A DNA stretch of 64,000 bases. Source: an uncultured Bacilli bacterium. Lineage in GTDB: Bacteria; Bacillota_I; Bacilli_A; RF39; UBA660. The notes below the pieces were generated by a model. The model was not told the DNA's origin. It saw nothing but the letters and a program-made list of their open reading frames with translations, and ran no database searches. This document shows positions 1 through 64,000 of this stretch, piece after piece. The position numbers were made by a program, and so were the translations under genes. Where the stretch lies: contig CALVZC010000005.1 of NCBI GenBank assembly GCA_944372425.1, positions 332-64,331 on the forward strand. Reading direction: 5' to 3'. Numbering within the stretch: the stretch's first letter is position 1; every line of letters starts with the position of its first letter.

Positions 1-1627
1 TCTAGCTAAATCTTTTAATGCTATGGGTGTTAAAGAAGGGGATAATGTTGCGATTTTAACTATAAGTATGCCTTTAGTTCAACAATGTTTACTATCATTA
101 AGCAAAATTGGAGCAACAATGTCTTGGATTGATTTAAGAGTAAAAGAAAAAGACTTAATTAATTATATTAATAATGGTAACTGTAAAGCTGTTGTTGTAT
201 TTGAAGATCTATTGCCTTTAATTGAAAAAATATCTGGTTATATTAATGCTGAAAGAGTTATTGTATGCTCTCCAAAGGAATATCTTAAACCAGCAATAAA
301 AGTTCTTGCTAGTTTAAAAGATAAAAAAGAAGGTAAAAAAATAGTTATGCCTTCGGATGATAGATTTGTTAAGTTCTCTGATTTTATTAAAGAGGGAAAA
401 CATACTGGTAGTGTAAGTACTGCTGATTTTAAAATAGATAGGCCATCACTTATTGTTCAATCAAGTGGTAGTACAGGAAAACCAAAACAAATAGTTCATA
501 CAGAAAGAAACTTTAATTCAGAAGTTCAAAAAATGGCTTATGTTGATCTACCTTTCTATAAAGGTGATACAATGCATGTTTCAGTACCACCATTTATAAT
601 ATATGGACTTGCTAATTCAATCTATGCTAGTATGGCATTTACAATGAAAGCCGAAATGACTCCGTTTGTAGATGAAAATACTGTTTATAATGATTTGGGT
701 AAATTTGATATGTCTTTAGCTGCGCCATTACATTATAGATATATATTCGAACAATTAAATAATTTAAGAAAAGATATTGATCAATTACAAAAGAATAGTA
801 ATTTAAAATCTAAAAGTGAATTAAGAAAAAAATTAAAAGAATTAAATAGAGTATTAAATGGATTTAATAGAGCAAAAGTATTTGTTTCTGGCGGAGATAA
901 AATAAGTGCTGAAGAATTAATAGAAATGCAACAAGCGTTTAATACAACTATAGTTAATGGTTATGGAAACAATGAATGTTTAGGTGCAACAATTGTTTCT
1001 CCAAGATTTGCAAATAAACCTGGTAGTATTGGTGTTCCAATGCATGGAGTTGATATTAAGTTTGTTAATCCAGATACAGGGGAAGAAGCAAAAGCTGGTG
1101 AATTAGGTGAATTGTATGTTTCATCTGATAACTTATTTGTAGAATACTTAAATAATCCAGAAGAGACTTCAAAGATTAAAGTTACCGATGAAAATGGCAA
1201 GCAATGGGTTAAAACTGGTGATTTATGTATAATGGACAGTGAAGGTTATATTATTCCAAAAGGTAGAAATAGAAGATTAATTAGAAAAGATGCCTTTAAA
1301 ATAGCACCTGATACTATAGAAGAAGTAATAATATCTTTACCTTATGTTAAAGATTGTGTAGTTGTAGGTGTTGATGATGAAAAATTCATAAGTGTTCCTA
1401 TGGCATTTATTGAATTAGAAAAAAATATAAATATAAATGATGTTTATGCTGATATTGAAAATAAATGTGCTGAAGAATTACCAGATTATGAAGTACCATC
1501 ATATTTCGAACAAATAGAAGAAATGCCTTATACTTCAAATGGAAAGCACGATTTTAGAAGACTTGAAGAATTAGGGAATAATTTTGTTAAGGAAAGAAAA
1601 GGAATAACTAAAGTTTTAAAAAAATAA
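1..1627 (+). CDS. AMP-dependent acyl-CoA synthetase / class I adenylate-forming enzyme (5' end lies outside the window)
   Basis: P-loop QSSGSTGKPK, NGYGNNE, KTGDL and terminal NGKHD motifs. The frame is open from base 2 (LAKSFNA-M), so ATG23 is not the true start. Confidence 0.9.
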   Translation, partial: LAKSFNAMGVKEGDNVAILTISMPLVQQCLLSLSKIGATMSWIDLRVKEKDLINYINNGNCKAVVVFEDLLPLIEKISGYINAERVIVCSPKEYLKPAIKVLASLKDKKEGKKIVMPSDDRFVKFSDFIKEGKHTGSVSTADFKIDRPSLIVQSSGSTGKPKQIVHTERNFNSEVQKMAYVDLPFYKGDTMHVSVPPFIIYGLANSIYASMAFTMKAEMTPFVDENTVYNDLGKFDMSLAAPLHYRYIFEQLNNLRKDIDQLQKNSNLKSKSELRKKLKELNRVLNGFNRAKVFVSGGDKISAEELIEMQQAFNTTIVNGYGNNECLGATIVSPRFANKPGSIGVPMHGVDIKFVNPDTGEEAKAGELGELYVSSDNLFVEYLNNPEETSKIKVTDENGKQWVKTGDLCIMDSEGYIIPKGRNRRLIRKDAFKIAPDTIEEVIISLPYVKDCVVVGVDDEKFISVPMAFIELEKNININDVYADIENKCAEELPDYEVPSYFEQIEEMPYTSNGKHDFRRLEELGNNFVKERKGITKVLKK

Positions 1628-1665
1628 TAAATTGAAAACTGTAATGCTAAATTATAGTTTTTTTG

Positions 1666-1674
1666 TGCTATAAT
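1666..1674 (+). promoter_or_regulatory. extended -10 promoter element (TGCTATAAT)
   Basis: TGnTATAAT consensus 25 bp upstream of the ATG at 1700, with AGGATG RBS between. Confidence 0.6.
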
Positions 1675-1699
1675 CATATATAATAGGATGTGATGTTAG

Positions 1700-3616
1700 A
1701 TGAGCGGAACAATATTTTTAACTGTGTCGGCATTAATTTATACTATTGCAACTACAATTCTTTTCTTTAGGAAAGATACAATAAACAAATTAGAAAATAG
1801 AATATTTAAAAAATTACTATTGGCTTCTATTACTTCTATGCTTGTTGAATTACTAATAATTATAACTGTAAATTATGGAATTATAGGAACTATAGTTCAA
1901 AAAACATTTTTGGTATGTTTAGTATTATGGCTTTCAATTTTTATGCTCTATACATTTGCTATTACTGTATTTGATGATAAAGAATTAGAAGAAAAAAATA
2001 TAGAAAAATTTAAAGTACCGTATATTTTATTCGTTATTGCAAATTTAATTATTTATGGATTTATATATGCATTACCTATAGAATTTGTTTCAATTTCCGA
2101 TAATGTTAAATATACAAGTGGCCCTTCTGTTAATGTTGTATATGTTGTTTTAGGAGTATATGTAACATTTATGGCTATTCTAGTTTTAAAGAATATTAAA
2201 AATATGCATAAGAAAGGTTATATTCCTATAATTGGTTTTATAATATTAATGGTTACTTCTGGTATAATTCAAAAAACACATCCAGAAATGCTATTAACAA
2301 ATGCCGTCTTTGGCTTTATAATTTATTTAATGTATCATACAATTGAAAATCCTGATTTAAAAATGTTAAGACAGATGGAACTAGCTAAGGGTCAAGCTGA
2401 ACGAGCAAATCGTGCAAAATCAGATTTTTTATCAAGTATGTCTCATGAAATTAGAACGCCACTTAATGCTATCGTTGGCTTTAGCGAAGATATTCAAAGT
2501 CGTAAAAGTACAGCTGATCCTGAAATAGTAGAAGATGCAGATTATATCATGGAAGCATCTAAAACATTACTTGAAATTGTAGGAAATATTCTTGATATAA
2601 ATAAAATTGAAAGTAATAAGATGGAAATAACTGAAGTAAAATACAATTACAAAAAAACAATTGAACAACTTTCCAAAATAGACGCAATTAGAATTGGAGA
2701 AAAAAATATTAATTTTAAGATTAATTTAGCACCAGATATTCCTTATGAATTAGTTGGCGATAAAACTCATATAAAGGAGATAGTTAATAACCTACTTACT
2801 AATGCAATTAAATATACTGATGAAGGAGAAATTGAATTAAGTACAAGATGCATAAATAAAGGCAATGTTTGTAATTTAATTATTAGCGTAAGAGATACTG
2901 GTAGAGGAATAAAAGCAGAAAATATTAATAAATTATTTACTAAATTTGAAAGATTAGATGCTGAAAAGAATTCTACTACAGAAGGGACTGGTTTAGGACT
3001 AGCAATAACTAAAGCACTTGTTGATATGATGGGTGGAAAAATTAATGTTCAATCTCAATTTGGAAAAGGCAGTTTATTTGTAGTTCAAATACCACAAAAA
3101 ATTAGTCAAATGACTAATCCTAATCAAATAGTAGAAACACCTATTAAAGATCAAATAAAGGTTGGACAACAACTAGTTCAAGAAATGTCTAAAGTAGAAA
3201 ATATTGCAACTGAGTTTAGTGGAAAAAAAATACTAATAGTAGATGATAATAAATTAAATATTAAGGTCGCTCGTAGAGCATTAGATGGATTCAATTTTGA
3301 AATTGATGAATGCTATGATGGGCAAGAATGTTTAAATAAAGTTGTTAAAGGAAATGAATATGATTTAATTTTAATGGACATTATGATGCCTAATATGAGT
3401 GGAGAAACTGCTATAGCAAAATTAAAAGAAAAACCTAACTTTAATATTCCTATAATCGCTTTAACTGCTGATGCAGTTGTAGGTGCTAGAGAAAAATATT
3501 TAAGTGAAGGGTTTGTTGATTATATTGTTAAACCATTTAACAAACAACAAATAAAAGAAAAAATAGACATTATATTTGGAAGTAGTAATTCAGCACAAGA
3601 AAATAAAATGGAATAA
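1700..3616 (+). CDS. membrane-bound hybrid sensor histidine kinase / receiver
   Basis: About 7 N-terminal TM segments, H-box SHEIRTPLN, N-box NLLTNAIKYT, DTGRGI, GTGLGL, receiver ILIVDD...LMDIMMP...KPF. Confidence 0.95.
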   Translation: MSGTIFLTVSALIYTIATTILFFRKDTINKLENRIFKKLLLASITSMLVELLIIITVNYGIIGTIVQKTFLVCLVLWLSIFMLYTFAITVFDDKELEEKNIEKFKVPYILFVIANLIIYGFIYALPIEFVSISDNVKYTSGPSVNVVYVVLGVYVTFMAILVLKNIKNMHKKGYIPIIGFIILMVTSGIIQKTHPEMLLTNAVFGFIIYLMYHTIENPDLKMLRQMELAKGQAERANRAKSDFLSSMSHEIRTPLNAIVGFSEDIQSRKSTADPEIVEDADYIMEASKTLLEIVGNILDINKIESNKMEITEVKYNYKKTIEQLSKIDAIRIGEKNINFKINLAPDIPYELVGDKTHIKEIVNNLLTNAIKYTDEGEIELSTRCINKGNVCNLIISVRDTGRGIKAENINKLFTKFERLDAEKNSTTEGTGLGLAITKALVDMMGGKINVQSQFGKGSLFVVQIPQKISQMTNPNQIVETPIKDQIKVGQQLVQEMSKVENIATEFSGKKILIVDDNKLNIKVARRALDGFNFEIDECYDGQECLNKVVKGNEYDLILMDIMMPNMSGETAIAKLKEKPNFNIPIIALTADAVVGAREKYLSEGFVDYIVKPFNKQQIKEKIDIIFGSSNSAQENKME

Positions 3617-3659
3617 TATGAAGTTGTAAAAGCATTTTCTGATATGTCTAACCCAGTAA

Positions 3660-4020
3660 GTTAAATTGATGTTACGAATGCAGTGCCTGATATAATCCAT
3701 CAGTAGATAAATTTAAAGATATTGAAGTATATGTTTTTTTGTGGATAGGTTTATTAAATACTAGATTAAAAAATTTCTATAATATATATGTATTAATAGA
3801 TTCAAAAAATGAAGCAATAAACAAAGATAATCTGACTAAAGCCATTAAAAACACTTTCAAAAAAGAAAAACAAATATTGACATAAATAAATTTAAAGAAG
3901 TTATTAATGCTTTAGGTAGTGAAGATAACATGAATCATTTATAGAATTTATATGCAAAAGAAATATAATTTGACAATACAATTTTTGCTTTAAATGAAAT
4001 AATAAATATATTAGAATTAT
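3660..4020 (+). pseudogene. eroded AbiEii-family (type IV TA) nucleotidyltransferase toxin remnant
   Basis: From 3748 it translates as GLLNTRLKNFYNIYVLIDSKNEAINKDNLTKAIKNTFKK, compared with the AbiEii motif NTRMKDFYDIY...L..AI..TF. Flanking fragments KIDVT and YAKEI*FDNTIFALNEI are broken by stops and deletions. Confidence 0.65.
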
Positions 4021-4111
4021 AATTAATGGTAGTTAATTGAATATGATAACAATCAAAGTAGAAAAAAAAATCCACTTTTTGTGTGATATAATAATATTGA
4101 GGTAAAGAGAG

Positions 4112-4516
4112 GTGAAAGAAATGAAAAAAGTAATGATTTGGATAATTCCATTGATTATTGGATTACTTCTTATAATTATAAGTTTGTTATTATTTATTAA
4201 TAGTAAAAAAGAAACTCAATATGCATTAGTAAATGATACTATAAATGGAGGTATTTACATAGACTATCCTGTTAGAGATTTCAATGAATATGTTCTTAAT
4301 GAAGGAGATACCTTCAATTTAACTTTCTCAAATGGATATGAAATAAATAATATCAAATATTATACAGATAAAGACGTAATTGATGATAACATATATCTCC
4401 TAGGAGATGAAAAGAAAATATATATAAAAATAATATCTAGAAATAATGAAGATTTGTGGAAAAAAGCTAATTTGGATATAGATTCTACAGTTAGAATAGA
4501 AACTGTAAACAAATAA
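4112..4516 (+). CDS. hypothetical membrane-anchored protein
   Basis: Single N-terminal hydrophobic helix, GAGG RBS, TGATATAAT upstream. Confidence 0.7.
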   Translation: MKEMKKVMIWIIPLIIGLLLIIISLLLFINSKKETQYALVNDTINGGIYIDYPVRDFNEYVLNEGDTFNLTFSNGYEINNIKYYTDKDVIDDNIYLLGDEKKIYIKIISRNNEDLWKKANLDIDSTVRIETVNK

Positions 4517-4558
4517 ATATACTTTAAACATATTTAAAACACTAATATACATATCTTT

Positions 4559-4600
4559 ATATTAATGATAAAATATTAATGATAAAATATTAATGATAAA
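4559..4600. repeat. tandem repeat, 3 x 14 bp (ATATTAATGATAAA)
   Basis: Three exact copies at 4559, 4573 and 4587. Confidence 0.9.
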
Positions 4601-4602
4601 AT

Positions 4603-5136
4603 ATAAGTGATCAAAGAGAAAAAATGAATAGACAAAAAGTGATATACATGAAAATTAATAAGATTTTATTAATAGCATTAGCAATAACAACACTAACATC
4701 AGTAAGTAATATTTTTGCATTTTCTCAGTTTACATCTTTTAAATCAATATCAGGTTCAATTCCTGCATTTAACGGAAGCAAATCATGGACAAAACACTTA
4801 ACACTTCAAGAAGGTGGATATGAAGGACAAGCATTAGCAAGCGTAAGAATAAGTCCAAGTTCGGATACTCTTGACGTAATATTATATAGAACAAGCCCAG
4901 GAGCAACAATAAATGGAGGATGGAAAATAATATCAAATAGGCAAGACACTGCACTAGCTTGGACAACTAATTGGGGATTTCCACCAGATGCTGACTATAA
5001 GTTAACAATTGATTCAAGATGGTATTATACAAATTCAACTTCTGTCTCTGGACAATGGGGATTCTATAACGATTAATAATTAAAAAATAATAATTGATAA
5101 TTAATAATAATTCATTTTTTATCTTTGATCACTTAT
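4603..5136. repeat. 27-bp inverted repeat pair (4603-4629 and 5110-5136) flanking the secreted-protein gene
   Basis: ATAAGTGATCAAAGAGAAAAAATGAAT versus the reverse complement of 5110-5136, ATAAGTGATCAAAGATAAAAAATGAAT: 26/27 identical. Confidence 0.9.
4624..5076 (+). CDS. secreted small beta-rich protein (likely start ATG 4648, MKINK...)
   Basis: Sec signal peptide MKINKILLIALAITTLTSVSNIFA followed by an S/T/G/W-rich mature part. Confidence 0.75.
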   Translation: MNRQKVIYMKINKILLIALAITTLTSVSNIFAFSQFTSFKSISGSIPAFNGSKSWTKHLTLQEGGYEGQALASVRISPSSDTLDVILYRTSPGATINGGWKIISNRQDTALAWTTNWGFPPDADYKLTIDSRWYYTNSTSVSGQWGFYND

Positions 5137-5145
5137 GGAGGATGA

Positions 5146-5952
5146 ATGAAAAATAGAACTTTTTTAATTTATATCATATCAATTATTTTTTTATATGTGT
5201 TCAATATTATGTTATTTTTTATCTATACAAGTGATAAATTATATCCATTTAAAAATGATATTAATTGTTACTCGTTTTGGGAATATTCAACACACAACGG
5301 TTTATTAACAATTTTCATGTTCTTACTTCCTATAGCAATTTCCATTATTACAATTAAGAGTATCAATACGAAAATAAAAGGTTCATACTTTAGGAATTAT
5401 ATAATACGAGATAATTATAAAAAACTTATAAAAAAAGAATATTTATTATGTTTGGTAAAAACAATACTTCCTTATGTTTTGATATCAACTACTATTTTTA
5501 TATTAGGTTTTTTACTATTTAAGCACGATATTACAAATATTAAATATGCTGATTTATATAGCAATTTTATTTATGATCCTATGTTTAACCCACTTACTTG
5601 TATTATTTTAGAAACGATCATAAGCATTTTCTTTTTTATACTAATAGTAAATATAGAGTTAATTGTTTACAGATTTGTCAAAAAGCTTGGATTAACTATA
5701 ATTTTCAGCTTCCTTTCATTAAATATTCTAAACTTTATTATTTCATATTTTTTCGAAATTATATCAACAATAATTAAGAATAAATATTTAAATGAGGCTT
5801 TTTATTCATTCAATATTTATCATGGATTTATTGGAAGCAAATATATCATTTTTACTTTTATAATTTTCATTCTTTTATCTACAATCAGTTTTATTTTTTT
5901 AACAAAATTATATAAAAGTAAAGAAAGGATGGTATTGGATTTTGAGCAATAA
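5146..5952 (+). CDS. multi-pass membrane protein (putative ABC permease/immunity)
   Basis: About 6 TM segments, GGAGGA RBS, operonic with the ABC ATPase. Confidence 0.75.
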   Translation: MKNRTFLIYIISIIFLYVFNIMLFFIYTSDKLYPFKNDINCYSFWEYSTHNGLLTIFMFLLPIAISIITIKSINTKIKGSYFRNYIIRDNYKKLIKKEYLLCLVKTILPYVLISTTIFILGFLLFKHDITNIKYADLYSNFIYDPMFNPLTCIILETIISIFFFILIVNIELIVYRFVKKLGLTIIFSFLSLNILNFIISYFFEIISTIIKNKYLNEAFYSFNIYHGFIGSKYIIFTFIIFILLSTISFIFLTKLYKSKERMVLDFEQ

Positions 5953-6688
5953 AATAATAAGAATTCTAAGTACTAGAATAGAATATTATGCCCTAATTAC
6001 ATATTTGTTTTTTGGAACATTTGCTTTTACAATATCATATGCAGATAATTCATACATAGATATATTATTATCGATGATCAATAATAAAATATTTTTGGTA
6101 GTCTTTATGCTACCTTCATTTGTTCTATTTTGGAATATGATTATTAAATATTCAACAAATGATTATCAAACAATAATTAGAATGGGGAAAAGGAAAAATT
6201 ATATTATTTTTTTATCAAAAGAATTAACTAAAGCATCATGTTTATTGTTCTTTCAATATATAGTATTTCAATTGATATGCATCAATCTAACATCGCACAC
6301 AAACATTTTTATATCAAATACTTATAATTATAATGTGAATGATTTTGTTTTATACATTGTTTGTGTTATAAGACTTTTTTTGAATATTATTACAATTAAA
6401 TATTTGTTTAGTTTTTTATACTTAAACATCCAAAACAAAGAATATAGCATTTTTCTAATGTTTACTTTATTTATAATTATTTATTTTTGTAATCGACTAT
6501 TCTTTATTAATAGCTTTTTAAATTACATCAACATTGGATATCATTACTATGGAATAGATCTTACTAATAACATTTATGAATTAATAATATCGAACCTATT
6601 ATTTAACTCTATATTATCAATTATTTTAATTATTTTAATGAATAAAAAGATTAAAAAGATAAACTTTTATACTGGAAACAGGAGGTAA
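5942..6688 (+). CDS. multi-pass membrane protein (putative ABC permease)
   Basis: About 6 TM segments, overlaps the previous gene, IIRMG.R loop. Confidence 0.75.
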   Translation: MSNKIIRILSTRIEYYALITYLFFGTFAFTISYADNSYIDILLSMINNKIFLVVFMLPSFVLFWNMIIKYSTNDYQTIIRMGKRKNYIIFLSKELTKASCLLFFQYIVFQLICINLTSHTNIFISNTYNYNVNDFVLYIVCVIRLFLNIITIKYLFSFLYLNIQNKEYSIFLMFTLFIIIYFCNRLFFINSFLNYINIGYHYYGIDLTNNIYELIISNLLFNSILSIILIILMNKKIKKINFYTGNRR

Positions 6689-6689
6689 T

Positions 6690-7325
6690 ATGATTACAGT
6701 TGAAACAAAAAATTTAACAAAAAAAATTGGAAATGAAATAATTTTAAAAGATGTTAATACAAAATTTGAAAACAAGAAGATATATGGTATTGTTGGACGA
6801 AATGGTTCTGGTAAAACTATGTTTTTAAAAAGTTTATGTGGTTTTTTAACACCAACAAGTGGTACTGTATTAATTAACCAAAAAGATATTTATAAAGAAG
6901 AAATGTTTTCGAATAATGTAGGAATTTCGTTTAGTAATAGTAATTATATAAAAGATCTAACAGGTTTTGAAAATTTAGAATTAATTGCTAACATAAAAAA
7001 ACAGATATCTAAAGAAGACATAATTGATGCTTTAAAAAAAGTAAACCTATTAAAAGAAAAAGATAAAAAATATGGTAAATATTCACTTGGAATGAAACAA
7101 AAACTTGATATAGCTCAAGCAATAATGGAAAAACCAGAGATTTTATTACTAGACGAACCATTCAATGGTTTAGATGACGAAAGTGTCAAATTAATTAAAA
7201 AATTAATTATAGACTTAAAAAATGGCGGAAATACAATTATTATTGCAACTCATATAAAAGACGACATCGAAAACTTTTGTGACGAAGTCATTAGATTCGA
7301 TATGGGAACTATTGTTAATAAATAA
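6690..7325 (+). CDS. ABC transporter ATP-binding protein
   Basis: GRNGSGKT, YSLGMKQK, LLLDEPFNGLD, ATH. Confidence 0.95.
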   Translation: MITVETKNLTKKIGNEIILKDVNTKFENKKIYGIVGRNGSGKTMFLKSLCGFLTPTSGTVLINQKDIYKEEMFSNNVGISFSNSNYIKDLTGFENLELIANIKKQISKEDIIDALKKVNLLKEKDKKYGKYSLGMKQKLDIAQAIMEKPEILLLDEPFNGLDDESVKLIKKLIIDLKNGGNTIIIATHIKDDIENFCDEVIRFDMGTIVNK

Positions 7326-7421
7326 AAAATTTAAATAAGCTCTTTAATAATTATTATGACATTAAATTTATTGTGGTACCCAAAAAGGAACATCATAAAT
7401 ATCATCGATAAAAACGATAAA

Positions 7422-7455
7422 AAAGAATGTAATCTATTGCTAGATTACATTCTTT
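7422..7455. terminator. perfect 15-bp hairpin, likely terminator
   Basis: AAAGAATGTAATCTA-ttgc-TAGATTACATTCTTT. Confidence 0.7.
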
Positions 7456-7596
7456 ATTTCTGACCATTATTCACCAATTATTTCTTTATAATTTTGATAT
7501 TTTTTTAGTAAATTTTAATAAACTTTAAAATGATAAAAGTCTTATTTTACAGTGTGGATTAGCCTGTTCAACACTTGGTAAAAACCTCCCCCTGAG

Positions 7597-7626
7597 CCGT
7601 CCCTTAACTGGGACGGTATTTTTTTT
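7597..7626 (+). terminator. Rho-independent terminator
   Basis: CCGTCCC-ttaact-GGGACGG followed by a T-run. Confidence 0.75.
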
Positions 7627-7894
7627 GCCAGAATTTACAAGGGTTTGCGGGGGATAGAATTCGTGATTTTTATTTTAGGTACGATTTGGGTACACAAATT
7701 TAAAATAAGTTAATAATTTTTGACAAATCTAATGAAAATTTATGTTTTTTCATTAAGATTGTCATAGTTATTCAATTACTCGGATATTATCTTTTCAAAG
7801 TTCATTTTTTGTACTTTGAAATTTCTTTTTTTATCTATATAATACTGACAAATAGGAACTTTTTTGTTATAATGTTATTAGTGGAGGTGTTAAG

Positions 7895-8748
7895 ATGTCT
7901 GAAAAAGAATTAGATTCAAGCATAAATGATTATATTGAAACAGAAACACCTAAAAACTATGTAAAACAATTACAATGGGATATGGCTATTGGACTTCAAG
8001 AAGTTGATAACTTAAAACCATCTAAGTATTTAGAAAAGTTGTTACAAGAAAATGTAACCGGTGAAAAAACAATTTACGAAGTAGAACACGAATTAAAACA
8101 ATATTATGTAGAAAAAGATAAAAATGATAAAACGATACAAGAAGAATTTGAATGTGATCTAGTTTCTACTAGAATAGTTCAATTATTAGAAGAAGATAAT
8201 TTTGAATTATCAGTAGACTATATAAAATATATTCATGAATATTTATTTAAAGATGTTTATGAATTTGCTGGAGAATTTAGAAAAGTGGATTTTTCTAAAC
8301 ATGAAAGAATTTTAAATAATGATTCAGTTGCATACGGTGATTGTAAATTATTAGAACAATCACTAGATTACGATATATCATTAGAAAAAAATAAAAACTA
8401 TGGAGAAATGAATATAGTTGATGTAATTAATAATATAACTAACTTTTCTTCAAGCATATGGCAAATAAAATACATCCATTTAGAGAAGGTAATACTAGAA
8501 CAACTGCATTATTTATAGAAAAATATTTAGTATCACTAGGATATGATGTAGATAACACTATGTTCAAAGAAAAATCAGTTTATTATAGAAATGCATTAGT
8601 AAGAAGTAATTATTTTAATAATTATTTAAATGTAAAACAAGATAATAGCTTTTTAATTAAATTCTATGAAAATTTATTATTAGGAAAGAATAATAACTTA
8701 CATTCAAGAGATTTAATTGTAGAAGAATTATTTAATAAAGAGAATTAA
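7895..8748 (+). pseudogene. Fic-domain protein with N-terminal VbhA-like antitoxin region, frameshifted
   Basis: HPFREGNTRT motif lies in the second frame. A 5-bp duplication AAATA (8463-8472) breaks W-Q-I-H-P-F. Confidence 0.88.
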
Positions 8749-8825
8749 AAAGAGGCGCTAGTACAGGCTTATAATTTAATAAGTTTTTGTATTGGTGTTT
8801 TTTAGTAGTAAAGGAAGTTAGATTA

Positions 8826-11800
8826 ATGTATACAAGTGATAGAATGAGTTTTATAACTGAATATATGTCAGCCTATAAATCAAAAATAGAATTGTTAAAT
8901 GAAAAAGGATTGTTTGATTCGGCTAAAATGTTTGAATTATTTGCGTTGGAAATATGTAAATTGTATTTTAAACAAAATTTTTACAATTTAAACACAACAA
9001 AATCAAATTTTCCAATCTTTGATTTAATATCCGAAGATGAAAAAATATATGTTCAAGTTAGTACAGAAAAATATATACCTAATAAGATAAAGAAAACATT
9101 AGAAAAACTAAAAGATTCGAAAGAACCAAAACTTCAAAAACTAAATAATGCTTATTTTTTTATGTTGGATAATTCTAGTGTTAAAAAAGTTAAAGATTTA
9201 ACTGGCTCTAATCAAAGTGGAAATATACCATTCGTTAGAACAAAAAATTTAATTACTACCAAAGATATTATTAATAAAGCTGAAACTGATATACAATTTC
9301 AAGAGGATTTTTATAAATTGATAAAAAAAGAATTTGAAAATTTTAATAATAATGCAACAAAGCTTATTAGCGAAATAGAAAATTCTAAGAATGTTGGATT
9401 AAAAAATATAGAAACTTTAATTAATAATGAGTATGAAATCGATAGAAAAGACATTATATCTAAAATAAAATTAGAAAATAAAAAATTTGTTTCTATACAA
9501 GGTAGAGAAGGTAGCGGGAAGTCAGCGTTATGTAAAAAAATAGTAGAAAATGAAGAGATTATTTTATATGCGCGGGCAGAAAGATTTGTAGAATCAAAAC
9601 ATTTAGAAGAAATTTGGAATTTGGATGTTAATAAGATATTAGAACTTATGAATGGAAAAAAAATAGTTTTTTTTATAGATGCGCTTGAATTTATCGCTGA
9701 TTCGCCTAAAATACAATTTGATTTGTTTGAGACATTGTATAGCGTAGTAAAAAAATATGAAAATAGTTATATAGTTACATCTTGTAGAACAAGTGATAAA
9801 AATGCTTTTTTAAAATTGGAATCAAATTATTCAATACAAACTTACGATATAGATGATATAAATGAAGAAGAATTGAATAGAATAAAAAATAAGTATCCAA
9901 TAATTGAAACAATTTCAAAAAATAAAAGTTACTTAGAATTGTTAAAAACACCTTTTTATATAAATTTAATTATAAGTAAATCTATAGATGTTGAGGATAT
10001 TAATGATATCAATGAATTTCGTAAATATATATGGGAATACATAATTTGTTTAAAAGAAAAATGTAAAGATTATAAGGTTTCAGGTAATAAAGTAATCGAA
10101 CAAATAAATAAAATTGTATTTGATAGAGCTAAATATTTTTCACTTGGAACTAATACAGATGATATTGATAATGATATACTACAAATATTAACTACAGAAG
10201 GAATTATTGTAAATAATAAGTTTGGTGTTAGGTTAAAGTATGATATATATGAAGATATTTGTTTTGAAATGTATTTTGATAACCAATTTAAACAATGCAA
10301 AGGTGAATATTTAAATTTTTATCAAAATATAGAGAGTATGGGAAGATGTGTTTATAGAAGGTATCAAATATGGATTTCAAATAAATTATTTATAAAAGAA
10401 AGTAAAGATAAATTTTTATATAAATTGATTTTTTCTAATGAAGTATCTGATGAGTGGAAAAAACAAACTGAAATAGGAATAGTAAAATCAGAATATTGTC
10501 AAAACTTTTTTGAAGATTATGAAAGAGAAATATTAGAAAATAATTTATTGAAAGAATTTATTGAAGTAATAAATATGTTTTCGTTTGATTCTAAAGTAAT
10601 ATATATAAAAGGTAATTTTCCAATGTTACAATTGAAGCCAATTGGAAATGGAAGAGCTTGTTTAATCAAAATTATATATAATAATTTATTATATAAAGAA
10701 GAAAATATTGATTTTATAAAAATAGTTAAGTTATGTTCAGACTATACCTTACAAAATAATATTAAAAAAGAAGTAGCTAATTATACTTGTAACATATTAC
10801 AATATTTTGTTGATTTAAAAATAGATAATTATGGAGATAATTATTATAAAATTATTGATGATATAGATATGTGCCTTGTCGGAATATATACATTATCAAA
10901 ATATTCTAACGAGTGGATAAAAATTTTTTTTGAGAAACTTTCTAACTATTTATTAGGCAATAATAAAAAACAAAAAAGGGTTGCTAGGGACATTATTGCT
11001 TGGACATTGAAAAACTCGCATTTTAACATGCTAAAATATTGTTCAAAAGAATTTTGTATGTTGTTAAATAATTATTGGTTAAAAAATTGTAATGATAATA
11101 GCGAACATCATTATAGTTATAGATATGAAATCTCAAATGATTATAAATATGGATTAAGTCAACAACTGGATAATTATAATTATGAATTTAGAAAAGTTAC
11201 AGATAATTTGTTTTTAAATAATTTATATTATGCAAACTTTAATTATGGTTTTGAATGGACAATAGATTTTATAAATCAATGTGTAGAAAAATATTATCAA
11301 AATCATTCTGATGAAATGTTAAAAGTTCAAATGAAAGTTAAAGATAACGATATAAGAGAATATTTTGGTAACCCTAATATGTGGGTAGCTGGTATTGTAG
11401 AACATTCTGTCCCTACGTTAATTGGTGATATGGTATATTGTTTAAGAAATTTTATATTAAAACATTTAGAAGCATATAAAGATGATATAGAGTTATTTAA
11501 AGATTTTTCAGAATATATAAAAAATAATATATATTCAAAATCGAATAATATAATCTTATTAACTATAATTGAAAGTATTGGAATGACTTTTGAAAGCGAA
11601 TTACCCGGTTATGCAATAGATTTGGCAACAAGCATTGAAGTAGTAAATTGGGATACAAGTAGATATACTTTATATCTAGATAATCCGACACTAAATAGTT
11701 TGAAGCAACAAATGTTATTAGCAGTAGGATTGCCAAAATTTGAAGAGCGATATAAACTTTCAGAAAAATGTAATATGCATATACAATCTTATGTTACAAA

Positions 11801-13574
11801 TTCACAAATATATTTTGGGAACAAAATTAGACTTAGAGCGTATGATATTATTGATTATTTATATTCTAAATTTAATAATGATGAAGAAGATTCGATGAAC
11901 TATTTGCAGATTCAAAAAATGGATTTAAGAAATGCTAAGGTGACTAAAATAAATGATAATACATTTATGCTAGAAGCACAAATAACAGGCGAAGCAGAAA
12001 AAATAGTTGAAAAGCAAAAAGAAATACATGAACCTGAAAATGAATTGTATAAAGAAATTTTAGAATATAAGAATAATAATGGTAGTACTGATGAATTGGT
12101 TAAAATAGTTGATAAATTATTAAAAATGTGTTCAGATGAAAATATGAATATCACATATGAAAGTTTATTAATTGCAAGCATAGCTGCAGCACTAAATAAA
12201 GAAGACTTAACCTCAGAAAGGAGAAATGAATATTGTTTAGTTTGGGTAAGTGGTATAAATAAAATTTTTGAGAATGATACGTTTAATTCGGAAATATCTT
12301 TATTTTCAATATTACTAAATCAGTTATCAAAAAGTATTAGTGTTGATGTAAGTAATGAAATAAAAAATCTTATGTTAAAAATAATTTTAAATGAAGAACA
12401 TAATGGTATAATATATAAATATGCTGTTTCTTTAAAACAATATCTTTTTCAAAATAAAAAAATTGCAAAATTAATTTTTAATACTATTATTCAGTTAGCG
12501 TATGATGAAATGCAGCATCAAAAATATAATGCTAATTATATAGAAAGAACAAAAAGTGAAGATGATTTTGTATTTGTTCCAAACATGCAACCAAAACTAT
12601 ATGGTGTAGATAAATATATAGAAAACGCTGGACACGATAATTATATTAGTCAAAAAGATAATATAATTCAAAAATATTTGTATTGTGAAGAAGAATTAGA
12701 AATTAATTCATTTGAAATAAATAATTATGATATATCAACACTTTGTTATGTTTCTAATTGTGGTTTGGATTATGATGATGGGAATTTCATAAATATAATG
12801 GAAGGTATATTGAATTGCATTATTGAAATTAACAATAAAAGTGACCATACTCATAAAATAATTAATAGTTATAATCAAAGAGAAATTATTGAACATTTTG
12901 ATAGAGAAATAATTAAAAGTGATAACAATTGGAAAAAAAGTGTTAATTTATTATTTGATAAGATCAATTTTTCGGGATTTTCTCATGATAATGTTGAATT
13001 GTATGAAGATATTTTTGCGGGATTTTCTTGCGAATTTTATGATTCGTATGTTGAAAAAAATAGAAGAATACTTTGCAAGAAAAAAATCAAATATATTGAA
13101 GATAAAATTAATAACATTTCAGATTTAGCTATAAAAAAATCTTTATTTAAAATTTTATTTTTTTCAATTAATAGATATTATTATTGGGATATAGAAAAAT
13201 GTAAAACTTCATATGATTATAATGATAAAATGTTTCTTAATAATCAATTAGTGAAATATGGAAAGTATTATCCTAAAGAAGCGATTTATACATTGTATCA
13301 ATTAAATATTGATGAATTATTACCTGAAATTTTGATTTCTGTTGAGAGTATACTTTATGAAACAATGTTAGATAATAGTAAATTAATAAAAGAATTAAAA
13401 GGTGATAGTGAACAAATTATTAATATGATAATTGTTAAAGCATTTGTTTATCATAGTGATAAGATTAAAGAAGATAAAGAATTGCTTGAAGCATATGAAA
13501 AATTATTAAAAAGATTAATAGAATTAAATTATGCTAATGCATGTATAATATTAGATGAATTTAGAATACATTAA
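8826..13574 (+). CDS. SMEK-domain STAND NTPase, Avs4-like antiviral protein
   Basis: N-terminal SMEK-type motif (GLFD.AK.FE...NLN....NFP.FDL......YVQVS), Walker A GREGSGKS, Walker B FFIDALE, long helical C-terminus, about 1580 aa. ATG8826 is chosen over TTG8787 because of the RBS. Confidence 0.75.
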   Translation: MYTSDRMSFITEYMSAYKSKIELLNEKGLFDSAKMFELFALEICKLYFKQNFYNLNTTKSNFPIFDLISEDEKIYVQVSTEKYIPNKIKKTLEKLKDSKEPKLQKLNNAYFFMLDNSSVKKVKDLTGSNQSGNIPFVRTKNLITTKDIINKAETDIQFQEDFYKLIKKEFENFNNNATKLISEIENSKNVGLKNIETLINNEYEIDRKDIISKIKLENKKFVSIQGREGSGKSALCKKIVENEEIILYARAERFVESKHLEEIWNLDVNKILELMNGKKIVFFIDALEFIADSPKIQFDLFETLYSVVKKYENSYIVTSCRTSDKNAFLKLESNYSIQTYDIDDINEEELNRIKNKYPIIETISKNKSYLELLKTPFYINLIISKSIDVEDINDINEFRKYIWEYIICLKEKCKDYKVSGNKVIEQINKIVFDRAKYFSLGTNTDDIDNDILQILTTEGIIVNNKFGVRLKYDIYEDICFEMYFDNQFKQCKGEYLNFYQNIESMGRCVYRRYQIWISNKLFIKESKDKFLYKLIFSNEVSDEWKKQTEIGIVKSEYCQNFFEDYEREILENNLLKEFIEVINMFSFDSKVIYIKGNFPMLQLKPIGNGRACLIKIIYNNLLYKEENIDFIKIVKLCSDYTLQNNIKKEVANYTCNILQYFVDLKIDNYGDNYYKIIDDIDMCLVGIYTLSKYSNEWIKIFFEKLSNYLLGNNKKQKRVARDIIAWTLKNSHFNMLKYCSKEFCMLLNNYWLKNCNDNSEHHYSYRYEISNDYKYGLSQQLDNYNYEFRKVTDNLFLNNLYYANFNYGFEWTIDFINQCVEKYYQNHSDEMLKVQMKVKDNDIREYFGNPNMWVAGIVEHSVPTLIGDMVYCLRNFILKHLEAYKDDIELFKDFSEYIKNNIYSKSNNIILLTIIESIGMTFESELPGYAIDLATSIEVVNWDTSRYTLYLDNPTLNSLKQQMLLAVGLPKFEERYKLSEKCNMHIQSYVTNSQIYFGNKIRLRAYDIIDYLYSKFNNDEEDSMNYLQIQKMDLRNAKVTKINDNTFMLEAQITGEAEKIVEKQKEIHEPENELYKEILEYKNNNGSTDELVKIVDKLLKMCSDENMNITYESLLIASIAAALNKEDLTSERRNEYCLVWVSGINKIFENDTFNSEISLFSILLNQLSKSISVDVSNEIKNLMLKIILNEEHNGIIYKYAVSLKQYLFQNKKIAKLIFNTIIQLAYDEMQHQKYNANYIERTKSEDDFVFVPNMQPKLYGVDKYIENAGHDNYISQKDNIIQKYLYCEEELEINSFEINNYDISTLCYVSNCGLDYDDGNFINIMEGILNCIIEINNKSDHTHKIINSYNQREIIEHFDREIIKSDNNWKKSVNLLFDKINFSGFSHDNVELYEDIFAGFSCEFYDSYVEKNRRILCKKKIKYIEDKINNISDLAIKKSLFKILFFSINRYYYWDIEKCKTSYDYNDKMFLNNQLVKYGKYYPKEAIYTLYQLNIDELLPEILISVESILYETMLDNSKLIKELKGDSEQIINMIIVKAFVYHSDKIKEDKELLEAYEKLLKRLIELNYANACIILDEFRIH

Positions 13575-13589
13575 GTATATAAAAAAATA

Positions 13590-13617
13590 GACCTAGTCCG
13601 ATTAAAGGACTAGGTCA
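13590..13617. terminator. bidirectional hairpin between convergent genes
   Basis: GACCTAGTCC-N-GGACTAGGTC preceded by an A-run. Confidence 0.65.
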
Positions 13618-14862
13618 TCTTTGTCTTTAGGTTTAACTATTTCATATTCTTTATAATCATATGATTCTTCTTCTAGTTCAGGTAATGTTGTTTTATGATC
13701 TAATAAGATAGTTGGTTTAGTTTCGATAACATTATTATTTAATCTGCTATTTTGTAATTCAATAATATTAACAATAGTATCAAGTCTATTTTGATACATA
13801 TGAGAATATGTATTTAAAGTCTCATCTATTTTAGTATGCCCAAGATACTTTGCAACTAAAGTTATATTAGCGCCACTATCTATTAATAAAGAAGCACAAC
13901 TATGTCTAAAGTCATGGATTCTTATATCTTTAACTCTTGCCATAAAAGCATTCTTTGTTTTCCTATCTAGCAGAGTAGTAGCGGAAAGTGGATCAATATT
14001 ACCAAATACATACCAAGATTCTCTAAAACCATAATAATTAGCATCATCATTATATAAGTCAGATAAATCTTTTAATAAGAAATTTGGAATAGGTATAGTT
14101 CTATAACTTGAACTTGTTTTAGGACTAGTAACAGTATAAGGTTTACCTATTTTAGGATCAGGTACTTTAACAATATTCTTATTAACAGTTAAAGTACTTC
14201 TATTAAAATCAATATCATTCCATGTTAATCCTCTTAATTCACCATTTCTTAGTCCGCAATAAAATAAAGTTTGAAATGCACATCTAAATTTTAAATTAGT
14301 TTCTATAGATAAGAATCTTTGAAACTCATCTAATGTATAGAATAGCATTTCTTTTTTTCTTTCATTTTGATTAGTAAAGTTAGTCATTTTGTTATAAACT
14401 TTAACAAAGTTAATATCATACCATTTAGTACCAAAATTCATTAATGCTTTTAAGTATTTATATACACCATTTTTATATCTAGTAGAAATGGATTTACTAT
14501 TCATAAATTGTCTCCACATTTCAAAATGTCTAATATTAAAGGATTCTAATTTAATATTTTCTAATGGTTCTAAATATACCATCATATTTCTATAATTTGA
14601 TAGAGTAGTTACTTTAACTTTATCTTGTTGATATTGATAATGTTCTTGTATTAAATCTTTAAATGTTAAATCAGTAAATTATGTTTGATTTTTAACTTTT
14701 ACTTTAAATTCAGCTTCATGATCTTTTGCTTCTCTACGAGTAGCAAATTTTTTTGAATGGTATCTATGTCTTTTCCCAATAAATCTCTATAGGTTAAATC
14801 AACATACCAACTTCTACCCTCTTTTGTACATTCATAATTTTTAGCTTGTCTTATTGATATAA
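13602..14862 (-). pseudogene. tyrosine recombinase/integrase with disrupted N-terminus
   Basis: Catalytic GLRNGE, IHDFRH, LGH and TYSH are intact in 13602-14585. The upstream arm-binding region (SWY...SKKFATRREA) has a frameshift near 14775, an in-frame TAA near 14680, and ATA at the expected start. Confidence 0.88.
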
Positions 14863-14876
14863 ATATCACATCCTTT

Positions 14877-16179
14877 CTATAATTCAAATAACTTATGAAA
14901 TTCATCAGCAGCTTCTTCTGCTTCTTTATTAAGTTTTTTAGTAGCTTTAATTGAATCAGCTAAACTAATATAATCACTTACATATTTCATAGGTTTTCTA
15001 TTTAACTTAATATCTAAAGCATCTGATACTTTGTTAAATGCATTTTTCCAATATTTAATTTCATCATCTTTAGTTCTTAATTCTATATTTTGCTTATAAA
15101 TATACTGTTTGGTATTAATTAATTCTTTATTATTTTTATAAAAATTATTTTCTATTGATAAACTATTAATAGTCTTTTCATTAGAATCTAATTTATTTTT
15201 ATTTATATTGTTTAATCTTTCTAAATCAGTAGAGTAGTCAATTAACTTTTCAACATCTTTAGAATTATACCCAATAATATTTTTCTTAACATTTAAATTA
15301 TTATTTTTAATATTGTTTTCTAAAACTTTTTTGGATTTATATAATTTAATATTACAATTCTCAATATCTTTATATAAATTATTTATTTCAGATTTTAATT
15401 CATTTATCTTATATTCTAATTTAGTCTGATGAACTTTATTAGAACCAATATTACCTCTATCTAATTTAAAACCGCAATCGGTTATATATTTATTAAATTT
15501 GTCTTGAATATTAGCAAAAGAATTTCTACCACCTAAATCTTTCCAAAATTGATCATTATTTAAAAAGTTACCTTTAACAGATTCGTAAATAATTTTATTA
15601 TCTTTATCTCTAAGTAATATTGTTTTACCATTAATCTCTTTTATAACATTTTCTTTTAACTTCATTAACAATAGGTAAGAAATAAGCTTGTAGGTGAGGA
15701 GTATCTTCATCATAATGAACTTGAGCCATTACTATATTTTCTTTACCAACTAAATCTTCTAAAAACTTCATACAATAATCAAAATATTTAGTTACATCTT
15801 TAGGAATATCATCTTTAGATTTAATATTAGGTACTAACATATTTTGACCTTTCTTATCACCTGATTGATAAACCCTATCAGTTTCTTTAAATGGTAAACC
15901 CAGAGTCATAAAAAACTCTGGGCCACTTGTAAATGTTACACCATTTAAGATATTTGTTTTAGTTTTATGAGAATACTCAATATTTCTATCTTTTAAAATT
16001 GATTTAACTTCTTGATGTAAATTACTCTTATCAATATCTTTATAATGTACATTAAATTTAGTTCTTTCTAAATCATAATTACCTGTACCAATTCTTTTAT
16101 TCATTTCATTGCCTATAAGATATAAATCTTTAGTTTTATAATTATTAACAAATCTTAATACTTGTTTTCCATCATACAT
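14877..16179 (-). pseudogene. MobV/Pre plasmid recombination enzyme (relaxase), frameshifted
   Basis: VHYDEDTPHLQ motif. Frameshift near 15632 joins the 182-aa and 278-aa ORFs. The second part has QDKF...GF.L.RG and a coiled coil. Confidence 0.85.
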
Positions 16180-16210
16180 ATATCAACCTCCTTATATGAA
16201 AAAAACAACC

Positions 16211-17062
16211 TTAGTGGTTGTTAGCTTGATTTTCTACTATTTGAGTATCTTTTACTGTAGAATTAGTATTTATTATTTCATATTTTCCTTTTCTGTCTTT
16301 TGAAATCCATATTTTATATAACATTTCAGTTTTTACGTTTGCAAAATTATATATATTAAATTGAAATATAAAACATAAATTTATTTTGTTTTTCATCATA
16401 TAATCGAAACATTTATTTGGTTCACAATAGACTTTAAAGTGAACGTAAAATTCGTTGCTTGAAATCCAATTTAAGTATACTTCTTTTATAAGTTCTATAT
16501 CTAATCCTAGTGGAATAGGATTATTGGAACCATCTTCCCAAAATAGCCCTTTTTCATTTGGATCTTGTACACACATAAAGTCTTCTAACTCTATTTTTTT
16601 TATATGGTTTTTTTCAGATGAATTAGAAAAATATAATTTAATTAAATATTCATTTAATTTATCTATATTGTTATTATATCGTTCAATTAATATATTAGCA
16701 CCATAATCTAGTTTATGATGACTGGACCATGTTATTTTTGCATTATTATTATGCTTAACAGAAGCCTCAAATTTATTTTGCAATTGTATAAAGTCTGTAG
16801 ATTCTAATAAATCTTTATTTAGTAATTGTTTGCTAATGTCATTTGATTTTTTTGTTTGCCATATTGAAATTGCTCCTAATGTTATAGTTCCTATAAAAGA
16901 TAATAAACCGCCGTAAAAACTTAATGCATCTCCTGCAGACCATTCGCTTTGTAACCACCATATATTGAAATCAAATTTAAATAAGATATTAATAATAATT
17001 GGTATCATAATTATTATTAAAGAAATAATAACAATGGCAAACAATTTAAATAATTTTTTCAT
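16211..17062 (-). CDS. hypothetical protein with two N-terminal TM helices
   Basis: Hydrophobic segments, LSFYGGLLSFIGTI motif, GAGGTG RBS. Confidence 0.75.
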   Translation of the reverse strand: MKKLFKLFAIVIISLIIIMIPIIINILFKFDFNIWWLQSEWSAGDALSFYGGLLSFIGTITLGAISIWQTKKSNDISKQLLNKDLLESTDFIQLQNKFEASVKHNNNAKITWSSHHKLDYGANILIERYNNNIDKLNEYLIKLYFSNSSEKNHIKKIELEDFMCVQDPNEKGLFWEDGSNNPIPLGLDIELIKEVYLNWISSNEFYVHFKVYCEPNKCFDYMMKNKINLCFIFQFNIYNFANVKTEMLYKIWISKDRKGKYEIINTNSTVKDTQIVENQANNH

Positions 17063-17165
17063 GGCATTTCACCTCAACATCTATTATACCACTATAATTA
17101 GTCATTTTATGACTTATCTTACTAGGGCATAGCCCAAAATGTGAGTTAGGATAAATCCTAAGACC

Positions 17166-17381
17166 TTATTCTTCAAAACTAAGTGGTTCAATAAACTTAG
17201 CTTTATAATTTCTAGATGTAGCAGTTCTATTTAATTCAATGTATATGCCTTCTTGTTCTAACCTTTTAATATTACTATTTAATAATCTACCGAAGCGAGA
17301 AGGGGTAATTAATAAGCTTAACTCAGCTACTATTTCAGCCGGTGTAAATATAACTTCTTTTTTCTTAATTACATATCTCAT
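17166..17381 (-). CDS. small winged-helix-like ORF, possibly the separated C-terminus of the RepA-like helicase
   Basis: Overlaps the end of 17378-18109. TPAEI...PSRFGRLL resembles C-termini of element helicases. Confidence 0.45.
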   Translation of the reverse strand: MRYVIKKKEVIFTPAEIVAELSLLITPSRFGRLLNSNIKRLEQEGIYIELNRTATSRNYKAKFIEPLSFEE

Positions 17382-18109
17382 AATGCAGATATATTAAAAT
17401 CTAATTCTGTATTATCTTCGTTCATTATTTCAAATATTAATTTGTCATTCTTTATTAAATTAAGATTTTGTTCTTCAAAATCTCTATTAATTATTTTTAA
17501 TGTGTAAGTATTATCTTTGTTATTAATTAGAGTTAATATGCCATTCATATTTCCGTCTATACCTGTACTACCTAAGGTTTTGCCTTCTTTATTTAAATAA
17601 TGTACTAATAGAAATGTTAAATTATACTTTTTAGATAGTTCTCTATATTTATCAAACATCTTTTTCATAACATCACTATAATTATTAATATCTAATTCAT
17701 AACCGTAATCAATACCACACATAATATCAACTATTACAAATTTACCGTTATATATTTCAGAGAATTCTTTTAAATCTAATTTTAAATCATCAGTTAAACA
17801 TAATTTATGTTCAGAATCTTTCTCAAGGAAGAAAAACGAGTTAGGAGAAAACTCACAACCCGTTATATTTAATCTTTCCTTAAGTTGTAAACTCGAGAGT
17901 TCTGTGCTAATATATAAAATAGGAGTGGGATTTACTTTAAATCCTAAGAACTCTTTATTGTTAGTTAGAGAATTGGCAATCTGTAGTGCTAAAAACGATT
18001 TGCCAACTTTGGGTTCTGCTACTAAACAATATAATCCATTAGACTTCATTATTCCATCAATAATGTTGTCTTTTTTTATGTCTGTATTTATTTGTTCTAT
18101 AGGTATCAT
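17378..18109 (-). CDS. AAA_25 / RepA-like helicase of the mobile element
   Basis: AEPKVGKS Walker A, ILYISTE, VIVD Walker B, LVHY, LGSTG. Confidence 0.8.
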   Translation of the reverse strand: MIPIEQINTDIKKDNIIDGIMKSNGLYCLVAEPKVGKSFLALQIANSLTNNKEFLGFKVNPTPILYISTELSSLQLKERLNITGCEFSPNSFFFLEKDSEHKLCLTDDLKLDLKEFSEIYNGKFVIVDIMCGIDYGYELDINNYSDVMKKMFDKYRELSKKYNLTFLLVHYLNKEGKTLGSTGIDGNMNGILTLINNKDNTYTLKIINRDFEEQNLNLIKNDKLIFEIMNEDNTELDFNISAL

Positions 18110-18345
18110 TTAACTTCCATCCTTACCATATTTTGTAAATAATTAATATTAATGTTTAACTTATTAACAACCTCACACATAGGTATTAATCCACAGGGTA
18201 ATTTATAACCTTTATCTTCTAAATCTGTAATAATTTCTTTTCTAATTTTTAGTGCTGAATTTCTACCAAGATTAGTAAGTTTCATTAAATCTTGTAGAGT
18301 GCACCATTGTTTTGATAATAATTCTAATGTTTCGTTTGCGAACAT
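18106..18345 (-). CDS. small HTH / excisionase-like protein
   Basis: W.TLQDLMKLTNLGRNSA HTH-like pattern, GGAGG RBS, located in the element core. Confidence 0.6.
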   Translation of the reverse strand: MFANETLELLSKQWCTLQDLMKLTNLGRNSALKIRKEIITDLEDKGYKLPCGLIPMCEVVNKLNININYLQNMVRMEVK

Positions 18346-18370
18346 ATATCAACCTCCTATCTATTTTTCA

Positions 18371-18577
18371 TTATTTTTTATTCATTTTATACAATGAATT
18401 AATTAATTCTTCTCTTGTATTTTCTTCAATATCTTCATTTAGATGATATTCTTTTTTTATATCATCACGATCTTTATTCTCAATAACTTTTAATCCACAT
18501 AGATGATTATGAACTAATTCAACTATATCGTCTGTATCCATAGTAATTAACATTTTATCTAATACTTCTTTATTCAT
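18371..18577 (-). CDS. small hypothetical protein (start MNKEV)
   Basis: Strong AAAGGAGG RBS before the ATG at 18577. Confidence 0.6.
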   Translation of the reverse strand: MNKEVLDKMLITMDTDDIVELVHNHLCGLKVIENKDRDDIKKEYHLNEDIEENTREELINSLYKMNKK

Positions 18578-18760
18578 AAATTTCCTCCTTTCTTTCTGAA
18601 ATAGGGTAGAGTATCCCATAAACTTAGAATTTTAGTTATCCCATAACTCCCGTACCAATAGGGTATTTGCTAGGCACCACTTGTATTTATTTAACGAGCC
18701 AGCAGAATAGGACGCTTACAATATCTGACTCTATTAAGTTGTCAAAGAATAAAATGCAAG

Positions 18761-18931
18761 TTCCAAATTGGCTCATCTTGAGTTAAAATAAAAGTTCCAT
18801 TTTGGAAATTGCAATAAAAAATATACCGTTATAGTTCCATAGTGTCAAGTGTTTAATTTAAAAAACTTAAAAATATTTTTTTCGACAAATTTATGCACAA
18901 ATGTTCCAAAATGGAAATTTTGTGTTATAAT
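18761..18931. promoter_or_regulatory. divergent promoter region with repeated operator TTCCA-N3-TGGAA
   Basis: TTCCATTTTGGAA at 18795-18807, TTCCAAAATGGAA at 18904-18916, partial copy at 18761-18771. TGTTATAAT at 18923-18931. Confidence 0.7.
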
Positions 18932-18962
18932 GGATTTATAGAGGAAAATAGGAGGTAATTCT

Positions 18963-19508
18963 ATGGAGAAAAGAAAACCAATGGATGTTACTATAGGTTC
19001 AAATATGTCTAAGTTAAGAAAGCAATTTAATTTAACTCAAAGAGAAATTTGTACAGTTGTTGGAGTTAATGCTTCAACATATAAACACTATGAATTAGGG
19101 GATAGAATGGTACCTATTAGTGTATTACAAGATTTAGCAAAGTTTTATAAAGTATCAACAAATTACTTTTTTGAAAATATGCCTGAGTTATCAGATAAAG
19201 AACAATTAGAATTATCTAACTATTCATTTAAGGTGGCTAATAATACACAAAAGTATATAGCTATAGATTTAAAAAATACTACTAAAGGATTAGATGAAAT
19301 AGAAGAAAAAACTCAAGCAAGAGCTAGGCTTAGAATTAAAAATATGAGATTAGAAAATAATAAATCTCAAAAAGATTTAGCAAAGTATTTAGAAATAGAT
19401 CTATCTACTTATAACAAATATGAAAAGGGTAGTAGAAAACTAAGTAATGAAGTAGTTAAGAAATTAGCTGAATATTACAATGTATCAGTAAGCGATATAG
19501 TTGATTAA
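18963..19508 (+). CDS. XRE-family repressor with two HTH domains
   Basis: LRKQFNLTQRE...YELGDR and RLENNKSQKDLA...YEKGSR. Confidence 0.9.
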   Translation: MEKRKPMDVTIGSNMSKLRKQFNLTQREICTVVGVNASTYKHYELGDRMVPISVLQDLAKFYKVSTNYFFENMPELSDKEQLELSNYSFKVANNTQKYIAIDLKNTTKGLDEIEEKTQARARLRIKNMRLENNKSQKDLAKYLEIDLSTYNKYEKGSRKLSNEVVKKLAEYYNVSVSDIVD

Positions 19509-19588
19509 TAAATGACATAATGACACTAGAAATGGGTATAGGATATATCCTAAGTTAATGTCATAGCGTCATATAAAGAGGTGTAATA

Positions 19589-21538
19589 ATGTTTGATATA
19601 CAAAATAGAAGATACACAGGAAGTAAATACAAATTAATGGACTGGATATCAAAGTTAATTAAGGAAAACTGTCCAAATTGTCGTTCGTTTTTTGATGTAT
19701 TTGCAGGGACTGGTTGTGTTACAGAATATATGTTTGAAAAATATGATAGGTTTATTATTAATGATTTTTTGTATTCTAATAATGTTATATATAATGGTTT
19801 CTTTTTGAACGAAGAATTTGATGAAAATAAACTATTAGATTATACAGAAAAATATAATAATCTTAAAATTAATAAAATTAAAGATAATTATGTATCTGAT
19901 AATTTTGGAAATAAATTTTTTAGTTATAATGATGCAAAAAAAATTGGATATATACGTGAAAATATTGAAAAAGAGTACAAGAAAAAAAATATAAACTTTA
20001 AAGAATATAATATTCTTGTTTCTTCACTTTTATACTCGTTTGATAAAATTGCGAATACATGTGGTCATTATGATGCATATAGGAAAATACAAAAAATAAG
20101 TGATTCATTTGAATTTAATTTAATTAATCCTAAAAAATATAATAATAAAATAGTTGAAATATATAGAAAAGATTCAAATAAGTTAGCAAGTGAAATCAAA
20201 TGTGATGTAGCATATATAGATCCTCCATATAATTCGAGACAATATAGTAGATTTTACCATGTTATGGAAAATATTGCACAATGGAAGAAACCAGAATTAT
20301 ATGGCGTTGCTATGAAACCTAAAGAGGAAAATATGTCAGAATATTGTAAGACGTCTGCTCCAATAGCATTCAATGATTTGATTCAAAAATTGGATACCAA
20401 ATATATAGTGGTTTCTTATAATAATACTTATGAATCAAAAAGTAGTTCATCAAAGAATAAAATAATATTAGAGGAAATAGAGACCATACTTTCTAATAAA
20501 GGCGATACTATAAAATTTGAAAAAAAATATAAAGCATTTACAACAGGAAAGACAGAGTTAAATGATCATAAAGAGTTTATATTTATTACTAAAGTAAAAC
20601 CTAACATAAAAAAAGAAATATCTTATCGTTCGCCATTATTTTATGTTGGAGATAAATATAAATTGATGCCAGAGATAAAAAAACATATGCCTACATATAT
20701 AAATAATTATATAGAACCTTTTGTAGGTGGAGGAAGTTCATTTTTGAATGTAAAAGCTAATCATTATTATGTTAATGATATAGATAGTGCTATAATTAGC
20801 ATTCATAAAGAATTACAAAAATATTCTAATGATAAAGATAAATTTTTTAAAAATATATTTGGTTTGATTAAAAAATATGGACTATCTTGTTCTTATAATG
20901 GTCATTTAGTTCCTAATGAATTAAAAGAACAATATAAAAAAACATATTATGCAAAATATAATAAAGACAATTATTTGAAACTAAGAAAAGACTATAATGC
21001 AAATAAAAATGATGTTTTAAAACTTTATTTGTTATTAATATATGGGTTTAATCATATGACGAGGTTTAACTCAAAAGGAGATTTTAATTTACCAGTAGGG
21101 AATGTAGATTTTAATAGTAATGTTTATAATTCATTAAATTATTATTTTGATTATATAAATAAAATAGATATAAATTATTTTAATTTGGATTATAAAGAAT
21201 TTGTAAGAGAATTAAAAATTGGCAAAAATGATTATGTATTATTAGATCCACCATATTTAATAAGTGATAGTGAATATAATAAACTATGGAATGAAAAACA
21301 TGAAATGGAATTATATGATTTTCTTGATGAATTAAATGCTAAAGGTATTAAATTTGGTATAACTAATCTTATGTGTCATAAGGGTCAAAAAAATAAATTT
21401 CTTGAAAAATGGTCAAAAAAATACAATGTATATGAAATTAATAGTAATTATATTAGTTTTAATGATAATACTGTTAAAATAAATTCAAAGGAGGTGTTTG
21501 TTACAAATTATGACAAAGAGGAGAAAACCAGAATATAA
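19589..21538 (+). CDS. fused two-domain D12-class adenine DNA methyltransferase (type IIS, FokI/AlwI-like)
   Basis: Two sets of motifs: DVFAGTG + YIDPPYN, and EPFVGGGS + LDPPY. Confidence 0.92.
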   Translation: MFDIQNRRYTGSKYKLMDWISKLIKENCPNCRSFFDVFAGTGCVTEYMFEKYDRFIINDFLYSNNVIYNGFFLNEEFDENKLLDYTEKYNNLKINKIKDNYVSDNFGNKFFSYNDAKKIGYIRENIEKEYKKKNINFKEYNILVSSLLYSFDKIANTCGHYDAYRKIQKISDSFEFNLINPKKYNNKIVEIYRKDSNKLASEIKCDVAYIDPPYNSRQYSRFYHVMENIAQWKKPELYGVAMKPKEENMSEYCKTSAPIAFNDLIQKLDTKYIVVSYNNTYESKSSSSKNKIILEEIETILSNKGDTIKFEKKYKAFTTGKTELNDHKEFIFITKVKPNIKKEISYRSPLFYVGDKYKLMPEIKKHMPTYINNYIEPFVGGGSSFLNVKANHYYVNDIDSAIISIHKELQKYSNDKDKFFKNIFGLIKKYGLSCSYNGHLVPNELKEQYKKTYYAKYNKDNYLKLRKDYNANKNDVLKLYLLLIYGFNHMTRFNSKGDFNLPVGNVDFNSNVYNSLNYYFDYINKIDINYFNLDYKEFVRELKIGKNDYVLLDPPYLISDSEYNKLWNEKHEMELYDFLDELNAKGIKFGITNLMCHKGQKNKFLEKWSKKYNVYEINSNYISFNDNTVKINSKEVFVTNYDKEEKTRI

Positions 21539-23060
21539 ACAACTTAATTTTGATACTGCTATGAGGAATCCTGAAAGATTAAAAGATGTTTTATTATTAA
21601 TTAAATCATATGAAGGAATAGAATTAAATGATAAAAATTTATTAGATATTGTTTGCGATATGTATGAAAGTGGTATTGTAAAAAGTGACGAATTTGATAT
21701 TAAAAAATTACATAATAGAGAGCAAATTCAAAAGAAAGTAATAGAAATTAATAGAACAAGAAATGGTGATGGGGGATTTCCAAAAGGTTATCAGTCAAGA
21801 TTTTGGACATACATGAGAACACTTTCCGAATTTGGTTTTGTTTATGCAAGGTATAATAAAAAACTCCTTATTGGAGATGTCGCAAAAAAATTAATTATTA
21901 ATGAGATAGATCCTCAAGAAGCATTTTCACTTCAAGCTATGAAATATAATTGGAGATCACCATATAAAAATGTTAGCAATGATTATAACTATTTTAAATT
22001 TATTATAAAAGTTTTAAAGGAACTAGATAAAAAAGACAAAAAATTAAGTTACAATCAGTTTGTAGTATCTTTATTCAGTAAAGAAGATAACGTTGAAAAA
22101 TTTTTAACAACGATTGAAAACAATTCATTTGCTACAGAAAATTCAGTTTATGAATATTTGAAAGAGGCATATGGCAAACAAAATAAATTTGGTACAGTCA
22201 TAAAAGATTATCCTGATACTGTTTTGAGAATGTTAAGAATTACTGGTTTTGTTAATATTGTTAATCAAGGTGTTTTATTAATTGAGTTTAATCATGATAG
22301 TGAAAAATTTGTAAATTATTTTTTAGAAAAAGAAGATGTTTTCACTGAAAACGAAAAAAATGTTGATATAGATTATTTTAATAAAATAAATATTATAGCA
22401 AATGATGAAATGAAACTAATAAAAACTAACAGAAATAGTAATATAGAAATTATGGATTATAATTTTATATTGAATAAGGTTGTTAGTGATTATAAATTAA
22501 ATATTGAATCGATACTAGAACATATTTCTAATATTGGAGTAAGAGGTAAAAACCTTGAATTTAAATATATAGATTATCCTTTGCAATTTGAATTTTATTT
22601 ATCAATTCTTTTATATTTAGTTTATGGTGAAACATATTCTGTTAGACCAAATTATAAGATTGATGCATATGGTATGCCTATATCTCATGCACCAGGTAAT
22701 TGCGGAGATATAGAGGTTGTTGGAAATGGTATATACTGGTTATTAGAAGTAACATTAATAAGAAATAAAGCACAACAATTGAACAATGAAACTGCTAATT
22801 TATTTAGGCATATTTCAGATCAAGAATGGGCTGAAAAATATATGTCATTAGTAGCCCCATATGTTCATGCTGATACTTATAAATTTTTCAATGCTTTAAT
22901 TGTTGACTATATTAGAGAACATGGAAAGAGTAATTTTAATGCTAAATGTTATACTGCAGATGAATTTATAAAAGAATGTACTTCTAAAAATATATTTGAT
23001 GATATGAAAAAATATACTCATGAATACAAACAAAGCTTATTAAATGCTTTAAATAGTTAA
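21498..23060 (+). CDS. AlwI-family type IIS restriction endonuclease
   Basis: N-terminal FDTAMRNPER, C-terminal P.SHAPGN.GDIE...LLEVTL, overlaps the MTase gene. Confidence 0.85.
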   Translation: MLQIMTKRRKPEYKQLNFDTAMRNPERLKDVLLLIKSYEGIELNDKNLLDIVCDMYESGIVKSDEFDIKKLHNREQIQKKVIEINRTRNGDGGFPKGYQSRFWTYMRTLSEFGFVYARYNKKLLIGDVAKKLIINEIDPQEAFSLQAMKYNWRSPYKNVSNDYNYFKFIIKVLKELDKKDKKLSYNQFVVSLFSKEDNVEKFLTTIENNSFATENSVYEYLKEAYGKQNKFGTVIKDYPDTVLRMLRITGFVNIVNQGVLLIEFNHDSEKFVNYFLEKEDVFTENEKNVDIDYFNKINIIANDEMKLIKTNRNSNIEIMDYNFILNKVVSDYKLNIESILEHISNIGVRGKNLEFKYIDYPLQFEFYLSILLYLVYGETYSVRPNYKIDAYGMPISHAPGNCGDIEVVGNGIYWLLEVTLIRNKAQQLNNETANLFRHISDQEWAEKYMSLVAPYVHADTYKFFNALIVDYIREHGKSNFNAKCYTADEFIKECTSKNIFDDMKKYTHEYKQSLLNALNS

Positions 23061-23134
23061 TATTTATGTGAATAAATAATTATTATATAAGCAGTAATAA
23101 AAAAGCATGAATATTTAGGGATTTTAAAAAATAG

Positions 23135-25289
23135 ATGCAAAGTCTGAAATATAAGGGAGGAACAATAATGGAAGTTGGTAAAAAGAAAATTTTAAATGGA
23201 TTTATTGGAGGTAATAACAGCACACAATTTGTTATACCTATTTATCAAAGAAATTATGTATGGGAAAAGAAAAATATTCTTCAATTATTAGAAGATATTG
23301 AAAAAATGATTCCTTATTATGATAATGAAGATGAAAATATTTTTTCATTTTTTTGGAAGTATTGTTTACATTGATACTTTACATAAAGGGTCATTTAGTG
23401 AATGGACCATAATAGATGGACAACAAAGATTAACAACAATATTTTTAATATTACAAGTATTAAAACAAATATATTATGAGCAAGAAAAAATAATAACAAA
23501 AAAATATTTATTGAATGATGAGGATATAATCAATACAAGTGATGAAATGGATAGGTATAGATTGAAACCTCTTGTAAGTGATGATAATGTTTATAAATTA
23601 ATATCAGATAACAAATTAGAACGTTTAACAGATTCAGAACAAAATTCAAATGTTTTAAAAGCTTATAATGTTATTAGAAAAGAGTTAGAAAAATGGAAAT
23701 CAAAGTATACGTTTGAAGAAATAATAGGTGCTATAGATAAATTTAAAGTAGTGTGGATACAATTAGATAAAAAAGAAGATCCACAACAAGTATTTGAATC
23801 AATAAATTCTACTGGAGTTAACTTGTCAGCAGCAGATTTGATTAGAAATTTTGTTTTGATGAACAAAGATAATTCAACTCAAACACACATATATAATGAA
23901 TATTGGAGTCCAATAGAATTTGATTATGTTGGTACAAAAAATTTAAAAGAATTTTTTAGATTTTATGTTTCAATTAAAGAGAAAATAACAATTCCAGAAA
24001 GAGAAGTTTACGAAAAATTCAAATTACAATATGAAAAATTGTTAGCAGAGCGTAATGAAGAAGAAATATTAAGTGAAATTTTAAATTATGCTAAATATTA
24101 CTATTATATTTCACATGATGCATCTGAAAGTAATAATCAAATTTTAGAAGAAATTCTTAAGGATTATAGAAATGCAAAATCAAATATGCCTCATATTGTG
24201 ATAATGGAAACAATGAATTTATATTTTAATAAACAAAGCATTGAAGAAAGTGACTTGTTAAATACTATAAAATTATTAACAACTTATATAGTGAGAAGAA
24301 ATATTTGTGGAATTGATACTAAATCAATTTCAAATATATTTGGTTCGATGCTTGGTAAGATACTAAAGAAATTTGATGAAGGCGAAAATTACTATAATTC
24401 TGTTTTAAAAACCTTTGTTGTTGATACAAGACTAACAAATCAGTTTATGCCAACTGATAAAACTGTCGAAGAAGAATTTAATAAATCAAATTTATATTCA
24501 AGAGAATCTACAACATTTGTATTGAAGAAAATAGAAAATAATGAATCAAGAATTCCATATTCAAATTTAAATGTCGAACATGTAATGCCTCAAACTGAAA
24601 CAAAATATTGGTCTAAATACATTAATGAAAATAGTATATATGAAGAAGTAGTTAATCGCATAGGTAATTTAACATTAGTTGATTCTAAAGATAATTCTAG
24701 TATGGGTAATAGAAATTTTGAAGCAAAAAAACAAGTATTAAATAAATCTAGACATATAAAAATGAATGAAGATATTTTAAATAAAGAAAATTGGAATGAA
24801 ACTAAGATTTTAGAAAGAAGTAAAAAATTGTCGCAAGAATTCATTAAAATATTTCCATATCCAGATATTGTTATTGATGAAACAGACGATATTTACATGC
24901 ATATAAATTTAAATGATGATTCTATCAATGATTATAAAGATTATGCATTTTCTAATCCTTTGGAAATTAGTATTGATGATAATAGCATTGATTTTAGTGG
25001 AAATTGGAGTGATGTTTTGGCTAGAATTTTAGTTGAGCTATATAGTTATGATACAGAAAGTTTTATTAAAGCATCTAAGGAGATAATAGATGAATATGGT
25101 TATAAGGGAATTCAAATAGCTAATAATCCTATAGGAATGAGAACACCTTATGAATTTATAGATGGCATGTTTGTAGAGATTAATACTAATACAATACATA
25201 AACTCTCATTAATGCAAAGGATGATTGCAAAAATGAATTATGAACCAAGAATTGTTATTACTTATATAACAAAAAATACTGAAATATAA
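23135..25289 (+). pseudogene. GmrSD-type (DUF262 + DUF1524) type IV restriction enzyme, +1 frameshift in a T6 run
   Basis: IPIYQRNYVW, FFGSIV, IIDGQQRLTT, VFESINSTG, VEHVMPQ...IGNLTL. One extra T at 23340-23345 splits the ORF. Confidence 0.88.
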
Positions 25290-25357
25290 TTATTAAAAGG
25301 GGAATGAAATCTTCTCCTTTTTTTGTTATAATATTTAACTAATAAGTTGGTGATATT

Positions 25358-26269
25358 ATGAATTATACAAATAAACAAATTAATAGAATACTACATATTC
25401 AAGACTTTTTAGGTACGGTTAATATTTTATCAAAGATATATAATGAATATGATCATAAAGAATTTATGGCTGATAATATAATTGAAAAACAATGTATATA
25501 TAAATTGTTTTGTTCTGCTATGTATAATTTAATAGATGCAATAAAAAAATCAAGTGAAATATTTGGTAATAGTAAATCATATAAATTATTCCAGCAAAAT
25601 ATTAATAAAAAATTTATAGCAGATAGAAATGAATTTTTAGAAAATGAAAATTATGAATCAAATTTATATAAAATATTGAGTCAAATAAGACATCAAAATA
25701 ATCATTTTGAAAGAGATGATAATGATGATACTATGTTATTTGAAATTTACATTGATTTTGAAATACTAGAAAAATTAAGAAAGATAACAAATAAAATATT
25801 TTATGAAATTTATAATGAGATGGATAAAAATAAAATAAAACAAATTACTTTATCTAGACCAAAAATAAAATATAATTTCGATAAATTTGATAAGAAAGTT
25901 GATTATGTAGAATTAAAATATCGCGAATCTACTAATGAAATAGATAAAATATTTGCCAAAGATAATGAAAGAGCAATTGAAATATTACGAGAATATTATA
26001 ATCCGAGCAATATTTTTGACTTAATGAGCAAAGATGAAAAAGCAATGAAAAAGTACGATTTTATTGATGAAGAGATGGAAGAACTATTTAATAAACAAGA
26101 TAAATATATTGCTGAAAATGGTAATGAATTGCAAAAAGAAACAATGAATTTATTAAAAGACTTTTTTATTAATAATGAAACAGTTACTAAAAATGAGTAT
26201 GATAAAAATATAAAACAACTTGTTGATAGGTTAAAAGAATTAAAAGAAAATTCAGAAGAAAATAACTAA
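25358..26269 (+). CDS. hypothetical helical protein with HEPN-like RxxxxH motif
   Basis: IRHQNNHF. Own TGTTATAAT promoter element upstream. Last gene of the island. Confidence 0.6.
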   Translation: MNYTNKQINRILHIQDFLGTVNILSKIYNEYDHKEFMADNIIEKQCIYKLFCSAMYNLIDAIKKSSEIFGNSKSYKLFQQNINKKFIADRNEFLENENYESNLYKILSQIRHQNNHFERDDNDDTMLFEIYIDFEILEKLRKITNKIFYEIYNEMDKNKIKQITLSRPKIKYNFDKFDKKVDYVELKYRESTNEIDKIFAKDNERAIEILREYYNPSNIFDLMSKDEKAMKKYDFIDEEMEELFNKQDKYIAENGNELQKETMNLLKDFFINNETVTKNEYDKNIKQLVDRLKELKENSEENN

Positions 26270-26519
26270 TTTTTAGGTATAGTTTTAGATACACAAATCC
26301 ATAAACTCTTATAAAATAAGGATTTTAATATTTTATAAAACTAGCCAAATTAGAACTGGATCACTCTCCTGAAGGATCCATAATGCTCATTTTTCACATT
26401 TATTTTTTTAGACTATTATTAACTGATACAGTTCTTTTTTCTAGAAAAAAAGAGTGTATGATATAAAATTTATAAAATGTGATGTATAATATTATAAAAA
26501 GATTTGGTGATGTCAATAA

Positions 26520-27170
26520 ATGAAGAATATAAAAAGAAATATTGTATATGTTGGTTATGATTCATATTACAAAGATACTCTTAAATTACGTGATACAAAA
26601 ATAAATAATATTAAACCAAATTTAATTAATATTGATACATTAGAAGAACTTGATAGAAAACAAGGATTCTTGTTGTTACTTACAATGGATGAATTATATG
26701 ATTATTTTCCTAATATAGTAGATATATTTGAACCAGATGTTTATGAAATTGATAGATATTTGAGAAAAAAGTTTAAAAATTTTGAATACGTAATTGTAAT
26801 TTCAATTGAAGAGTTTGATTATGGTCATATACCTTTTTCTAATATGTATGTATTATTTGCAAATAACTATTTCAATACAGACGAAGGTATTAATGTCTTA
26901 ATAGATAAAATATCTAAAGAATTTATATCTAAGAAAGAAAGTAAACTATCAAAAATAAAATTTAATAATATAGAAAAATTAAGAACTTTTATTAAAAAGT
27001 CTAAGAAAGATTTTTTTACAACAGAAGAAATAAAACAAAAATTAAATGTAAATGAAAAATGGATTCAAAGATATATGAAAGAAATGAATAATATTTATAA
27101 TAATATAGGCTATAATAAAAGAAAAAGGTTATGGTATGTTGTAAAAAAAACAACACGAAAAAATAAATAA
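26520..27170 (+). CDS. hypothetical protein with C-terminal DeoR/HTH_11-like helix-turn-helix
   Basis: FTTEEIKQKLNVNEKWIQRYMKEMN...Y. Confidence 0.6.
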   Translation: MKNIKRNIVYVGYDSYYKDTLKLRDTKINNIKPNLINIDTLEELDRKQGFLLLLTMDELYDYFPNIVDIFEPDVYEIDRYLRKKFKNFEYVIVISIEEFDYGHIPFSNMYVLFANNYFNTDEGINVLIDKISKEFISKKESKLSKIKFNNIEKLRTFIKKSKKDFFTTEEIKQKLNVNEKWIQRYMKEMNNIYNNIGYNKRKRLWYVVKKTTRKNK

Positions 27171-27179
27171 AAACAATGA

Positions 27180-27208
27180 AAAACGTAGAAATACGTTTTA
27201 TTTTTTTG
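27180..27208 (+). terminator. probable terminator
   Basis: AAAACGTA-gaaa-TACGTTTT followed by a T-run. Confidence 0.55.
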
Positions 27209-27283
27209 TCCATCACAAAACACTAGCCCAGCAAAAATTTTAATTAAGAGTTATAGTTATATCAAGAAAAGGAGGAATAGCAT

Positions 27284-27988
27284 ATGTTAGAGTTTGTTGA
27301 AAAACTATTAAGTTCACAAGATAACATTATAGATCAGCTAAAATTATTAAGAGAAAATAAAGATAATAAGGAGGTTAAGAAATATATGCGAGCTCTTGTT
27401 AAAAACAATAACTCGCCATATTTCAAATATTGTATTGACAAATATTATTTTAATAAAGATGTAAAGGAGGTAAAACCATCAATAAGACCATTAAGACCAC
27501 TGTATCATTTGAGAAAAACAAAAAAAATACAGAGTCTTTTAGAATCTAGAAATAATATTATTGATCAACTTAAGTTACTAAAAGAATATAAAGGTACTAA
27601 ATATGTTGATACTTATATTAAAGAATATTTAGAACTTTGGTCAAATGAGTACGAAGCTTACTGCATTCAAAAATATTACTATGATATGGATGTTAAAGAA
27701 GTAGAACCTAATGCCAAAAGTCTTAATATTACTTTATATAGAATTTCTTTTAGAGAAACAGAAAGTAAACAAGAAAAAGACAAACAAAATGGTTATGCAA
27801 AATCAATCAAGAAAAACGATAAAATAAAAATACTAGATGGTCCTTTTAAAAATCAAATCGGAATAGTAAATTCCTTTGATAGAGATAATTCTAAAATATT
27901 TGTTACAATTTCTCTTTTTGAAGAAAAATTTAATATAGAATATGATGGTAAGTTTGAAAAAATTAAGGAGGCTAAAAGTGAAAAATAG
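27284..27988 (+). CDS. protein with two ~58-aa internal repeats and a C-terminal NusG-type KOW domain
   Basis: LL.S..NIIDQLKLL.E.K...YCI.KYY...DVKEV.P occurs twice. KOW: DKIKILDGPFKNQIGIV...V.ISLF. Confidence 0.8.
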   Translation: MLEFVEKLLSSQDNIIDQLKLLRENKDNKEVKKYMRALVKNNNSPYFKYCIDKYYFNKDVKEVKPSIRPLRPLYHLRKTKKIQSLLESRNNIIDQLKLLKEYKGTKYVDTYIKEYLELWSNEYEAYCIQKYYYDMDVKEVEPNAKSLNITLYRISFRETESKQEKDKQNGYAKSIKKNDKIKILDGPFKNQIGIVNSFDRDNSKIFVTISLFEEKFNIEYDGKFEKIKEAKSEK

Positions 27989-30653
27989 AATAGAGTTACA
28001 TGCTAAAACAAAATATAGCATAGACCATGAAAGTACAATCGATATTAAAGAATTAATATTAAAGTGTGCCAGTAATGGTGAAAAAGGTGTAGCTATTGTT
28101 GATAAAGATAGCGTCCTTGGTTTTTTAAAAGCAGAGAAAATACTAAAAGAATTAAATATAAAAAATTTTAAATTAGTATATGGAATAGAGGTAAATGTTT
28201 TTATTGAAAAACTAACTTATAAAGCTGTAATTCTATTAAAGAAAAGAAATGGACTTTCCACACTATATAGAATGTTATCCCCTTACTTCACTAATAATAA
28301 ATTACTATTAGAAGATTTAATGCTTAGTAAAAAGAATTTTATAATTGGTTTAATATATGAACAAGACAATTATAATTCTAATATATTACAATATTTTAAT
28401 TATGTAGAAGTAGATGATAAAGTATCTGAAGAAGTAATTGCCAATTTAAAAAGAAAGACTTTAGTAGTTTACTCAAATAGAATTAATGCCTTATCAAAAG
28501 ATGAAGAATTAAGTAAAAAAGTTCTTTATAACAAATTACATATAAAAGAAAAAATTGATACTAGAATCTATAAAAGTACACAAGAAATTTTAAAACAGGT
28601 AAAAGATATGGAAATTGTTATTGATAACCCTAATAAAATATTTAATATGATAGAGAATTTCAACTTGTTAGAAAATAACATTTATTTACCTGTAGATGAT
28701 AATTCATATATTGATTTGTTAGTGAATACTAAACTGAATGAAAAATATAATAATGATATTCCGTTGAAAGTAAAAAAACGTATTGATGAAGAATTGAAAC
28801 TTATTAAAGAACATAATTATGAAGGATTCATTAATTTATATAAAAAAATAATTGATAAGTGCAAAGAAGAACAGGAAGAATATGTTATTTGTGATTACAT
28901 TAATTATTTATATATTGCTTATTTACTAGGAATAACACATTTTGATCCAATAAAGCATAATCTAAATTACGAACTTTTTTTTATCAATCATCCCAAAATC
29001 ACCATTAAAATATCACCAGAATTTGTTAAAAAATTAAATATTTTTATTAAAGAAGAACTAAATGTTAATATGATTAGATGTAAAGGATTGATGAGATTAA
29101 ATAGTAGTAATGTTAAAAATATAATTAGTGATTATAAGAAAAAATATAATATTAAAATCTCTACTCCGGATAAGTTACTTATAAATAAATATTTAATGAA
29201 TTATCCAATTAATAATTGGGCATTAACTCCAAAGAATTTTATATTACCTGTTGGTGTTAATATATTTGACTTATCACCCCGTGAACTTATAAAAGAAGAT
29301 GATTCATATCATAGAGTTACAAATATAGATTATAAGGATATTGAAGAAAACTTTATAACATTAGAATTAATATCAACTGATAAATTAATGCATTTAATGG
29401 AATTGAAAGACATTACTAAAGATAAGATAATTAATTGTAATTATAAAGATAGTAATATTATAAAAAATGAAGCTTTTCAAGATTATTTAGAAGCTTATCA
29501 AAAAGATATATTATTGGATGATTTATATGAAGACTGTTTAAATAGTAAAATTGATTTAATTGAAATATTTAATATAATTAATGAAATAAAGCATGAAAAA
29601 AATATTTCTAATAAAACTAAGAAAATATTGACTAAAAACAATATAGTAATAAACGACAAGAATGCTAATTTTATTTGTAGAGGCATATTAAATGAAAGAA
29701 CTAGATTAGAATATGAACTATTGTATTTTAAAAAATATTATCCATTAGAGTACTATTATGTTTTATTAAAAGATTGTCCTTTTAATGATATTATAGACAT
29801 TATAAAAAATGGTTATGAAGAGGTTAAAAATAGAATTAAAGATTATTCAAAATATAGATATGAATATAAATATTTAAAGTTAGTAGCAAAGTTATATGAA
29901 TCAAATATTAATTTTTCTATTGAAGAAAGAGAAATAGTAGAAGATTATTGTTTTGAATTAGATAAGGAAAATAAAAAAATAATTTTAATAACTAATAAGA
30001 CAAATAATGAAATTTATAAATATTTATCTAATAATTTATCTATAATAGGAACAAGACCAATAAATGGAAAAATGCCATATATGAGTAAAATAATCGCTAA
30101 ATTAATAAGAATTAATAAAGATGTAATATTGTTTGGATTAGATGGAAAAACTAATTTTTATTTAGAATATCTATTATCTGAAATAACTAGAATAGATAGA
30201 AAAGCAATTAGGCAATATTTAAATCCATGCTCTTGCTATAAGGATAGTATTTTAACAATCGATGAAGAACGTTATATTAATGGAATAAGATATTTGTTAT
30301 ATCATAATTTAACAATAAAAGATTACCATAATGTTAAAGATATTATTATTGATGATGCTAACATGATGATAGATAAATTAATTTATATGATTGAAGAGAG
30401 TGAAAGTAAAGTAATAATCATTGATAGAGTTGAATCTATAGAAGGTAATATTAGTAATACTTTAGAAAGAATAAAAGAAATTGCTAAATTAAAAAAACTT
30501 AATGTCATACTTTTTACAAATCTAAAAAAAGAATATGAAGAATCTAACAAAAAGGATATATCTTCGTTTGAAAATAATGAATTGTTGGATAAATATGTTG
30601 ATTATATAAATATTTTAGATGATAAAGAGTTATATCATATAAAGGAAAAATAA
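27978..30653 (+). CDS. degenerate PolC/DnaE-like (PHP + polymerase remnant) protein fused to a degenerate DnaB-like ATPase domain
   Basis: RIELHAKTKYS...VAIVDKDSV...YGIE, RIDEELKLI, IAYLLGITHFDP, YFKKYYPLEYY, then IIGTRPINGK, IIIDRV, IKEIAK...NVILFTNL. GTG start at 27978 follows GGAGG. Confidence 0.75.
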   Translation: MKNRIELHAKTKYSIDHESTIDIKELILKCASNGEKGVAIVDKDSVLGFLKAEKILKELNIKNFKLVYGIEVNVFIEKLTYKAVILLKKRNGLSTLYRMLSPYFTNNKLLLEDLMLSKKNFIIGLIYEQDNYNSNILQYFNYVEVDDKVSEEVIANLKRKTLVVYSNRINALSKDEELSKKVLYNKLHIKEKIDTRIYKSTQEILKQVKDMEIVIDNPNKIFNMIENFNLLENNIYLPVDDNSYIDLLVNTKLNEKYNNDIPLKVKKRIDEELKLIKEHNYEGFINLYKKIIDKCKEEQEEYVICDYINYLYIAYLLGITHFDPIKHNLNYELFFINHPKITIKISPEFVKKLNIFIKEELNVNMIRCKGLMRLNSSNVKNIISDYKKKYNIKISTPDKLLINKYLMNYPINNWALTPKNFILPVGVNIFDLSPRELIKEDDSYHRVTNIDYKDIEENFITLELISTDKLMHLMELKDITKDKIINCNYKDSNIIKNEAFQDYLEAYQKDILLDDLYEDCLNSKIDLIEIFNIINEIKHEKNISNKTKKILTKNNIVINDKNANFICRGILNERTRLEYELLYFKKYYPLEYYYVLLKDCPFNDIIDIIKNGYEEVKNRIKDYSKYRYEYKYLKLVAKLYESNINFSIEEREIVEDYCFELDKENKKIILITNKTNNEIYKYLSNNLSIIGTRPINGKMPYMSKIIAKLIRINKDVILFGLDGKTNFYLEYLLSEITRIDRKAIRQYLNPCSCYKDSILTIDEERYINGIRYLLYHNLTIKDYHNVKDIIIDDANMMIDKLIYMIEESESKVIIIDRVESIEGNISNTLERIKEIAKLKKLNVILFTNLKKEYEESNKKDISSFENNELLDKYVDYINILDDKELYHIKEK

Positions 30654-30654
30654 G

Positions 30655-31326
30655 ATGGACAAGGTTAAAGAATATATTTTAAACAATAAGATTACACTTG
30701 TTATTACTTCACCAAACTCAAAAATTTTATCTATTATTAATTTACTAAATGAATTATCAATTAAAGGAAAATATAAGACTGTTTTATTCAGTTTTAACAT
30801 TAGCTGTAATTATTATTTACAAAAATTAATATCATTTCTATCAGGTATTAACAATAGTATAATCACAAAGTATTTTTATCCATATGTAATAAATAGTAAA
30901 AAGAATAGAGATAAGATTAATCGTAATAAATTTATTGATTCATTAGAAGAAATACAGAGTAGCAATATTTTAATGAATAGTGAAAAATATGCTGTTGATA
31001 AAGATTATTTAGATTATATTCTAGATTACTCAGAAAGCAATGTGTTAATAATTGATGATTTTTATGCATTACTAGATAAGACAAAGTATAGTCTAGATGA
31101 AATATTAATAAAAGTAAAAGAGAAACAAGATATTCATTTAGTTTTATTTATAAAGACAAAATATAAAGAAAAAGTAGTAAGACAATTTGCCGAAGTAATA
31201 AGAAATTATATTTTTATAGATGGATTTAATTATGAGGAATATAAAGAGATAAATATTAATATTTTAAATAAAACATTCAAATTGCAATTAAATAAAATGA
31301 ATCAAATAATGAAGACAAACGATTAA
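30655..31326 (+). CDS. degenerate DnaB-like RecA-fold protein
   Basis: TVLFSFNIS...LQKLISFLSGI and VLIIDDF echo DnaB FSLEMS...MLSSESGI and LIIDY. No Walker A. Starts 1 bp after the previous stop. Confidence 0.6.
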   Translation: MDKVKEYILNNKITLVITSPNSKILSIINLLNELSIKGKYKTVLFSFNISCNYYLQKLISFLSGINNSIITKYFYPYVINSKKNRDKINRNKFIDSLEEIQSSNILMNSEKYAVDKDYLDYILDYSESNVLIIDDFYALLDKTKYSLDEILIKVKEKQDIHLVLFIKTKYKEKVVRQFAEVIRNYIFIDGFNYEEYKEININILNKTFKLQLNKMNQIMKTND

Positions 31327-31445
31327 GAAAATTGATAAATTTGAAAATATATTGTAAGAGTTTATATTATTAAAGAGCATTGGAGTTTTTAAGAAAAGTA
31401 AGGGCTGATATGCTATACTAAGATTAGTAAGTTAGAGGTGAGTAT

Positions 31446-32681
31446 GTGAAATTAAAAATATTAAAAGGTACTAGTGAAATAGGTGGATGCATAACAGAAA
31501 TAGTAAGTAATAAAGGAACAAGGATTATTATTGATCTAGGCGAAGATTTACCAGATGATAATGTATCAAAATGTGAAAATCCAAATATTGATGGCTTAAC
31601 TATAGGTGATAAAAAGTATGATGCAGTTTTTATTACACATAGCCATGGTGATCATATTTGTCTAATAAATTATGTGTTAGATGGTATCGATGTTTATGTT
31701 GAACCTACTTCCAAAATAATATATAGTTTATTATCTACTTTTACACATAAGAAAATAAGATTTAAAACTAAAGATATGTTTTTTAAAAAAAAGATAATAA
31801 TTAATGATGATATAATTGTGACACCATATATAGTTGATCATTCATCATATAATTCATCAATGTTATTAATTGAGGCCGATGGCAAGAAGGTACTGCACAC
31901 AGGAGATTTCAGAAATCATGGAGTTAAAGGTAAATTGTTTGTACCAACACTAAAAGAAATTGGAAATGTTGATATAATTGTAACTGAAGGAACTTCTTTA
32001 AGTAGAGGTAATGTTAAATATAAAACAGAGGAAGATATAGTTAAAGAAGCCAAAATGGTATTTTATAACTATGACCAAGTTTTTATTTTACAATCATCAA
32101 CAAATATTGATCGTATTAGAGGTTTTTATAAAGCAGCAAAAGAAACTGACAAAAATTTTATAGAAGATCTTTTTACTTCAAATATAACAGTTTCTTTAAA
32201 AAATGATTCTATTCCTAATCCTAAAACATTTAATGATGTTTATACATGGATACCAAGAAGATATCTAGACAAATCATTTAGGTTTAAGAAAAAGTATTTG
32301 TTTACTTTTTTGAAATATAGTAAGCAAAAATCTTATGTTAATAATAAATATGCATTAATGGTAAAGACATCGATGATTGAAGACATAAAAAAACTATATA
32401 ATAAAAATCATATTACTAATGCGTGTTTAGTATATTCAATGTGGGAAGGATACAAAGAAAAAGTAGAAATGAAAACCTTTTTTGAAGAGGTGAAGAAATA
32501 TGGAATTTCTGATATAATAGACATACATACCTCAGGTCACGCTGATAAAGAAACTCTTGGCTTATTAAGTTTTCTTAAAGCAAAAAAGATAATTCCTATT
32601 CATACGATTAAAAAAGAAGAATTATCCAATATTTTAGATAATGTTTATTTATTAGATGATAATGAAATATTAGATGTATAG
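31446..32681 (+). CDS. MBL-fold (RNase J-like, beta-CASP) metallo-hydrolase
   Basis: EIGG, IIDLG, THSHGDH, VDHS, HTGDFRNHG, HTSGHA, PIHT. Confidence 0.9.
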   Translation: MKLKILKGTSEIGGCITEIVSNKGTRIIIDLGEDLPDDNVSKCENPNIDGLTIGDKKYDAVFITHSHGDHICLINYVLDGIDVYVEPTSKIIYSLLSTFTHKKIRFKTKDMFFKKKIIINDDIIVTPYIVDHSSYNSSMLLIEADGKKVLHTGDFRNHGVKGKLFVPTLKEIGNVDIIVTEGTSLSRGNVKYKTEEDIVKEAKMVFYNYDQVFILQSSTNIDRIRGFYKAAKETDKNFIEDLFTSNITVSLKNDSIPNPKTFNDVYTWIPRRYLDKSFRFKKKYLFTFLKYSKQKSYVNNKYALMVKTSMIEDIKKLYNKNHITNACLVYSMWEGYKEKVEMKTFFEEVKKYGISDIIDIHTSGHADKETLGLLSFLKAKKIIPIHTIKKEELSNILDNVYLLDDNEILDV

Positions 32682-32693
32682 AAGGAGATATTT

Positions 32694-34133
32694 ATGGATA
32701 ACATAAGTAATTTAAATATTAGTGATATTGCTAAGCAAGTTATTAAAAGATATGTTGGTAAAAAAGATTATGTTGTAAGAATTAGAGTAAATAAAAAAAA
32801 TAAAAAACACAAAGTAGAAATTGTTGTATATTATGAAGGAAGAAAATCATTTGAAGTTAAAGACAATAAGTTATTGTTAGATGGAGCTTATTTCTTTACT
32901 AAAGGAAATAAAAAAATTACACATTCTATGGAGACGGAAATTGCTTGTTTAACTAAATTAGGTTTTTCATTTAAAATTGGTACCAAGATTGATTCTACTA
33001 ATCAATATTATAAAGATGGATATAGATATCGTATTTTTGTAGAACCTTCTAGTGCTAAAAAAGGATCTAAAGAATGTTATGACAATTATAAAGAAGAAAT
33101 AAAAGAAAGAATGGAAGTTATTTTAGAAGCTTTAAAAAGATATGATAATGATTTTATATATCATTATGATAATGAAACAAATATAAATAGTTTTTATACT
33201 AAAAAAGTTGATAATACTATTAATTATTTTAAATTAAATGAATTATTAAAAATAGGTATAGATAACACTGCTAAACAAAAAGGCATTAAGAAAATCAAAT
33301 TTAATGAAAAATTGGTTGGTTCCCAAACGACCTATACTGAAGAAGAATATAGAATAATAGATTCTATTATGGAAAATAGAATTAAGACATATAATTTTGG
33401 AGTTCTTTTAGAAGAAAATAAAGAAGAATATATCGATAACAATGAAAAAATATATCAACAATTACTTATGAACAAGATGTTTGATAAAAATGCAAGAGAA
33501 CAACTTTTCAAAGTGGATAATTGCCCTTTTAAAGATAGCAATGCGTATGAAATGGAATATAACTTATATGCTGCAAATAGAACTAATCGTAAACAGAAAA
33601 CAAAAAAAGGAAGAGTAGATAATATATTTATAAGAGGTAATAAGATTTTATTTACTGAATTAAAGTATGATGAAAAAGTTATTGGAGGCACAAATGGAAT
33701 TCATAAGCATTTAATTGATTTAATTAATGGATTTGAAAAAAATGATGAAGCTTTATCTGAAATATATGACTATGTATGTGATTACAATGATGTGTTAACT
33801 TACATTAATGATAAAGAAGAATATATTATTAAAAATGTGAAGAGATTTAATGACAAAGAAGTAGAAAAAGAATTTATAATTATATGTGGATATTCAAATA
33901 GTAAAAGGAATGTTGTTTATAATGAATTAGAAAGAGTTTATCCACTAACAGGAAAAAATGCTGGAGTAGAAAAATCATATAATATATTTTTAGATAATAA
34001 AAAAATCAATTTAGAGAATATGACTACTGAAGAGTTGATTTATTTACTTAAAAATAGATATCATTGTGAAACTAAGATTTTCATAGTAGATAACAATTAT
34101 ACTAAATTTGAAATATATCAAAGAAATGTGTAA
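32694..34133 (+). CDS. hypothetical protein with C-terminal PD-(D/E)XK nuclease motif
   Basis: EKIYQQ...EMEY...GRVDNIF....ILFTELK...G.NGIHKH..D. 12 bp downstream of the MBL gene. Confidence 0.65.
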   Translation: MDNISNLNISDIAKQVIKRYVGKKDYVVRIRVNKKNKKHKVEIVVYYEGRKSFEVKDNKLLLDGAYFFTKGNKKITHSMETEIACLTKLGFSFKIGTKIDSTNQYYKDGYRYRIFVEPSSAKKGSKECYDNYKEEIKERMEVILEALKRYDNDFIYHYDNETNINSFYTKKVDNTINYFKLNELLKIGIDNTAKQKGIKKIKFNEKLVGSQTTYTEEEYRIIDSIMENRIKTYNFGVLLEENKEEYIDNNEKIYQQLLMNKMFDKNAREQLFKVDNCPFKDSNAYEMEYNLYAANRTNRKQKTKKGRVDNIFIRGNKILFTELKYDEKVIGGTNGIHKHLIDLINGFEKNDEALSEIYDYVCDYNDVLTYINDKEEYIIKNVKRFNDKEVEKEFIIICGYSNSKRNVVYNELERVYPLTGKNAGVEKSYNIFLDNKKINLENMTTEELIYLLKNRYHCETKIFIVDNNYTKFEIYQRNV

Positions 34134-34271
34134 ACTATAAATAATTTTGTTTAAATAAAAAATATGATAGCAAATACAGTAATATTAAATTTTAAGTATA
34201 AATTAACAAAATTTATAATATCTTTACTTAATTTAATCATAATGATAAAATTATTAAAGGAATGGTGAATT

Positions 34272-34850
34272 ATGAAAAAATATTGGAAAATAATAATTAT
34301 TGCAGTTAGTATAATAGTTTTTTTTGCTTTACTTTTATTAATTTATTTTAAAGTTACTTTTATAGGAAAAGATGATGTAAAGAAAATAGTTATTGATAAT
34401 ATGAATGTTTCAAGCAGTGATGTTTTTTTTGAAAGCATCGAATTAGAACTTGATAAGAATTATTACGAAGTCGAAGTTTACTATAAAAATAAAGATTATG
34501 AATATAAAATAGATGCTAAAGAAGGTAAAATAATCTATACTGATTTTCAAAGTTACAACAGTGATAACAATACTAATAATAATGGAAATGGCAATGGTAA
34601 TTCAAATGGTAATGGAAATAATAATACTAATAACACAAAAATTACTTTACAAGAAGCTAGGAATATTGCTTTAGAACATGCTAATTTAGATATTAGTGTT
34701 GTTAACATAGTAAAATGTGAAAGTGAATACGATGATGGTATTTTAATTCATGAAATAGAATTTATTTATAATAATTATGAATATGATTATAAAATAGATT
34801 CTAGAACTGGAGAAATTATTAGTTTCGATAAAGATAGTATTTATAATTAA
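34272..34850 (+). CDS. PepSY-domain membrane-anchored protein
   Basis: Two PepSY repeats (YEVE...YEYKIDAKEGKII; HEIEF...YDYKIDSRTGEII) separated by an N/G-rich linker. Confidence 0.88.
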   Translation: MKKYWKIIIIAVSIIVFFALLLLIYFKVTFIGKDDVKKIVIDNMNVSSSDVFFESIELELDKNYYEVEVYYKNKDYEYKIDAKEGKIIYTDFQSYNSDNNTNNNGNGNGNSNGNGNNNTNNTKITLQEARNIALEHANLDISVVNIVKCESEYDDGILIHEIEFIYNNYEYDYKIDSRTGEIISFDKDSIYN

Positions 34851-35122
34851 CGTTTGATTTTTAATAGAAAGCTTAATTTGATTTTTAGCTTTGGTTGTTG
34901 TAATTCTATACCTAGAATAATAAAAAAATTATAAGAATATAAGAGATTAACTAATTGCCTAAAACATGAATATTTTATATACAAAATTTTTTTAACAATT
35001 TTGTTCAAAACTTAAAATTTCAATGAAAATTAAGTGAAATTTTAAGTTTTTTTTAATAGCAATGATATAATCATTTAGAATTTTCATAAAGTTTATAAAT
35101 GAAAATTTTAAAGGAGAAAAAA

Positions 35123-36597
35123 ATGTATATTTTAAAAAATGCTGTTACATCTATTTTAAGAAATAAAGGGAGAAACTTGCTAATTGGAATAATAATAATT
35201 GTTATATCTTGTTCTGTGTCAATTGCATTAGCAATAAACAATTCATCAGAAAGCCTAATTAAATTATATGAAGAAAAGTATGAAATCGAAGCTACAATAA
35301 CATTTAATAGACAGAATATGTTAGAAAATTTTGATCCAGCAAATAGTCAATCTTCTAAAGAAAATATGAACGATATGTTTTCTAATGCAAATAGTATAAC
35401 TAGCGAAGATATTGATTTATATGGTAATAGTGAATATGTTAAAAAATATTATTATACTATGGAAACAAGAGTAAATTCGACAACTATTGAGTCTGCTGAA
35501 ATTTCATCTAATGAATTTGAAATGTCAAATAATAAACCAGGAAGAGAAAATAATTTTAACAATGTAACAAATGGTGACTTTACTTTAAAAGGATATTCTT
35601 CTATCGAATCAATGACCGAATTTATAGAAGGAAACTATACAATAGTTGAAGGAGAGGTATCAGAAGATTTTAGTTCTAATAATTGTTTAATAAACCAAGA
35701 ACTTGCAACATTAAATGATATAGAAGTAGGAGATACTATTACTATTGTTGATAGTAATGATGACTCTCTTACTTATGATTTAATAGTAACTGGTATTTAT
35801 GAAGAAAAAGAAAATAGTGAAAATTCAATGAATATGTTTTCAAATTCTGTAAATATGATTATAACTAATACTAATGTATTAAATGAAATTAAAGAAAATA
35901 ATGAAAACTTAATGATTACAACAACACCTACATTTATACTAACTAGCAGCAATATAATTGAAGATTTTGAAGAAGAACTTAGAGACAAGGGATTAAATGA
36001 AAATTTATCTCTTCAAACAAACTTAGAACAACAAGAAAATGCTACTAGTACAATATCCAATGTAAAAAATTTTGCTATAACATTTTTGATATTAACATTT
36101 ATAATAGGAACAATAGTCTTACTAGTAATTAATATGATAAATATTCGTGAAAGAAGATATGAAATTGGTGTTTTAAGAACTATCGGTATGAAAAGTCAAA
36201 AGTTTGTTTACAATTTTTAAGTGAATTATTTATAGTATCTTTTATAGCTTTAATATTAGGTGCAGGATTGGGAATGACTTTAAGTGTTCCAGTTTCAAAT
36301 AGCTTATTAGAAAAAGAAATATCTTCAACTCAAGAGCAAAATAATACTATAAGACAAAATTTTGGTAAAGGACCTATTGAAAATATGATGCCTAATATTA
36401 AAGAAGATTTTAATAATATAACTTTTAGTGGAGTAGCTCAAGTACAAGCTTTTACTAGTATAGATGCTGTAGTAGATTTTAAAGTAATATTAGAATTACT
36501 TGGAATAGGAATTATTATTACGTTAATTAGTGGAACAAGCGCTATTATAAGTATTCAAAAGTTTTCTCCACTAACTATATTAAAGGAGAGATCATAA
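35123..36597 (+). pseudogene. FtsX/MacB-type ABC permease, -1 frameshift in an A-run
   Basis: ERRYEIGVLRTIGM motif. Adding one A at 36191-36194 gives GMKKSKVCLQFLSEL and joins the 109-aa ORF. This may be a sequencing error. Confidence 0.8.
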
Positions 36598-37268
36598 TGA
36601 GTAAGAAAAATATTATTTTAAAAATAGAAAATTTATCATATAGATATTCTGATGCTGATAAGAATGATTATGTATTTAAAAATTTAAATTTTGAGTTTGA
36701 AAAAGGTAAAATATATGCAATTAAAGGAAAAAGTGGTAGTGGAAAAACGACTTTGTTATCATTAATTAGTGGACTAGAAAATGAATATGAAGGATCAATA
36801 ACATTCAATAATAAAGAACTTAGAAATATTAATTTAGATGATTATCGAAGTAAAGATATAGGAATAGTATTTCAAAGTTATAATCTTTTACCTCATTTAA
36901 CAGCAGCAGAAAATATAATATTATCGATGAACATAAGTAATTTAAAAATAAAAGATAAAAAAAGTAAAGCTATAGAATTAATGGAAGATGTTGGCTTAGA
37001 TAAAAGTAAAGCTGATAGACGAGTTTTAAAATTATCTGGTGGAGAACAGCAAAGAGTAGCAATTGCTAGAAGTCTATCATATAATCCTAGTATGATTTTA
37101 GCAGATGAACCAACAGGTAATCTAGATAAAGAAACAGAAAATGATATTTTAAAAATACTAAGAAATTTAGCAAAAAAAGATGATAAATGTGTAATAATCG
37201 TTACACATTCAGAAAATGTTTGTAATCAAGTAGACGAAATTTATGAAATAAAAAAAAGAAAAGACTAA
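36597..37268 (+). CDS. ABC transporter ATP-binding protein (LolD/MacB-like)
   Basis: GKSGSGKT, LSGGEQQRVAIAR, ADEPTGNLD. Confidence 0.95.
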   Translation: MSKKNIILKIENLSYRYSDADKNDYVFKNLNFEFEKGKIYAIKGKSGSGKTTLLSLISGLENEYEGSITFNNKELRNINLDDYRSKDIGIVFQSYNLLPHLTAAENIILSMNISNLKIKDKKSKAIELMEDVGLDKSKADRRVLKLSGGEQQRVAIARSLSYNPSMILADEPTGNLDKETENDILKILRNLAKKDDKCVIIVTHSENVCNQVDEIYEIKKRKD

Positions 37269-37367
37269 TTTTAAATTAATTTATTTTTAGTTTTTTTAAT
37301 TTTTAATATTTAAAAAGCATAAAAAGTGGTATAATTTTGTTATTTATAAAAAGAAAGTGGGATATAA

Positions 37368-38282
37368 ATGAATCGTTTTAGAGAAGTAAAAATAGCAAGT
37401 ATCGTTGGAATAATAGGAAATTTATTTTTACTTATAATTAAATCAATTATTGGTATTATATCTAATAGTCAAGCAATGATAGCAGATGCTTTTAATAGTG
37501 CAGGAGATATATTTTCATCTTTTATGACTTTTATTGGAAATAAAATAGCTAGTACACCATCTGATGATGATCATAATTTAGGTCATGGTAAAGCAGAATA
37601 TATATATTCTTTATTAATTAGCATTGTAATGATTTTAATGACAATTACAATCTTTAAAAATTCTTTTTCATCAATATTAAATGGTAGTAAGTATACATTT
37701 TCAATTTGGTTAATTATTGTTTGTCTAACAACAATGATTGTTAAAGCTTCTCTTTATTTATATACTAATTCAATATCTAAAAAATGTAATAATTTACTTA
37801 TAAAAGCTAATTCAAAGGATCATCGAAACGATTTCTTTATTACAACTTTAAATTTAGTTTCAGTTATTTTTGCTGAAAATAATTTTTATCTTTTAGATGG
37901 AATAGTTGGAATTGGTATAGCAATTTGGATTCTTATAACAGCTATTAATATTTTCAAGGAAAGTTATGATGTTTTAATGGATAAATCAATTAGTAGCGAT
38001 ACAAAGCAAAAAGTTTTTGAAATAATTAAAAGGCATAAAGAAATAAAGAAAGTTATTCATTTTAATTCTACCCCAGTTGGCTATCGATATCAAATATCAT
38101 TTACTATTTATGTTGATGGTAATTTATCGACATTTAAGAGTCATGATATTGCTAACAAATTAGAAAAAGAAATAGTAAAAGAGTTAGACGAAATATATTT
38201 AACAGTTATTCATGTAAATCCAATGAAGATATCTGTAAAAAAATATAATAATAAAAGAAAAAAGTTGATTGATTCAAAATAA
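37368..38282 (+). CDS. cation diffusion facilitator family transporter
   Basis: SQAMIADAFNSAGD, HNLGHGKAEY, DHRND, SHDIA, IHVNP. Confidence 0.93.
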   Translation: MNRFREVKIASIVGIIGNLFLLIIKSIIGIISNSQAMIADAFNSAGDIFSSFMTFIGNKIASTPSDDDHNLGHGKAEYIYSLLISIVMILMTITIFKNSFSSILNGSKYTFSIWLIIVCLTTMIVKASLYLYTNSISKKCNNLLIKANSKDHRNDFFITTLNLVSVIFAENNFYLLDGIVGIGIAIWILITAINIFKESYDVLMDKSISSDTKQKVFEIIKRHKEIKKVIHFNSTPVGYRYQISFTIYVDGNLSTFKSHDIANKLEKEIVKELDEIYLTVIHVNPMKISVKKYNNKRKKLIDSK

Positions 38283-38309
38283 CTATATAAAATAAAAATA
38301 GGAGGAGAT

Positions 38310-39098
38310 ATGAAAAAATTAGATAATAAAGTAGCAATAATAACTGGTGGTGCAATGGGAAATGGTCTAGGAATAGCAAAAGTATTTTTAAATTATGGAG
38401 CAAAAGTAATTATTCTAGATTATGATAGTTCATTAGAAAGTACAGTGCAATCACTAAAAAATGATGAAAATGTAGTTGAGGGATATTCTGTCGACATTCG
38501 TGATAATAATAAAGTTAATGAAATTATTGATGAGATAGGAAAAAAATATAATGGAATAGATATTTTGGTAAATAATGCTGGAGTATGTCGATTAGAAAAA
38601 TTTGAAAGTATGAATGATGAATTGCGTGATTTACATTTTGATATTAATATAAAAGGAACTTGGAATGTTACAAAATCAGCTCTTAAATATATGAAAAAAA
38701 GAAATGCTTCAATTATTAATTTATCTAGTGTAACTGGACCAATAGTTGCTGATAGTGGAGAAGTAGCATATGCAACTACAAAATCAGCAATTCTAGGATT
38801 TACTAAAGCTTTAGCAAGAGAAGTAATAGATGATGACATTAGGGTTAACGCTATTATGCCTGGATATATAAGAACACCAATGGTTGATAAAATGGCTATT
38901 GAAAGTAGTCCTAATAATCCTGATAGTGTCATAGAAGGAATAGCTTCAGCAATTCCAATGAAAAGATTAGGAACAATTGAAGAGTTAGGAGAATTAGCAG
39001 CATTTTTAGCTTCTAATGAATCATCTTATATAACAGCACAGGGAATTGTAATAGATGGTGGAAGCACATTACCTGAAACTTTAACAATGGGAGTATAG
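38310..39098 (+). CDS. ucpA: SDR family oxidoreductase UcpA
   Basis: TGGAMGNG, NNAGV, SSVTG.IVAD.GE.AYATTK, C-terminal DGGSTLPET..MGV. Confidence 0.85.
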   Translation: MKKLDNKVAIITGGAMGNGLGIAKVFLNYGAKVIILDYDSSLESTVQSLKNDENVVEGYSVDIRDNNKVNEIIDEIGKKYNGIDILVNNAGVCRLEKFESMNDELRDLHFDINIKGTWNVTKSALKYMKKRNASIINLSSVTGPIVADSGEVAYATTKSAILGFTKALAREVIDDDIRVNAIMPGYIRTPMVDKMAIESSPNNPDSVIEGIASAIPMKRLGTIEELGELAAFLASNESSYITAQGIVIDGGSTLPETLTMGV

Positions 39099-39169
39099 AA
39101 ATATACTCTTATTTTTTATTGACAATTTTTAATTTTTATATAGAATAATACATACATTGAGGTATTCTT

Positions 39170-40372
39170 ATGGGAAAAAAATATAATAGCAAGATTATTT
39201 TTGATTATATTGTTGGCAACGATTTAGATGGATATAGTATAGATGAACTAGAAAATGATTCTAATTTTATGATGGATGTTATAAAAATAACACGCGATAA
39301 AAGAATGCATAATTTGTGCTCAGATGATATAAAGAAAAATTGCACTTTTGTTGAATTTTTAATTTCATTTTTTAAAGATGATTTAGATTTTATCATAAGT
39401 ATTGCTGATAACTATATTCAAAATCCTGATGTTGATGATGTCGATAAAGAGGAAATAAAAATTTTTATAGGTAATTTTTATGATAATGATAAGTATTCTG
39501 CTTTAGAAAAGTATAAGGTGTCAAGTTATAGTTTTTATAATTCTGTTGTTAACGACTGCTATTCTGTTATAAGAAAAATGTCAGATAGTGAAAGAGAAAG
39601 CTGTAGTCTATTTAGAATTATAGAATTAACTTTTTTTGATAGAAAAGTAATTAAAGATTATTTTGCTAAAAATATGGTTTATGAATGTTTATGCGAAAAT
39701 TTAGAATGTAGGTTTGCTGATTTAATACATTATTATTTTAATGAAGTAAGTGATTTAGAATCGTATGGCGAAACAAAATTTTTATTATTTTATTTGTCTA
39801 GTAGTGATAGATTTTTAAGAGATTATCTATCTGTTTATCCTAATTTACTAGAAAGCTATTGTAAAGATATCGAAAAGGTAAAAAAAGATTGGAATAATTA
39901 TAATAATCGTTTGAATTTTGACAGAGTTCAACAAGTAATAGACTATGCATCTGAATATTTAAGGAATGAATGTTTATCTTTTTACACTGATTTTTTTGAT
40001 ATTATATTAGATGCTGTAACTCCTTTGGGATTAAAAAGTGTTTTTGATAGATACATTTCTTTGGAAGATGAACAGATGATAGAAGATGATAATACTGATT
40101 TGTTTTCAGAATATTTTGATGACAATTTTGACAATGATAGCATTTTTGAATGTAATAGTCAGCCTACCGAAGAAGAAAAAAAATCTTTTGAATATTTATC
40201 TTTTATTAATAAAATAAGGAATTTTACAAAAAAAATATTTTCGAAAAATCGATTGATTAATCCAGTTAATGAAGAAGAAAGTAATAGTCCTGATAAGGTT
40301 GATAAAGGCAGAAGAAAAGTAATTCAGTATGATTTTATAAATAGATGTCCAATTGATGATAATGATGATTAA
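39170..40372 (+). CDS. hypothetical acidic helical protein
   Basis: 400-aa ORF with GAGG RBS and TTGACA/TAGAAT upstream. No catalytic motif recognised. Confidence 0.7.
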   Translation: MGKKYNSKIIFDYIVGNDLDGYSIDELENDSNFMMDVIKITRDKRMHNLCSDDIKKNCTFVEFLISFFKDDLDFIISIADNYIQNPDVDDVDKEEIKIFIGNFYDNDKYSALEKYKVSSYSFYNSVVNDCYSVIRKMSDSERESCSLFRIIELTFFDRKVIKDYFAKNMVYECLCENLECRFADLIHYYFNEVSDLESYGETKFLLFYLSSSDRFLRDYLSVYPNLLESYCKDIEKVKKDWNNYNNRLNFDRVQQVIDYASEYLRNECLSFYTDFFDIILDAVTPLGLKSVFDRYISLEDEQMIEDDNTDLFSEYFDDNFDNDSIFECNSQPTEEEKKSFEYLSFINKIRNFTKKIFSKNRLINPVNEEESNSPDKVDKGRRKVIQYDFINRCPIDDNDD

Positions 40373-40577
40373 CAAAATATGCTTGTAAAAATATTTTATC
40401 AGTTTAATATTGATTAATCTTTTATTTAGAAGCTAATAATTTAATATTTATAATTTTATTTGCATTTAAGTAAAAACAGCTTAATAAAAGAAAAAATAAA
40501 CTCATATGTGTTTTAGGCAATTAAAATACCTCTATTTTCAAAGCTTTCATATTATAGACTAGATAGGAGGAATATAG

Positions 40578-40913
40578 ATGTTTAATACTTTGGGGTGCCA
40601 AAGACAAAATACTTTCAATCAAAATTTTTCTGGTGATAATGAAATTAACATGGATATTGATGTAAATATGAACAATAACCAACAAATGGGTATGCAATCA
40701 ATGATGGGAGGAACACAACAGCCTATTATTGAACCAATGCAAGAAAGAGTTATCAACAGAACAATCATGCATGAAGTACCACATGTTTGCCCAATAAGAA
40801 CTAAAATAATTAACAATCATGTATTTAGACATACATATAGACCAAGTTACTCATGTTGTGAAGAAAATACATGCACTAACGTACAATGTGGTTCATGTTG
40901 CCAATTTAGATAA
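40578..40913 (+). CDS. cotD: CotD-like spore coat protein
   Basis: HEVPHVCPIRTKIINNHVFRHTYRP pattern, Cys/His/Met/Gln-rich, GGAGG RBS. Confidence 0.65.
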   Translation: MFNTLGCQRQNTFNQNFSGDNEINMDIDVNMNNNQQMGMQSMMGGTQQPIIEPMQERVINRTIMHEVPHVCPIRTKIINNHVFRHTYRPSYSCCEENTCTNVQCGSCCQFR

Positions 40914-40916
40914 TTT

Positions 40917-40938
40917 AAGTCTCGAAAGAGACTTTTTT
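40917..40938 (+). terminator. Rho-independent terminator
   Basis: AAGTCTC-gaaa-GAGACTT plus T-run. Confidence 0.75.
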
Positions 40939-41006
40939 AATTGATTAATAAAATGTTACAATATGATTGATATATGATAAAATGGTTTAAGAAGTTGGTG
41001 AAGTGA

Positions 41007-42158
41007 ATGTCAAATAATAAAAGAAATTTAAAAATTAAATATAGCAATATTTTCTTTATAATAGTTTTAATAATATTTATATATTTTTTATGTTCATCAA
41101 AAGTATTATTAGAAAAGGAAATTCCTAAAGTAGAGATAGAAGAGCCTAAAGTTACAGAGACGAGTTTATCATTAATAATGGTAGGGGATTGCTTAATACA
41201 TGGTGCTATTTATGATGACGCTAAAACAACAAATGGAAGTTATGACTTCTCAAAAATGTTAGAGTTAGTTAAGCCAATTATTCAAAGTTACGATTTAGCA
41301 TTCTATAATCAAGAATCAATCCTTGGTGGTGTGGAATTAGGGCTTTCAAGTTATCCAAGATTTAATGCTCCAAAAGAAGTAGGGGATGCATTTTTAGATT
41401 TAGGTTTTAATTTAGTATCACTTGCTAATAATCACACTTTAGATAAAGGTAAAGAAGGAATTTATTCATCTCTTGATTATTGGCGTAATAAAGAAAACAT
41501 AATGACTGCAGGAAGTTATTCTAGTGAAGAAAACAGAATAACTCCAAATATCATGGAAAAGAATGGAATAACATATGCACTTTTAGCTTATACAACTACA
41601 ACAAATGGTTTAAATACCTTTAAAGATGAGCCCTATCTAATAACAGTATATGATGAAGAATTAGTTAAAGCTGATATAGAAAGATTAAGAGATAAAGTTG
41701 ATTTATTAATGGTATCTATGCATTGGGGAGAAGAATATACTCACATACCAACAGAAGAACAGAAAGAAATTGCTGAGTATTTAGCAAGTTTAAATGTCGA
41801 TATTGTAATTGGACATCATCCTCACGTTGTACAACCTATTGACTTTATAGACGATACTATGGTAATATACTCACTTGGAAATTTTATTGCATCACAATAC
41901 GGAATTAACAAATTAACAGGTTTAATGGCTGGAATAACTGTAAAGAAAACTACTATTGATAATCAAATAACTATAACATTAGAAGAACCGACAGCACAGT
42001 TAGTATATGTTGATTCTAAAATAACTAGTTATAGATATGATTATAAATTATATCCTTATAATTTATTAACAGATGATATTTTAAAAAATTACAAAGAACA
42101 TTATAATAAATATATGGGAATTGTTACTAGTTTAAATAATAAAATTATACCCTTATAA
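41007..42158 (+). CDS. CapA / poly-gamma-glutamate synthesis-like metallophosphoesterase
   Basis: VGD..IH, NQES, SLANNHTLD, MHWG.EY, GHHPHVVQP, YSLGNF. Confidence 0.92.
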   Translation: MSNNKRNLKIKYSNIFFIIVLIIFIYFLCSSKVLLEKEIPKVEIEEPKVTETSLSLIMVGDCLIHGAIYDDAKTTNGSYDFSKMLELVKPIIQSYDLAFYNQESILGGVELGLSSYPRFNAPKEVGDAFLDLGFNLVSLANNHTLDKGKEGIYSSLDYWRNKENIMTAGSYSSEENRITPNIMEKNGITYALLAYTTTTNGLNTFKDEPYLITVYDEELVKADIERLRDKVDLLMVSMHWGEEYTHIPTEEQKEIAEYLASLNVDIVIGHHPHVVQPIDFIDDTMVIYSLGNFIASQYGINKLTGLMAGITVKKTTIDNQITITLEEPTAQLVYVDSKITSYRYDYKLYPYNLLTDDILKNYKEHYNKYMGIVTSLNNKIIPL

Positions 42159-42211
42159 TTTATATTGAAAAAAAAATTAAGAAATGATATATTACTAAAG
42201 TAGGTGATTAA

Positions 42212-42823
42212 ATGAAAAGGGAATACGCAAAATTATTTAGTTTTTTAATTGGGATTGCATTTATTTTAAGTGGAATAATATTTACTTTAACTAGAGTTTA
42301 TAAAAATAATAAAGCTCAAAGCATCGAAGAAGAAAATATTATTGCTGCTGAAATAAAAAATGTTTATGAGAGTTTTAAAATAAAAACTGAAGAATTTAGT
42401 ACTAAAAGAGATTTAATTAATAGTGATATTTCGGAATATGTATCCTATTATACTGGAATAGAAAAGAATTATAATGATATGATTGAAGAATTAAAAGAAT
42501 ATGAAAATTTAGTTATCGAAGTAGAAGATACAGCGGTATATTTAAAAAAGCATTGTTTGAATGAAAGCTATAGTGATCAAGATGCTAATAATAAATGTAA
42601 TGCTTATATAATTAATTATGAAAAAACTGTAAATAGTTTTATTAGTGACATAGAGTTTTTTAATAGTAAAATAGATGAATATAACAATTGGATTATTTCC
42701 GAAAATGAAGAGTTGGATAATGAAGATAAATATACTAAAGTTGAAAGATATAAAGCAACAAAATATAAAGAATATATAGATATAAATAATGATGGAACAT
42801 ATTTAGGAAGAAATAGTGATTAG
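42212..42823 (+). CDS. membrane-anchored coiled-coil hypothetical protein
   Basis: N-terminal TM, C-terminal DINNDG EF-hand-like motif. Confidence 0.7.
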   Translation: MKREYAKLFSFLIGIAFILSGIIFTLTRVYKNNKAQSIEEENIIAAEIKNVYESFKIKTEEFSTKRDLINSDISEYVSYYTGIEKNYNDMIEELKEYENLVIEVEDTAVYLKKHCLNESYSDQDANNKCNAYIINYEKTVNSFISDIEFFNSKIDEYNNWIISENEELDNEDKYTKVERYKATKYKEYIDINNDGTYLGRNSD

Positions 42824-44105
42824 GAGGTTTTTAGCAGTGAACAAGAACGAATTACCTAAAAAAAAGCTTGGTAGAATATTTATTATAATTGGAATAATAT
42901 TGTTTCCATTATTATCAAGTTTATATATTGTATCAGTTAACAGTAATAGGCTAATTAACGGTACATTATCGTTAATTATTTTGATATTAGCATGTTATTC
43001 ATTTGTTACGTTAATAGCAGGTATTTTTTTCTATAAGACTGGAACTGATAAAATAAATAAGAGATTGAAGAAAAGCTTTAGAATAGTTCTTTCAACTATA
43101 GCAATTATTTATGTTGTTGGTGGATACTCTATAGTAACTATTTTATATTTTCCAGGAAGTAAATTTAAAGATTGGCTTATTACAACAGCAATGACAACAA
43201 TGAATCATCAGTATTTTGCAACTTGGTTTTATGATGATTATGATGTAAATAAAGTTTTAGCTAATAATGTCGTAATAGAAACTGGGGAAGAAACTAATCC
43301 AGATTTAATTGTTTTTACAGAACCGGATTTTAATCAAGTAACGTATAAAACTGAATATGAAAGAGATATTTTTACTAAGGATGAAGGAAACGATTTATAT
43401 AAAATAATCGATATATCACGTGATGGTTTTAAGGGAAAATTGGCAATAATTTACGATCCATCAAAAGTAAAATTAGGCATATCTCGAGGTATAGGTGATG
43501 AATTGCAAAGTTCATACGGGCAATTTATAACGGAAATATCTAGTAGATATAATGCTGTTATTGCTATAAATGCAGGGGGATTTTATGATCCTGATTGGAA
43601 TTCTACTGGCGGAGTGCCACATGGTATAGTTATTTCTGACGGAAAACTTATAGCAAATAATTCAAAAGCAAATAGTAGTGGGGGAATAATAGGTTTTAAT
43701 AAAGAAAATAAACTGATATTGTCTAAAATGGCTGCCAAAGAAGCATTAGCGGCTGGAATAAGAGATGCTGTTGATTTCGGACCATTTTTAATCGTTAATG
43801 GAAATCCATCATTTGTTAAAGGTAATGGCGGTTGGGGAGATGCACCGAGAACAGCGATTGGACAACGTGCTGATGGAATTGTTTTATTGTTAGTAATTGA
43901 CGGAAGACAAGCAGGAAGTATTGGTGCAGATATGAATGATTTAACACAAATTATGTTAGATTATGGAGCTATTAATGCTGCAAATTTAGATGGTGGAACA
44001 TCTACTGCAATGTCGTTAAATGGACAAATAATTTCTAATCCTAGAAACGGTAACTTTCAAGCTAAAACTAGACCAGTACCAAATGCGTGGATTGTTGTTG
44101 AATAA
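42816..44105 (+). CDS. phosphodiester glycosidase (NAGPA/DUF2233) family protein
   Basis: AINAGGF, PRTAIGQ, VIDGR, AANLDGGTST. Confidence 0.92.
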   Translation: MIRRFLAVNKNELPKKKLGRIFIIIGIILFPLLSSLYIVSVNSNRLINGTLSLIILILACYSFVTLIAGIFFYKTGTDKINKRLKKSFRIVLSTIAIIYVVGGYSIVTILYFPGSKFKDWLITTAMTTMNHQYFATWFYDDYDVNKVLANNVVIETGEETNPDLIVFTEPDFNQVTYKTEYERDIFTKDEGNDLYKIIDISRDGFKGKLAIIYDPSKVKLGISRGIGDELQSSYGQFITEISSRYNAVIAINAGGFYDPDWNSTGGVPHGIVISDGKLIANNSKANSSGGIIGFNKENKLILSKMAAKEALAAGIRDAVDFGPFLIVNGNPSFVKGNGGWGDAPRTAIGQRADGIVLLLVIDGRQAGSIGADMNDLTQIMLDYGAINAANLDGGTSTAMSLNGQIISNPRNGNFQAKTRPVPNAWIVVE

Positions 44106-44183
44106 ACAAATGATGTTAAAACATTGTTTGTTTTTTGTTTTAACAAATATGCTATATAAAAAATATTTTTAAGAATGTTTTTA

Positions 44184-44236
44184 TTGACAAAAAAAATATA
44201 TAAGAGTACTATTATAATAGTTTCTACAGAAACTAT
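44184..44236 (+). promoter_or_regulatory. sigma-A promoter with palindromic MarR operator
   Basis: TTGACA(44184)-17bp-TACTAT(44207). Palindrome ATAGTTTCT-ac-AGAAACTAT at 44217-44236. Confidence 0.7.
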
Positions 44237-44245
44237 GGTGATTTT

Positions 44246-44692
44246 ATGAGTAATGATGAAGAAAATTCAAAAATGTTGTTTTATATTAAAATGTCGAAAG
44301 ATTTATATGATAGCATGATTGAAGAAGAAGCTAGAAAATGTGGTATTACTAAACAAGAAGCTCACGTTTTACTTTTTTTTAGTAACAATCCTAATTTTTC
44401 TAATGCCACAGATGCAGTTTGTTATCGAGGATTTTCTAAAGCTTATGTGTCTAAGGCTATAAAATTTTTAGAAGAGAGAAGATTGATAAAGATTATTAAT
44501 AGTGACACCGATAAAAGATATCAACACATTTTAATTAATTCTATTGCATATGATATTGTTGATAAACTAAAAAAAGTACAGAATAAATATTTTTTGTTGT
44601 TAAAAAAAGGAATTTCAGATGATGAATTTTCAATTTATCTTAAAGTTATTGGTAAAATTGCTGAAAATGTTATGAATAAGATGAAAGGGTGA
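44246..44692 (+). CDS. MarR-family transcriptional regulator
   Basis: SKAYVSKAIK.LE...LI......DKR. Confidence 0.88.
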   Translation: MSNDEENSKMLFYIKMSKDLYDSMIEEEARKCGITKQEAHVLLFFSNNPNFSNATDAVCYRGFSKAYVSKAIKFLEERRLIKIINSDTDKRYQHILINSIAYDIVDKLKKVQNKYFLLLKKGISDDEFSIYLKVIGKIAENVMNKMKG

Positions 44693-46458
44693 TTAATGTG
44701 TTTAAATTATTGAAAAAATTTAATAGAAAAGATATTTTAATTATATTAATTTGTATAGTTTTAATATCATTTCAGGTATGGTTAGATTTAAAGCTTCCAG
44801 ATTATATGTCAAAAATAACTACTTTGTTGCAACAAAGTGATACTGGAATTAATAGTATTTTAGAACAAGGTAGTTATATGCTACTTTGTGCTGGTGGTAG
44901 TTTGTTATCTGCTATAGTTGTTGGATATTTAGCTTCACTTCTTTCTTCGACTTTTTCTAAAAATATTAGAAAAAAAATTTTTGAAAAAGTTCAAAGTTTC
45001 AGCATGGAAGAAATTAAGAAATTTTCAACTAGTAGTTTAATTACTAGAACTACTAATGATATTACTAATGTTGAAATGCTTATTTCTATGGGATTACAAC
45101 TTTTAATTAAAGCACCTATTACTGCAGTATGGGCTATCTTTAAAATACTTAATAAAAGCTGGCAATGGAGCGCAATTACTGGTGTTGCTGTTCTTATTTT
45201 ATTAACAATGGTTGTAATGTTGATGATAGTAGTTATACCAAAATTTAAGATTGTTCAAAAACTTATCGATAATATAAACGGGCTAACACGTGAAAATTTA
45301 TTAGGTATTAGAGTTATTCGTGCATTTAATGCCGAAAAGTATCAAGAAGATAAGTTTGAAGAGGGTAATGTTAAACTTACAAGAACACAATTATTTAATC
45401 AAAGTATGATGGGAATTATGCAGCCAGTTATGTATTTGATTATGAATTGTATTACACTTGCTATTTATTTTGTTGGGGCATATTTGATTAATGCAGCAGG
45501 TTTTCCAAATAAGATATCTATTTTTAGTGATATGGTAGTATTTACAAGTTATGCTATGCAAGTTATTATGTCATTTTTAATGCTTGCTATGATATTTATT
45601 ATGTACCCACGTGCAAGTGTGTCTGCTGATCGTATAAATGAGGTTATTGAAACTTCTTCTACAATAAATGATGGTGAAGTAGAAGAAGAAAACTACATAA
45701 AAGGTGAAGTAGAATTTAGAAATGTTTCTTTTAAATATCCTGATTCAGAAGAATATGTATTGAAAGATATTTCTTTTGTTGCAAGAGAAGGAGAAACTGT
45801 AGCTTTTATCGGGTCAACTGGAAGTGGAAAATCTACACTTATCAATCTTGTACCAAGGTTTTATGATGCAACAGAAGGTGAAGTACTGGTAGATGGTGTT
45901 AATGTTAAGGATTACAAATTAAATATTTTACATAATAAACTTGGATATGTTCCTCAAAAAGCAGTTATGTTTAATGGTAGTGTTAAATATAATGTTGCTT
46001 ATGGTGATAATGGGAAAGGAAAGGCTTCACTTGATAAAATAAAAGAGGCAGTTAGAGTTGCTCAAGCTAAAGACTTTGTTGAAAAAATGACTAATATGTA
46101 TGACGCAAATATTGCCCGTGGTGGTACTAATGTTTCTGGAGGACAAAAGCAACGTTTAGCTATAGCAAGAGCAATAGCAAAAGATCCTGAAATTTATATT
46201 TTTGATGATAGTTTTTCAGCTCTTGATTATAAAACTGATTATATTCTTCGAACCGAATTAAAAAAATATACAAAAGACGCTACATGTTTAATAGTCGCTC
46301 AAAGAATAGGTACAATTATTAATGCTGATAAAATAATTGTTTTAGATCATGGTAATTGTGTTGGAATAGGTACTCATAAGGAACTGTTGAAAAAATGTTC
46401 AATATACAAAGAAATTGCTTATTCGCAACTATCAAAGGAGGAATTAGAAAATGAGTAA
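44689..46458 (+). CDS. heterodimeric ABC exporter subunit A
   Basis: TMD plus GSTGSGKS, VSGGQKQR, FDDSFSALD. Confidence 0.95.
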   Translation: MINVFKLLKKFNRKDILIILICIVLISFQVWLDLKLPDYMSKITTLLQQSDTGINSILEQGSYMLLCAGGSLLSAIVVGYLASLLSSTFSKNIRKKIFEKVQSFSMEEIKKFSTSSLITRTTNDITNVEMLISMGLQLLIKAPITAVWAIFKILNKSWQWSAITGVAVLILLTMVVMLMIVVIPKFKIVQKLIDNINGLTRENLLGIRVIRAFNAEKYQEDKFEEGNVKLTRTQLFNQSMMGIMQPVMYLIMNCITLAIYFVGAYLINAAGFPNKISIFSDMVVFTSYAMQVIMSFLMLAMIFIMYPRASVSADRINEVIETSSTINDGEVEEENYIKGEVEFRNVSFKYPDSEEYVLKDISFVAREGETVAFIGSTGSGKSTLINLVPRFYDATEGEVLVDGVNVKDYKLNILHNKLGYVPQKAVMFNGSVKYNVAYGDNGKGKASLDKIKEAVRVAQAKDFVEKMTNMYDANIARGGTNVSGGQKQRLAIARAIAKDPEIYIFDDSFSALDYKTDYILRTELKKYTKDATCLIVAQRIGTIINADKIIVLDHGNCVGIGTHKELLKKCSIYKEIAYSQLSKEELENE

Positions 46459-48265
46459 TGAAGAATATAAGAATAAACCTCGTAATCATGGACCAGGTCC
46501 TAGAGTTGCTGAAAAGCCAAAAGATTTAAAAAATGCTATTAAAAAATTGATTTTATATTTAGATAAATTTAAACCATATATAGTTATTGCATTAATTTTG
46601 GCAGCAATTAGTTCTGTCTTGTCAATTATAGGGCCAAATAAATTAAGTGATTTAACTGATATTATAAAAGATGGTCTTACTACCGGTATTGATTTTGAAA
46701 AAGTTAAGTCAATTTCAGTGTTTTTGATTGCTTTGTATTTAGTTAGCGCTATTTTTAATTATATTCAAACACTTATTATGACTAATGTTGCTAATAATTT
46801 TGCAAAAAATTTACGTAGCAGAATTTCTACTAAAATAAATAGATTACCTCTTAAGTATTTTGACAATAATAGTTATGGTGACATACTTTCAAGAGTTACT
46901 AACGATGTAGATACTATCGGTGTTACTATGCATCAAAGTTTAGGTAGCTTGGTTAGTGCCGTTACTCTTTTCGTAGGTTCAATTATTATGATGTTTGCTA
47001 CAAATTGGATTATGGCTATAACAGGTATAGTGGCATCAACTATAGGTTTTATTTTTATGTTTATAATTCTTGCTAAGTCTCAAAAATATTTTACTTTAAG
47101 ACAAATTGAATTGGGTAAACTTAATGGACATATAGAAGAAATATATACTAATCATAATGTTGTTAAAGCTTATAATGGTGAGGAAGAATCTCTAGAAAAG
47201 TTTGATAAGCTTAATGAAAAAGTTTACGAGTGTAATAGAAAAAGTCAATTTTTGTCTGGAATGATGCAGCCAATAATGTCTTTCGTTGGGAATTTTAGTT
47301 ATTTAGCTGTTTGTATTGTTGGTGCAATTCTTGTTATGAACAATCAAATTTCTTTTGGTGTTATAGTTGCTTTTATGATATATGTTAGATTATTTACTAA
47401 TCCTCTTACGCAGATAGCCCAAGCTATGACAAATTTACAATCAACAGCTGCAGCAAGTGAAAGAGTTTTTGAATTTATAGAAGAAAAAGAAATGGATGAT
47501 GAAAAAAATATTAAAAAAAGACTTCATAAATCTAAAGTAAAGGGAAATATAGTTTTTGATCATGTTAAGTTTGGATATAATAATGATAGAATTATTATTC
47601 AAGATTTTTGTTGTAATGTTAAGCCGGGAGAAAAAATTGCTATAGTAGGACCTACTGGTGCTGGTAAGACGACAATGGTAAATTTATTAATGAAATTTTA
47701 CGATATAAATTCTGGTGATATTAAGATTGATGGTGAATCAATTCGAGAACTATCAAGAGAAAATGTTCATGATTTATTTATAATGGTTTTACAAGATACT
47801 TGGTTATTTGAAGGAACTATTAGAGATAATATTAAGTATAATAAAGAAGATGTTACAGATGAAGAAATTATGCAAGCGCTAGAGGTTGTAGGAGTTGATC
47901 ATTTTGTAAAATCATTGCCAAAAGGATTGGACTATGTATTAACTGATAATGATAGTATTTCAGCTGGTCAAAAACAATTATTAACTATAGCACGTGGTAT
48001 GATTAAAGATGCACCATTTTTAATTCTTGATGAAGCAACCTCTTCAGTTGATACTCGTACTGAGGAACTTGTTCAAAAAGCAATGGATAAATTAACAGAA
48101 GGAAGAACCTCTTTTATAATCGCTCATAGATTATCAACTATTAAAAATGCTGATTTAATATTAGTTATGAAAGATGGTAATATAATTGAGCAAGGAAATC
48201 ATAAAGAATTAATGAATAAAAATGGTTTTTATGCTGAACTTTATAATTCACAGTTTAAAAAATAA
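46451..48265 (+). CDS. heterodimeric ABC exporter subunit B
   Basis: TMD plus GPTGAGKT, ISAGQKQ, LDEATSSVD, IAHRLST. Confidence 0.95.
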   Translation: MSNEEYKNKPRNHGPGPRVAEKPKDLKNAIKKLILYLDKFKPYIVIALILAAISSVLSIIGPNKLSDLTDIIKDGLTTGIDFEKVKSISVFLIALYLVSAIFNYIQTLIMTNVANNFAKNLRSRISTKINRLPLKYFDNNSYGDILSRVTNDVDTIGVTMHQSLGSLVSAVTLFVGSIIMMFATNWIMAITGIVASTIGFIFMFIILAKSQKYFTLRQIELGKLNGHIEEIYTNHNVVKAYNGEEESLEKFDKLNEKVYECNRKSQFLSGMMQPIMSFVGNFSYLAVCIVGAILVMNNQISFGVIVAFMIYVRLFTNPLTQIAQAMTNLQSTAAASERVFEFIEEKEMDDEKNIKKRLHKSKVKGNIVFDHVKFGYNNDRIIIQDFCCNVKPGEKIAIVGPTGAGKTTMVNLLMKFYDINSGDIKIDGESIRELSRENVHDLFIMVLQDTWLFEGTIRDNIKYNKEDVTDEEIMQALEVVGVDHFVKSLPKGLDYVLTDNDSISAGQKQLLTIARGMIKDAPFLILDEATSSVDTRTEELVQKAMDKLTEGRTSFIIAHRLSTIKNADLILVMKDGNIIEQGNHKELMNKNGFYAELYNSQFKK

Positions 48266-48421
48266 GCAATTTAAATTTCTAATTGCTTTTTTTTATAAAA
48301 CTTTATTTTTATTAACAGTTAAAATTTTCTATTGTATTTTAATATTCTATGTTATAATAATTATAATAAGGTAGTAGTTTAATATTGATTATGGGAAAGG
48401 CTATAATATATAGGTGATTAT

Positions 48422-49648
48422 ATGAATATTATTGACATTATTAATAAAAAACGCAATAGATTGGAATTAACTAGAGAAGAATTAGAATATGCTTTTAATG
48501 GATACATAAGAAAAGAAGTAAAAGATTATCAGATGTCATCATTATTAATGGCTATTTGTATAAACAATTTGACTGATCAAGAAGTTTTTGACCTAGTAGA
48601 CGTTTTTATAAAAAGTGGGGATATTATTGATTTATCTAGTGTTCCAGGAATAAAAGTTGACAAGCATTCTACTGGTGGTGTTGGTGATAAAACTACACTA
48701 ATTGTTGCTCCAATTGTAGCATCGTTAGGAATAAAAGTACCTAAAATGAGTGGTAGAGGATTAGGATATACAGGGGGTACAATCGATAAACTTGAAAGTA
48801 TTCCAGGGTTTAAAGTTAATTTAACAAAAGAGGAATTTGTAAAGGAGTTAAGTGATATTGGAATGGTTGTTTGTAGTCAGACAGATTCTTTAGTACCTTT
48901 AGATAAAGAAATTTATACGTTAAGAGATGTTACAGCAACTGTTGAATCTATACCGTTGATAGCAGTTAGTATAATGAGTAAAAAAATTGCAAGTGGTGCA
49001 GATAAAATTTTAATTGATATAAAAGCAGGTAAGGGAGCATTAGTAAAAACAGAGCATGATGCAAAACTTCTTAGGGATTTGATGATAAGAATAGGTAGTA
49101 AGTATAACAAAGAAGTAAATTGTATAATTTCTAATATGGATATTCCTTTGGGTATATGTGTTGGGAATGCTTTAGAGGTTGCTGAAGCCGTTGAAATATT
49201 AGATGGAAGAATAAAAAACAATTTGTATGATTTATCATTAGAAATAGCAAGCAATATGATTAGTATGGGAAAAGGAATTTCTATAATTGCGGCACGAGAT
49301 GAAGCGATAGAGGCGATAAATTCTAAAAAAGCATATAATAAATTTATGGAATTTGTTTCTTATCAAAAAGGGGATATTGAAAGTATGCTTATTAGTGATA
49401 AGAAAATAGAAATAGCAGCAACAAAAAGTGGTATTGTTACTTTTATTGATGCATATAAGGTTAGTGAGGTTTCTTGTAAGTTAGGAAGTGGAAGATTAAC
49501 TAAAGATGATGTTATAGATCCAACAGTAGGTGTATTTTTAAATAAACAAGTTGGTGATTCAGTCGAAGTTGGAGATATTATATGTACAATTTATTATAAT
49601 AAAGTAAAAGATGATTTTGATATAGCAAAAGCATTTACAATACAATGA
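48422..49648 (+). CDS. pdp: pyrimidine-nucleoside (thymidine) phosphorylase
   Basis: DKHSTGGVGDKT, KMSGRGLG.TGGTIDKLESIPG, SIMSKKIA. Confidence 0.95.
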   Translation: MNIIDIINKKRNRLELTREELEYAFNGYIRKEVKDYQMSSLLMAICINNLTDQEVFDLVDVFIKSGDIIDLSSVPGIKVDKHSTGGVGDKTTLIVAPIVASLGIKVPKMSGRGLGYTGGTIDKLESIPGFKVNLTKEEFVKELSDIGMVVCSQTDSLVPLDKEIYTLRDVTATVESIPLIAVSIMSKKIASGADKILIDIKAGKGALVKTEHDAKLLRDLMIRIGSKYNKEVNCIISNMDIPLGICVGNALEVAEAVEILDGRIKNNLYDLSLEIASNMISMGKGISIIAARDEAIEAINSKKAYNKFMEFVSYQKGDIESMLISDKKIEIAATKSGIVTFIDAYKVSEVSCKLGSGRLTKDDVIDPTVGVFLNKQVGDSVEVGDIICTIYYNKVKDDFDIAKAFTIQ

Positions 49649-50063
49649 TAGAACTACTATTTTAGTAGTTTTTTAAAAATAATAATATTATTTTAGTATT
49701 GCTTAAAAAAATAAAAAAATTATAGTATCTTTTTTTAAATAAAAATTGATTAATATTATAATTGTAATTAATTATATAATGCTCTTTTATTCGTTTGTAT
49801 TTTTTATTTAAAAAAGGCTTTATTATTTATTTTTAAATAATATGATAATCAGTAGTACCATTGCTTTATAATTTCTTTTATACTATACTTCATTCATAAT
49901 GTTAATAAATAAATCATGTTAGGTACTATATTGAAAAATATGATTATTAATATGATATAAAAATGGTTCTTAATAGAAAAGGTTAGAGAATTTGTAACCG
50001 AAAACTATTATAATCATTTTAACATAAAATAAGTGTTATTATAAAATTTACAAGGGGAGCAAA

Positions 50064-50912
50064 ATGACTAAAGAATTTAAAGGCAAACATTTTAAATTTC
50101 TTTGCATAATTTGTTTTGCACTATGTTTTTTTGCTTTTATGCTTACTGAAGTTTTTATAAATGAACGTTGTGTTGAAATTCTTGAAAGTAGTGCAGTAAA
50201 TGTTATTTACACTTTAGGACTTGTTTTTACAGGATTTGGTTTTCTTTCTTTTCCAATATTTTGCAAATTATGTAAAGCAGAGAAATTGAGAAAAATAGTA
50301 GTATTCAATGTCAGTTTTTTATGTTTTTTATCATCTATAGTTTTATTGATCACAGAAAATATAATTTCCTATTCTAAGCATAGTCAGAAAGGCCAAAAAA
50401 CAGCTATTACTTTAATTGTTTCCGTTTTATTGATGAGCTTTGTAGTGGGAATAATTGATAGTGTGTTAACATCTTTTAATGCCGAAAGGGAATATGCTAT
50501 ATATAGTGGTGTTCGATTATTTTATGCACTTGGATTAATTTTAGCAGGGTTTGTTGCAGACATGCAAAAAAGAGATTATTTACCACTTGCTACTGTGTGT
50601 GCTCTTTTACTTTCTTCTTTAGTTGGCGTTCAATTTTTTCAAAACAAAATTTCAAATAGAATGCCACAAATTTGTTTTAATGTTGCTTTAGTATCGTTAA
50701 TAATAAGTGCTTTTCTTGGTATACCAGAAACACCAACTTTTAAGGATATGGCTATTTTAGATCAAGAAAAAATAGATGAGTATTATGAAAAAAATCGTAT
50801 TCCTGATGCTAATGTTATTTCGGAAATAGAAGAGCTTATTGATGAAGGAAAATATGACGAAGCAAAAACTTTGGTAAACAAATTACAAGTTTTGTTTTTT
50901 CTTTTTATATAA
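50064..50912 (+). CDS. membrane protein, possibly a mosaic or eroded ORF
   Basis: Many hydrophobic segments with abrupt compositional joins and a charged C-terminal part. Confidence 0.45.
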   Translation: MTKEFKGKHFKFLCIICFALCFFAFMLTEVFINERCVEILESSAVNVIYTLGLVFTGFGFLSFPIFCKLCKAEKLRKIVVFNVSFLCFLSSIVLLITENIISYSKHSQKGQKTAITLIVSVLLMSFVVGIIDSVLTSFNAEREYAIYSGVRLFYALGLILAGFVADMQKRDYLPLATVCALLLSSLVGVQFFQNKISNRMPQICFNVALVSLIISAFLGIPETPTFKDMAILDQEKIDEYYEKNRIPDANVISEIEELIDEGKYDEAKTLVNKLQVLFFLFI

Positions 50913-51006
50913 ATAATTATTTATGAATTTAAACTGATTTTTAATGACTGTATATTTGTAAATGATGTGAAACAAAAAAATATGAAGTTAATTCAAGGTA
51001 ATTGAG

Positions 51007-51941
51007 TTAATTTTTTTGTTCTAAATATATTCTTTGTTCATTAGGAGTTCTATAATTTAAAACTGCCATAGGAATATTATTTGATCTTTTTAGGTATAAT
51101 TTTGCTTGATATCTTAAATCTTCAAGTGAATAAAATTTTAGTGTGTTATAAAATCTTTCATTATCATTTCTATGACTTCTTTCTACTTTACCATTGTGTC
51201 TTGGTGTTCTAGGTTTAATTAGTTTATGAGTTATCTTTAAAGAGCTTAATAACAGATTTAAAGGATGAGTTTTATCAGTTTTAATAGTATAAGTAAATTC
51301 TTGACCATTATCAGTTTGTATAATTTGACGCTTATAACCAAAATAAATAATGGCACGTTTAACAAAATCAATTATAGAATAAGAAGACTGTTCTTTATAT
51401 GGATAAATAAAACTTTCTTTTGAAGCTTCATCAATAACTGTATATTTATAAAATTTATCAGGCAACTTACCAACATAATAATCTTTAGGAACAACTTTAA
51501 CATTCATTTGCCATTTAATACCAATATTAGTAGGAGTATCATATTTTTTAGGAATATATTTAGAATGATATTTTTTATTAATATTATATTTAAGTTTTAT
51601 AACAATTCTAAATAAAGAACAAGCATGTCTAGAATAACCTTTTTCAATATGTAATTTCCCATAAAGTTCACAAAGAGAAATATTGGGATTTTTTCTAATA
51701 TAATTTTTAAACCAAGATAGTTCTTCATCAGTATTAGAGTTAGAATGTTTTGAAAGAGGTTTATGAGATTTATCAATTAAAGAATCCATAGTACCATCAA
51801 ATTTTTATTTCAACATATAAGAGAATCTTTAGAACATTTATATCTCCTACAAACAAAAGAGATAGGATTTCCATTTTTATATAATAAAATAGCATAATAC
51901 TTAATATTTAAACTATGAGAATAATGTGATATACTTGTCAT
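51007..51941 (-). pseudogene. IS481-family DDE transposase remnant
   Basis: QTDNGQEF, PRTPRHNGKVERSHR. The first catalytic Asp reads N (WQMNVK). The N-terminal HTH (ATG 51941) is cut off by a frameshift/stop near 51810. Confidence 0.82.
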
Positions 51942-52217
51942 AGCAATAAGTCCTTCTTTCTAAATGATAAGGAAGTTAAAGTATTTATAAATTTAGATTA
52001 TTATAATAAGTTTATTGTTTATAGAAAAAATAAAGATGTTTTTTTACTGACCGAGGAGTGCTATTCTATTTGGAATTCCATCAAATTTAATAAAAGGTAT
52101 ATTGGTTTGGAAAATTTATGAAAAAGATGATAAAATATTAAGTGAAATAAAAACTTTATTACTAAATTGCTATATATGTAATTTAGAAGGAAAAGTTATT
52201 ATAATTCAGGAGGAAAA

Positions 52218-54299
52218 ATGGAAAAATATAGAGAACTGTATAATTCAATTACTAACCCATTAGATGATGATACGGTAATTAGTGATTTAATATCTGCTTA
52301 TGCAGAACAAAAAAATATATATTCGTACTTAACCAAAGTACATGTTGATGATAAAGAATATAAAGGACAATATTATCCACAAATTAAAGATAAGCTATAT
52401 GCTAAATTATTTAAGATATGGAAAGAAAATGTGTTAAGTTTAACAGATAGACAAGTTGATTGGTTAATTCAACATAGCAGTAGTGTTGAAGAAGACTATC
52501 ATCAATTAAGAACATATTTAAAAACTGTTCCTGATATAAAAACAAAACAAGAATTTATGGAACTAGTTTATAAAGATGAAAATAATTTAATTGAAAAATA
52601 TGGTTGGCAAAGTCTTGGAAAATATTCTGGTTGGACTCATATAAGTTCAAGATATTTGACAGCCAGAAAAGAAGCAGGATTTGAAATTGAGCATAGATTA
52701 TATCTTAATACTGAAAGTATAGATACAGAAGCCGTTGCCTCTTTTTTTATAGATAAATGTATGGAAAAGAAAATACCATTTTATTTTAAATATGATGAAT
52801 ATGGAAACAGAGATGATACGATAGTTATTTATTCTGACACAGAACATTTAGAGCAATATATTACTATATTAAGAGAATTAAAAAAAGAAAATGTAGAATT
52901 GTTTTCTAGGACACACCAACCACCAATACTAACTGGTAAAATCGACAATTGGATTGGTTATGGAGCAGAACCTCAAGTACTTCCAAATGGTGAAAGGACT
53001 TCATTTAATGAAGTAAGATCAAAAGCAATTGAAAAAGGAATAAAATCAGCAGTTAGCAATTGGATTTATGATCATCAAAATGATTTAATTAATTATAATG
53101 GTAATAGAATAACCTTATCCGAATATTTAACAATTAAAATTACTGAAAAAATAATTACTAGTTATAAAGATGATATTGATAGATATGCTGAAAAAGGAAT
53201 GGTTCAGCAATTTTATGATATATATGGTTTAGTTCCCAATGATTTTATTAAAGGAAATTTAAAGCAAGTTATAGAACATTATGCAAAACAAAATATAGCA
53301 ACTGTTATTGCAAGTAGAAAAAACAATAAAACTTTAGATAAAAAAATAAACATTCCTACACGAGATGGTAAAAAAATTGGAATTTACGATAGTGACTTTG
53401 ATACTATTTTTAGAAAAGTTACTAAACAAATTATTAAACATGATCCAAACTTTAAAAAAACAGTAAAAGATGCCATTGTAAGAGAATCAAAAACTATGGG
53501 AATAGATACAGACAAATATTGTTTTGATATTGCATCTAGAGATAAATTATTAACATATCAAGAGCCAGTTAATAAACAACAAGATAATAGATCAAGTTCA
53601 AAAGATGGTTATGTGGTTGATGTATCAACTATATGTGATAAATTAAATCCTGCTTTGATGGAGAGAAAATTAAGATATCCAAATGGTGTAGAAACTTCTG
53701 CAGTACAGTATATACAAGAATATTTTTATCCATTCATTCCAGAAGATGGTTTCTTTACTTTAAAAAATGGTGCTAGAATTACTTATAGACAATTTATAGA
53801 AGAATTTGTTATGTATGTCGGGCAAACTAAGTATAATGGTGACGTTGCTAGGCTATTAGAAGCAACCACTAAAAAGAATCAAGGTTTAATAACTATAAAT
53901 AATGGTACCGAAAGTATTAGTTTTCATCCAGTAGAAATTACTAATTATTTGAATCCTGCTTTGATGGAGAGAAAATTAAGATATCCAAATGGTACAGAAA
54001 CTTCTGCAGTACAATATATACAAGAATATTTTTCGCCATATATTCCCGAAAATGGTATGATAATATTAAAAAATGGACATGATATTCCAGTAAAACAATT
54101 TATAGAAGAATTCGTTATGTTTGAGGGGCAAACTAAATATAATGGTGATATTGCTAGACTAATGGAAGCAACTACTAGAAGTAATCATGGTAATGTTTTT
54201 TTTGATAGGAAAAAAGAATATCAAAAACAAAAAGAATTAAAAACAATGTTAAGTGATAGTCAAGCACAAACTATTACTGACAGTGGTATAAAGAGATAG
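52218..54299 (+). CDS. HopA1-like (phosphothreonine-lyase-fold-like) domain protein with two C-terminal ~70-aa repeats
   Basis: HRLYLN...FYFK......RDDTIVIY...GYGAEP...SFNEVR. LNPALMERKLRYPNG.ETSAVQYIQEYF...GQTKYNGD.ARL.EATT occurs twice. Confidence 0.6.
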   Translation: MEKYRELYNSITNPLDDDTVISDLISAYAEQKNIYSYLTKVHVDDKEYKGQYYPQIKDKLYAKLFKIWKENVLSLTDRQVDWLIQHSSSVEEDYHQLRTYLKTVPDIKTKQEFMELVYKDENNLIEKYGWQSLGKYSGWTHISSRYLTARKEAGFEIEHRLYLNTESIDTEAVASFFIDKCMEKKIPFYFKYDEYGNRDDTIVIYSDTEHLEQYITILRELKKENVELFSRTHQPPILTGKIDNWIGYGAEPQVLPNGERTSFNEVRSKAIEKGIKSAVSNWIYDHQNDLINYNGNRITLSEYLTIKITEKIITSYKDDIDRYAEKGMVQQFYDIYGLVPNDFIKGNLKQVIEHYAKQNIATVIASRKNNKTLDKKINIPTRDGKKIGIYDSDFDTIFRKVTKQIIKHDPNFKKTVKDAIVRESKTMGIDTDKYCFDIASRDKLLTYQEPVNKQQDNRSSSKDGYVVDVSTICDKLNPALMERKLRYPNGVETSAVQYIQEYFYPFIPEDGFFTLKNGARITYRQFIEEFVMYVGQTKYNGDVARLLEATTKKNQGLITINNGTESISFHPVEITNYLNPALMERKLRYPNGTETSAVQYIQEYFSPYIPENGMIILKNGHDIPVKQFIEEFVMFEGQTKYNGDIARLMEATTRSNHGNVFFDRKKEYQKQKELKTMLSDSQAQTITDSGIKR

Positions 54300-54310
54300 G
54301 AGAATTTTTT

Positions 54311-54775
54311 ATGAACGAATCACAAAATAATGAATTATTAGAAATTCAAAAAGCTCAGCTAGAAACACAAAAACAATTATTACAAATGCAACAAGAGCAA
54401 AGAAAATTTACAATTTTACAAAGGGAAAGGACAATGACGGAAGAAAGCAGAAAAAAAACTATTTCTTCTATAATTGCTGCAACTTGTATTTTAGATGCAG
54501 GAGTGGCTTTACATTTCAACGGATTAAATCCAAACGAAATTATTCAACACGAATTAGGTGCTATATATTCTTGGGAATCATTAGGACAATATTTTCAAGA
54601 TCTTGGACCTATGGTCACTTTATTAAGTGCAACAGCGGGTGGATTTATTGCAAAAGCATTCAAACATAATAAAAAATACAAAGATGCCCAACATCAATTT
54701 GAAGATATGAATGTTTCATTACAAAATAGTAGTAGTCAAAGTATGGAGGTTGAAAATAATGTTAAGACAAGGTGA
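54311..54775 (+). CDS. hypothetical protein (Q-rich coiled coil + two hydrophobic helices)
   Basis: AGGAG RBS, 11 bp after the previous stop. Confidence 0.7.
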   Translation: MNESQNNELLEIQKAQLETQKQLLQMQQEQRKFTILQRERTMTEESRKKTISSIIAATCILDAGVALHFNGLNPNEIIQHELGAIYSWESLGQYFQDLGPMVTLLSATAGGFIAKAFKHNKKYKDAQHQFEDMNVSLQNSSSQSMEVENNVKTR

Positions 54776-54989
54776 GATATTAACTTTATCCGATAATAAA
54801 AAATATACAGTTGTTTCCACTACTGAAATTGATAATAAATTTTATGCTTATTTAATTGATCGAGATGATTATACAAATATTATGTTTTGCAAATATGAAA
54901 ATAATGAATTAGAAGAAGTTGTAGATCAAGAACTTATTGAAAAATTAATGATATTATTTAAAAACAATCTAAATCAAGAGATGAAATAA
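54759..54989 (+). CDS. small acidic DUF1292-like protein
   Basis: GGAGGT RBS before ATG54759. ILTLSDNKKY.V......YAYL...LEEV.D.EL.EK...F. Confidence 0.6.
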   Translation: MLRQGEILTLSDNKKYTVVSTTEIDNKFYAYLIDRDDYTNIMFCKYENNELEEVVDQELIEKLMILFKNNLNQEMK

Positions 54990-55078
54990 TAGTAAGGACT
55001 AATTTATGTTAGTTCCTTTTGCATAATGAAAATTTATAAAATTAATAATTAGTCGTTAATATATGACTAATTTTTTTT

Positions 55079-56300
55079 AATAATTAAAAAGTCAAGTGCA
55101 ACAAATGAATAATCTAAATACAATTCACTTTTGCTTGCAGTTTATATATTTTATTTATTATATTCTTATCATCAAACTCCTCTAGAAGTTCTTCTAGAGG
55201 AGTTTGATAATTCAAACTTTTTCTTGGATAATTATTCATCCAAATTGCAATATTATCAATATCATCACATGAATAATTTTCTATTAATGTTTTTTTAGAA
55301 ATAAAATATCTAATCATACTATTTTGTTTTTCATTAGTGCCTTTTTATCCAGAACAGTAAGGATGACAAAAGTATATTTTTGTTTTTTAATTTTTAATTA
55401 TTCCTAAAAAGTCAGAAAATTCCGAACCATTGTCAGTAGAAAATGATTTAAATATTTTATTGTAATATTTGTTCATAATAACTTCATTTGATTTATTTTA
55501 TTAACAACATTTTCAGAAGTTTTTGAAGATACTTTAAAAATTATTTCAAACTTAGTTTTTCTTTTTGTGATAGTTAAAAGACATTCATGTTTACCACGAT
55601 TAGTTCCAATCATTGTATCGATTTCAAAATGTCCAAAAATAGAACGATTATTAATTTCTTCGGGCCTATTTTCAATACTATAAGGTATTTTGTTAATAGA
55701 AACAGACTTTTTATCTTTATATTGATATTCAGATTCATATTTCATTCTTCTAGTGCCCTCGATTTTAACGTTTATAATACCATACCGAATAGCATTATAA
55801 ATAGTAGGAGTAGTAATTGAAGTAAAACCATTTTTAGTAAAATAATTATGGGTTTTCATATAACCAACAATCGAATCAGGAGCCCATTTATCCATTTTAA
55901 TTTTATTTTCAATATATTTGGCCATAACAGAATATTTGCGTAGTTTATATTCACCTTTAGATAAACCACGTTTAAATAAATAATCATTTTGTGCATCTGT
56001 AGAATTATAAGATTTTTCAATAGTTCTTCCTGATCTAACCATAAAACGATAAGACTTTCTATTTCTAAGTTCTCTTGAGATAGTAGAGCGATGAACACCT
56101 AGATAATTAGCAATATAAGAATTATTAAATAATCTTTTACCATTTTTTCCTTTTTGACTAACTAAAGCTTGAATTTTAATACGGTAAGATTCCTTTAAGT
56201 GATGGTATTGATTTTTCTTTCTTTTTTAGCGAAGAGTTATTATAGATTATTTATATGTCTTTTTCAATGCATTTTTGTTGCACTTCAAATTTAAATTAAC
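55079..56300 (-). mobile_element. IS30-family insertion sequence, fragmented transposase
   Basis: Imperfect terminal IRs with core AAGTGCAACAAA (about 55094, and the reverse complement at about 56274-56285). Fragments IANYLGVHRSTISREL, GHFEIDT, DNGSEF and NNYPRKSLNY lie in several frames. Confidence 0.88.
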
Positions 56301-56363
56301 AAAAGTTAAACTATACCAAATTTATCAAAACATATGATATAATACTAATGTAGGTGATAATAG

Positions 56364-59300
56364 ATGAATTATAAATATCACAGAAGACAAATATTTGGAA
56401 AAAGGTTAAAGGTTCCAAAATACATTTTAAATAAAGTATATAATTGTACTCTATCTTTTAATGAATTTATTGAATATCAATTAGATGACAAAATACCAAT
56501 TTCATGTATTGTTGCATATGATAGAAAAATAGTTGAGAAATTTGGTATAGATAAGTGTAAAGAATTAGATTGGGAGTTAATAAATAATGGAATAACCGAC
56601 AATAATATAAATTTTAGGAATATGCTAATGTCTATTAGCTCACAAACGGAAGATATTAACCAAACTTTATATAAACTAGTTAAAAATCAAATAAAACCCA
56701 GCGATTATTCACAAAAAATGTCTGAAATATATTCCGCTAGATTATTTAAAATTTCTCCTTATAGCAAAGATGAATTTGTGCATTTAAAAAAAAGCTTTAA
56801 TGATGGTAAAATTAGCTTAAAAGAAATAATTAGCAATTGGGAGCTATTTAAAGATAAAGATTTAAGTTATTGTTTACTAAAAGATACAGCAAATGAAAAT
56901 CATATTACAGATGCTATGCTAAAAGAACTTATGTCTAATTATGGTATTTTGATATCCTTGATAGTAGAAAATAATGATGCTTATACATTTATTAACAACT
57001 TTTCTAATCTTTCTAGTGAGGAAGAAAAACACGATTATTTAAAACAATTTACAGATAATATATTAAGCAAAACTTATGGAAATTATGGTAATAATAGGCC
57101 ACCTATTAAGCTTACAGATAAGCAATATAGGGAGATATTTAAATATTCATCGATTGAAGAATATTTAAAGGTATTTAATTATGGTAATTTGCCTGAAAAA
57201 TTAATTAATGAATTGCAAGAACTTCCTGAAGATTATTTATTTAATATGCCTATCCCTTTTTCGACATTATTAGATTTCAGCGTTTTATCATTTATTGAAA
57301 CTTGTGGTTTAAGAAATATTGTTGATTTTGATAATGAATGTGGCCATTTTTTTACTAAAAACAACTGTGAAATACTAAAATTAATGAATGGAATGTATTT
57401 TCAATATGGAAATTACACTATAGATAAAAATGATGATAGATTATATACTAAAGATGAATTTTATGAAGTAATGAGAAAAATTATAATTTATGGTCCAAGT
57501 GATAGCAGATATGATGATAAAATTCCTGATTATAGAGAAATAATAGGTGACTTCAGAGAAAAAAATTCAGATTTATTTATTTCAGAACAAGCACCTGAAG
57601 AATTGCAAAAACTATTTTACACGAAATCACTTACTCCACAAATATTATTAGAACATCCAGAATATATTCAATATTTAAATGGAAAAAATTTAATTTCATG
57701 CTTTAAAAATAGAGAAATAATAGTTAAAGATAGCAATGGATTATATGCTGATGAAAATATTTATAAATTTCTTAGTAGTAAAACAAATTTTAATGGTATT
57801 ATGAATTTTATTACTGAATATAGTGACGTTTTAGATATAGTTTTTAATCATTATATGGTACACATTATAGGGTATAAAACTATATTTACAATTGACGATG
57901 ATATAAATCAAATTGAAGATAAAATACATGAAACATTAAGGAAAATTATTATTGAAAATAATTTAGCGTATCCTCATCATATTCCTAAACATTTAATTGA
58001 AAAATGCCCAACAATGTTTTTAGATAAAAATGCTCCTAAAGAATTGCAAGAAGCTTTTTATAGTAGAACAATATCATCGGAATTTATTTTGTCGAATCCT
58101 TCTTATAGAGAATATTTAAAGAATGTTGATTTAGAGATTTTGTTTAAATATATGTCTGTAAAGATTATAAGTGAGGGTAAATATAGACAGATTAATTTAG
58201 TTAGTAGTATTAAACAGATATTTGGCTCAGATGATGCTTTTGATGTAATGCTTTTATATGGAAAATATATTGAAAAAGTTTTTGAAGACAATAAATTAGA
58301 AGATTTGGTGCTTAATTCAAACTTTTCTAAAGATGCCTTGTTAGATAAATTAGATGAAACAATATTGAAAAATATTATTGATGGAAATATGAAATATGAT
58401 GAAAATATTCCTAGTCATTTCAAAAATAATAATCCAACATTGTTTTTAGGTGCAAATGTACCACAAGAAATTAAAAATAAGTTTTATAATAGAGAATTTA
58501 CAATAAAAGATTTTAGTGATAATCCAGAACTATTTGATATATTTGGCAAAACAAATATTGCTTGTGGTTTTTCAAAAAGCATGTCATGGATTATTCCTTT
58601 GTTTGGTAATTATGAAAATTTAACAATAGCAAATTACAATCGTATGAAAGTGATTTTAGCATATTCTAAAATACAGGATGTTCAAATTCAAAAGGAATTT
58701 AAAAAATATGTTATGGAGTTAGGTGCTAACATCGATGTAGAAAAAATAGAATATGTCTCTGAAGTATTATCAAGATTATCATTATCAAATTCAAGTGAAA
58801 TATTTGCATTTAGAAAAGAAATTGCTACACAAATATTAAGAACAGAAGATCCTTTGGAAAGTTTAAGTAAAATCGAAGCTGTATTTATAAAAAATAATAT
58901 TCCTACTGTTGGAAAAATTTATTCTTGTTTCGAAATACTGCATCCCGATTTTCAAGGATTTGATTTTGAAAGGTCAATGATATCACCTGTACTAAAAAAA
59001 TCATCAACAACAGGTAAAAAAGTAATAGTATTGTCTGATTTGATTAAATCTTCATTTGGATCCAATAATAGGTCAGTTAATTCGTATTTAAAAAATATAG
59101 AATTTTGCTCTAATTTATATGAAAGGATAAAATCAGGACAAATTTTATTTAATTCGCTTGGAGAAGTAGAAATTGGAGAATTAACTACTTTTTGCAATCA
59201 TTTAGCTACTTTGTATAATAATACAATGAAAGCGAAAAAAGGAAATGATACATTTAAATCAACAGGACATGTTTTAACAGATATTTTAGAACTTTCAAAA

Positions 59301-60911
59301 AAATTATCTCCGGATGGTACATTGGATTATAATTTAGCTGATAGGGTTATCAAAATGTTCTGTGGATTTGCTGGAATCGATACCTTAGAACAAGCAAAAG
59401 AATATATTGCAAGAAAAGTTAAAACTGCTGATTCAAGAAATAGAAATGCTTCTAATTCAAATATGGTCTTGGAACAAGGAGATTTTGTAAAAGGAATTGG
59501 TGATATAACATATTTAAGAAACATTTTACAAAATGGTAGTGTTTCGAAAGAATATCTGGGTTCAAGTGCTGGCAGTGATGCTACTCCACTTGATACTGAC
59601 ATATCGGTAATTCGTGCCTCATACGGAACAGTAAAAGGAAAAATGGGATCAACTATTGCCTCAACTTATGGCCCTATATATTTCGTATTAAAAAATGATG
59701 ATAGGTTTATGATTACTAGAACTAGTAATGAAACGTTAGAAACAAAATTGGATATGTCTAAAATGGAAGTATTTTATACTGGAGTTCTAGGAGAAGGGCA
59801 TTATGGAATTAGAACAGGTTTTGCTTCAAGTGAAATAAATTATATTGTTATGGAAAATTATGACCCAAGAGTTGGGCTAGAGATTGCAATGAATGGGTTC
59901 TATATTCCTGTATCAAATATGGAAGGTAAAATTGTATTTACTCCAAAAAATTATGACGAATTAAGAGAAAAAATGAGTGGATTGTCATACTTTGGAGAAT
60001 ACAACTATTGTTTTTCTGAAAATTTAGTGACTGAAGAAACAGAATATTTAGCGCAACAAATAGAACAAAACAATTATGAAGTTAAAGTAAAAGTAAAAAA
60101 AATTAATAGTATTATTAAGGAATCTCTTGAAGAATTGGGACTACATTTGAAAACTAACATTGATGGTGATTTAACTGAAGGAATTGTAGAATTAATTGAT
60201 ACTGGATCAACTGGAAGAGGAACAAATGAACCTGGTGATGGTGATTTTGATTTTATGATGCGATTAGACAAAACAATATTATCAAATCCTTCAAGATTAA
60301 ATGAATTAAAACAAACTATATTAAAAAAGCTCGGTAGAGAAAATTCTACTGAATTAACAGCAACTGGAGATTTTAGATTAAAGCGTGTTCAAATAGACAA
60401 CGATACTAGCGTAGACATTGATATTACATTTGGCGAAAAAACAGATAAAGTATTATATTCGACAGACATGGCATTACAAGATAGATTAGCAACTATTCAA
60501 AGAACAGATCAAGAAAAATATAAATATGTAGTTGCAAATATTCTGCTTGCCAAACAAGTGTTAAAAAATGCAAAAGTATATAAGCCTAATCGAGGAGAAG
60601 TACCTCAAGGAGGTTTAGGTGGAGTTGGAATAGAAAATTGGATTCTTCAAAATGGTGGTTCGTTTATAGATGCTGCTAGAAGTTTTGTTGAAGCAGCTGA
60701 TGGTAAAAGTTTTTCTGAATTTCAATCAACTTATCAGATATGGGATTTTGGAGATAATCATTTAGCAGAAAGAAGAGGACAATACGCCCATGATAATTTT
60801 GTCGCTAATAATATGAATGATGCAGGTTATACTAAAATGGTACAAACATTAAAGGAATATTTAAAATCAAAGCAAATGTCTCAAATTGAAACCGAAAGTG
60901 TAAAACGATAA
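56364..60911 (+). CDS. 1515-aa multidomain protein: internal repeats + putative ART-like region + Pol-beta-superfamily nucleotidyltransferase
   Basis: Three copies of (L/M)F(I/L)....P.E....FY. GDFVKG...LRNILQNGSVSKE. TGSTGRGTNEPGDGDFDF...VDIDI...LAKQVLK...VY...GGLGGVGIENWILQNGGSF. Confidence 0.7.
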   Translation: MNYKYHRRQIFGKRLKVPKYILNKVYNCTLSFNEFIEYQLDDKIPISCIVAYDRKIVEKFGIDKCKELDWELINNGITDNNINFRNMLMSISSQTEDINQTLYKLVKNQIKPSDYSQKMSEIYSARLFKISPYSKDEFVHLKKSFNDGKISLKEIISNWELFKDKDLSYCLLKDTANENHITDAMLKELMSNYGILISLIVENNDAYTFINNFSNLSSEEEKHDYLKQFTDNILSKTYGNYGNNRPPIKLTDKQYREIFKYSSIEEYLKVFNYGNLPEKLINELQELPEDYLFNMPIPFSTLLDFSVLSFIETCGLRNIVDFDNECGHFFTKNNCEILKLMNGMYFQYGNYTIDKNDDRLYTKDEFYEVMRKIIIYGPSDSRYDDKIPDYREIIGDFREKNSDLFISEQAPEELQKLFYTKSLTPQILLEHPEYIQYLNGKNLISCFKNREIIVKDSNGLYADENIYKFLSSKTNFNGIMNFITEYSDVLDIVFNHYMVHIIGYKTIFTIDDDINQIEDKIHETLRKIIIENNLAYPHHIPKHLIEKCPTMFLDKNAPKELQEAFYSRTISSEFILSNPSYREYLKNVDLEILFKYMSVKIISEGKYRQINLVSSIKQIFGSDDAFDVMLLYGKYIEKVFEDNKLEDLVLNSNFSKDALLDKLDETILKNIIDGNMKYDENIPSHFKNNNPTLFLGANVPQEIKNKFYNREFTIKDFSDNPELFDIFGKTNIACGFSKSMSWIIPLFGNYENLTIANYNRMKVILAYSKIQDVQIQKEFKKYVMELGANIDVEKIEYVSEVLSRLSLSNSSEIFAFRKEIATQILRTEDPLESLSKIEAVFIKNNIPTVGKIYSCFEILHPDFQGFDFERSMISPVLKKSSTTGKKVIVLSDLIKSSFGSNNRSVNSYLKNIEFCSNLYERIKSGQILFNSLGEVEIGELTTFCNHLATLYNNTMKAKKGNDTFKSTGHVLTDILELSKKLSPDGTLDYNLADRVIKMFCGFAGIDTLEQAKEYIARKVKTADSRNRNASNSNMVLEQGDFVKGIGDITYLRNILQNGSVSKEYLGSSAGSDATPLDTDISVIRASYGTVKGKMGSTIASTYGPIYFVLKNDDRFMITRTSNETLETKLDMSKMEVFYTGVLGEGHYGIRTGFASSEINYIVMENYDPRVGLEIAMNGFYIPVSNMEGKIVFTPKNYDELREKMSGLSYFGEYNYCFSENLVTEETEYLAQQIEQNNYEVKVKVKKINSIIKESLEELGLHLKTNIDGDLTEGIVELIDTGSTGRGTNEPGDGDFDFMMRLDKTILSNPSRLNELKQTILKKLGRENSTELTATGDFRLKRVQIDNDTSVDIDITFGEKTDKVLYSTDMALQDRLATIQRTDQEKYKYVVANILLAKQVLKNAKVYKPNRGEVPQGGLGGVGIENWILQNGGSFIDAARSFVEAADGKSFSEFQSTYQIWDFGDNHLAERRGQYAHDNFVANNMNDAGYTKMVQTLKEYLKSKQMSQIETESVKR

Positions 60912-60940
60912 CTTATCATTATAAGTTATCGTTTTTATTT
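60906..60940 (+). terminator. Rho-independent terminator
   Basis: CGATAACTTA-tcatta-TAAGTTATCG plus T-run. Confidence 0.75.
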
Positions 60941-61499
60941 TTATCAAATTTAGTTATTTGTTTATTAATTGATTCTTTCTTATATTTTAAATCATTTACT
61001 TCATTGTCAAGTTTAGTTATCTTTTTTTAAGCCCTTTAACTTTTGTTTTTTTTTATGATTAATGTTTAATCAATAGATGTAATTAAATTCTTTAAAAAAT
61101 TATTTATTCATTTTATTTTAAAATAGCTATTAATTACTATTTTGTAAAAATGTAAGTTTTGCTAACTTGTCTTATTAGACTTGTTTTGCAATTTTCTTTG
61201 ATTGGAAAATCAACAATGTAAATGTGGAAAATTTTCATCAAGATGTGTATTATCGATACTCATAAAAGTGTGAAACTTTTATCTTAATATTGTTATGATA
61301 GTAGTCTCTTATATTAAAAAAACTAATCCATTTCTGAATTAGTTATTTATCAAAACTCGAAAAGTTCGAGCACATTTCACTATGGAGCGAGTGTTGTAGT
61401 TATCTACAACTCTTTTCCAATAACGAAAGAGTACATATAATTTTCCGTTGCTATTAATAATATAACATATTTTTAATATTTGGGGAATATATTTTTTGA

Positions 61500-62978
61500 T
61501 TAATTAATGTATTCTTGCATTTTATCATAAATTCGATTTTTTAATTCCCGCAAGTCATCCGTATCTTTGTATTCTATATCAATGTGTTCTGGTATTTTTT
61601 TATGTGGCACAGAATTTTTACTAATATCCTTTTTAAATTCTGAAATTTGATATTGAATAAATTCTATTTTCTCTGAGTCATTTAATGGTGTGAATTCACA
61701 TATTAAATTTATTCTAGATTTAAATTCTGGAGACATTTTGTTATCAAATTCGGCTTCATTTTCAATATTTGAAGTGAATACAATAATATATCCATTTAAA
61801 TCATATTCACGACTCATAGAATCAGTAAATTTACCATCCTCAAGTAGTTCAAGAAAGAAATTTTTAATTTCAGAGTCTGCTTTTTCAAATTCATCACAAA
61901 TTATAACTCCAACTGGATTATTATTGATTTTTTTACTTAATTCTCCACCATCGCATCCAATATATCCCGCTGGACTACCAATTAAACTATTCAAAGCATC
62001 TTGACTAGAATAATTTCCAAAATTTATTTTTATAAAGTTTGATTTTGGATTTATTGTTTTACTAAGAATTTTTCCAATTTCTGTTTTTCCTAAACCAGGC
62101 TTACCAAGTAAAAATATTGAAAAAATTTTTCTTTTTTTTATTTTATTTAATAAAAGAAATTTTTTTAAATTATTTTTAAGATTATTTTTAAAATTAGTAT
62201 GACCAATAAGATTATTATCTATATTAGACATCAACAATGATATTTCTTCTTCTTTTAAATCAATTATTCGTCTTAACTTTTTTGCGTTTTCTGATGGAAG
62301 CATTGCTTTAGGTATATTTTCAAATAGTTTTGAAATATTTAAATATTCAGAAAAGGTTAATTTTAAGTATCTTTTTACATCTTCTAATTTATCTGCTTCA
62401 ACAATAATAGTTGTTTTTTCATTCATAGTAGAAAAAAATTGTTCTAATAAATATATTATATGTTCTGCACCTTTCATATTCTGTAAGGTACTCGTAATAT
62501 CTATAATTAATTCGTTGTCATAATTTTTAACTAAGGGTAGATTAGCGAAATTAGTTAATATTATTTTTCTCTTATTGCATTCATCTTCAATAGCTGTAAA
62601 TTGCTCTTCATTATAGTAATAAATTTTGTGCCTTATATTTTTTTCTAATATATTTCTTTCTTCCTTCTTATTATAAATTGGTGTTGCATCTTCGAATATT
62701 GTTGGAAATATATTTAATGCTTCATCTACATATTGTGAAGAAATTATTAGCTTATTGCTTTTGTCCAGTTTTTTTAGACTTAATCTTACTGAATATATAT
62801 GTATGTTTTCTTTACTTACATATAATATTAAATCTGTGATATCAATTATGGTATCAGTTATATCATCAAGTTTACCTTTAGAATCTATTATTTCGAAACC
62901 ATTTATATTTCCGTTATTTTCATTATAATATTGATCAAATTCGGCTTTATTTCTGTAATAATACAATCTACTTCTCAT
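61500..62978 (-). CDS. dolB: ClpB-D2-like AAA+ ATPase, Dodola DolB-like
   Basis: GKPGLGKTE, LIGSPAGYIG, CDEFEKA, LLEDGKFTD, FTSN, PEFKSRI. Single AAA domain with a unique N-terminus. Confidence 0.75.
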   Translation of the reverse strand: MRSRLYYYRNKAEFDQYYNENNGNINGFEIIDSKGKLDDITDTIIDITDLILYVSKENIHIYSVRLSLKKLDKSNKLIISSQYVDEALNIFPTIFEDATPIYNKKEERNILEKNIRHKIYYYNEEQFTAIEDECNKRKIILTNFANLPLVKNYDNELIIDITSTLQNMKGAEHIIYLLEQFFSTMNEKTTIIVEADKLEDVKRYLKLTFSEYLNISKLFENIPKAMLPSENAKKLRRIIDLKEEEISLLMSNIDNNLIGHTNFKNNLKNNLKKFLLLNKIKKRKIFSIFLLGKPGLGKTEIGKILSKTINPKSNFIKINFGNYSSQDALNSLIGSPAGYIGCDGGELSKKINNNPVGVIICDEFEKADSEIKNFFLELLEDGKFTDSMSREYDLNGYIIVFTSNIENEAEFDNKMSPEFKSRINLICEFTPLNDSEKIEFIQYQISEFKKDISKNSVPHKKIPEHIDIEYKDTDDLRELKNRIYDKMQEYIN

Positions 62979-63897
62979 TATTCCTTTGTCCTTTCAAAAA
63001 ATTTAAAATTTTTCTATACCATGGAAGAGGTTTTTCTTTCGGTTCTTCTTTAAAGTTAATATCTTGAATTATTGCAATAATATCTATATAATGATATTCA
63101 TCATTATTTGTTTTTTTTGCTTTGTTTTCAGTAGTTTGAATATTGCTTTGTATAATTTTAGAATTTTTTATATCTTTTGTAATACCACCATTTGTTATAA
63201 AATAATTAAGAGTGTTGTTTGTTATGTCAGAAATTTTGTTTTTATTTTTATAAATGCCTATAAGACTTACTTTTCCAAGCAAAAGGTCATCTACATTATA
63301 ATTATTTTCAAATTCATTTTCTATCTCAAAAGGAATTTTAATAATAATTTTGTTTTTATTATCATTTTCTATTTGTCCTATTAAAATATATGAGTAATCC
63401 TTTATTATAGAATTTACTATGTTGTTAATATCTAATCCTTCGACTTTCATGCCTTTTAGTGCATCACGCTTTAATAAAAGCATTTGTCGCAAAGTATCTT
63501 TATCAAATATTGAGAGTTGTATATTATCTATTTTTATTAAATCTCCTTCATTTAAATCATTTATTTTTTTGCCATTTATACATTTTGCTTTGATTTTATT
63601 AAGTAAAATAGACTTAGTAGTTTTAATATCTAGACTTTCAATAATTTTTGATGATGAAGTGTTTTCAGAAGCCTTATTTGATTCAATTACTGATTTTATG
63701 CTTGCTAAGTATTTTGAATCGGTTTGAATTGTACCTCCTAAAGAAGCTTTAGTACTTTTAGATGTTTTAAAACTGTTATTTTTTTCTCGCTGAATACTTG
63801 TTACTATAGTATTGTTTATCATCATGGAAATCTCATAAACTTTACTTAAGTTTAAATAATATATATTAAAACATTTATCTATAGAATAATCTTTCAT
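62968..63897 (-). CDS. dolA: DUF6414-like protein, Dodola DolA-like
   Basis: N-terminal IYYLN...YE, central S/T-rich strand and C-terminal IDIIAIIQ typical of DUF6414. Overlaps the ATPase gene. Confidence 0.7.
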   Translation of the reverse strand: MKDYSIDKCFNIYYLNLSKVYEISMMINNTIVTSIQREKNNSFKTSKSTKASLGGTIQTDSKYLASIKSVIESNKASENTSSSKIIESLDIKTTKSILLNKIKAKCINGKKINDLNEGDLIKIDNIQLSIFDKDTLRQMLLLKRDALKGMKVEGLDINNIVNSIIKDYSYILIGQIENDNKNKIIIKIPFEIENEFENNYNVDDLLLGKVSLIGIYKNKNKISDITNNTLNYFITNGGITKDIKNSKIIQSNIQTTENKAKKTNNDEYHYIDIIAIIQDINFKEEPKEKPLPWYRKILNFLKGQRNNEK

Positions 63898-64000
63898 TTT
63901 TAATCCTCTTTTCTAAGAAATAATTTGTTTTTTATTATATCACTTCGTTTAATTTTTTGAAATAAATATCTAGTTAATCTAGAACAATTAGTAGATTTAT

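Follow-up and report, generated by a model that had tools for sequence, protein, structure and literature searches.

What keeps genes that resemble essential replication machinery, with their active sites erased, in a row with two apparently intact nucleases? The question is raised by a locus in a 64,000-nucleotide stretch of DNA (here, the window) from an uncultured Bacilli bacterium (contig CALVZC010000005.1). The locus is one discrete block of six genes and 7.8 kb (26368–34143), all on the forward strand, which encode in order a winged-helix protein, a KOW protein, a fusion of a PolC-like part with a DnaB C-terminal-like part, a second DnaB-like protein, a beta-CASP metallo-beta-lactamase (MBL) and a protein with a PD-(D/E)XK motif. 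The block is a rare operon of uncultured chicken-gut bacteria that moves horizontally and is derived from a phage-type replication module. We favor, with a probability of about 0.4, the reading that this phage-like mobile-element replication module was exapted and now works as a nuclease machine built on pseudoenzymes, with a role in conflict or defence.

The left end of the block is marked by a break in identity, as high identity to two near-identical copies (L001 and L002) and to one contig of run X10 starts exactly at 26368. The region from there to 26519, upstream of the first gene, contains a 21-nt near-repeat (26459–26499) that is possibly an operator. The winged-helix gene (26520–27170), absent from the initial annotation, belongs to the block as its sixth gene. 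The polymerase-like frame is open from 27942, and its likelier start is the GTG at 27978 behind AAGGAGG (27965–27971), giving the 891 aa that match the database family. The tight gene coupling described initially holds for the 1-nt gap between the polymerase-like gene and the following 223-aa gene and for the overlap with the KOW gene, which measures 11 nt with the corrected start. Scanning the sequence for promoters returned 92 promoter-like sites against 83.5 expected; searches for terminators, Rfam families and iterons were all negative. Contigs from RNA libraries touch three block genes, which is a hint only. Contig joints with sides of only 21–26 letters were treated as spurious.

The 891-aa protein (27978–30653) is predicted to consist of a degenerate PHP domain and PolC-like palm, thumb and fingers without the catalytic DxD, followed by a DnaB C-terminal-like domain that begins at about 30015. 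Pfam matched PHP and the N-terminal part of DNA_pol3_alpha over their cut-offs; the NCBIfam PolC/DnaE2 models gave 58 bits compared to cut-offs of 873 and 939. By Foldseek, the AlphaFold2 model (pLDDT 85.5) matched Geobacillus PolC (PDB 3f2b) with an E value of 3.6e-35 and a TMq of 0.63, and also matched DnaB/G40P ATPase domains, so the structure check proposed initially returned both the PolC and the DnaB folds. In the model, the PHP plus palm, thumb and fingers fold of a C-family polymerase is present. Relative to PolC, with which this architecture is shared, the block protein lacks the DnaQ exonuclease, zinc finger, OB and clamp-binding region, has two catalytic aspartates replaced, Glu as the third and degenerate PHP ligands, and carries the DnaB-like domain at its C-terminus.

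These replacements are a property of the family. In all 15 full-length members, the catalytic PDIDxNF column reads KITIKIS or variants and the PHP metal ligands are replaced, with HxH reading HAK. The DxD columns hold T/N/S/M and K/M/T/D and the third carboxylate is Glu (15/15), compared to D, D and D in active relatives. Frames of 886–900 aa are open in 15 members down to 50% identity, and the family alignment retains many invariant residues in the PHP remnant, the fingers and the P-loop region. Loss of this kind is recurrent, with 23 of 104 sampled short PolC relatives missing at least one catalytic Asp. A scan of metagenome contigs added one close locus only (L011). A predicted complex of polymerase residues 170–670 with the MBL scored 0.01 and gave no answer.

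The DnaB-like parts are similarly eroded. A profile of the small ATPase-like proteins matches the RecA-like C-terminal domain of DnaB (phage G40P, 3bh0) with an E value of ~3e-6; this domain alone is present in the block proteins, and the N-terminal DnaB domain is absent. Compared to the GKT of DnaB, these domains read GKM, GKI or GKV or have lost the P-loop. The Walker A motif of the fused domain is GKM or GKI (GKM in the window protein), its threonine being replaced in 15 of 15 full-length members, and the 223-aa protein (30655–31326) has no recognizable P-loop. The fused copy retains the Walker A lysine and the Walker B Asp, and the catalytic Glu column is variable among the DnaB-like proteins. 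The 223-aa gene is missing from the 85%-identical block of L003, and its product is dispensable. Polymerase and ATPase catalytic residues have been lost and the fold has been kept. Genuine DnaE, PolC, DnaB (G000:C7) and NusG (G000:C12) are encoded elsewhere in the genome, so the block proteins are extra copies.

The two leading genes give the operon its head. The 216-aa protein has a C-terminal winged helix-turn-helix, with weak HTH_11 and DnaD_N matches at residues 151–191, and an N-terminal domain with an RKQGF motif; it is probably a regulator or an origin-binding protein. Its homologues stand first in the module at eight other loci, including the near-identical copies in L001 and L002, and a search with its profile in 398 further genomes from across the class was negative. 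The 234-aa protein (27284–27988) comprises two helical repeats of ~65 aa and a NusG-type KOW domain (E = 2.4e-5). It had been annotated as a NusG-KOW look-alike, a likeness that extends over the KOW motif and NusG's C-terminal portion; the KOW domain was recognized and an NGN domain was not, and the scores fall far below the cut-offs for both the nusG (29 bits versus 135.7) and the LoaP antiterminator (24.3 versus 125) models. The repeat domain is also found by itself in L041 and in proteins that prophages encode upstream of SSB, and an atlas search with the N-terminal half of the protein gave no usable match.

The nucleases differ from these pseudoenzymes in keeping their motifs. In the 411-aa MBL (31446–32681), D30, H65xH67xD69H70, H132, D154, E181, H365 and H386 are invariant (alignment A7), and the MBL motifs (D, HxHxDH, H, D) and beta-CASP E/H/H are kept in 17 of 17 aligned homologues. 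The initial description of an RNase J-like enzyme with intact HxHxDH is correct for the motifs; the protein is not an orthologue of RNase J, by equivalog score (56.5 bits versus a cut-off of 820) and length (411 versus ~555 aa). It falls in an EF2904-like group, and among solved structures the hypothetical protein EF2904 (2az4) is its closest relative. The 479-aa protein (32694–34133) is probably a PD-(D/E)XK-type nuclease, a putative assignment from the motif GRVD...ELK (D309, E322 and K324; GRxD...ELK across homologues), which is invariant in 9 of 9 sequences (alignment A4). It had no Pfam match, its profile had no PDB match, its AlphaFold2 model is poor (pLDDT 49) and its atlas leads score <0.9. 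Motif columns, fold and alignments together confirm the core of the initial annotation, namely dead replisome look-alikes followed by two intact-motif nucleases. Compared to L003, dN/dS across the block genes is 0.16–0.33 (MBL, 0.16; pseudo-polymerase, 0.25; winged-helix gene, 0.32). The block is under purifying selection, as had been surmised from its open frame of ~890 aa.

Where such a block came from is indicated by its relatives. At least eight other genomes of the bacterial family carry related modules, in which the winged-helix protein, DnaB-like protein, MBL and PD-(D/E)XK protein are mostly retained; the polymerase is intact in two, dead, truncated or fragmentary in four and absent in one. 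Among loci that keep the module (L041, L044–L047 and L049), L046 and L049 encode an intact polymerase, L041 and L047 a dead or truncated one and L044 a fragment, and L045 has none; in L043, all that is left of the module is the nuclease pair, with a piece of the polymerase palm joined to the MBL. Polymerase genes that are cut short or reduced to fragments are found in L011, L043, L044 and L047, and a 968-aa DnaE-like gene of L044 was rejected as a module part, being the housekeeping dnaE. The linkage of dead polymerase and DnaB-like proteins to the nucleases is conserved across genera, as the initial annotation required, and is reinforced by fusions: polymerase to DnaB-like domain (window and L047), palm fragment to MBL (L043) and MBL to PD-(D/E)XK protein (L049). 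The intact enzymes are metagenomic mini-PolCs (L046/L049 type, 650–750 aa) that have the same module position and neighbors and ~25–27% identity to the window protein; they keep PDIDINF, a CPKC zinc finger and KFDILGH, which the window's family lacks. No module, even one with an intact polymerase, encodes a non-degenerate DnaB-like protein. Taken together, these two observations argue that the lineage began as a functional replication module of a mobile element rather than as a mimic of host proteins, and the block descends from a module with a working mini-PolC.

The distribution is sporadic: among 301 genomes of the order, 4 have the polymerase-like protein and 23 the MBL. The block is 98.4–99.0% identical between genomes that are otherwise 87–92% alike. 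The left flank (1–7717) is equally similar (98.65%), and exchange of the block as the sole unit was therefore rejected; three other species of the genus are too divergent for empty-site comparison. When two genera are compared, identity is 80–91% for the six front genes and only 41% and 32% for the nucleases, a pattern typical of effector swapping. The module moves between genera, and its nuclease half is exchangeable.

How a nuclease machine of this kind might work can be outlined from these parts. The dead PolC-like body would still bind primer-template or fork DNA, and the DnaB-like domains would bind single-stranded DNA, or else a helicase or loader. The scaffold so formed could bring the beta-CASP MBL and the PD-(D/E)XK nuclease to the intermediates that arise when incoming phage or plasmid DNA replicates or, alternatively, to those of the cell itself with an abortive outcome; expression of the operon may be controlled by the winged-helix and KOW proteins. 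In AddAB and RecBCD, the scaffold of an active nuclease complex is provided by subunits that are pseudo-helicases or pseudo-nucleases, and the likeness to our block is an analogy of logic alone. In favor of the nuclease machine we count the conserved linkage and fusion with two intact-motif nucleases, the erased sites, the low dN/dS, the effector-swap pattern, the sporadic distribution, the high block identity and the plasmid neighbors of the MBL family, which lies near RM, McrC, DUF262 and WYL genes on three of six plasmids inspected. Counted against it are the intact-polymerase sisters, the MBL and repeat-domain protein beside SSB in replication or recombination regions of prophages, the poor fold model of the PD-(D/E)XK protein, housekeeping flanks and the outcome of the PADLOC check, which produced no named system: with PADLOC-DB 2.0, five of the six block proteins were without match, and the KOW protein alone matched NsnC weakly (E = 1.7e-4). 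Tentatively, the argument can be carried further: the C-family pseudo-polymerase and DnaB-like pseudo-ATPases might act as sensors of foreign replication intermediates or phage replication proteins that license the two nucleases. The block would then be a new kind of conflict system and one case of a wider, undescribed pseudo-PolC class.

The strongest rival, which we regard as a serious though doubtful possibility, is that the block is the replication or recombination module of a small integrative or satellite-like element. The winged-helix protein would mark the origin, the dead polymerase and DnaB-like proteins would be adaptors that recruit the host replisome, and the nucleases would process ends for recombination-dependent replication or mobility. 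An intact mini-PolC in sister modules is easier to reconcile with a replicon than with an immune system, recent passage of the module from genus to genus and from species to species agrees with it, and the operon head, with its winged-helix and KOW antiterminator-like proteins, looks phage-like. It also draws on a set of prophages in the bacterial family: they encode a D5-type primase-helicase along with a serine recombinase, and in them a related MBL (33–35% identity) and the repeat-domain protein flank SSB, as in phage SSB plus MBL-fold hydrolase regions (phrog_392); no homologue of the polymerase-like, DnaB-like or PD-(D/E)XK genes was seen at those loci. Only in G145 is a serine recombinase encoded near the module, 3 kb downstream, and G262 has a sub-threshold integrase-like fragment just upstream. 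The block itself holds no att repeats and no structural or transfer genes. Against a replicon, the block has no recombinase inside it, and the surroundings of the modules of G109, G291 and G234 yielded none either. The missing iterons, the degeneracy of the DnaB-like proteins in every module and the repeated loss of the polymerase with persistence of the rest also speak against a replicon, as do the database searches, which gave nothing or distant or short matches. Viral contig scans found neither the polymerase nor the PD-(D/E)XK family and two 27-residue MBL matches. Phage records returned distant matches alone for the polymerase and MBL and none for the KOW and PD-(D/E)XK proteins. In plasmid records, again without match for those last two proteins, the polymerase matched PolC genes alone and MBL relatives were 25–30% identical. 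PHROGs had no match for the repeat-domain, winged-helix, 226-aa, DnaB-like and PD-(D/E)XK proteins of sister modules.

The initial annotation had explained the dead copies as decoys and the nucleases as effectors, with dead PolC, DnaB and KOW proteins mimicking host targets so that binding of a phage inhibitor releases the nucleases. With nuclease linkage conserved, dN/dS low and PolC and DnaB folds recovered, the candidate system itself survives. Decoy sensing is now unlikely, and a conflict or defence role has no need of it. It would suit selected pseudoenzymes tied to nucleases, present as extra copies beside the genuine proteins and distributed in a sporadic, mobile manner. As mimics of host surfaces, however, proteins with ~16% identity to PolC (by structural alignment) and 13–15% to DnaB are poor, and the clamp-binding, OB and DnaB N-terminal parts are missing. 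The idea is further weakened by sister modules with all polymerase catalytic motifs intact and by descent from a mobile-element mini-PolC, not from host genes. The defence-island setting does not generalize either. An island (7718–26367) does adjoin the block in the window, as first reported, and this adjacency is true in the window's close relatives only; its cargo differs among three genomes that share the block, and it is a separately exchanged variable insertion, to which the tyrosine integrase 12 kb upstream belongs. An att-like repeat (7673–7699 and 26271–26298) was rejected as weak, with 5% of random windows scoring as high. At eight other loci, the families found among 50 flanking ORFs (a scan that leaves out 26 ORFs from two MBL-only loci) were mostly housekeeping, and two ORFs matched a candidate defence model (PDC-S02), so a conserved linkage to defence islands is not supported.

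Those housekeeping flanks, and the position of the module directly upstream of polC in G234 and G291, would suit a host DNA-repair or damage-tolerance cassette like ImuA–ImuB–DnaE2, in which repair nucleases, including an SNM1-like beta-CASP enzyme, are scaffolded by an inactive polymerase together with an inactive member of the RecA superfamily. The concept is comparable, pairing a C-family homologue with an inactive RecA-superfamily protein, and the accessible part of a 2026 survey of bacterial polymerases, which mentions inactive Y-family proteins and inactive PHP domains, offers ImuB as precedent for an inactive polymerase-fold scaffold (PMC12926913). A scaffold of the ImuA/ImuB kind is possible, as the initial annotation had suggested. 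In contrast to the mutasome, the C-family member of the block is dead, two nucleases are present and the module is mobile, and neither Pfam nor NCBIfam detected a Y-family domain in any block protein that could serve as partner. Transfer between genera with module shuffling and presence in ~1–8% of genomes of the order, with 0 of 398 other genomes from across the class by the winged-helix profile, make a host repair cassette quite unlikely. That the block is a decaying remnant without function is very unlikely, since lost catalytic residues, the 223-aa gene absent from L003 and the broken polymerase genes of four loci are outweighed by long frames open across 15 members, purifying selection and many invariant residues, with the RNA-library contigs as a hint only.

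In the accessible portions of the literature, we came across no report of a C-family polymerase that is catalytically dead and yet maintained by selection, nor of such an operon. The block offers a concrete, clonable case in which pseudoenzymes are tied to two nucleases by gene order and fusions, with natural variants in which the polymerase is active, dead, truncated or absent. If it is a replicon, mobile elements would be seen to strip the replisome down to adaptors; if the conflict reading is true, it would represent a new sensor logic in bacterial immunity.

The block comprises six closely packed genes, all on the + strand, in a window of 22–29% G+C. They encode a winged-helix protein (26520–27170, 216 aa), a KOW protein (27284–27988, 234 aa), a polymerase-like protein fused to a DnaB-like domain (27942 or 27978 to 30653), a second DnaB-like protein (30655–31326, 223 aa), a beta-CASP MBL (31446–32681, 411 aa) and a PD-(D/E)XK-motif protein (32694–34133, 479 aa). 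For the polymerase-like gene, the likeliest start is GTG 27978, which follows AAGGAGG by six bases and gives 891 aa, the same length as the database family, and an 11-nt overlap with the KOW gene. In one metatranscriptome library, contigs of ≥98% identity touched the genes for the polymerase-like, MBL and 479-aa proteins, with DNA carry-over possible. The source assembly holds 74 contigs (1.38 Mb); the window's closest named relatives among the collected genomes are 'uncultured Bacilli' of ~1.3 Mb, assembled from metagenomes, and near-identical DNA was present in chicken-gut metagenomes from 11 studies.

By Pfam, the 891-aa protein matches PHP and the initial third of DNA_pol3_alpha, and the 234-aa protein matches KOW; NCBIfam scores fell far short of the cut-offs for PolC, DnaE2, NusG, LoaP and RNase J. 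For an AlphaFold2 model of the 891-aa protein (pLDDT 85.5, based on 21 sequences), Foldseek ranked Geobacillus PolC first (E 3.6e-35, TMq 0.63), ahead of further Pol III alpha structures; the C-terminal 200 residues were matched to DnaB and G40P ATPase domains. In alignments, the window's polymerase family reads KITIKIS or variants where relatives read PDID[IL][ND]F, has Glu in the third catalytic Asp column and carries HAK for the PHP HxH. These erased sites are common to all 15 full-length family members (50–100% identical). The fused DnaB-like domain has GTRPxNGK[MI] where GKT is expected and a variable catalytic Glu column, and alignment of the 223-aa protein revealed no P-loop; a profile of block-type DnaB-like proteins matched DnaB C-terminal domains at E ~3e-6. 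Ordinary dnaE, polC, dnaB and nusG are present elsewhere in the genome. The resemblance to polymerase and helicase with erased active sites, proposed in the initial annotation, was borne out by both folds and residues.

The same annotation had proposed two nucleases with intact motifs. The 411-aa protein consists of MBL and an RMMBL tail (Pfam), and every MBL and beta-CASP motif is kept in 17 of 17 homologues; the nearest solved structure is uncharacterised EF2904 (2az4), with RNase J, whose cut-off was missed, second. The 479-aa protein had no match in Pfam or the PDB and a predicted structure of poor quality. GRxD...ELK and GxxGxxxHLxD are invariant among its nine homologues, and restriction-endonuclease-like clusters are its closest named neighbours in the atlas (scores below 0.9), pointing to a probable PD-(D/E)XK nuclease of putative fold.

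Comparison of the best 20 MBL loci gave two groups, the first of which are repeats of the module. L046 (G145) encodes winged-helix, KOW, DnaB-like 203, a 683/684-aa polymerase, a 226/230-aa protein, DnaB-like 244, MBL and PD-(D/E)XK; L049 (G109) keeps this order with MBL and PD-(D/E)XK as one 1035-aa fusion. Both polymerases match the fingers domain in Pfam and retain PDIDINF, the CPKC zinc finger and KFDILGH, and the DnaB-like proteins are degenerate even here. L041 (G094) encodes winged-helix, a KOW-less repeat protein, a 593-aa polymerase minus the DxD stretch, MBL and PD-(D/E)XK; L047 (G262) PD-(D/E)XK, winged-helix, a 570-aa polymerase (PHP-less, DxD-less) fused to DnaB-like, and MBL; L045 (G291) PD-(D/E)XK, winged-helix, KOW, DnaB-like and MBL, without the small polymerase; L044 (G234) winged-helix, a 265-aa fingers fragment, DnaB-like and MBL; and L043 (G007) PD-(D/E)XK, then MBL with an N-terminal polymerase palm fragment. 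Linkage of the dead polymerase and DnaB-like genes to the nucleases held in the sister modules, several of them fused, and the fusions connect all four protein types. Housekeeping polC lies directly downstream of the module in L044 (C29) and L045 (C2), from two genera; the dnaE–polC distance in this bacterial family is usually 5–6 kb. On metagenome contig L011 (307–4220), a second polymerase-like gene, divergent and represented by its tail, accompanies MBL; directly after them come KOW and a polymerase-like gene truncated to 491 aa, as if two modules stood in tandem.

The second group (33–35% MBL identity) lies in prophages, in the order repeat-domain protein (made of that domain of the KOW protein), SSB, MBL, ClpP, near a D5-type primase-helicase, an HTH protein and a serine recombinase. 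Loci L051–L060 (for example, L057 2708–10308) show this order with a 395-aa MBL and a large serine recombinase nearby. The comparisons show a mobile, mosaic operon that originated in a phage-like replication module. That its nuclease machine would serve replication and recombination of the element itself is somewhat less likely than a role in conflict. The decoy reading of the initial annotation, in which dead copies act as sensors, now seems improbable: the intact motifs of L046 and L049 imply that the ancestral module had a working mini-PolC. Polymerase catalysis was lost several times, with fold, frame and neighbours retained.

L046 and L049, from different genera, have in common a 6.1-kb stretch (89% DNA identity) that spans the first gene through the MBL start and lies between unrelated flanks. 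Their six front proteins are 80–91% identical, against 41% for MBL and 32% for the PD-(D/E)XK part; the nuclease half was exchanged. The block (26368–34143) is 98.97% and 98.4% identical to the sister-genome copies L001 and L002, and the match of a 32-kb contig from another study begins at the same base (26368). Right-flank identity to L001/L002 is only 86–93%, and window 42001–62000 is 87–92% or less identical to the L001 genome. The left flank (1–7717) is also 98.65% identical, and the exchanged unit may therefore exceed the block. A recombinase search near modules found only that of G145 (serine recombinase, 3 kb away) and just a sub-threshold fragment in G262. Just past the block, 83 bases (34126–34210) are replaced by 484 other letters in contigs of sequencing runs X6 and X10, marking a variable spot at its right edge. 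Beyond it, a PepSY gene (34272–34850) contains an internal 285-nt repeat, and a MacB/FtsX-type permease (35099–36597) is apparently split into ORFs of 373 and 109 aa.

The defence island next to the block, emphasized initially, is real in this window and is a neighbour, not a partner. Positions 7718–26367 are genome-specific cargo between two conserved stretches: an Avs4-like/SMEK protein (8787–13574, 1595 aa), a tyrosine integrase (13602–14585, − strand), a Mob_Pre relaxase broken up into a pair of overlapping ORFs (14877–16179, − strand), D12 methylase with AlwI endonuclease, and GmrSD. AAA_25 and HTH proteins are also encoded. At this position L001 has Type ISP, PIF1 and a different GmrSD, and L002 has Type I HsdR, YgjP and a 1211-aa protein; a 51%-identical integrase occupies the equivalent relative place in the L001 genome. 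A weak, imperfect direct repeat (22/28) at the island edges (7673–7699 and 26271–26298) could represent att sites, with 5% of random windows scoring as high. At eight other loci, 50 of 76 listed flanking ORFs were scanned, excluding 26 of two MBL-only loci. Their Pfam families were mainly housekeeping (genuine PolC twice, acetate kinase, SecA, QueA, RuvB, a tRNA synthetase, ABC transporters, a penicillin-binding protein); PADLOC (E ≤ 1e-10) gave only DEDDh (3), mad3 (3), PDC-S02 (2) and CRISPR-associated PD_DExK (2, probably the same two ORFs as PDC-S02).

Against the 85%-identical L003 block, dN/dS of the five shared genes was 0.32, 0.26, 0.25, 0.16 and 0.33, far from 1, compared to 0.06–0.11 for two flanking genes against L001 and L002. 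The block is under real constraint, looser than core genes; L003 lacks the 223-aa gene by a clean indel. A repair cassette is unlikely, and decay very unlikely; like decoys, both rank below a role in conflict or in replicating and recombining the element itself.

The polymerase-like protein occurs in 4 of 301 genomes of the order and in none of three other species of the genus (E ≤ 1e-20), MBL in 23 of 301. The winged-helix profile had no match in 398 other genomes across the class, of which 49 belong to the family and apparently none are carriers. Among 1.84 billion representatives, one protein, P0010, covers the full fusion. Full-length MBL-family members (25–30% identical) are plasmid-borne in Proteobacteria, Butyrivibrio and Prevotella. 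Three of six inspected adjoin restriction, McrC or DUF262 genes, two of these also WYL regulators; the other three contexts are ambiguous, and the remaining module genes were found at none of the six. WYL-domain regulators and restriction-type genes adjoin the distant MBL homologues in L074 (Butyrivibrio pCY186) and L075 (Prevotella plasmid), and pCY186 has extra dnaX-like and DnaA/Hda-like genes close by.

Of short PolC-like proteins that do not belong to the window's family, 104 were compared (P0019, P0039–P0044 and P0146–P0280 are in this set): 80 keep the three Asp, 23 lack at least one and one is gapped; as top hits of a profile built with dead members, they may inflate the Asp-lacking share. 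These 23 metagenomic proteins suggest a wider class of pseudo-polymerases. Judged from sequence, DnaB-like partners are degenerate in every module and both nucleases keep intact motifs. The pseudoenzymes would act as DNA- or protein-binding scaffolds of a nuclease machine, which may serve conflict, a tentative reading to which we assign a probability of about 0.4.

Follow-up and report, generated by a model that had tools for sequence, protein, structure and literature searches.

The DNA polymerases PolC and DnaE (structures 3f2b and 9qpc) carry PHP, palm, thumb, and fingers domains in that order, and the RecA-like C-terminal domain of DnaB (DnaB_C) has wider relatives in T7 gp4 and KaiC. Among polymerases, inactive homologs with an adaptor role occur in the Y family (ImuB) and the X family, according to the accessible portions of PMC12926913. 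Similarly, the ImuA-ImuB-DnaE2 mutasome appears in the accessible portions of PMC12926913 and PMC3919608 as a patchy accessory cassette that unites an inactive polymerase homolog with an inactive RecA-like protein; the dead polymerase is the Y-family ImuB, whereas its C-family DnaE2 is active. MBL-fold nucleases, such as the effectors of trypsin-MBL modules, are known to act against phages (accessible portions of PMC12799240 and 10.1101/2025.09.03.673762). In the literature searched (outside subscription journals and supplements) we found no description of an inactive C-family polymerase, a PolC-DnaB_C fusion, or the cassette reported here, and the accessible portions of two systematic surveys of bacterial C-family polymerases mention neither an inactive C-family group nor a DnaB fusion.

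Here, we describe such a fusion in the window, that is, the whole 64,000-nucleotide stretch of DNA analyzed. The target gene is the third of six in the order winged-helix/HTH (wHTH), KOW/NusG-like, target, RecA-like paralog, beta-CASP MBL nuclease, and PD-(D/E)xK-like nuclease (Table 1), and its product is very probably a selected, non-catalytic pseudo-enzyme that forms part of a conserved, self-contained cassette. Unlike in the mutasome, it is the C-family member that is dead here; the mutasome cassette has neither nucleases nor a KOW protein, and sequence kinship between the two is seen at the superfamily level only.

Table 1. Cassette genes and features of the target gene, in window positions
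Feature	Position	Strand	Basis
216-aa protein, C-terminal winged-helix/HTH, first conserved cassette gene, putative regulator	26520..27170	+	Pfam
234-aa KOW (NusG/Spt5-like) protein, duplicated N-terminal region	27284..27988	+	Pfam KOW E 2.4e-5, over cut-off
Target gene, 891 aa, PolC-like pseudo-polymerase (very probable) + DnaB_C-type RecA-like domain	27978..30653	+	Motif, Pfam, profile alignments
PHP-like domain, aa 1-240, without exonuclease insert	27978..28697	+	Pfam PHP E 5e-9
Palm-thumb-fingers core, aa 241-650	28698..29927	+	PF07733 E 7e-11, hhalign probability 100%
PKITIK in place of PDIDLN	28992-29009	+	Profile alignment
Glu463 in place of third catalytic Asp	29364-29366	+	Profile alignment
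DnaB_C-type RecA-like domain, aa ~675-891	30000..30650	+	PF03796 29.6 bits, alignment to host DnaB
Walker A GTRPINGKM	30048-30074	+	Motif, alignment to host DnaB
Walker B IIIDRV	30414-30431	+	Motif, alignment to host DnaB
223-aa RecA-like paralog of target C-terminal domain	30655..31326	+	BLASTP
411-aa beta-CASP metallo-beta-lactamase-fold nuclease, motifs intact	31446..32681	+	Pfam
479-aa protein, C-terminal PD-(D/E)xK-like nuclease domain, aa ~250-477	32694..34133	+	

An earlier note on this DNA had placed the target gene correctly. At 27978 the window has a GTG start codon where the L003 ortholog has ATG, and a ribosome-binding site (AAGGAGG, with GGAGG at 27966-27970) lies 7 nt before it. 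We take 27978 as the start because homologues measure 886-900 aa; the first ATG, at 27942, is probably not used. The target family comprises 15 cluster representatives, each 886-900 aa long and 50-100% identical, and one 90% cluster holds 24 members, of which the 15 listed are all 891 aa long. Separate polC, dnaE, and dnaB housekeeping genes lie elsewhere in the same genome.

This is a real gene under purifying selection, neither an artefact nor a pseudogene. A second fused-type copy that ends at 491 aa in loci L004 and L013 would suit an assembly artefact or a decaying pseudogene, but the target itself is a single open frame of full length in all 15 representatives and in many contigs, including independent contigs from other studies and a complete 1.31-Mb chromosome record (L001), so the fusion is not limited to one assembly, a possibility that had been raised at the outset. 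An independent contig (X9) spans 27500-30788 gap-free, including the polymerase/RecA junction. Measured against an 85%-identical ortholog, the target as a whole has a dN/dS of 0.25, with separate values of 0.24 for the PHP part, 0.23 for the core, and 0.29 for the RecA part. This recurrence across assemblies, together with the dN/dS, rules out the artefact or pseudogene reading, whose probability we consider negligible. When short proteins related to the C-terminal domain were sought, eight turned up, all resembling fragments of the fused gene.

Residues 1 to about 650 form a PolC-like core with PHP, palm, thumb, and fingers. Both halves of the target match their families much more strongly than chance would allow. 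The PHP profile (PF02811) matches the target at E 5.2e-9 (37.1 bits against a cut-off of 26.4) and 14 of the 15 family members, and PF07733 (DNA_pol3_alpha) matches all 15, in the target with 42.6 bits against a cut-off of 23.9 and over profile positions 2-94 of 260 only. A profile of the family finds the PolC structures 9qpc (E 4e-28) and 3f2b (E 2.5e-21), and hhalign aligns it with 15 active PolC-like sequences over 666 columns (probability 100%, E 1e-59). The target is thus colinear with PolC over about 590-670 columns, in which AYLLGIT and YFK..YP are retained. In the fingers region, which hhalign also aligns, YFKKYYPLEYY stands as first read, PKAH reads CRGI, and PF17657 is unmatched. Unlike PolC and DnaE, the target lacks the N-terminal domain and the DEDD exonuclease insert, and an OB domain is not apparent; no part of it aligns past residue ~1586 of the PolC of its own genome (host PolC), where it has the RecA-like domain instead, and Pfam finds no clamp-binding, (HhH)2, or OB module.

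The motif losses that the earlier note had read from the letters are borne out by alignment. The RGS motif before AYLLGIT is gone, CDYINYLYIAYLLGIT reading DYI at that place. The PDID site reads PKIT (within HPKITIKIS): K340, T342, and E463 fall on host PolC D1112, D1114, and D1300 in a profile-profile alignment of the sequences, the first two being the Asp residues of PDID. The equivalents of these three Asp are invariant in the 15 active sequences (alignment A8). Across the 15 family members the two PDID-Asp positions hold K/R/N/S/Y and T/M/N/S, never an acidic residue, and the third holds E in the fused family and Q or K in the nearest stand-alone cousins.

The metal ligands of the PHP domain, altered in RIELHAKTKYS and AIVDKD, were scored against the criterion HHDHEH[C/H]DH from the accessible portion of PMC12926913. 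Of the nine ligands, which we mapped in host PolC from motif order and carried over by alignment to that protein, three are retained in the target (H8, D16, and E71) and six are replaced (H to K10, H to K43, H to K82, C to Y127, D to R168, and H to N170). D451, D454, E463, H8, K10, K12, D16, and E71 are invariant in 15/15 family members. The PolC-like half is, by these substitutions, predicted to be incapable of two-metal nucleotidyl transfer or PHP proofreading, and the loss is well supported.

The C-terminal half had been read as DnaB-C from GTRPINGKM and VIIIDRVES, both of which are present. PF03796 matches the window's own frame with 29.6 bits against a cut-off of 27 (E 2.3e-7), and another Pfam scan of the protein leaves DnaB_C unmatched at E<=1; seven of the 15 family members match (best E 2.9e-10), as do the three stand-alone relatives tested (P0041, P0046, and P0050; E 4e-13 to 3e-8). 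The target family shares with DnaB a conserved P-loop Lys, Walker B Asp, and 'NL+RE.E' region. G691-T-R-P-x-N-G-K698 is invariant in 15/15, as is D816, which aligns with IIIDYL of host DnaB. The Walker A Ser/Thr is missing, with GKM in the target against GK[ST] and AARPAMGKS in host DnaB, and Met follows the Lys in at least 90% of members. The residue that we take to be the catalytic Glu (motif H1a) is missing too: FNLEMS of host DnaB reads FGLDGK in the target, and the position varies among D/N/G/S in the family. SDLRESG of host DnaB, which presumably includes the Arg finger, aligns less certainly with SSFENNE of the target, leaving no Arg at that place.

With its invariant P-loop Lys and Walker B Asp, the RecA-like domain could still bind nucleotide; judging from the residues lost, it is unlikely to hydrolyze it. 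The target has no Pfam match to the DnaB N-terminal domain and no linker, and its RecA-like domain directly follows the polymerase core. Because only the C-terminal RecA-like domain of DnaB is present, this is not a helicase architecture. The description of an inactive PolC-like protein fused to a DnaB-like helicase therefore stands, except that no helicase architecture is present, and the claim that both halves are dead is well supported for polymerase and PHP, while the loss of ATPase activity is something we infer in the face of an invariant Lys and Asp. The nuclease cassette to which the protein belongs lay outside the earlier note's view.

The wHTH protein matches HTH_11 (E 2.2e-4) and DnaD_N (E 5.5e-4), both below cut-off, and both it and the KOW protein are conserved in L001-L004 and L025-L027, the former upstream of the cassette. 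The KOW gene overlaps the target start by 11 nt; its product contains an internal repeat detected by BLAST, resembles nusG (8e-7) and LoaP (2.7e-5) far below the NCBIfam cut-offs, and finds KOW clusters only in an Atlas search (scores <=0.80). The RecA-like paralog shares 25% identity with target aa 673-891 (E 1e-6), has lost the P-loop glycines (TSP-NSKIL; alignment A4), and is missing from L003.

Both partner nucleases are apparently intact, as far as their motifs can tell. The MBL protein matches Lactamase_B (5.7e-8) and RMMBL (1.1e-3) in Pfam and the RNase J family of NCBIfam (2e-15, below cut-off), and H65, H67, D69, H70, H132, D154, H361, H365, and H386 are invariant in 7/7 orthologs. 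The predicted nuclease motifs of the 479 family are likewise invariant. The 479-aa protein has no match in Pfam, PADLOC, or PDB sequences; its C-terminal domain resembles the nuclease domains of the anti-phage effectors McrC, HamA (Hachiman), and Upx, in keeping with a PD-(D/E)xK-like fold, and in the Atlas it finds PDDEXK_13, NucS_C, and SduA_C clusters with scores of 0.77-0.88, under the 0.9 line.

The cassette is conserved, with varying make-up, in seven further loci (L001-L004 and L025-L027). Within the order, four of 301 genomes encode the Pol-like protein, and just one of these (G000) has it in fused form; the 479 family occurs in three of 399 scored genomes of the phylum. The cassette is absent from 3/3 same-genus genomes, which also share no synteny with the window flanks in an empty-site comparison, and the sole addition from a metagenome scan was L013, which copies L004. 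Related cassettes in G145 and G109 encode the Pol-like and RecA-like parts as separate genes, and in G109 the MBL and 479-like proteins are fused. In a quick tree of 46 rows picked by the author, the dead form falls in a clade of 18 rows, all without the Asp triad, with two deep branches.

A variable restriction island lies on the 5' side in the window, L001, and L002. It should be remembered that these represent one locus in three near-identical genomes and do not count as separate cases. Six other contexts were compared (L003, L004, L005, L025, L026, and L027), and there the neighbors that belong to Pfam families are mostly housekeeping genes (CoaBC, LysR, GT2, PriA, RuvA, ABC, and SufBD); the exceptions are Fic in L003 and Bro-N in L004, where most neighbors have no family. 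A mobile-element origin was probed with tblastn and rejected: the search gave 16 phage records, none reaching 60% identity or exceeding 46% coverage, and six plasmid records, all ordinary PolC-like.

Our best explanation, which could as easily be wrong as right, is that the target is a pseudo-enzyme sensor or scaffold that directs the cassette nucleases in an accessory conflict system, anti-phage or anti-plasmid. The dead polymerase core would read DNA structure, for example a primer-template or 3' end, the RecA-like domains would form an oligomerizing or nucleotide-binding scaffold, and together they would steer or license the two nucleases to attack DNA that is foreign or whose replication is aberrant, while the KOW protein might keep the AT-rich operon transcribed. 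A putative role of the cassette in defence, taken by itself, is tentative and falls a little short of probable. It draws support from the invariant nuclease motifs, the patchy occurrence, the restriction-island flank, and the known MBL-fold effectors. Against it count the defence island at a single locus with housekeeping neighbors elsewhere, and the missing PADLOC models: six of the seven proteins scanned in PADLOC-DB 2.0 (2023), namely the six cassette proteins and an upstream 303-aa ORF, are unmatched, the only match being a weak one of the KOW protein to NsnC (31 residues, E 1.7e-4). In addition, G007 and G495 have the nuclease pair but no Pol-like gene, which speaks against the sensor or scaffold explanation.

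A further difficulty for that explanation is that the Pol-like proteins of the G145 and G109 cassettes keep RGG, PDIDINF, and KFDILG intact, so DNA synthesis may matter in some versions of the cassette. The weak DnaD_N-like match of the wHTH protein and the polymerase-like and DnaB_C-like parts, all with replication homologs, would also suit a mobile element's replication module, either exapted or surviving as a relic, with the wHTH protein as initiator, the target as a non-catalytic replisome organizer or loader-like factor recruiting host PolC and DnaB, and the nucleases processing intermediates. We consider this unlikely. The two intact palm triads favor it, as do a Muribaculaceae locus (L006) with an extra DEDD exonuclease and a second Pol-like fragment, and an integrase and Mob_Pre/AAA_25 remnant 10 kb upstream in the window. 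However, the DNA between the cassette and any mobile genes differs in L001 and L002, the flanks of L003, L005, L025, L026, and L027 hold no integrase, relaxase, or phage genes, and no relatives were found among 50,697 phage or 72,556 plasmid records or in IMG/VR (217 pattern matches). The RecA-like proteins lack a usable P-loop or Walker B even beside a live-looking polymerase, and the cassettes therefore have no helicase.

The resemblance to ImuA-ImuB-DnaE2 allows another reading, a DNA-damage tolerance or repair cassette. At stalled forks the dead polymerase and dead RecA-like proteins would then be adaptors, and trimming of the lesion or fork would fall to the MBL and PD-(D/E)xK nucleases. 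The mutasome logic is alike, DnaE2 cassettes are likewise patchy and horizontally spread (accessible portion of PMC3919608), PriA and RuvA adjoin the G094 cassette, and the NCBIfam model 'error-prone DNA polymerase' is among the two best for the target, at E 3.8e-16 and far below its cut-off. Yet the window's cassette genes yielded no Y-family homolog, no active polymerase accompanies the fused family in its cassette, no clamp-binding motif was noticed, and the cassette is very rare and missing from the 3/3 same-genus genomes; we judge this reading quite unlikely. Very unlikely, in our view, is that the target is still an enzyme with a non-canonical site, either a nucleotidyltransferase or phosphoesterase acting through D451, D454, and E463 or through H8, K10, K12, D16, and E71, or an ATPase whose P-loop carries the unusual GKM. 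The invariance of these residues, of the P-loop, and of D816 exceeds what a pure scaffold would need, and dN/dS in the 'dead' parts is as low as in the rest; but the never-acidic PDID positions, the Q or K of the nearest cousins at the third position, the absence of the triad from all 18 clade rows, and the loss of the Walker A Ser/Thr and of the DnaB catalytic Glu, whose position is not conserved, all weigh against any such site.

A more specific form of the conflict-system idea is a 'replisome-mimic' immune system, which we regard as doubtful. Dead copies of the replicative polymerase and of the DnaB motor domain would serve as bait or fork reader for phage or plasmid factors that hijack or inhibit PolC/DnaB, or for foreign forks themselves, and their engagement would switch on the beta-CASP and PD-(D/E)xK nucleases. 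If true, no earlier immune sensor assembled from pseudo-replisome parts would be known, and C-family pseudo-polymerases would gain their first defined clade.

The dead form is no one-off, given the 18-row clade and a recurrent cassette with two nucleases, and the cassette points to an undescribed DNA-sensing accessory system. Should the role of the cassette lie in defence or genome maintenance, the locus would show replication enzymes recycled as DNA-structure sensors and would offer a small, testable operon from hard-to-study gut Bacilli with reduced genomes.

As to expression, no terminator-like site lies within the cassette and one lies at 25295-25321, and a promoter scan was uninformative in this 22% G+C DNA (111 sites against 103 expected). 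Rfam has no matches in 13000-36000, and the repeats are short, chance-like pairs only. In one metatranscriptome run, where DNA carry-over is possible, four small contigs fall on the target, MBL, and 479-aa genes.

The fused protein, a PolC-like core joined to a DnaB_C-type RecA-like domain, is the product of a real gene that is under selection and distinct from the housekeeping enzymes. A single forward open frame covers 27942-30653 of the window (G+C about 22%). Because homologues are 886-900 aa long, codon 27978 (GTG here) is ATG in an ortholog of 85% identity at locus L003, and AAGGAGG lies 7 nt 5' of that codon, we set the gene at 27978-30653 (891 aa), exactly as in the earlier note. Its first 11 nt lie inside the upstream gene, up to that gene's stop, and a single nucleotide separates it from the start of the gene that follows. 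The assembly, G000, comprises 1.38 Mb in 74 contigs; the earlier note's concern that the fusion might be confined to it can be set aside, since there are 15 cluster representatives (identity 50-100%), the gene also occurs in L001, a complete chromosome record of 1.31 Mb, and in two further MAG records, and a 3289-nt contig from another study spans 27500-30788 without gaps. One 90% cluster has 24 members, all 15 of those listed being 891 aa long, and one member was seen on 63 contigs. Each of 19 runs contains at least half the words of stretch 26400-34200, and the 20 rows with any part of it represent 11 studies; most of them are chicken-gut metagenomes, and one run is possibly the source. Against L003, dN/dS (Nei-Gojobori script) is 0.25 overall, with 0.24 for the PHP domain, 0.23 for the core, and 0.29 for the RecA-like domain. 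Separate polC (PF07733, E 2.8e-55, 1652-aa ORF), a full dnaE (PF07733, E 1.6e-91, 980-aa ORF), and dnaB (PF03796, E 8e-103), whose presence the earlier note wished to see confirmed, all lie elsewhere in the genome.

Homology places the larger part of the protein in the C-family polymerase superfamily; judged by its aligned residues, it lacks the catalytic hallmarks. Pfam scores above its cut-offs for PHP (E 5e-9) and for DNA_pol3_alpha over the first third of that model (E 7e-11), and the PHROGs match is family 405, a phage DNA polymerase (E 2.6e-14). The NCBIfam PolC and error-prone DnaE models match at E 4e-16, yet with 58 bits against cut-offs near 900. Among solved structures, the single sequence matches PolC alone, in colinear pieces (PHP, palm, the third-Asp strand, and the YFK helix), and with the family profile the match improves to E 4e-28. 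When the family was compared by hhalign with 15 PolC-like sequences that have an intact Asp triad, host PolC among them (alignment A8), the probability was 100% (E 1e-59, 666 columns); a second run in host PolC register gave E 8e-50 over 587 columns.

In hhalign and in MAFFT alignments A2 and A7, host PolC RGSVGSSFVATLMGIT aligns with CDYINYLYIAYLLGIT of the fused protein, VPDIDLNFS with HPKITIKIS, LLKLDILGH with FITLELIST, and FPKAHAAAY...WYKVHMP with ICRGILNER...YFKKYYP. Host D1112, D1114, and D1300, invariant in A8, thereby lie opposite K340, T342, and E463, which bears out the loss of PDID that had been claimed from the sequence. Throughout the fused family E463 is invariant, and positions 340 and 342 are variable and never acidic. 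In the part of PMC12926913 consulted, PHP activity is judged by a nine-ligand motif, HHDHEH[C/H]DH, which we placed on host PolC by motif order. The fused protein keeps H8, D16, and E71 and has K10, K43, K82, Y127, R168, and N170 in place of the other six, so that the altered metal ligands of the earlier note also stand in this alignment. Compared with host PolC, it has no N-terminal or OB domain and no exonuclease insert, and nothing in it corresponds to the host sequence past residue ~1586.

The C-terminal domain is DnaB_C by homology and, on its motifs, likewise lacks key catalytic residues. The first Pfam scan gave no DnaB_C match for the window's own protein, and a six-frame PF03796 search of the genome gave its frame 29.6 bits (cut-off 27, E 2.3e-7). 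DnaB_C matches 7 of the 15 fused-family members (best 2.9e-10), KaiC matches 2 of 15, and all three stand-alone relatives tested match DnaB_C (4e-13 to 3e-8). At the positions we take to be Walker A, the catalytic Glu region, and Walker B, host DnaB reads AARPAMGKS, FNLEMS, and IIIDYL, whereas the fused protein reads GTRPINGKM, FGLDGK, and IIIDRV. Across the family G691, T692, R693, P694, N696, G697, K698, and D816 are invariant, the residue following the P-loop Lys is Met in at least 90%, and the catalytic-Glu position varies. The domain may therefore bind nucleotide or phosphate, and turnover seems unlikely. What had been called a DnaB-like helicase thus keeps its DnaB_C domain with an altered Walker A; "helicase" is too strong, as the N-terminal domain of DnaB is missing.

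The surrounding cassette was defined by reciprocal BLAST of ORFs between loci. In the window, L001, and L002, the order is wHTH (216 aa), KOW (234 aa), fused protein, a 223-aa RecA-like protein, MBL (411 aa), and a 479-aa PD-(D/E)xK-like protein; L003 has the same cassette without the 223-aa gene. The 223-aa protein, paralogous to the C-terminal domain of the fused protein (25% identity, E 1e-6), has lost the P-loop glycines. In all seven orthologs MBL has an intact HxHxDH as well as the His and Asp residues further along, and its best named relatives, RNase J-type beta-CASP enzymes, fall far under cut-off. The 479-aa protein has no match in Pfam, PADLOC, or PDB sequences; 24 relatives keep E288, GR-D309, E322-x-K324, and H339..D342, and its structure model is confident (pLDDT 90.3, pTM 0.88). 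These motif states make the two nucleases the catalytic-looking members and leave the replication-like members without catalytic residues. Read in this way, the cassette encodes a conserved, selected pseudo-polymerase/pseudo-ATPase with two predicted, motif-intact nucleases, a KOW factor, and a wHTH protein. A palindrome before the wHTH gene (see the table) could be an operator, or AT-rich chance.

Other loci vary the Pol-like gene. Genome G094 has wHTH, KOW, a 593-aa Pol-like protein, MBL, and a 443-aa 479-like protein. G145 has wHTH, KOW, a 203-aa RecA-like protein, a 683-aa Pol-like protein, a 226-aa unassigned protein, a 244-aa RecA-like protein, MBL, and a 547-aa 479-like protein; in G109 the genes are the same but lie on the other strand of the available sequence, and a single 1035-aa protein combines MBL with the 479-like part. 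The 244-aa type has NGKM as in the fused protein and Asn at Walker B. Loci L004 and L013 run 479-like, wHTH, a stand-alone 692-aa Pol-like gene, and MBL, then KOW and a fused-type copy stopping at 491 aa; the first cassette is complete, its Pol-like gene is dead (Asp triad absent), and the 491-aa gene looks like a decaying second copy. L006, from Muribaculaceae, has wHTH, a 678-aa dead Pol-like protein, a 332-aa DEDD (RNase_T-type) exonuclease, and a second Pol-like fragment, whose ORF begins at the palm and has MTFDLEF at the PDID place; the contig stops at this fragment. G007 and G495 have the MBL/479-like pair and no Pol-like gene. In G007, the pair is preceded by a YhcG/DUF1016 PD-(D/E)xK gene and followed by a 344-aa protein like the L006 exonuclease (BLASTP 33% over 159 aa, E 2e-16), for which no Pfam family matched.

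When 1.84 billion representatives were searched with the profile, 896 proteins scored E<=1e-3 and 29 scored E<=1e-30. The full-length fused form occurred in only one representative, beside several stand-alone relatives of the C-terminal domain (204-241 aa) and many "mini PolC-like" proteins of 570-900 aa, which have PHP and core, no exonuclease or OB domain, and the Asp triad in some cases only. The latter (P0025-P0173) form a large unannotated metagenome radiation. All three palm positions were aligned in 72 of 131 representatives of at least 450 aa; D/D/D is kept in 30 and not in 42, some of which may be misaligned. A quick, unfinished ML tree was built from 46 hand-picked rows (6 fused sequences trimmed to 650 aa, 5 locus cousins, 16 non-DDD and 17 DDD representatives, host PolC, and host DnaE) and midpoint-rooted. 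The fused family (SH-aLRT 100) is sister to a stand-alone dead clade (L004, L006, P0026, P0029, and P0032), and the next branch out, sister to this pair with support 88, is a second dead clade containing G094; the triad is missing in 18 of 18 rows of the dead group. The second clade reads ELH.E / VDYC / F.TLRFRP. The Pol-like proteins of G145 and G109 keep RGG, PDIDINF, and KFDILG and fall on the other side, with host PolC, so the Pol-like genes found in this cassette frame come from two lineages, a live-looking one and a dead one.

Of 301 genomes from the order, four matched the Pol-like profile at E<=1e-20, with the fused form in G000 alone, and none of three same-genus genomes matched; among 399 genomes scored in the phylum, the 479 profile matched three. 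Close relatives sit in records labelled uncultured Bacilli and Clostridia, and a 31%-identical cousin in a Muribaculaceae record, and this patchy occurrence points to horizontal spread. Upstream of the cassette lie a D12 methylase and AlwI, then GmrSD (PADLOC Orf5, E 8.5e-94), in the window; Type ISP, Pif1-like, and GmrSD in L001; and Type I HsdR and YgjP in L002. As the three loci are otherwise near-identical, these flanks are one hot spot seen three times and not independent cases. In six other contexts, Pfam-assigned neighbours are mostly housekeeping, except Fic (L003) and Bro-N (L004, where many neighbours have no family).

Gene fusions argue that the cassette proteins associate physically: Pol-like with RecA-like in the window, MBL with 479-like in G109, and, in the G007 MBL, an N-terminal stretch that weakly resembles the beginning of the Pol III alpha palm (E 9.6e-4). 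The polymerase core would keep a DNA-binding architecture and read DNA structure, the RecA-like domain and its 223-aa paralog would oligomerise, and together they would position or license the nucleases. We tentatively favour a conflict (defence) system, which the patchy spread, self-contained cassette, nuclease effectors, and hot-spot neighbour fit; PADLOC gave no support for this role from the cassette proteins. A replication-accessory module of a mobile element seems unlikely: no relatives were found in the phage collection, the plasmid collection, or IMG/VR, and no integrase in the six other contexts. An ImuA/ImuB-like damage-tolerance system is rather more doubtful. It is improbable that the fused protein retains a cryptic non-canonical activity.

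In the parts of PMC3919608 and PMC12926913 consulted, the C family comprises DnaE1-3 and PolC, the only inactivation treated is that of PHP and DnaQ domains, and there is no mention of a polymerase-dead group or of a fusion to DnaB. We read the fused protein as a pseudo-enzyme adaptor comparable to ImuB, set in a nuclease cassette. Nothing closer to the fused protein or cassette was found in the literature searched, and as far as that search reaches, the cassette itself is undescribed.

Positions of neighbouring features in the window and of cassette-related loci in other records
Sequence	Feature	Position	Strand	Remarks
Window	1595-aa protein	8787-13574	+	N-terminal SMEK domain (Pfam E 3e-26)
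Window	Integrative mobilisable element remnant	13602-18109	-	
Window	Tyrosine integrase	13602-14585	-	
Window	Mob_Pre relaxase	14877-15713 + 15631-16179	-	Split over two ORFs, probably frameshifted
Window	AAA_25/DnaB_C-like RepA-type ATPase	17378-18109	-	
Window	Double D12-class adenine methylase (649 aa), AlwI-type restriction endonuclease (520 aa), GmrSD-type enzyme (656 aa)	19589-25289	+	
Window	Imperfect palindrome	26419-26466		27-nt arms, 78% complementary, ~55 nt upstream of wHTH gene
Window	rve-type transposase	51007-51789	-	Just upstream of 693-aa protein gene
Window	693-aa protein	52218-54299	+	Weak HopA1-family match, E 2.8e-8
Window	1515-aa protein	56364-60911	+	No Pfam family
L004 (and L013)	Two cassette versions in tandem	3713-11476		Record labelled uncultured Clostridium sp.
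L006	Dead Pol-like locus	8108-11792		Muribaculaceae
L044 (G007)	Nuclease pair	12431-16829		579-aa MBL with 170-aa N-terminal extension

Elsewhere in the window, the SMEK-domain protein has an almost end-to-end match to the PADLOC model for Avs4 (E 3.7e-28) and is likely the product of a STAND/Avs-type defence gene.
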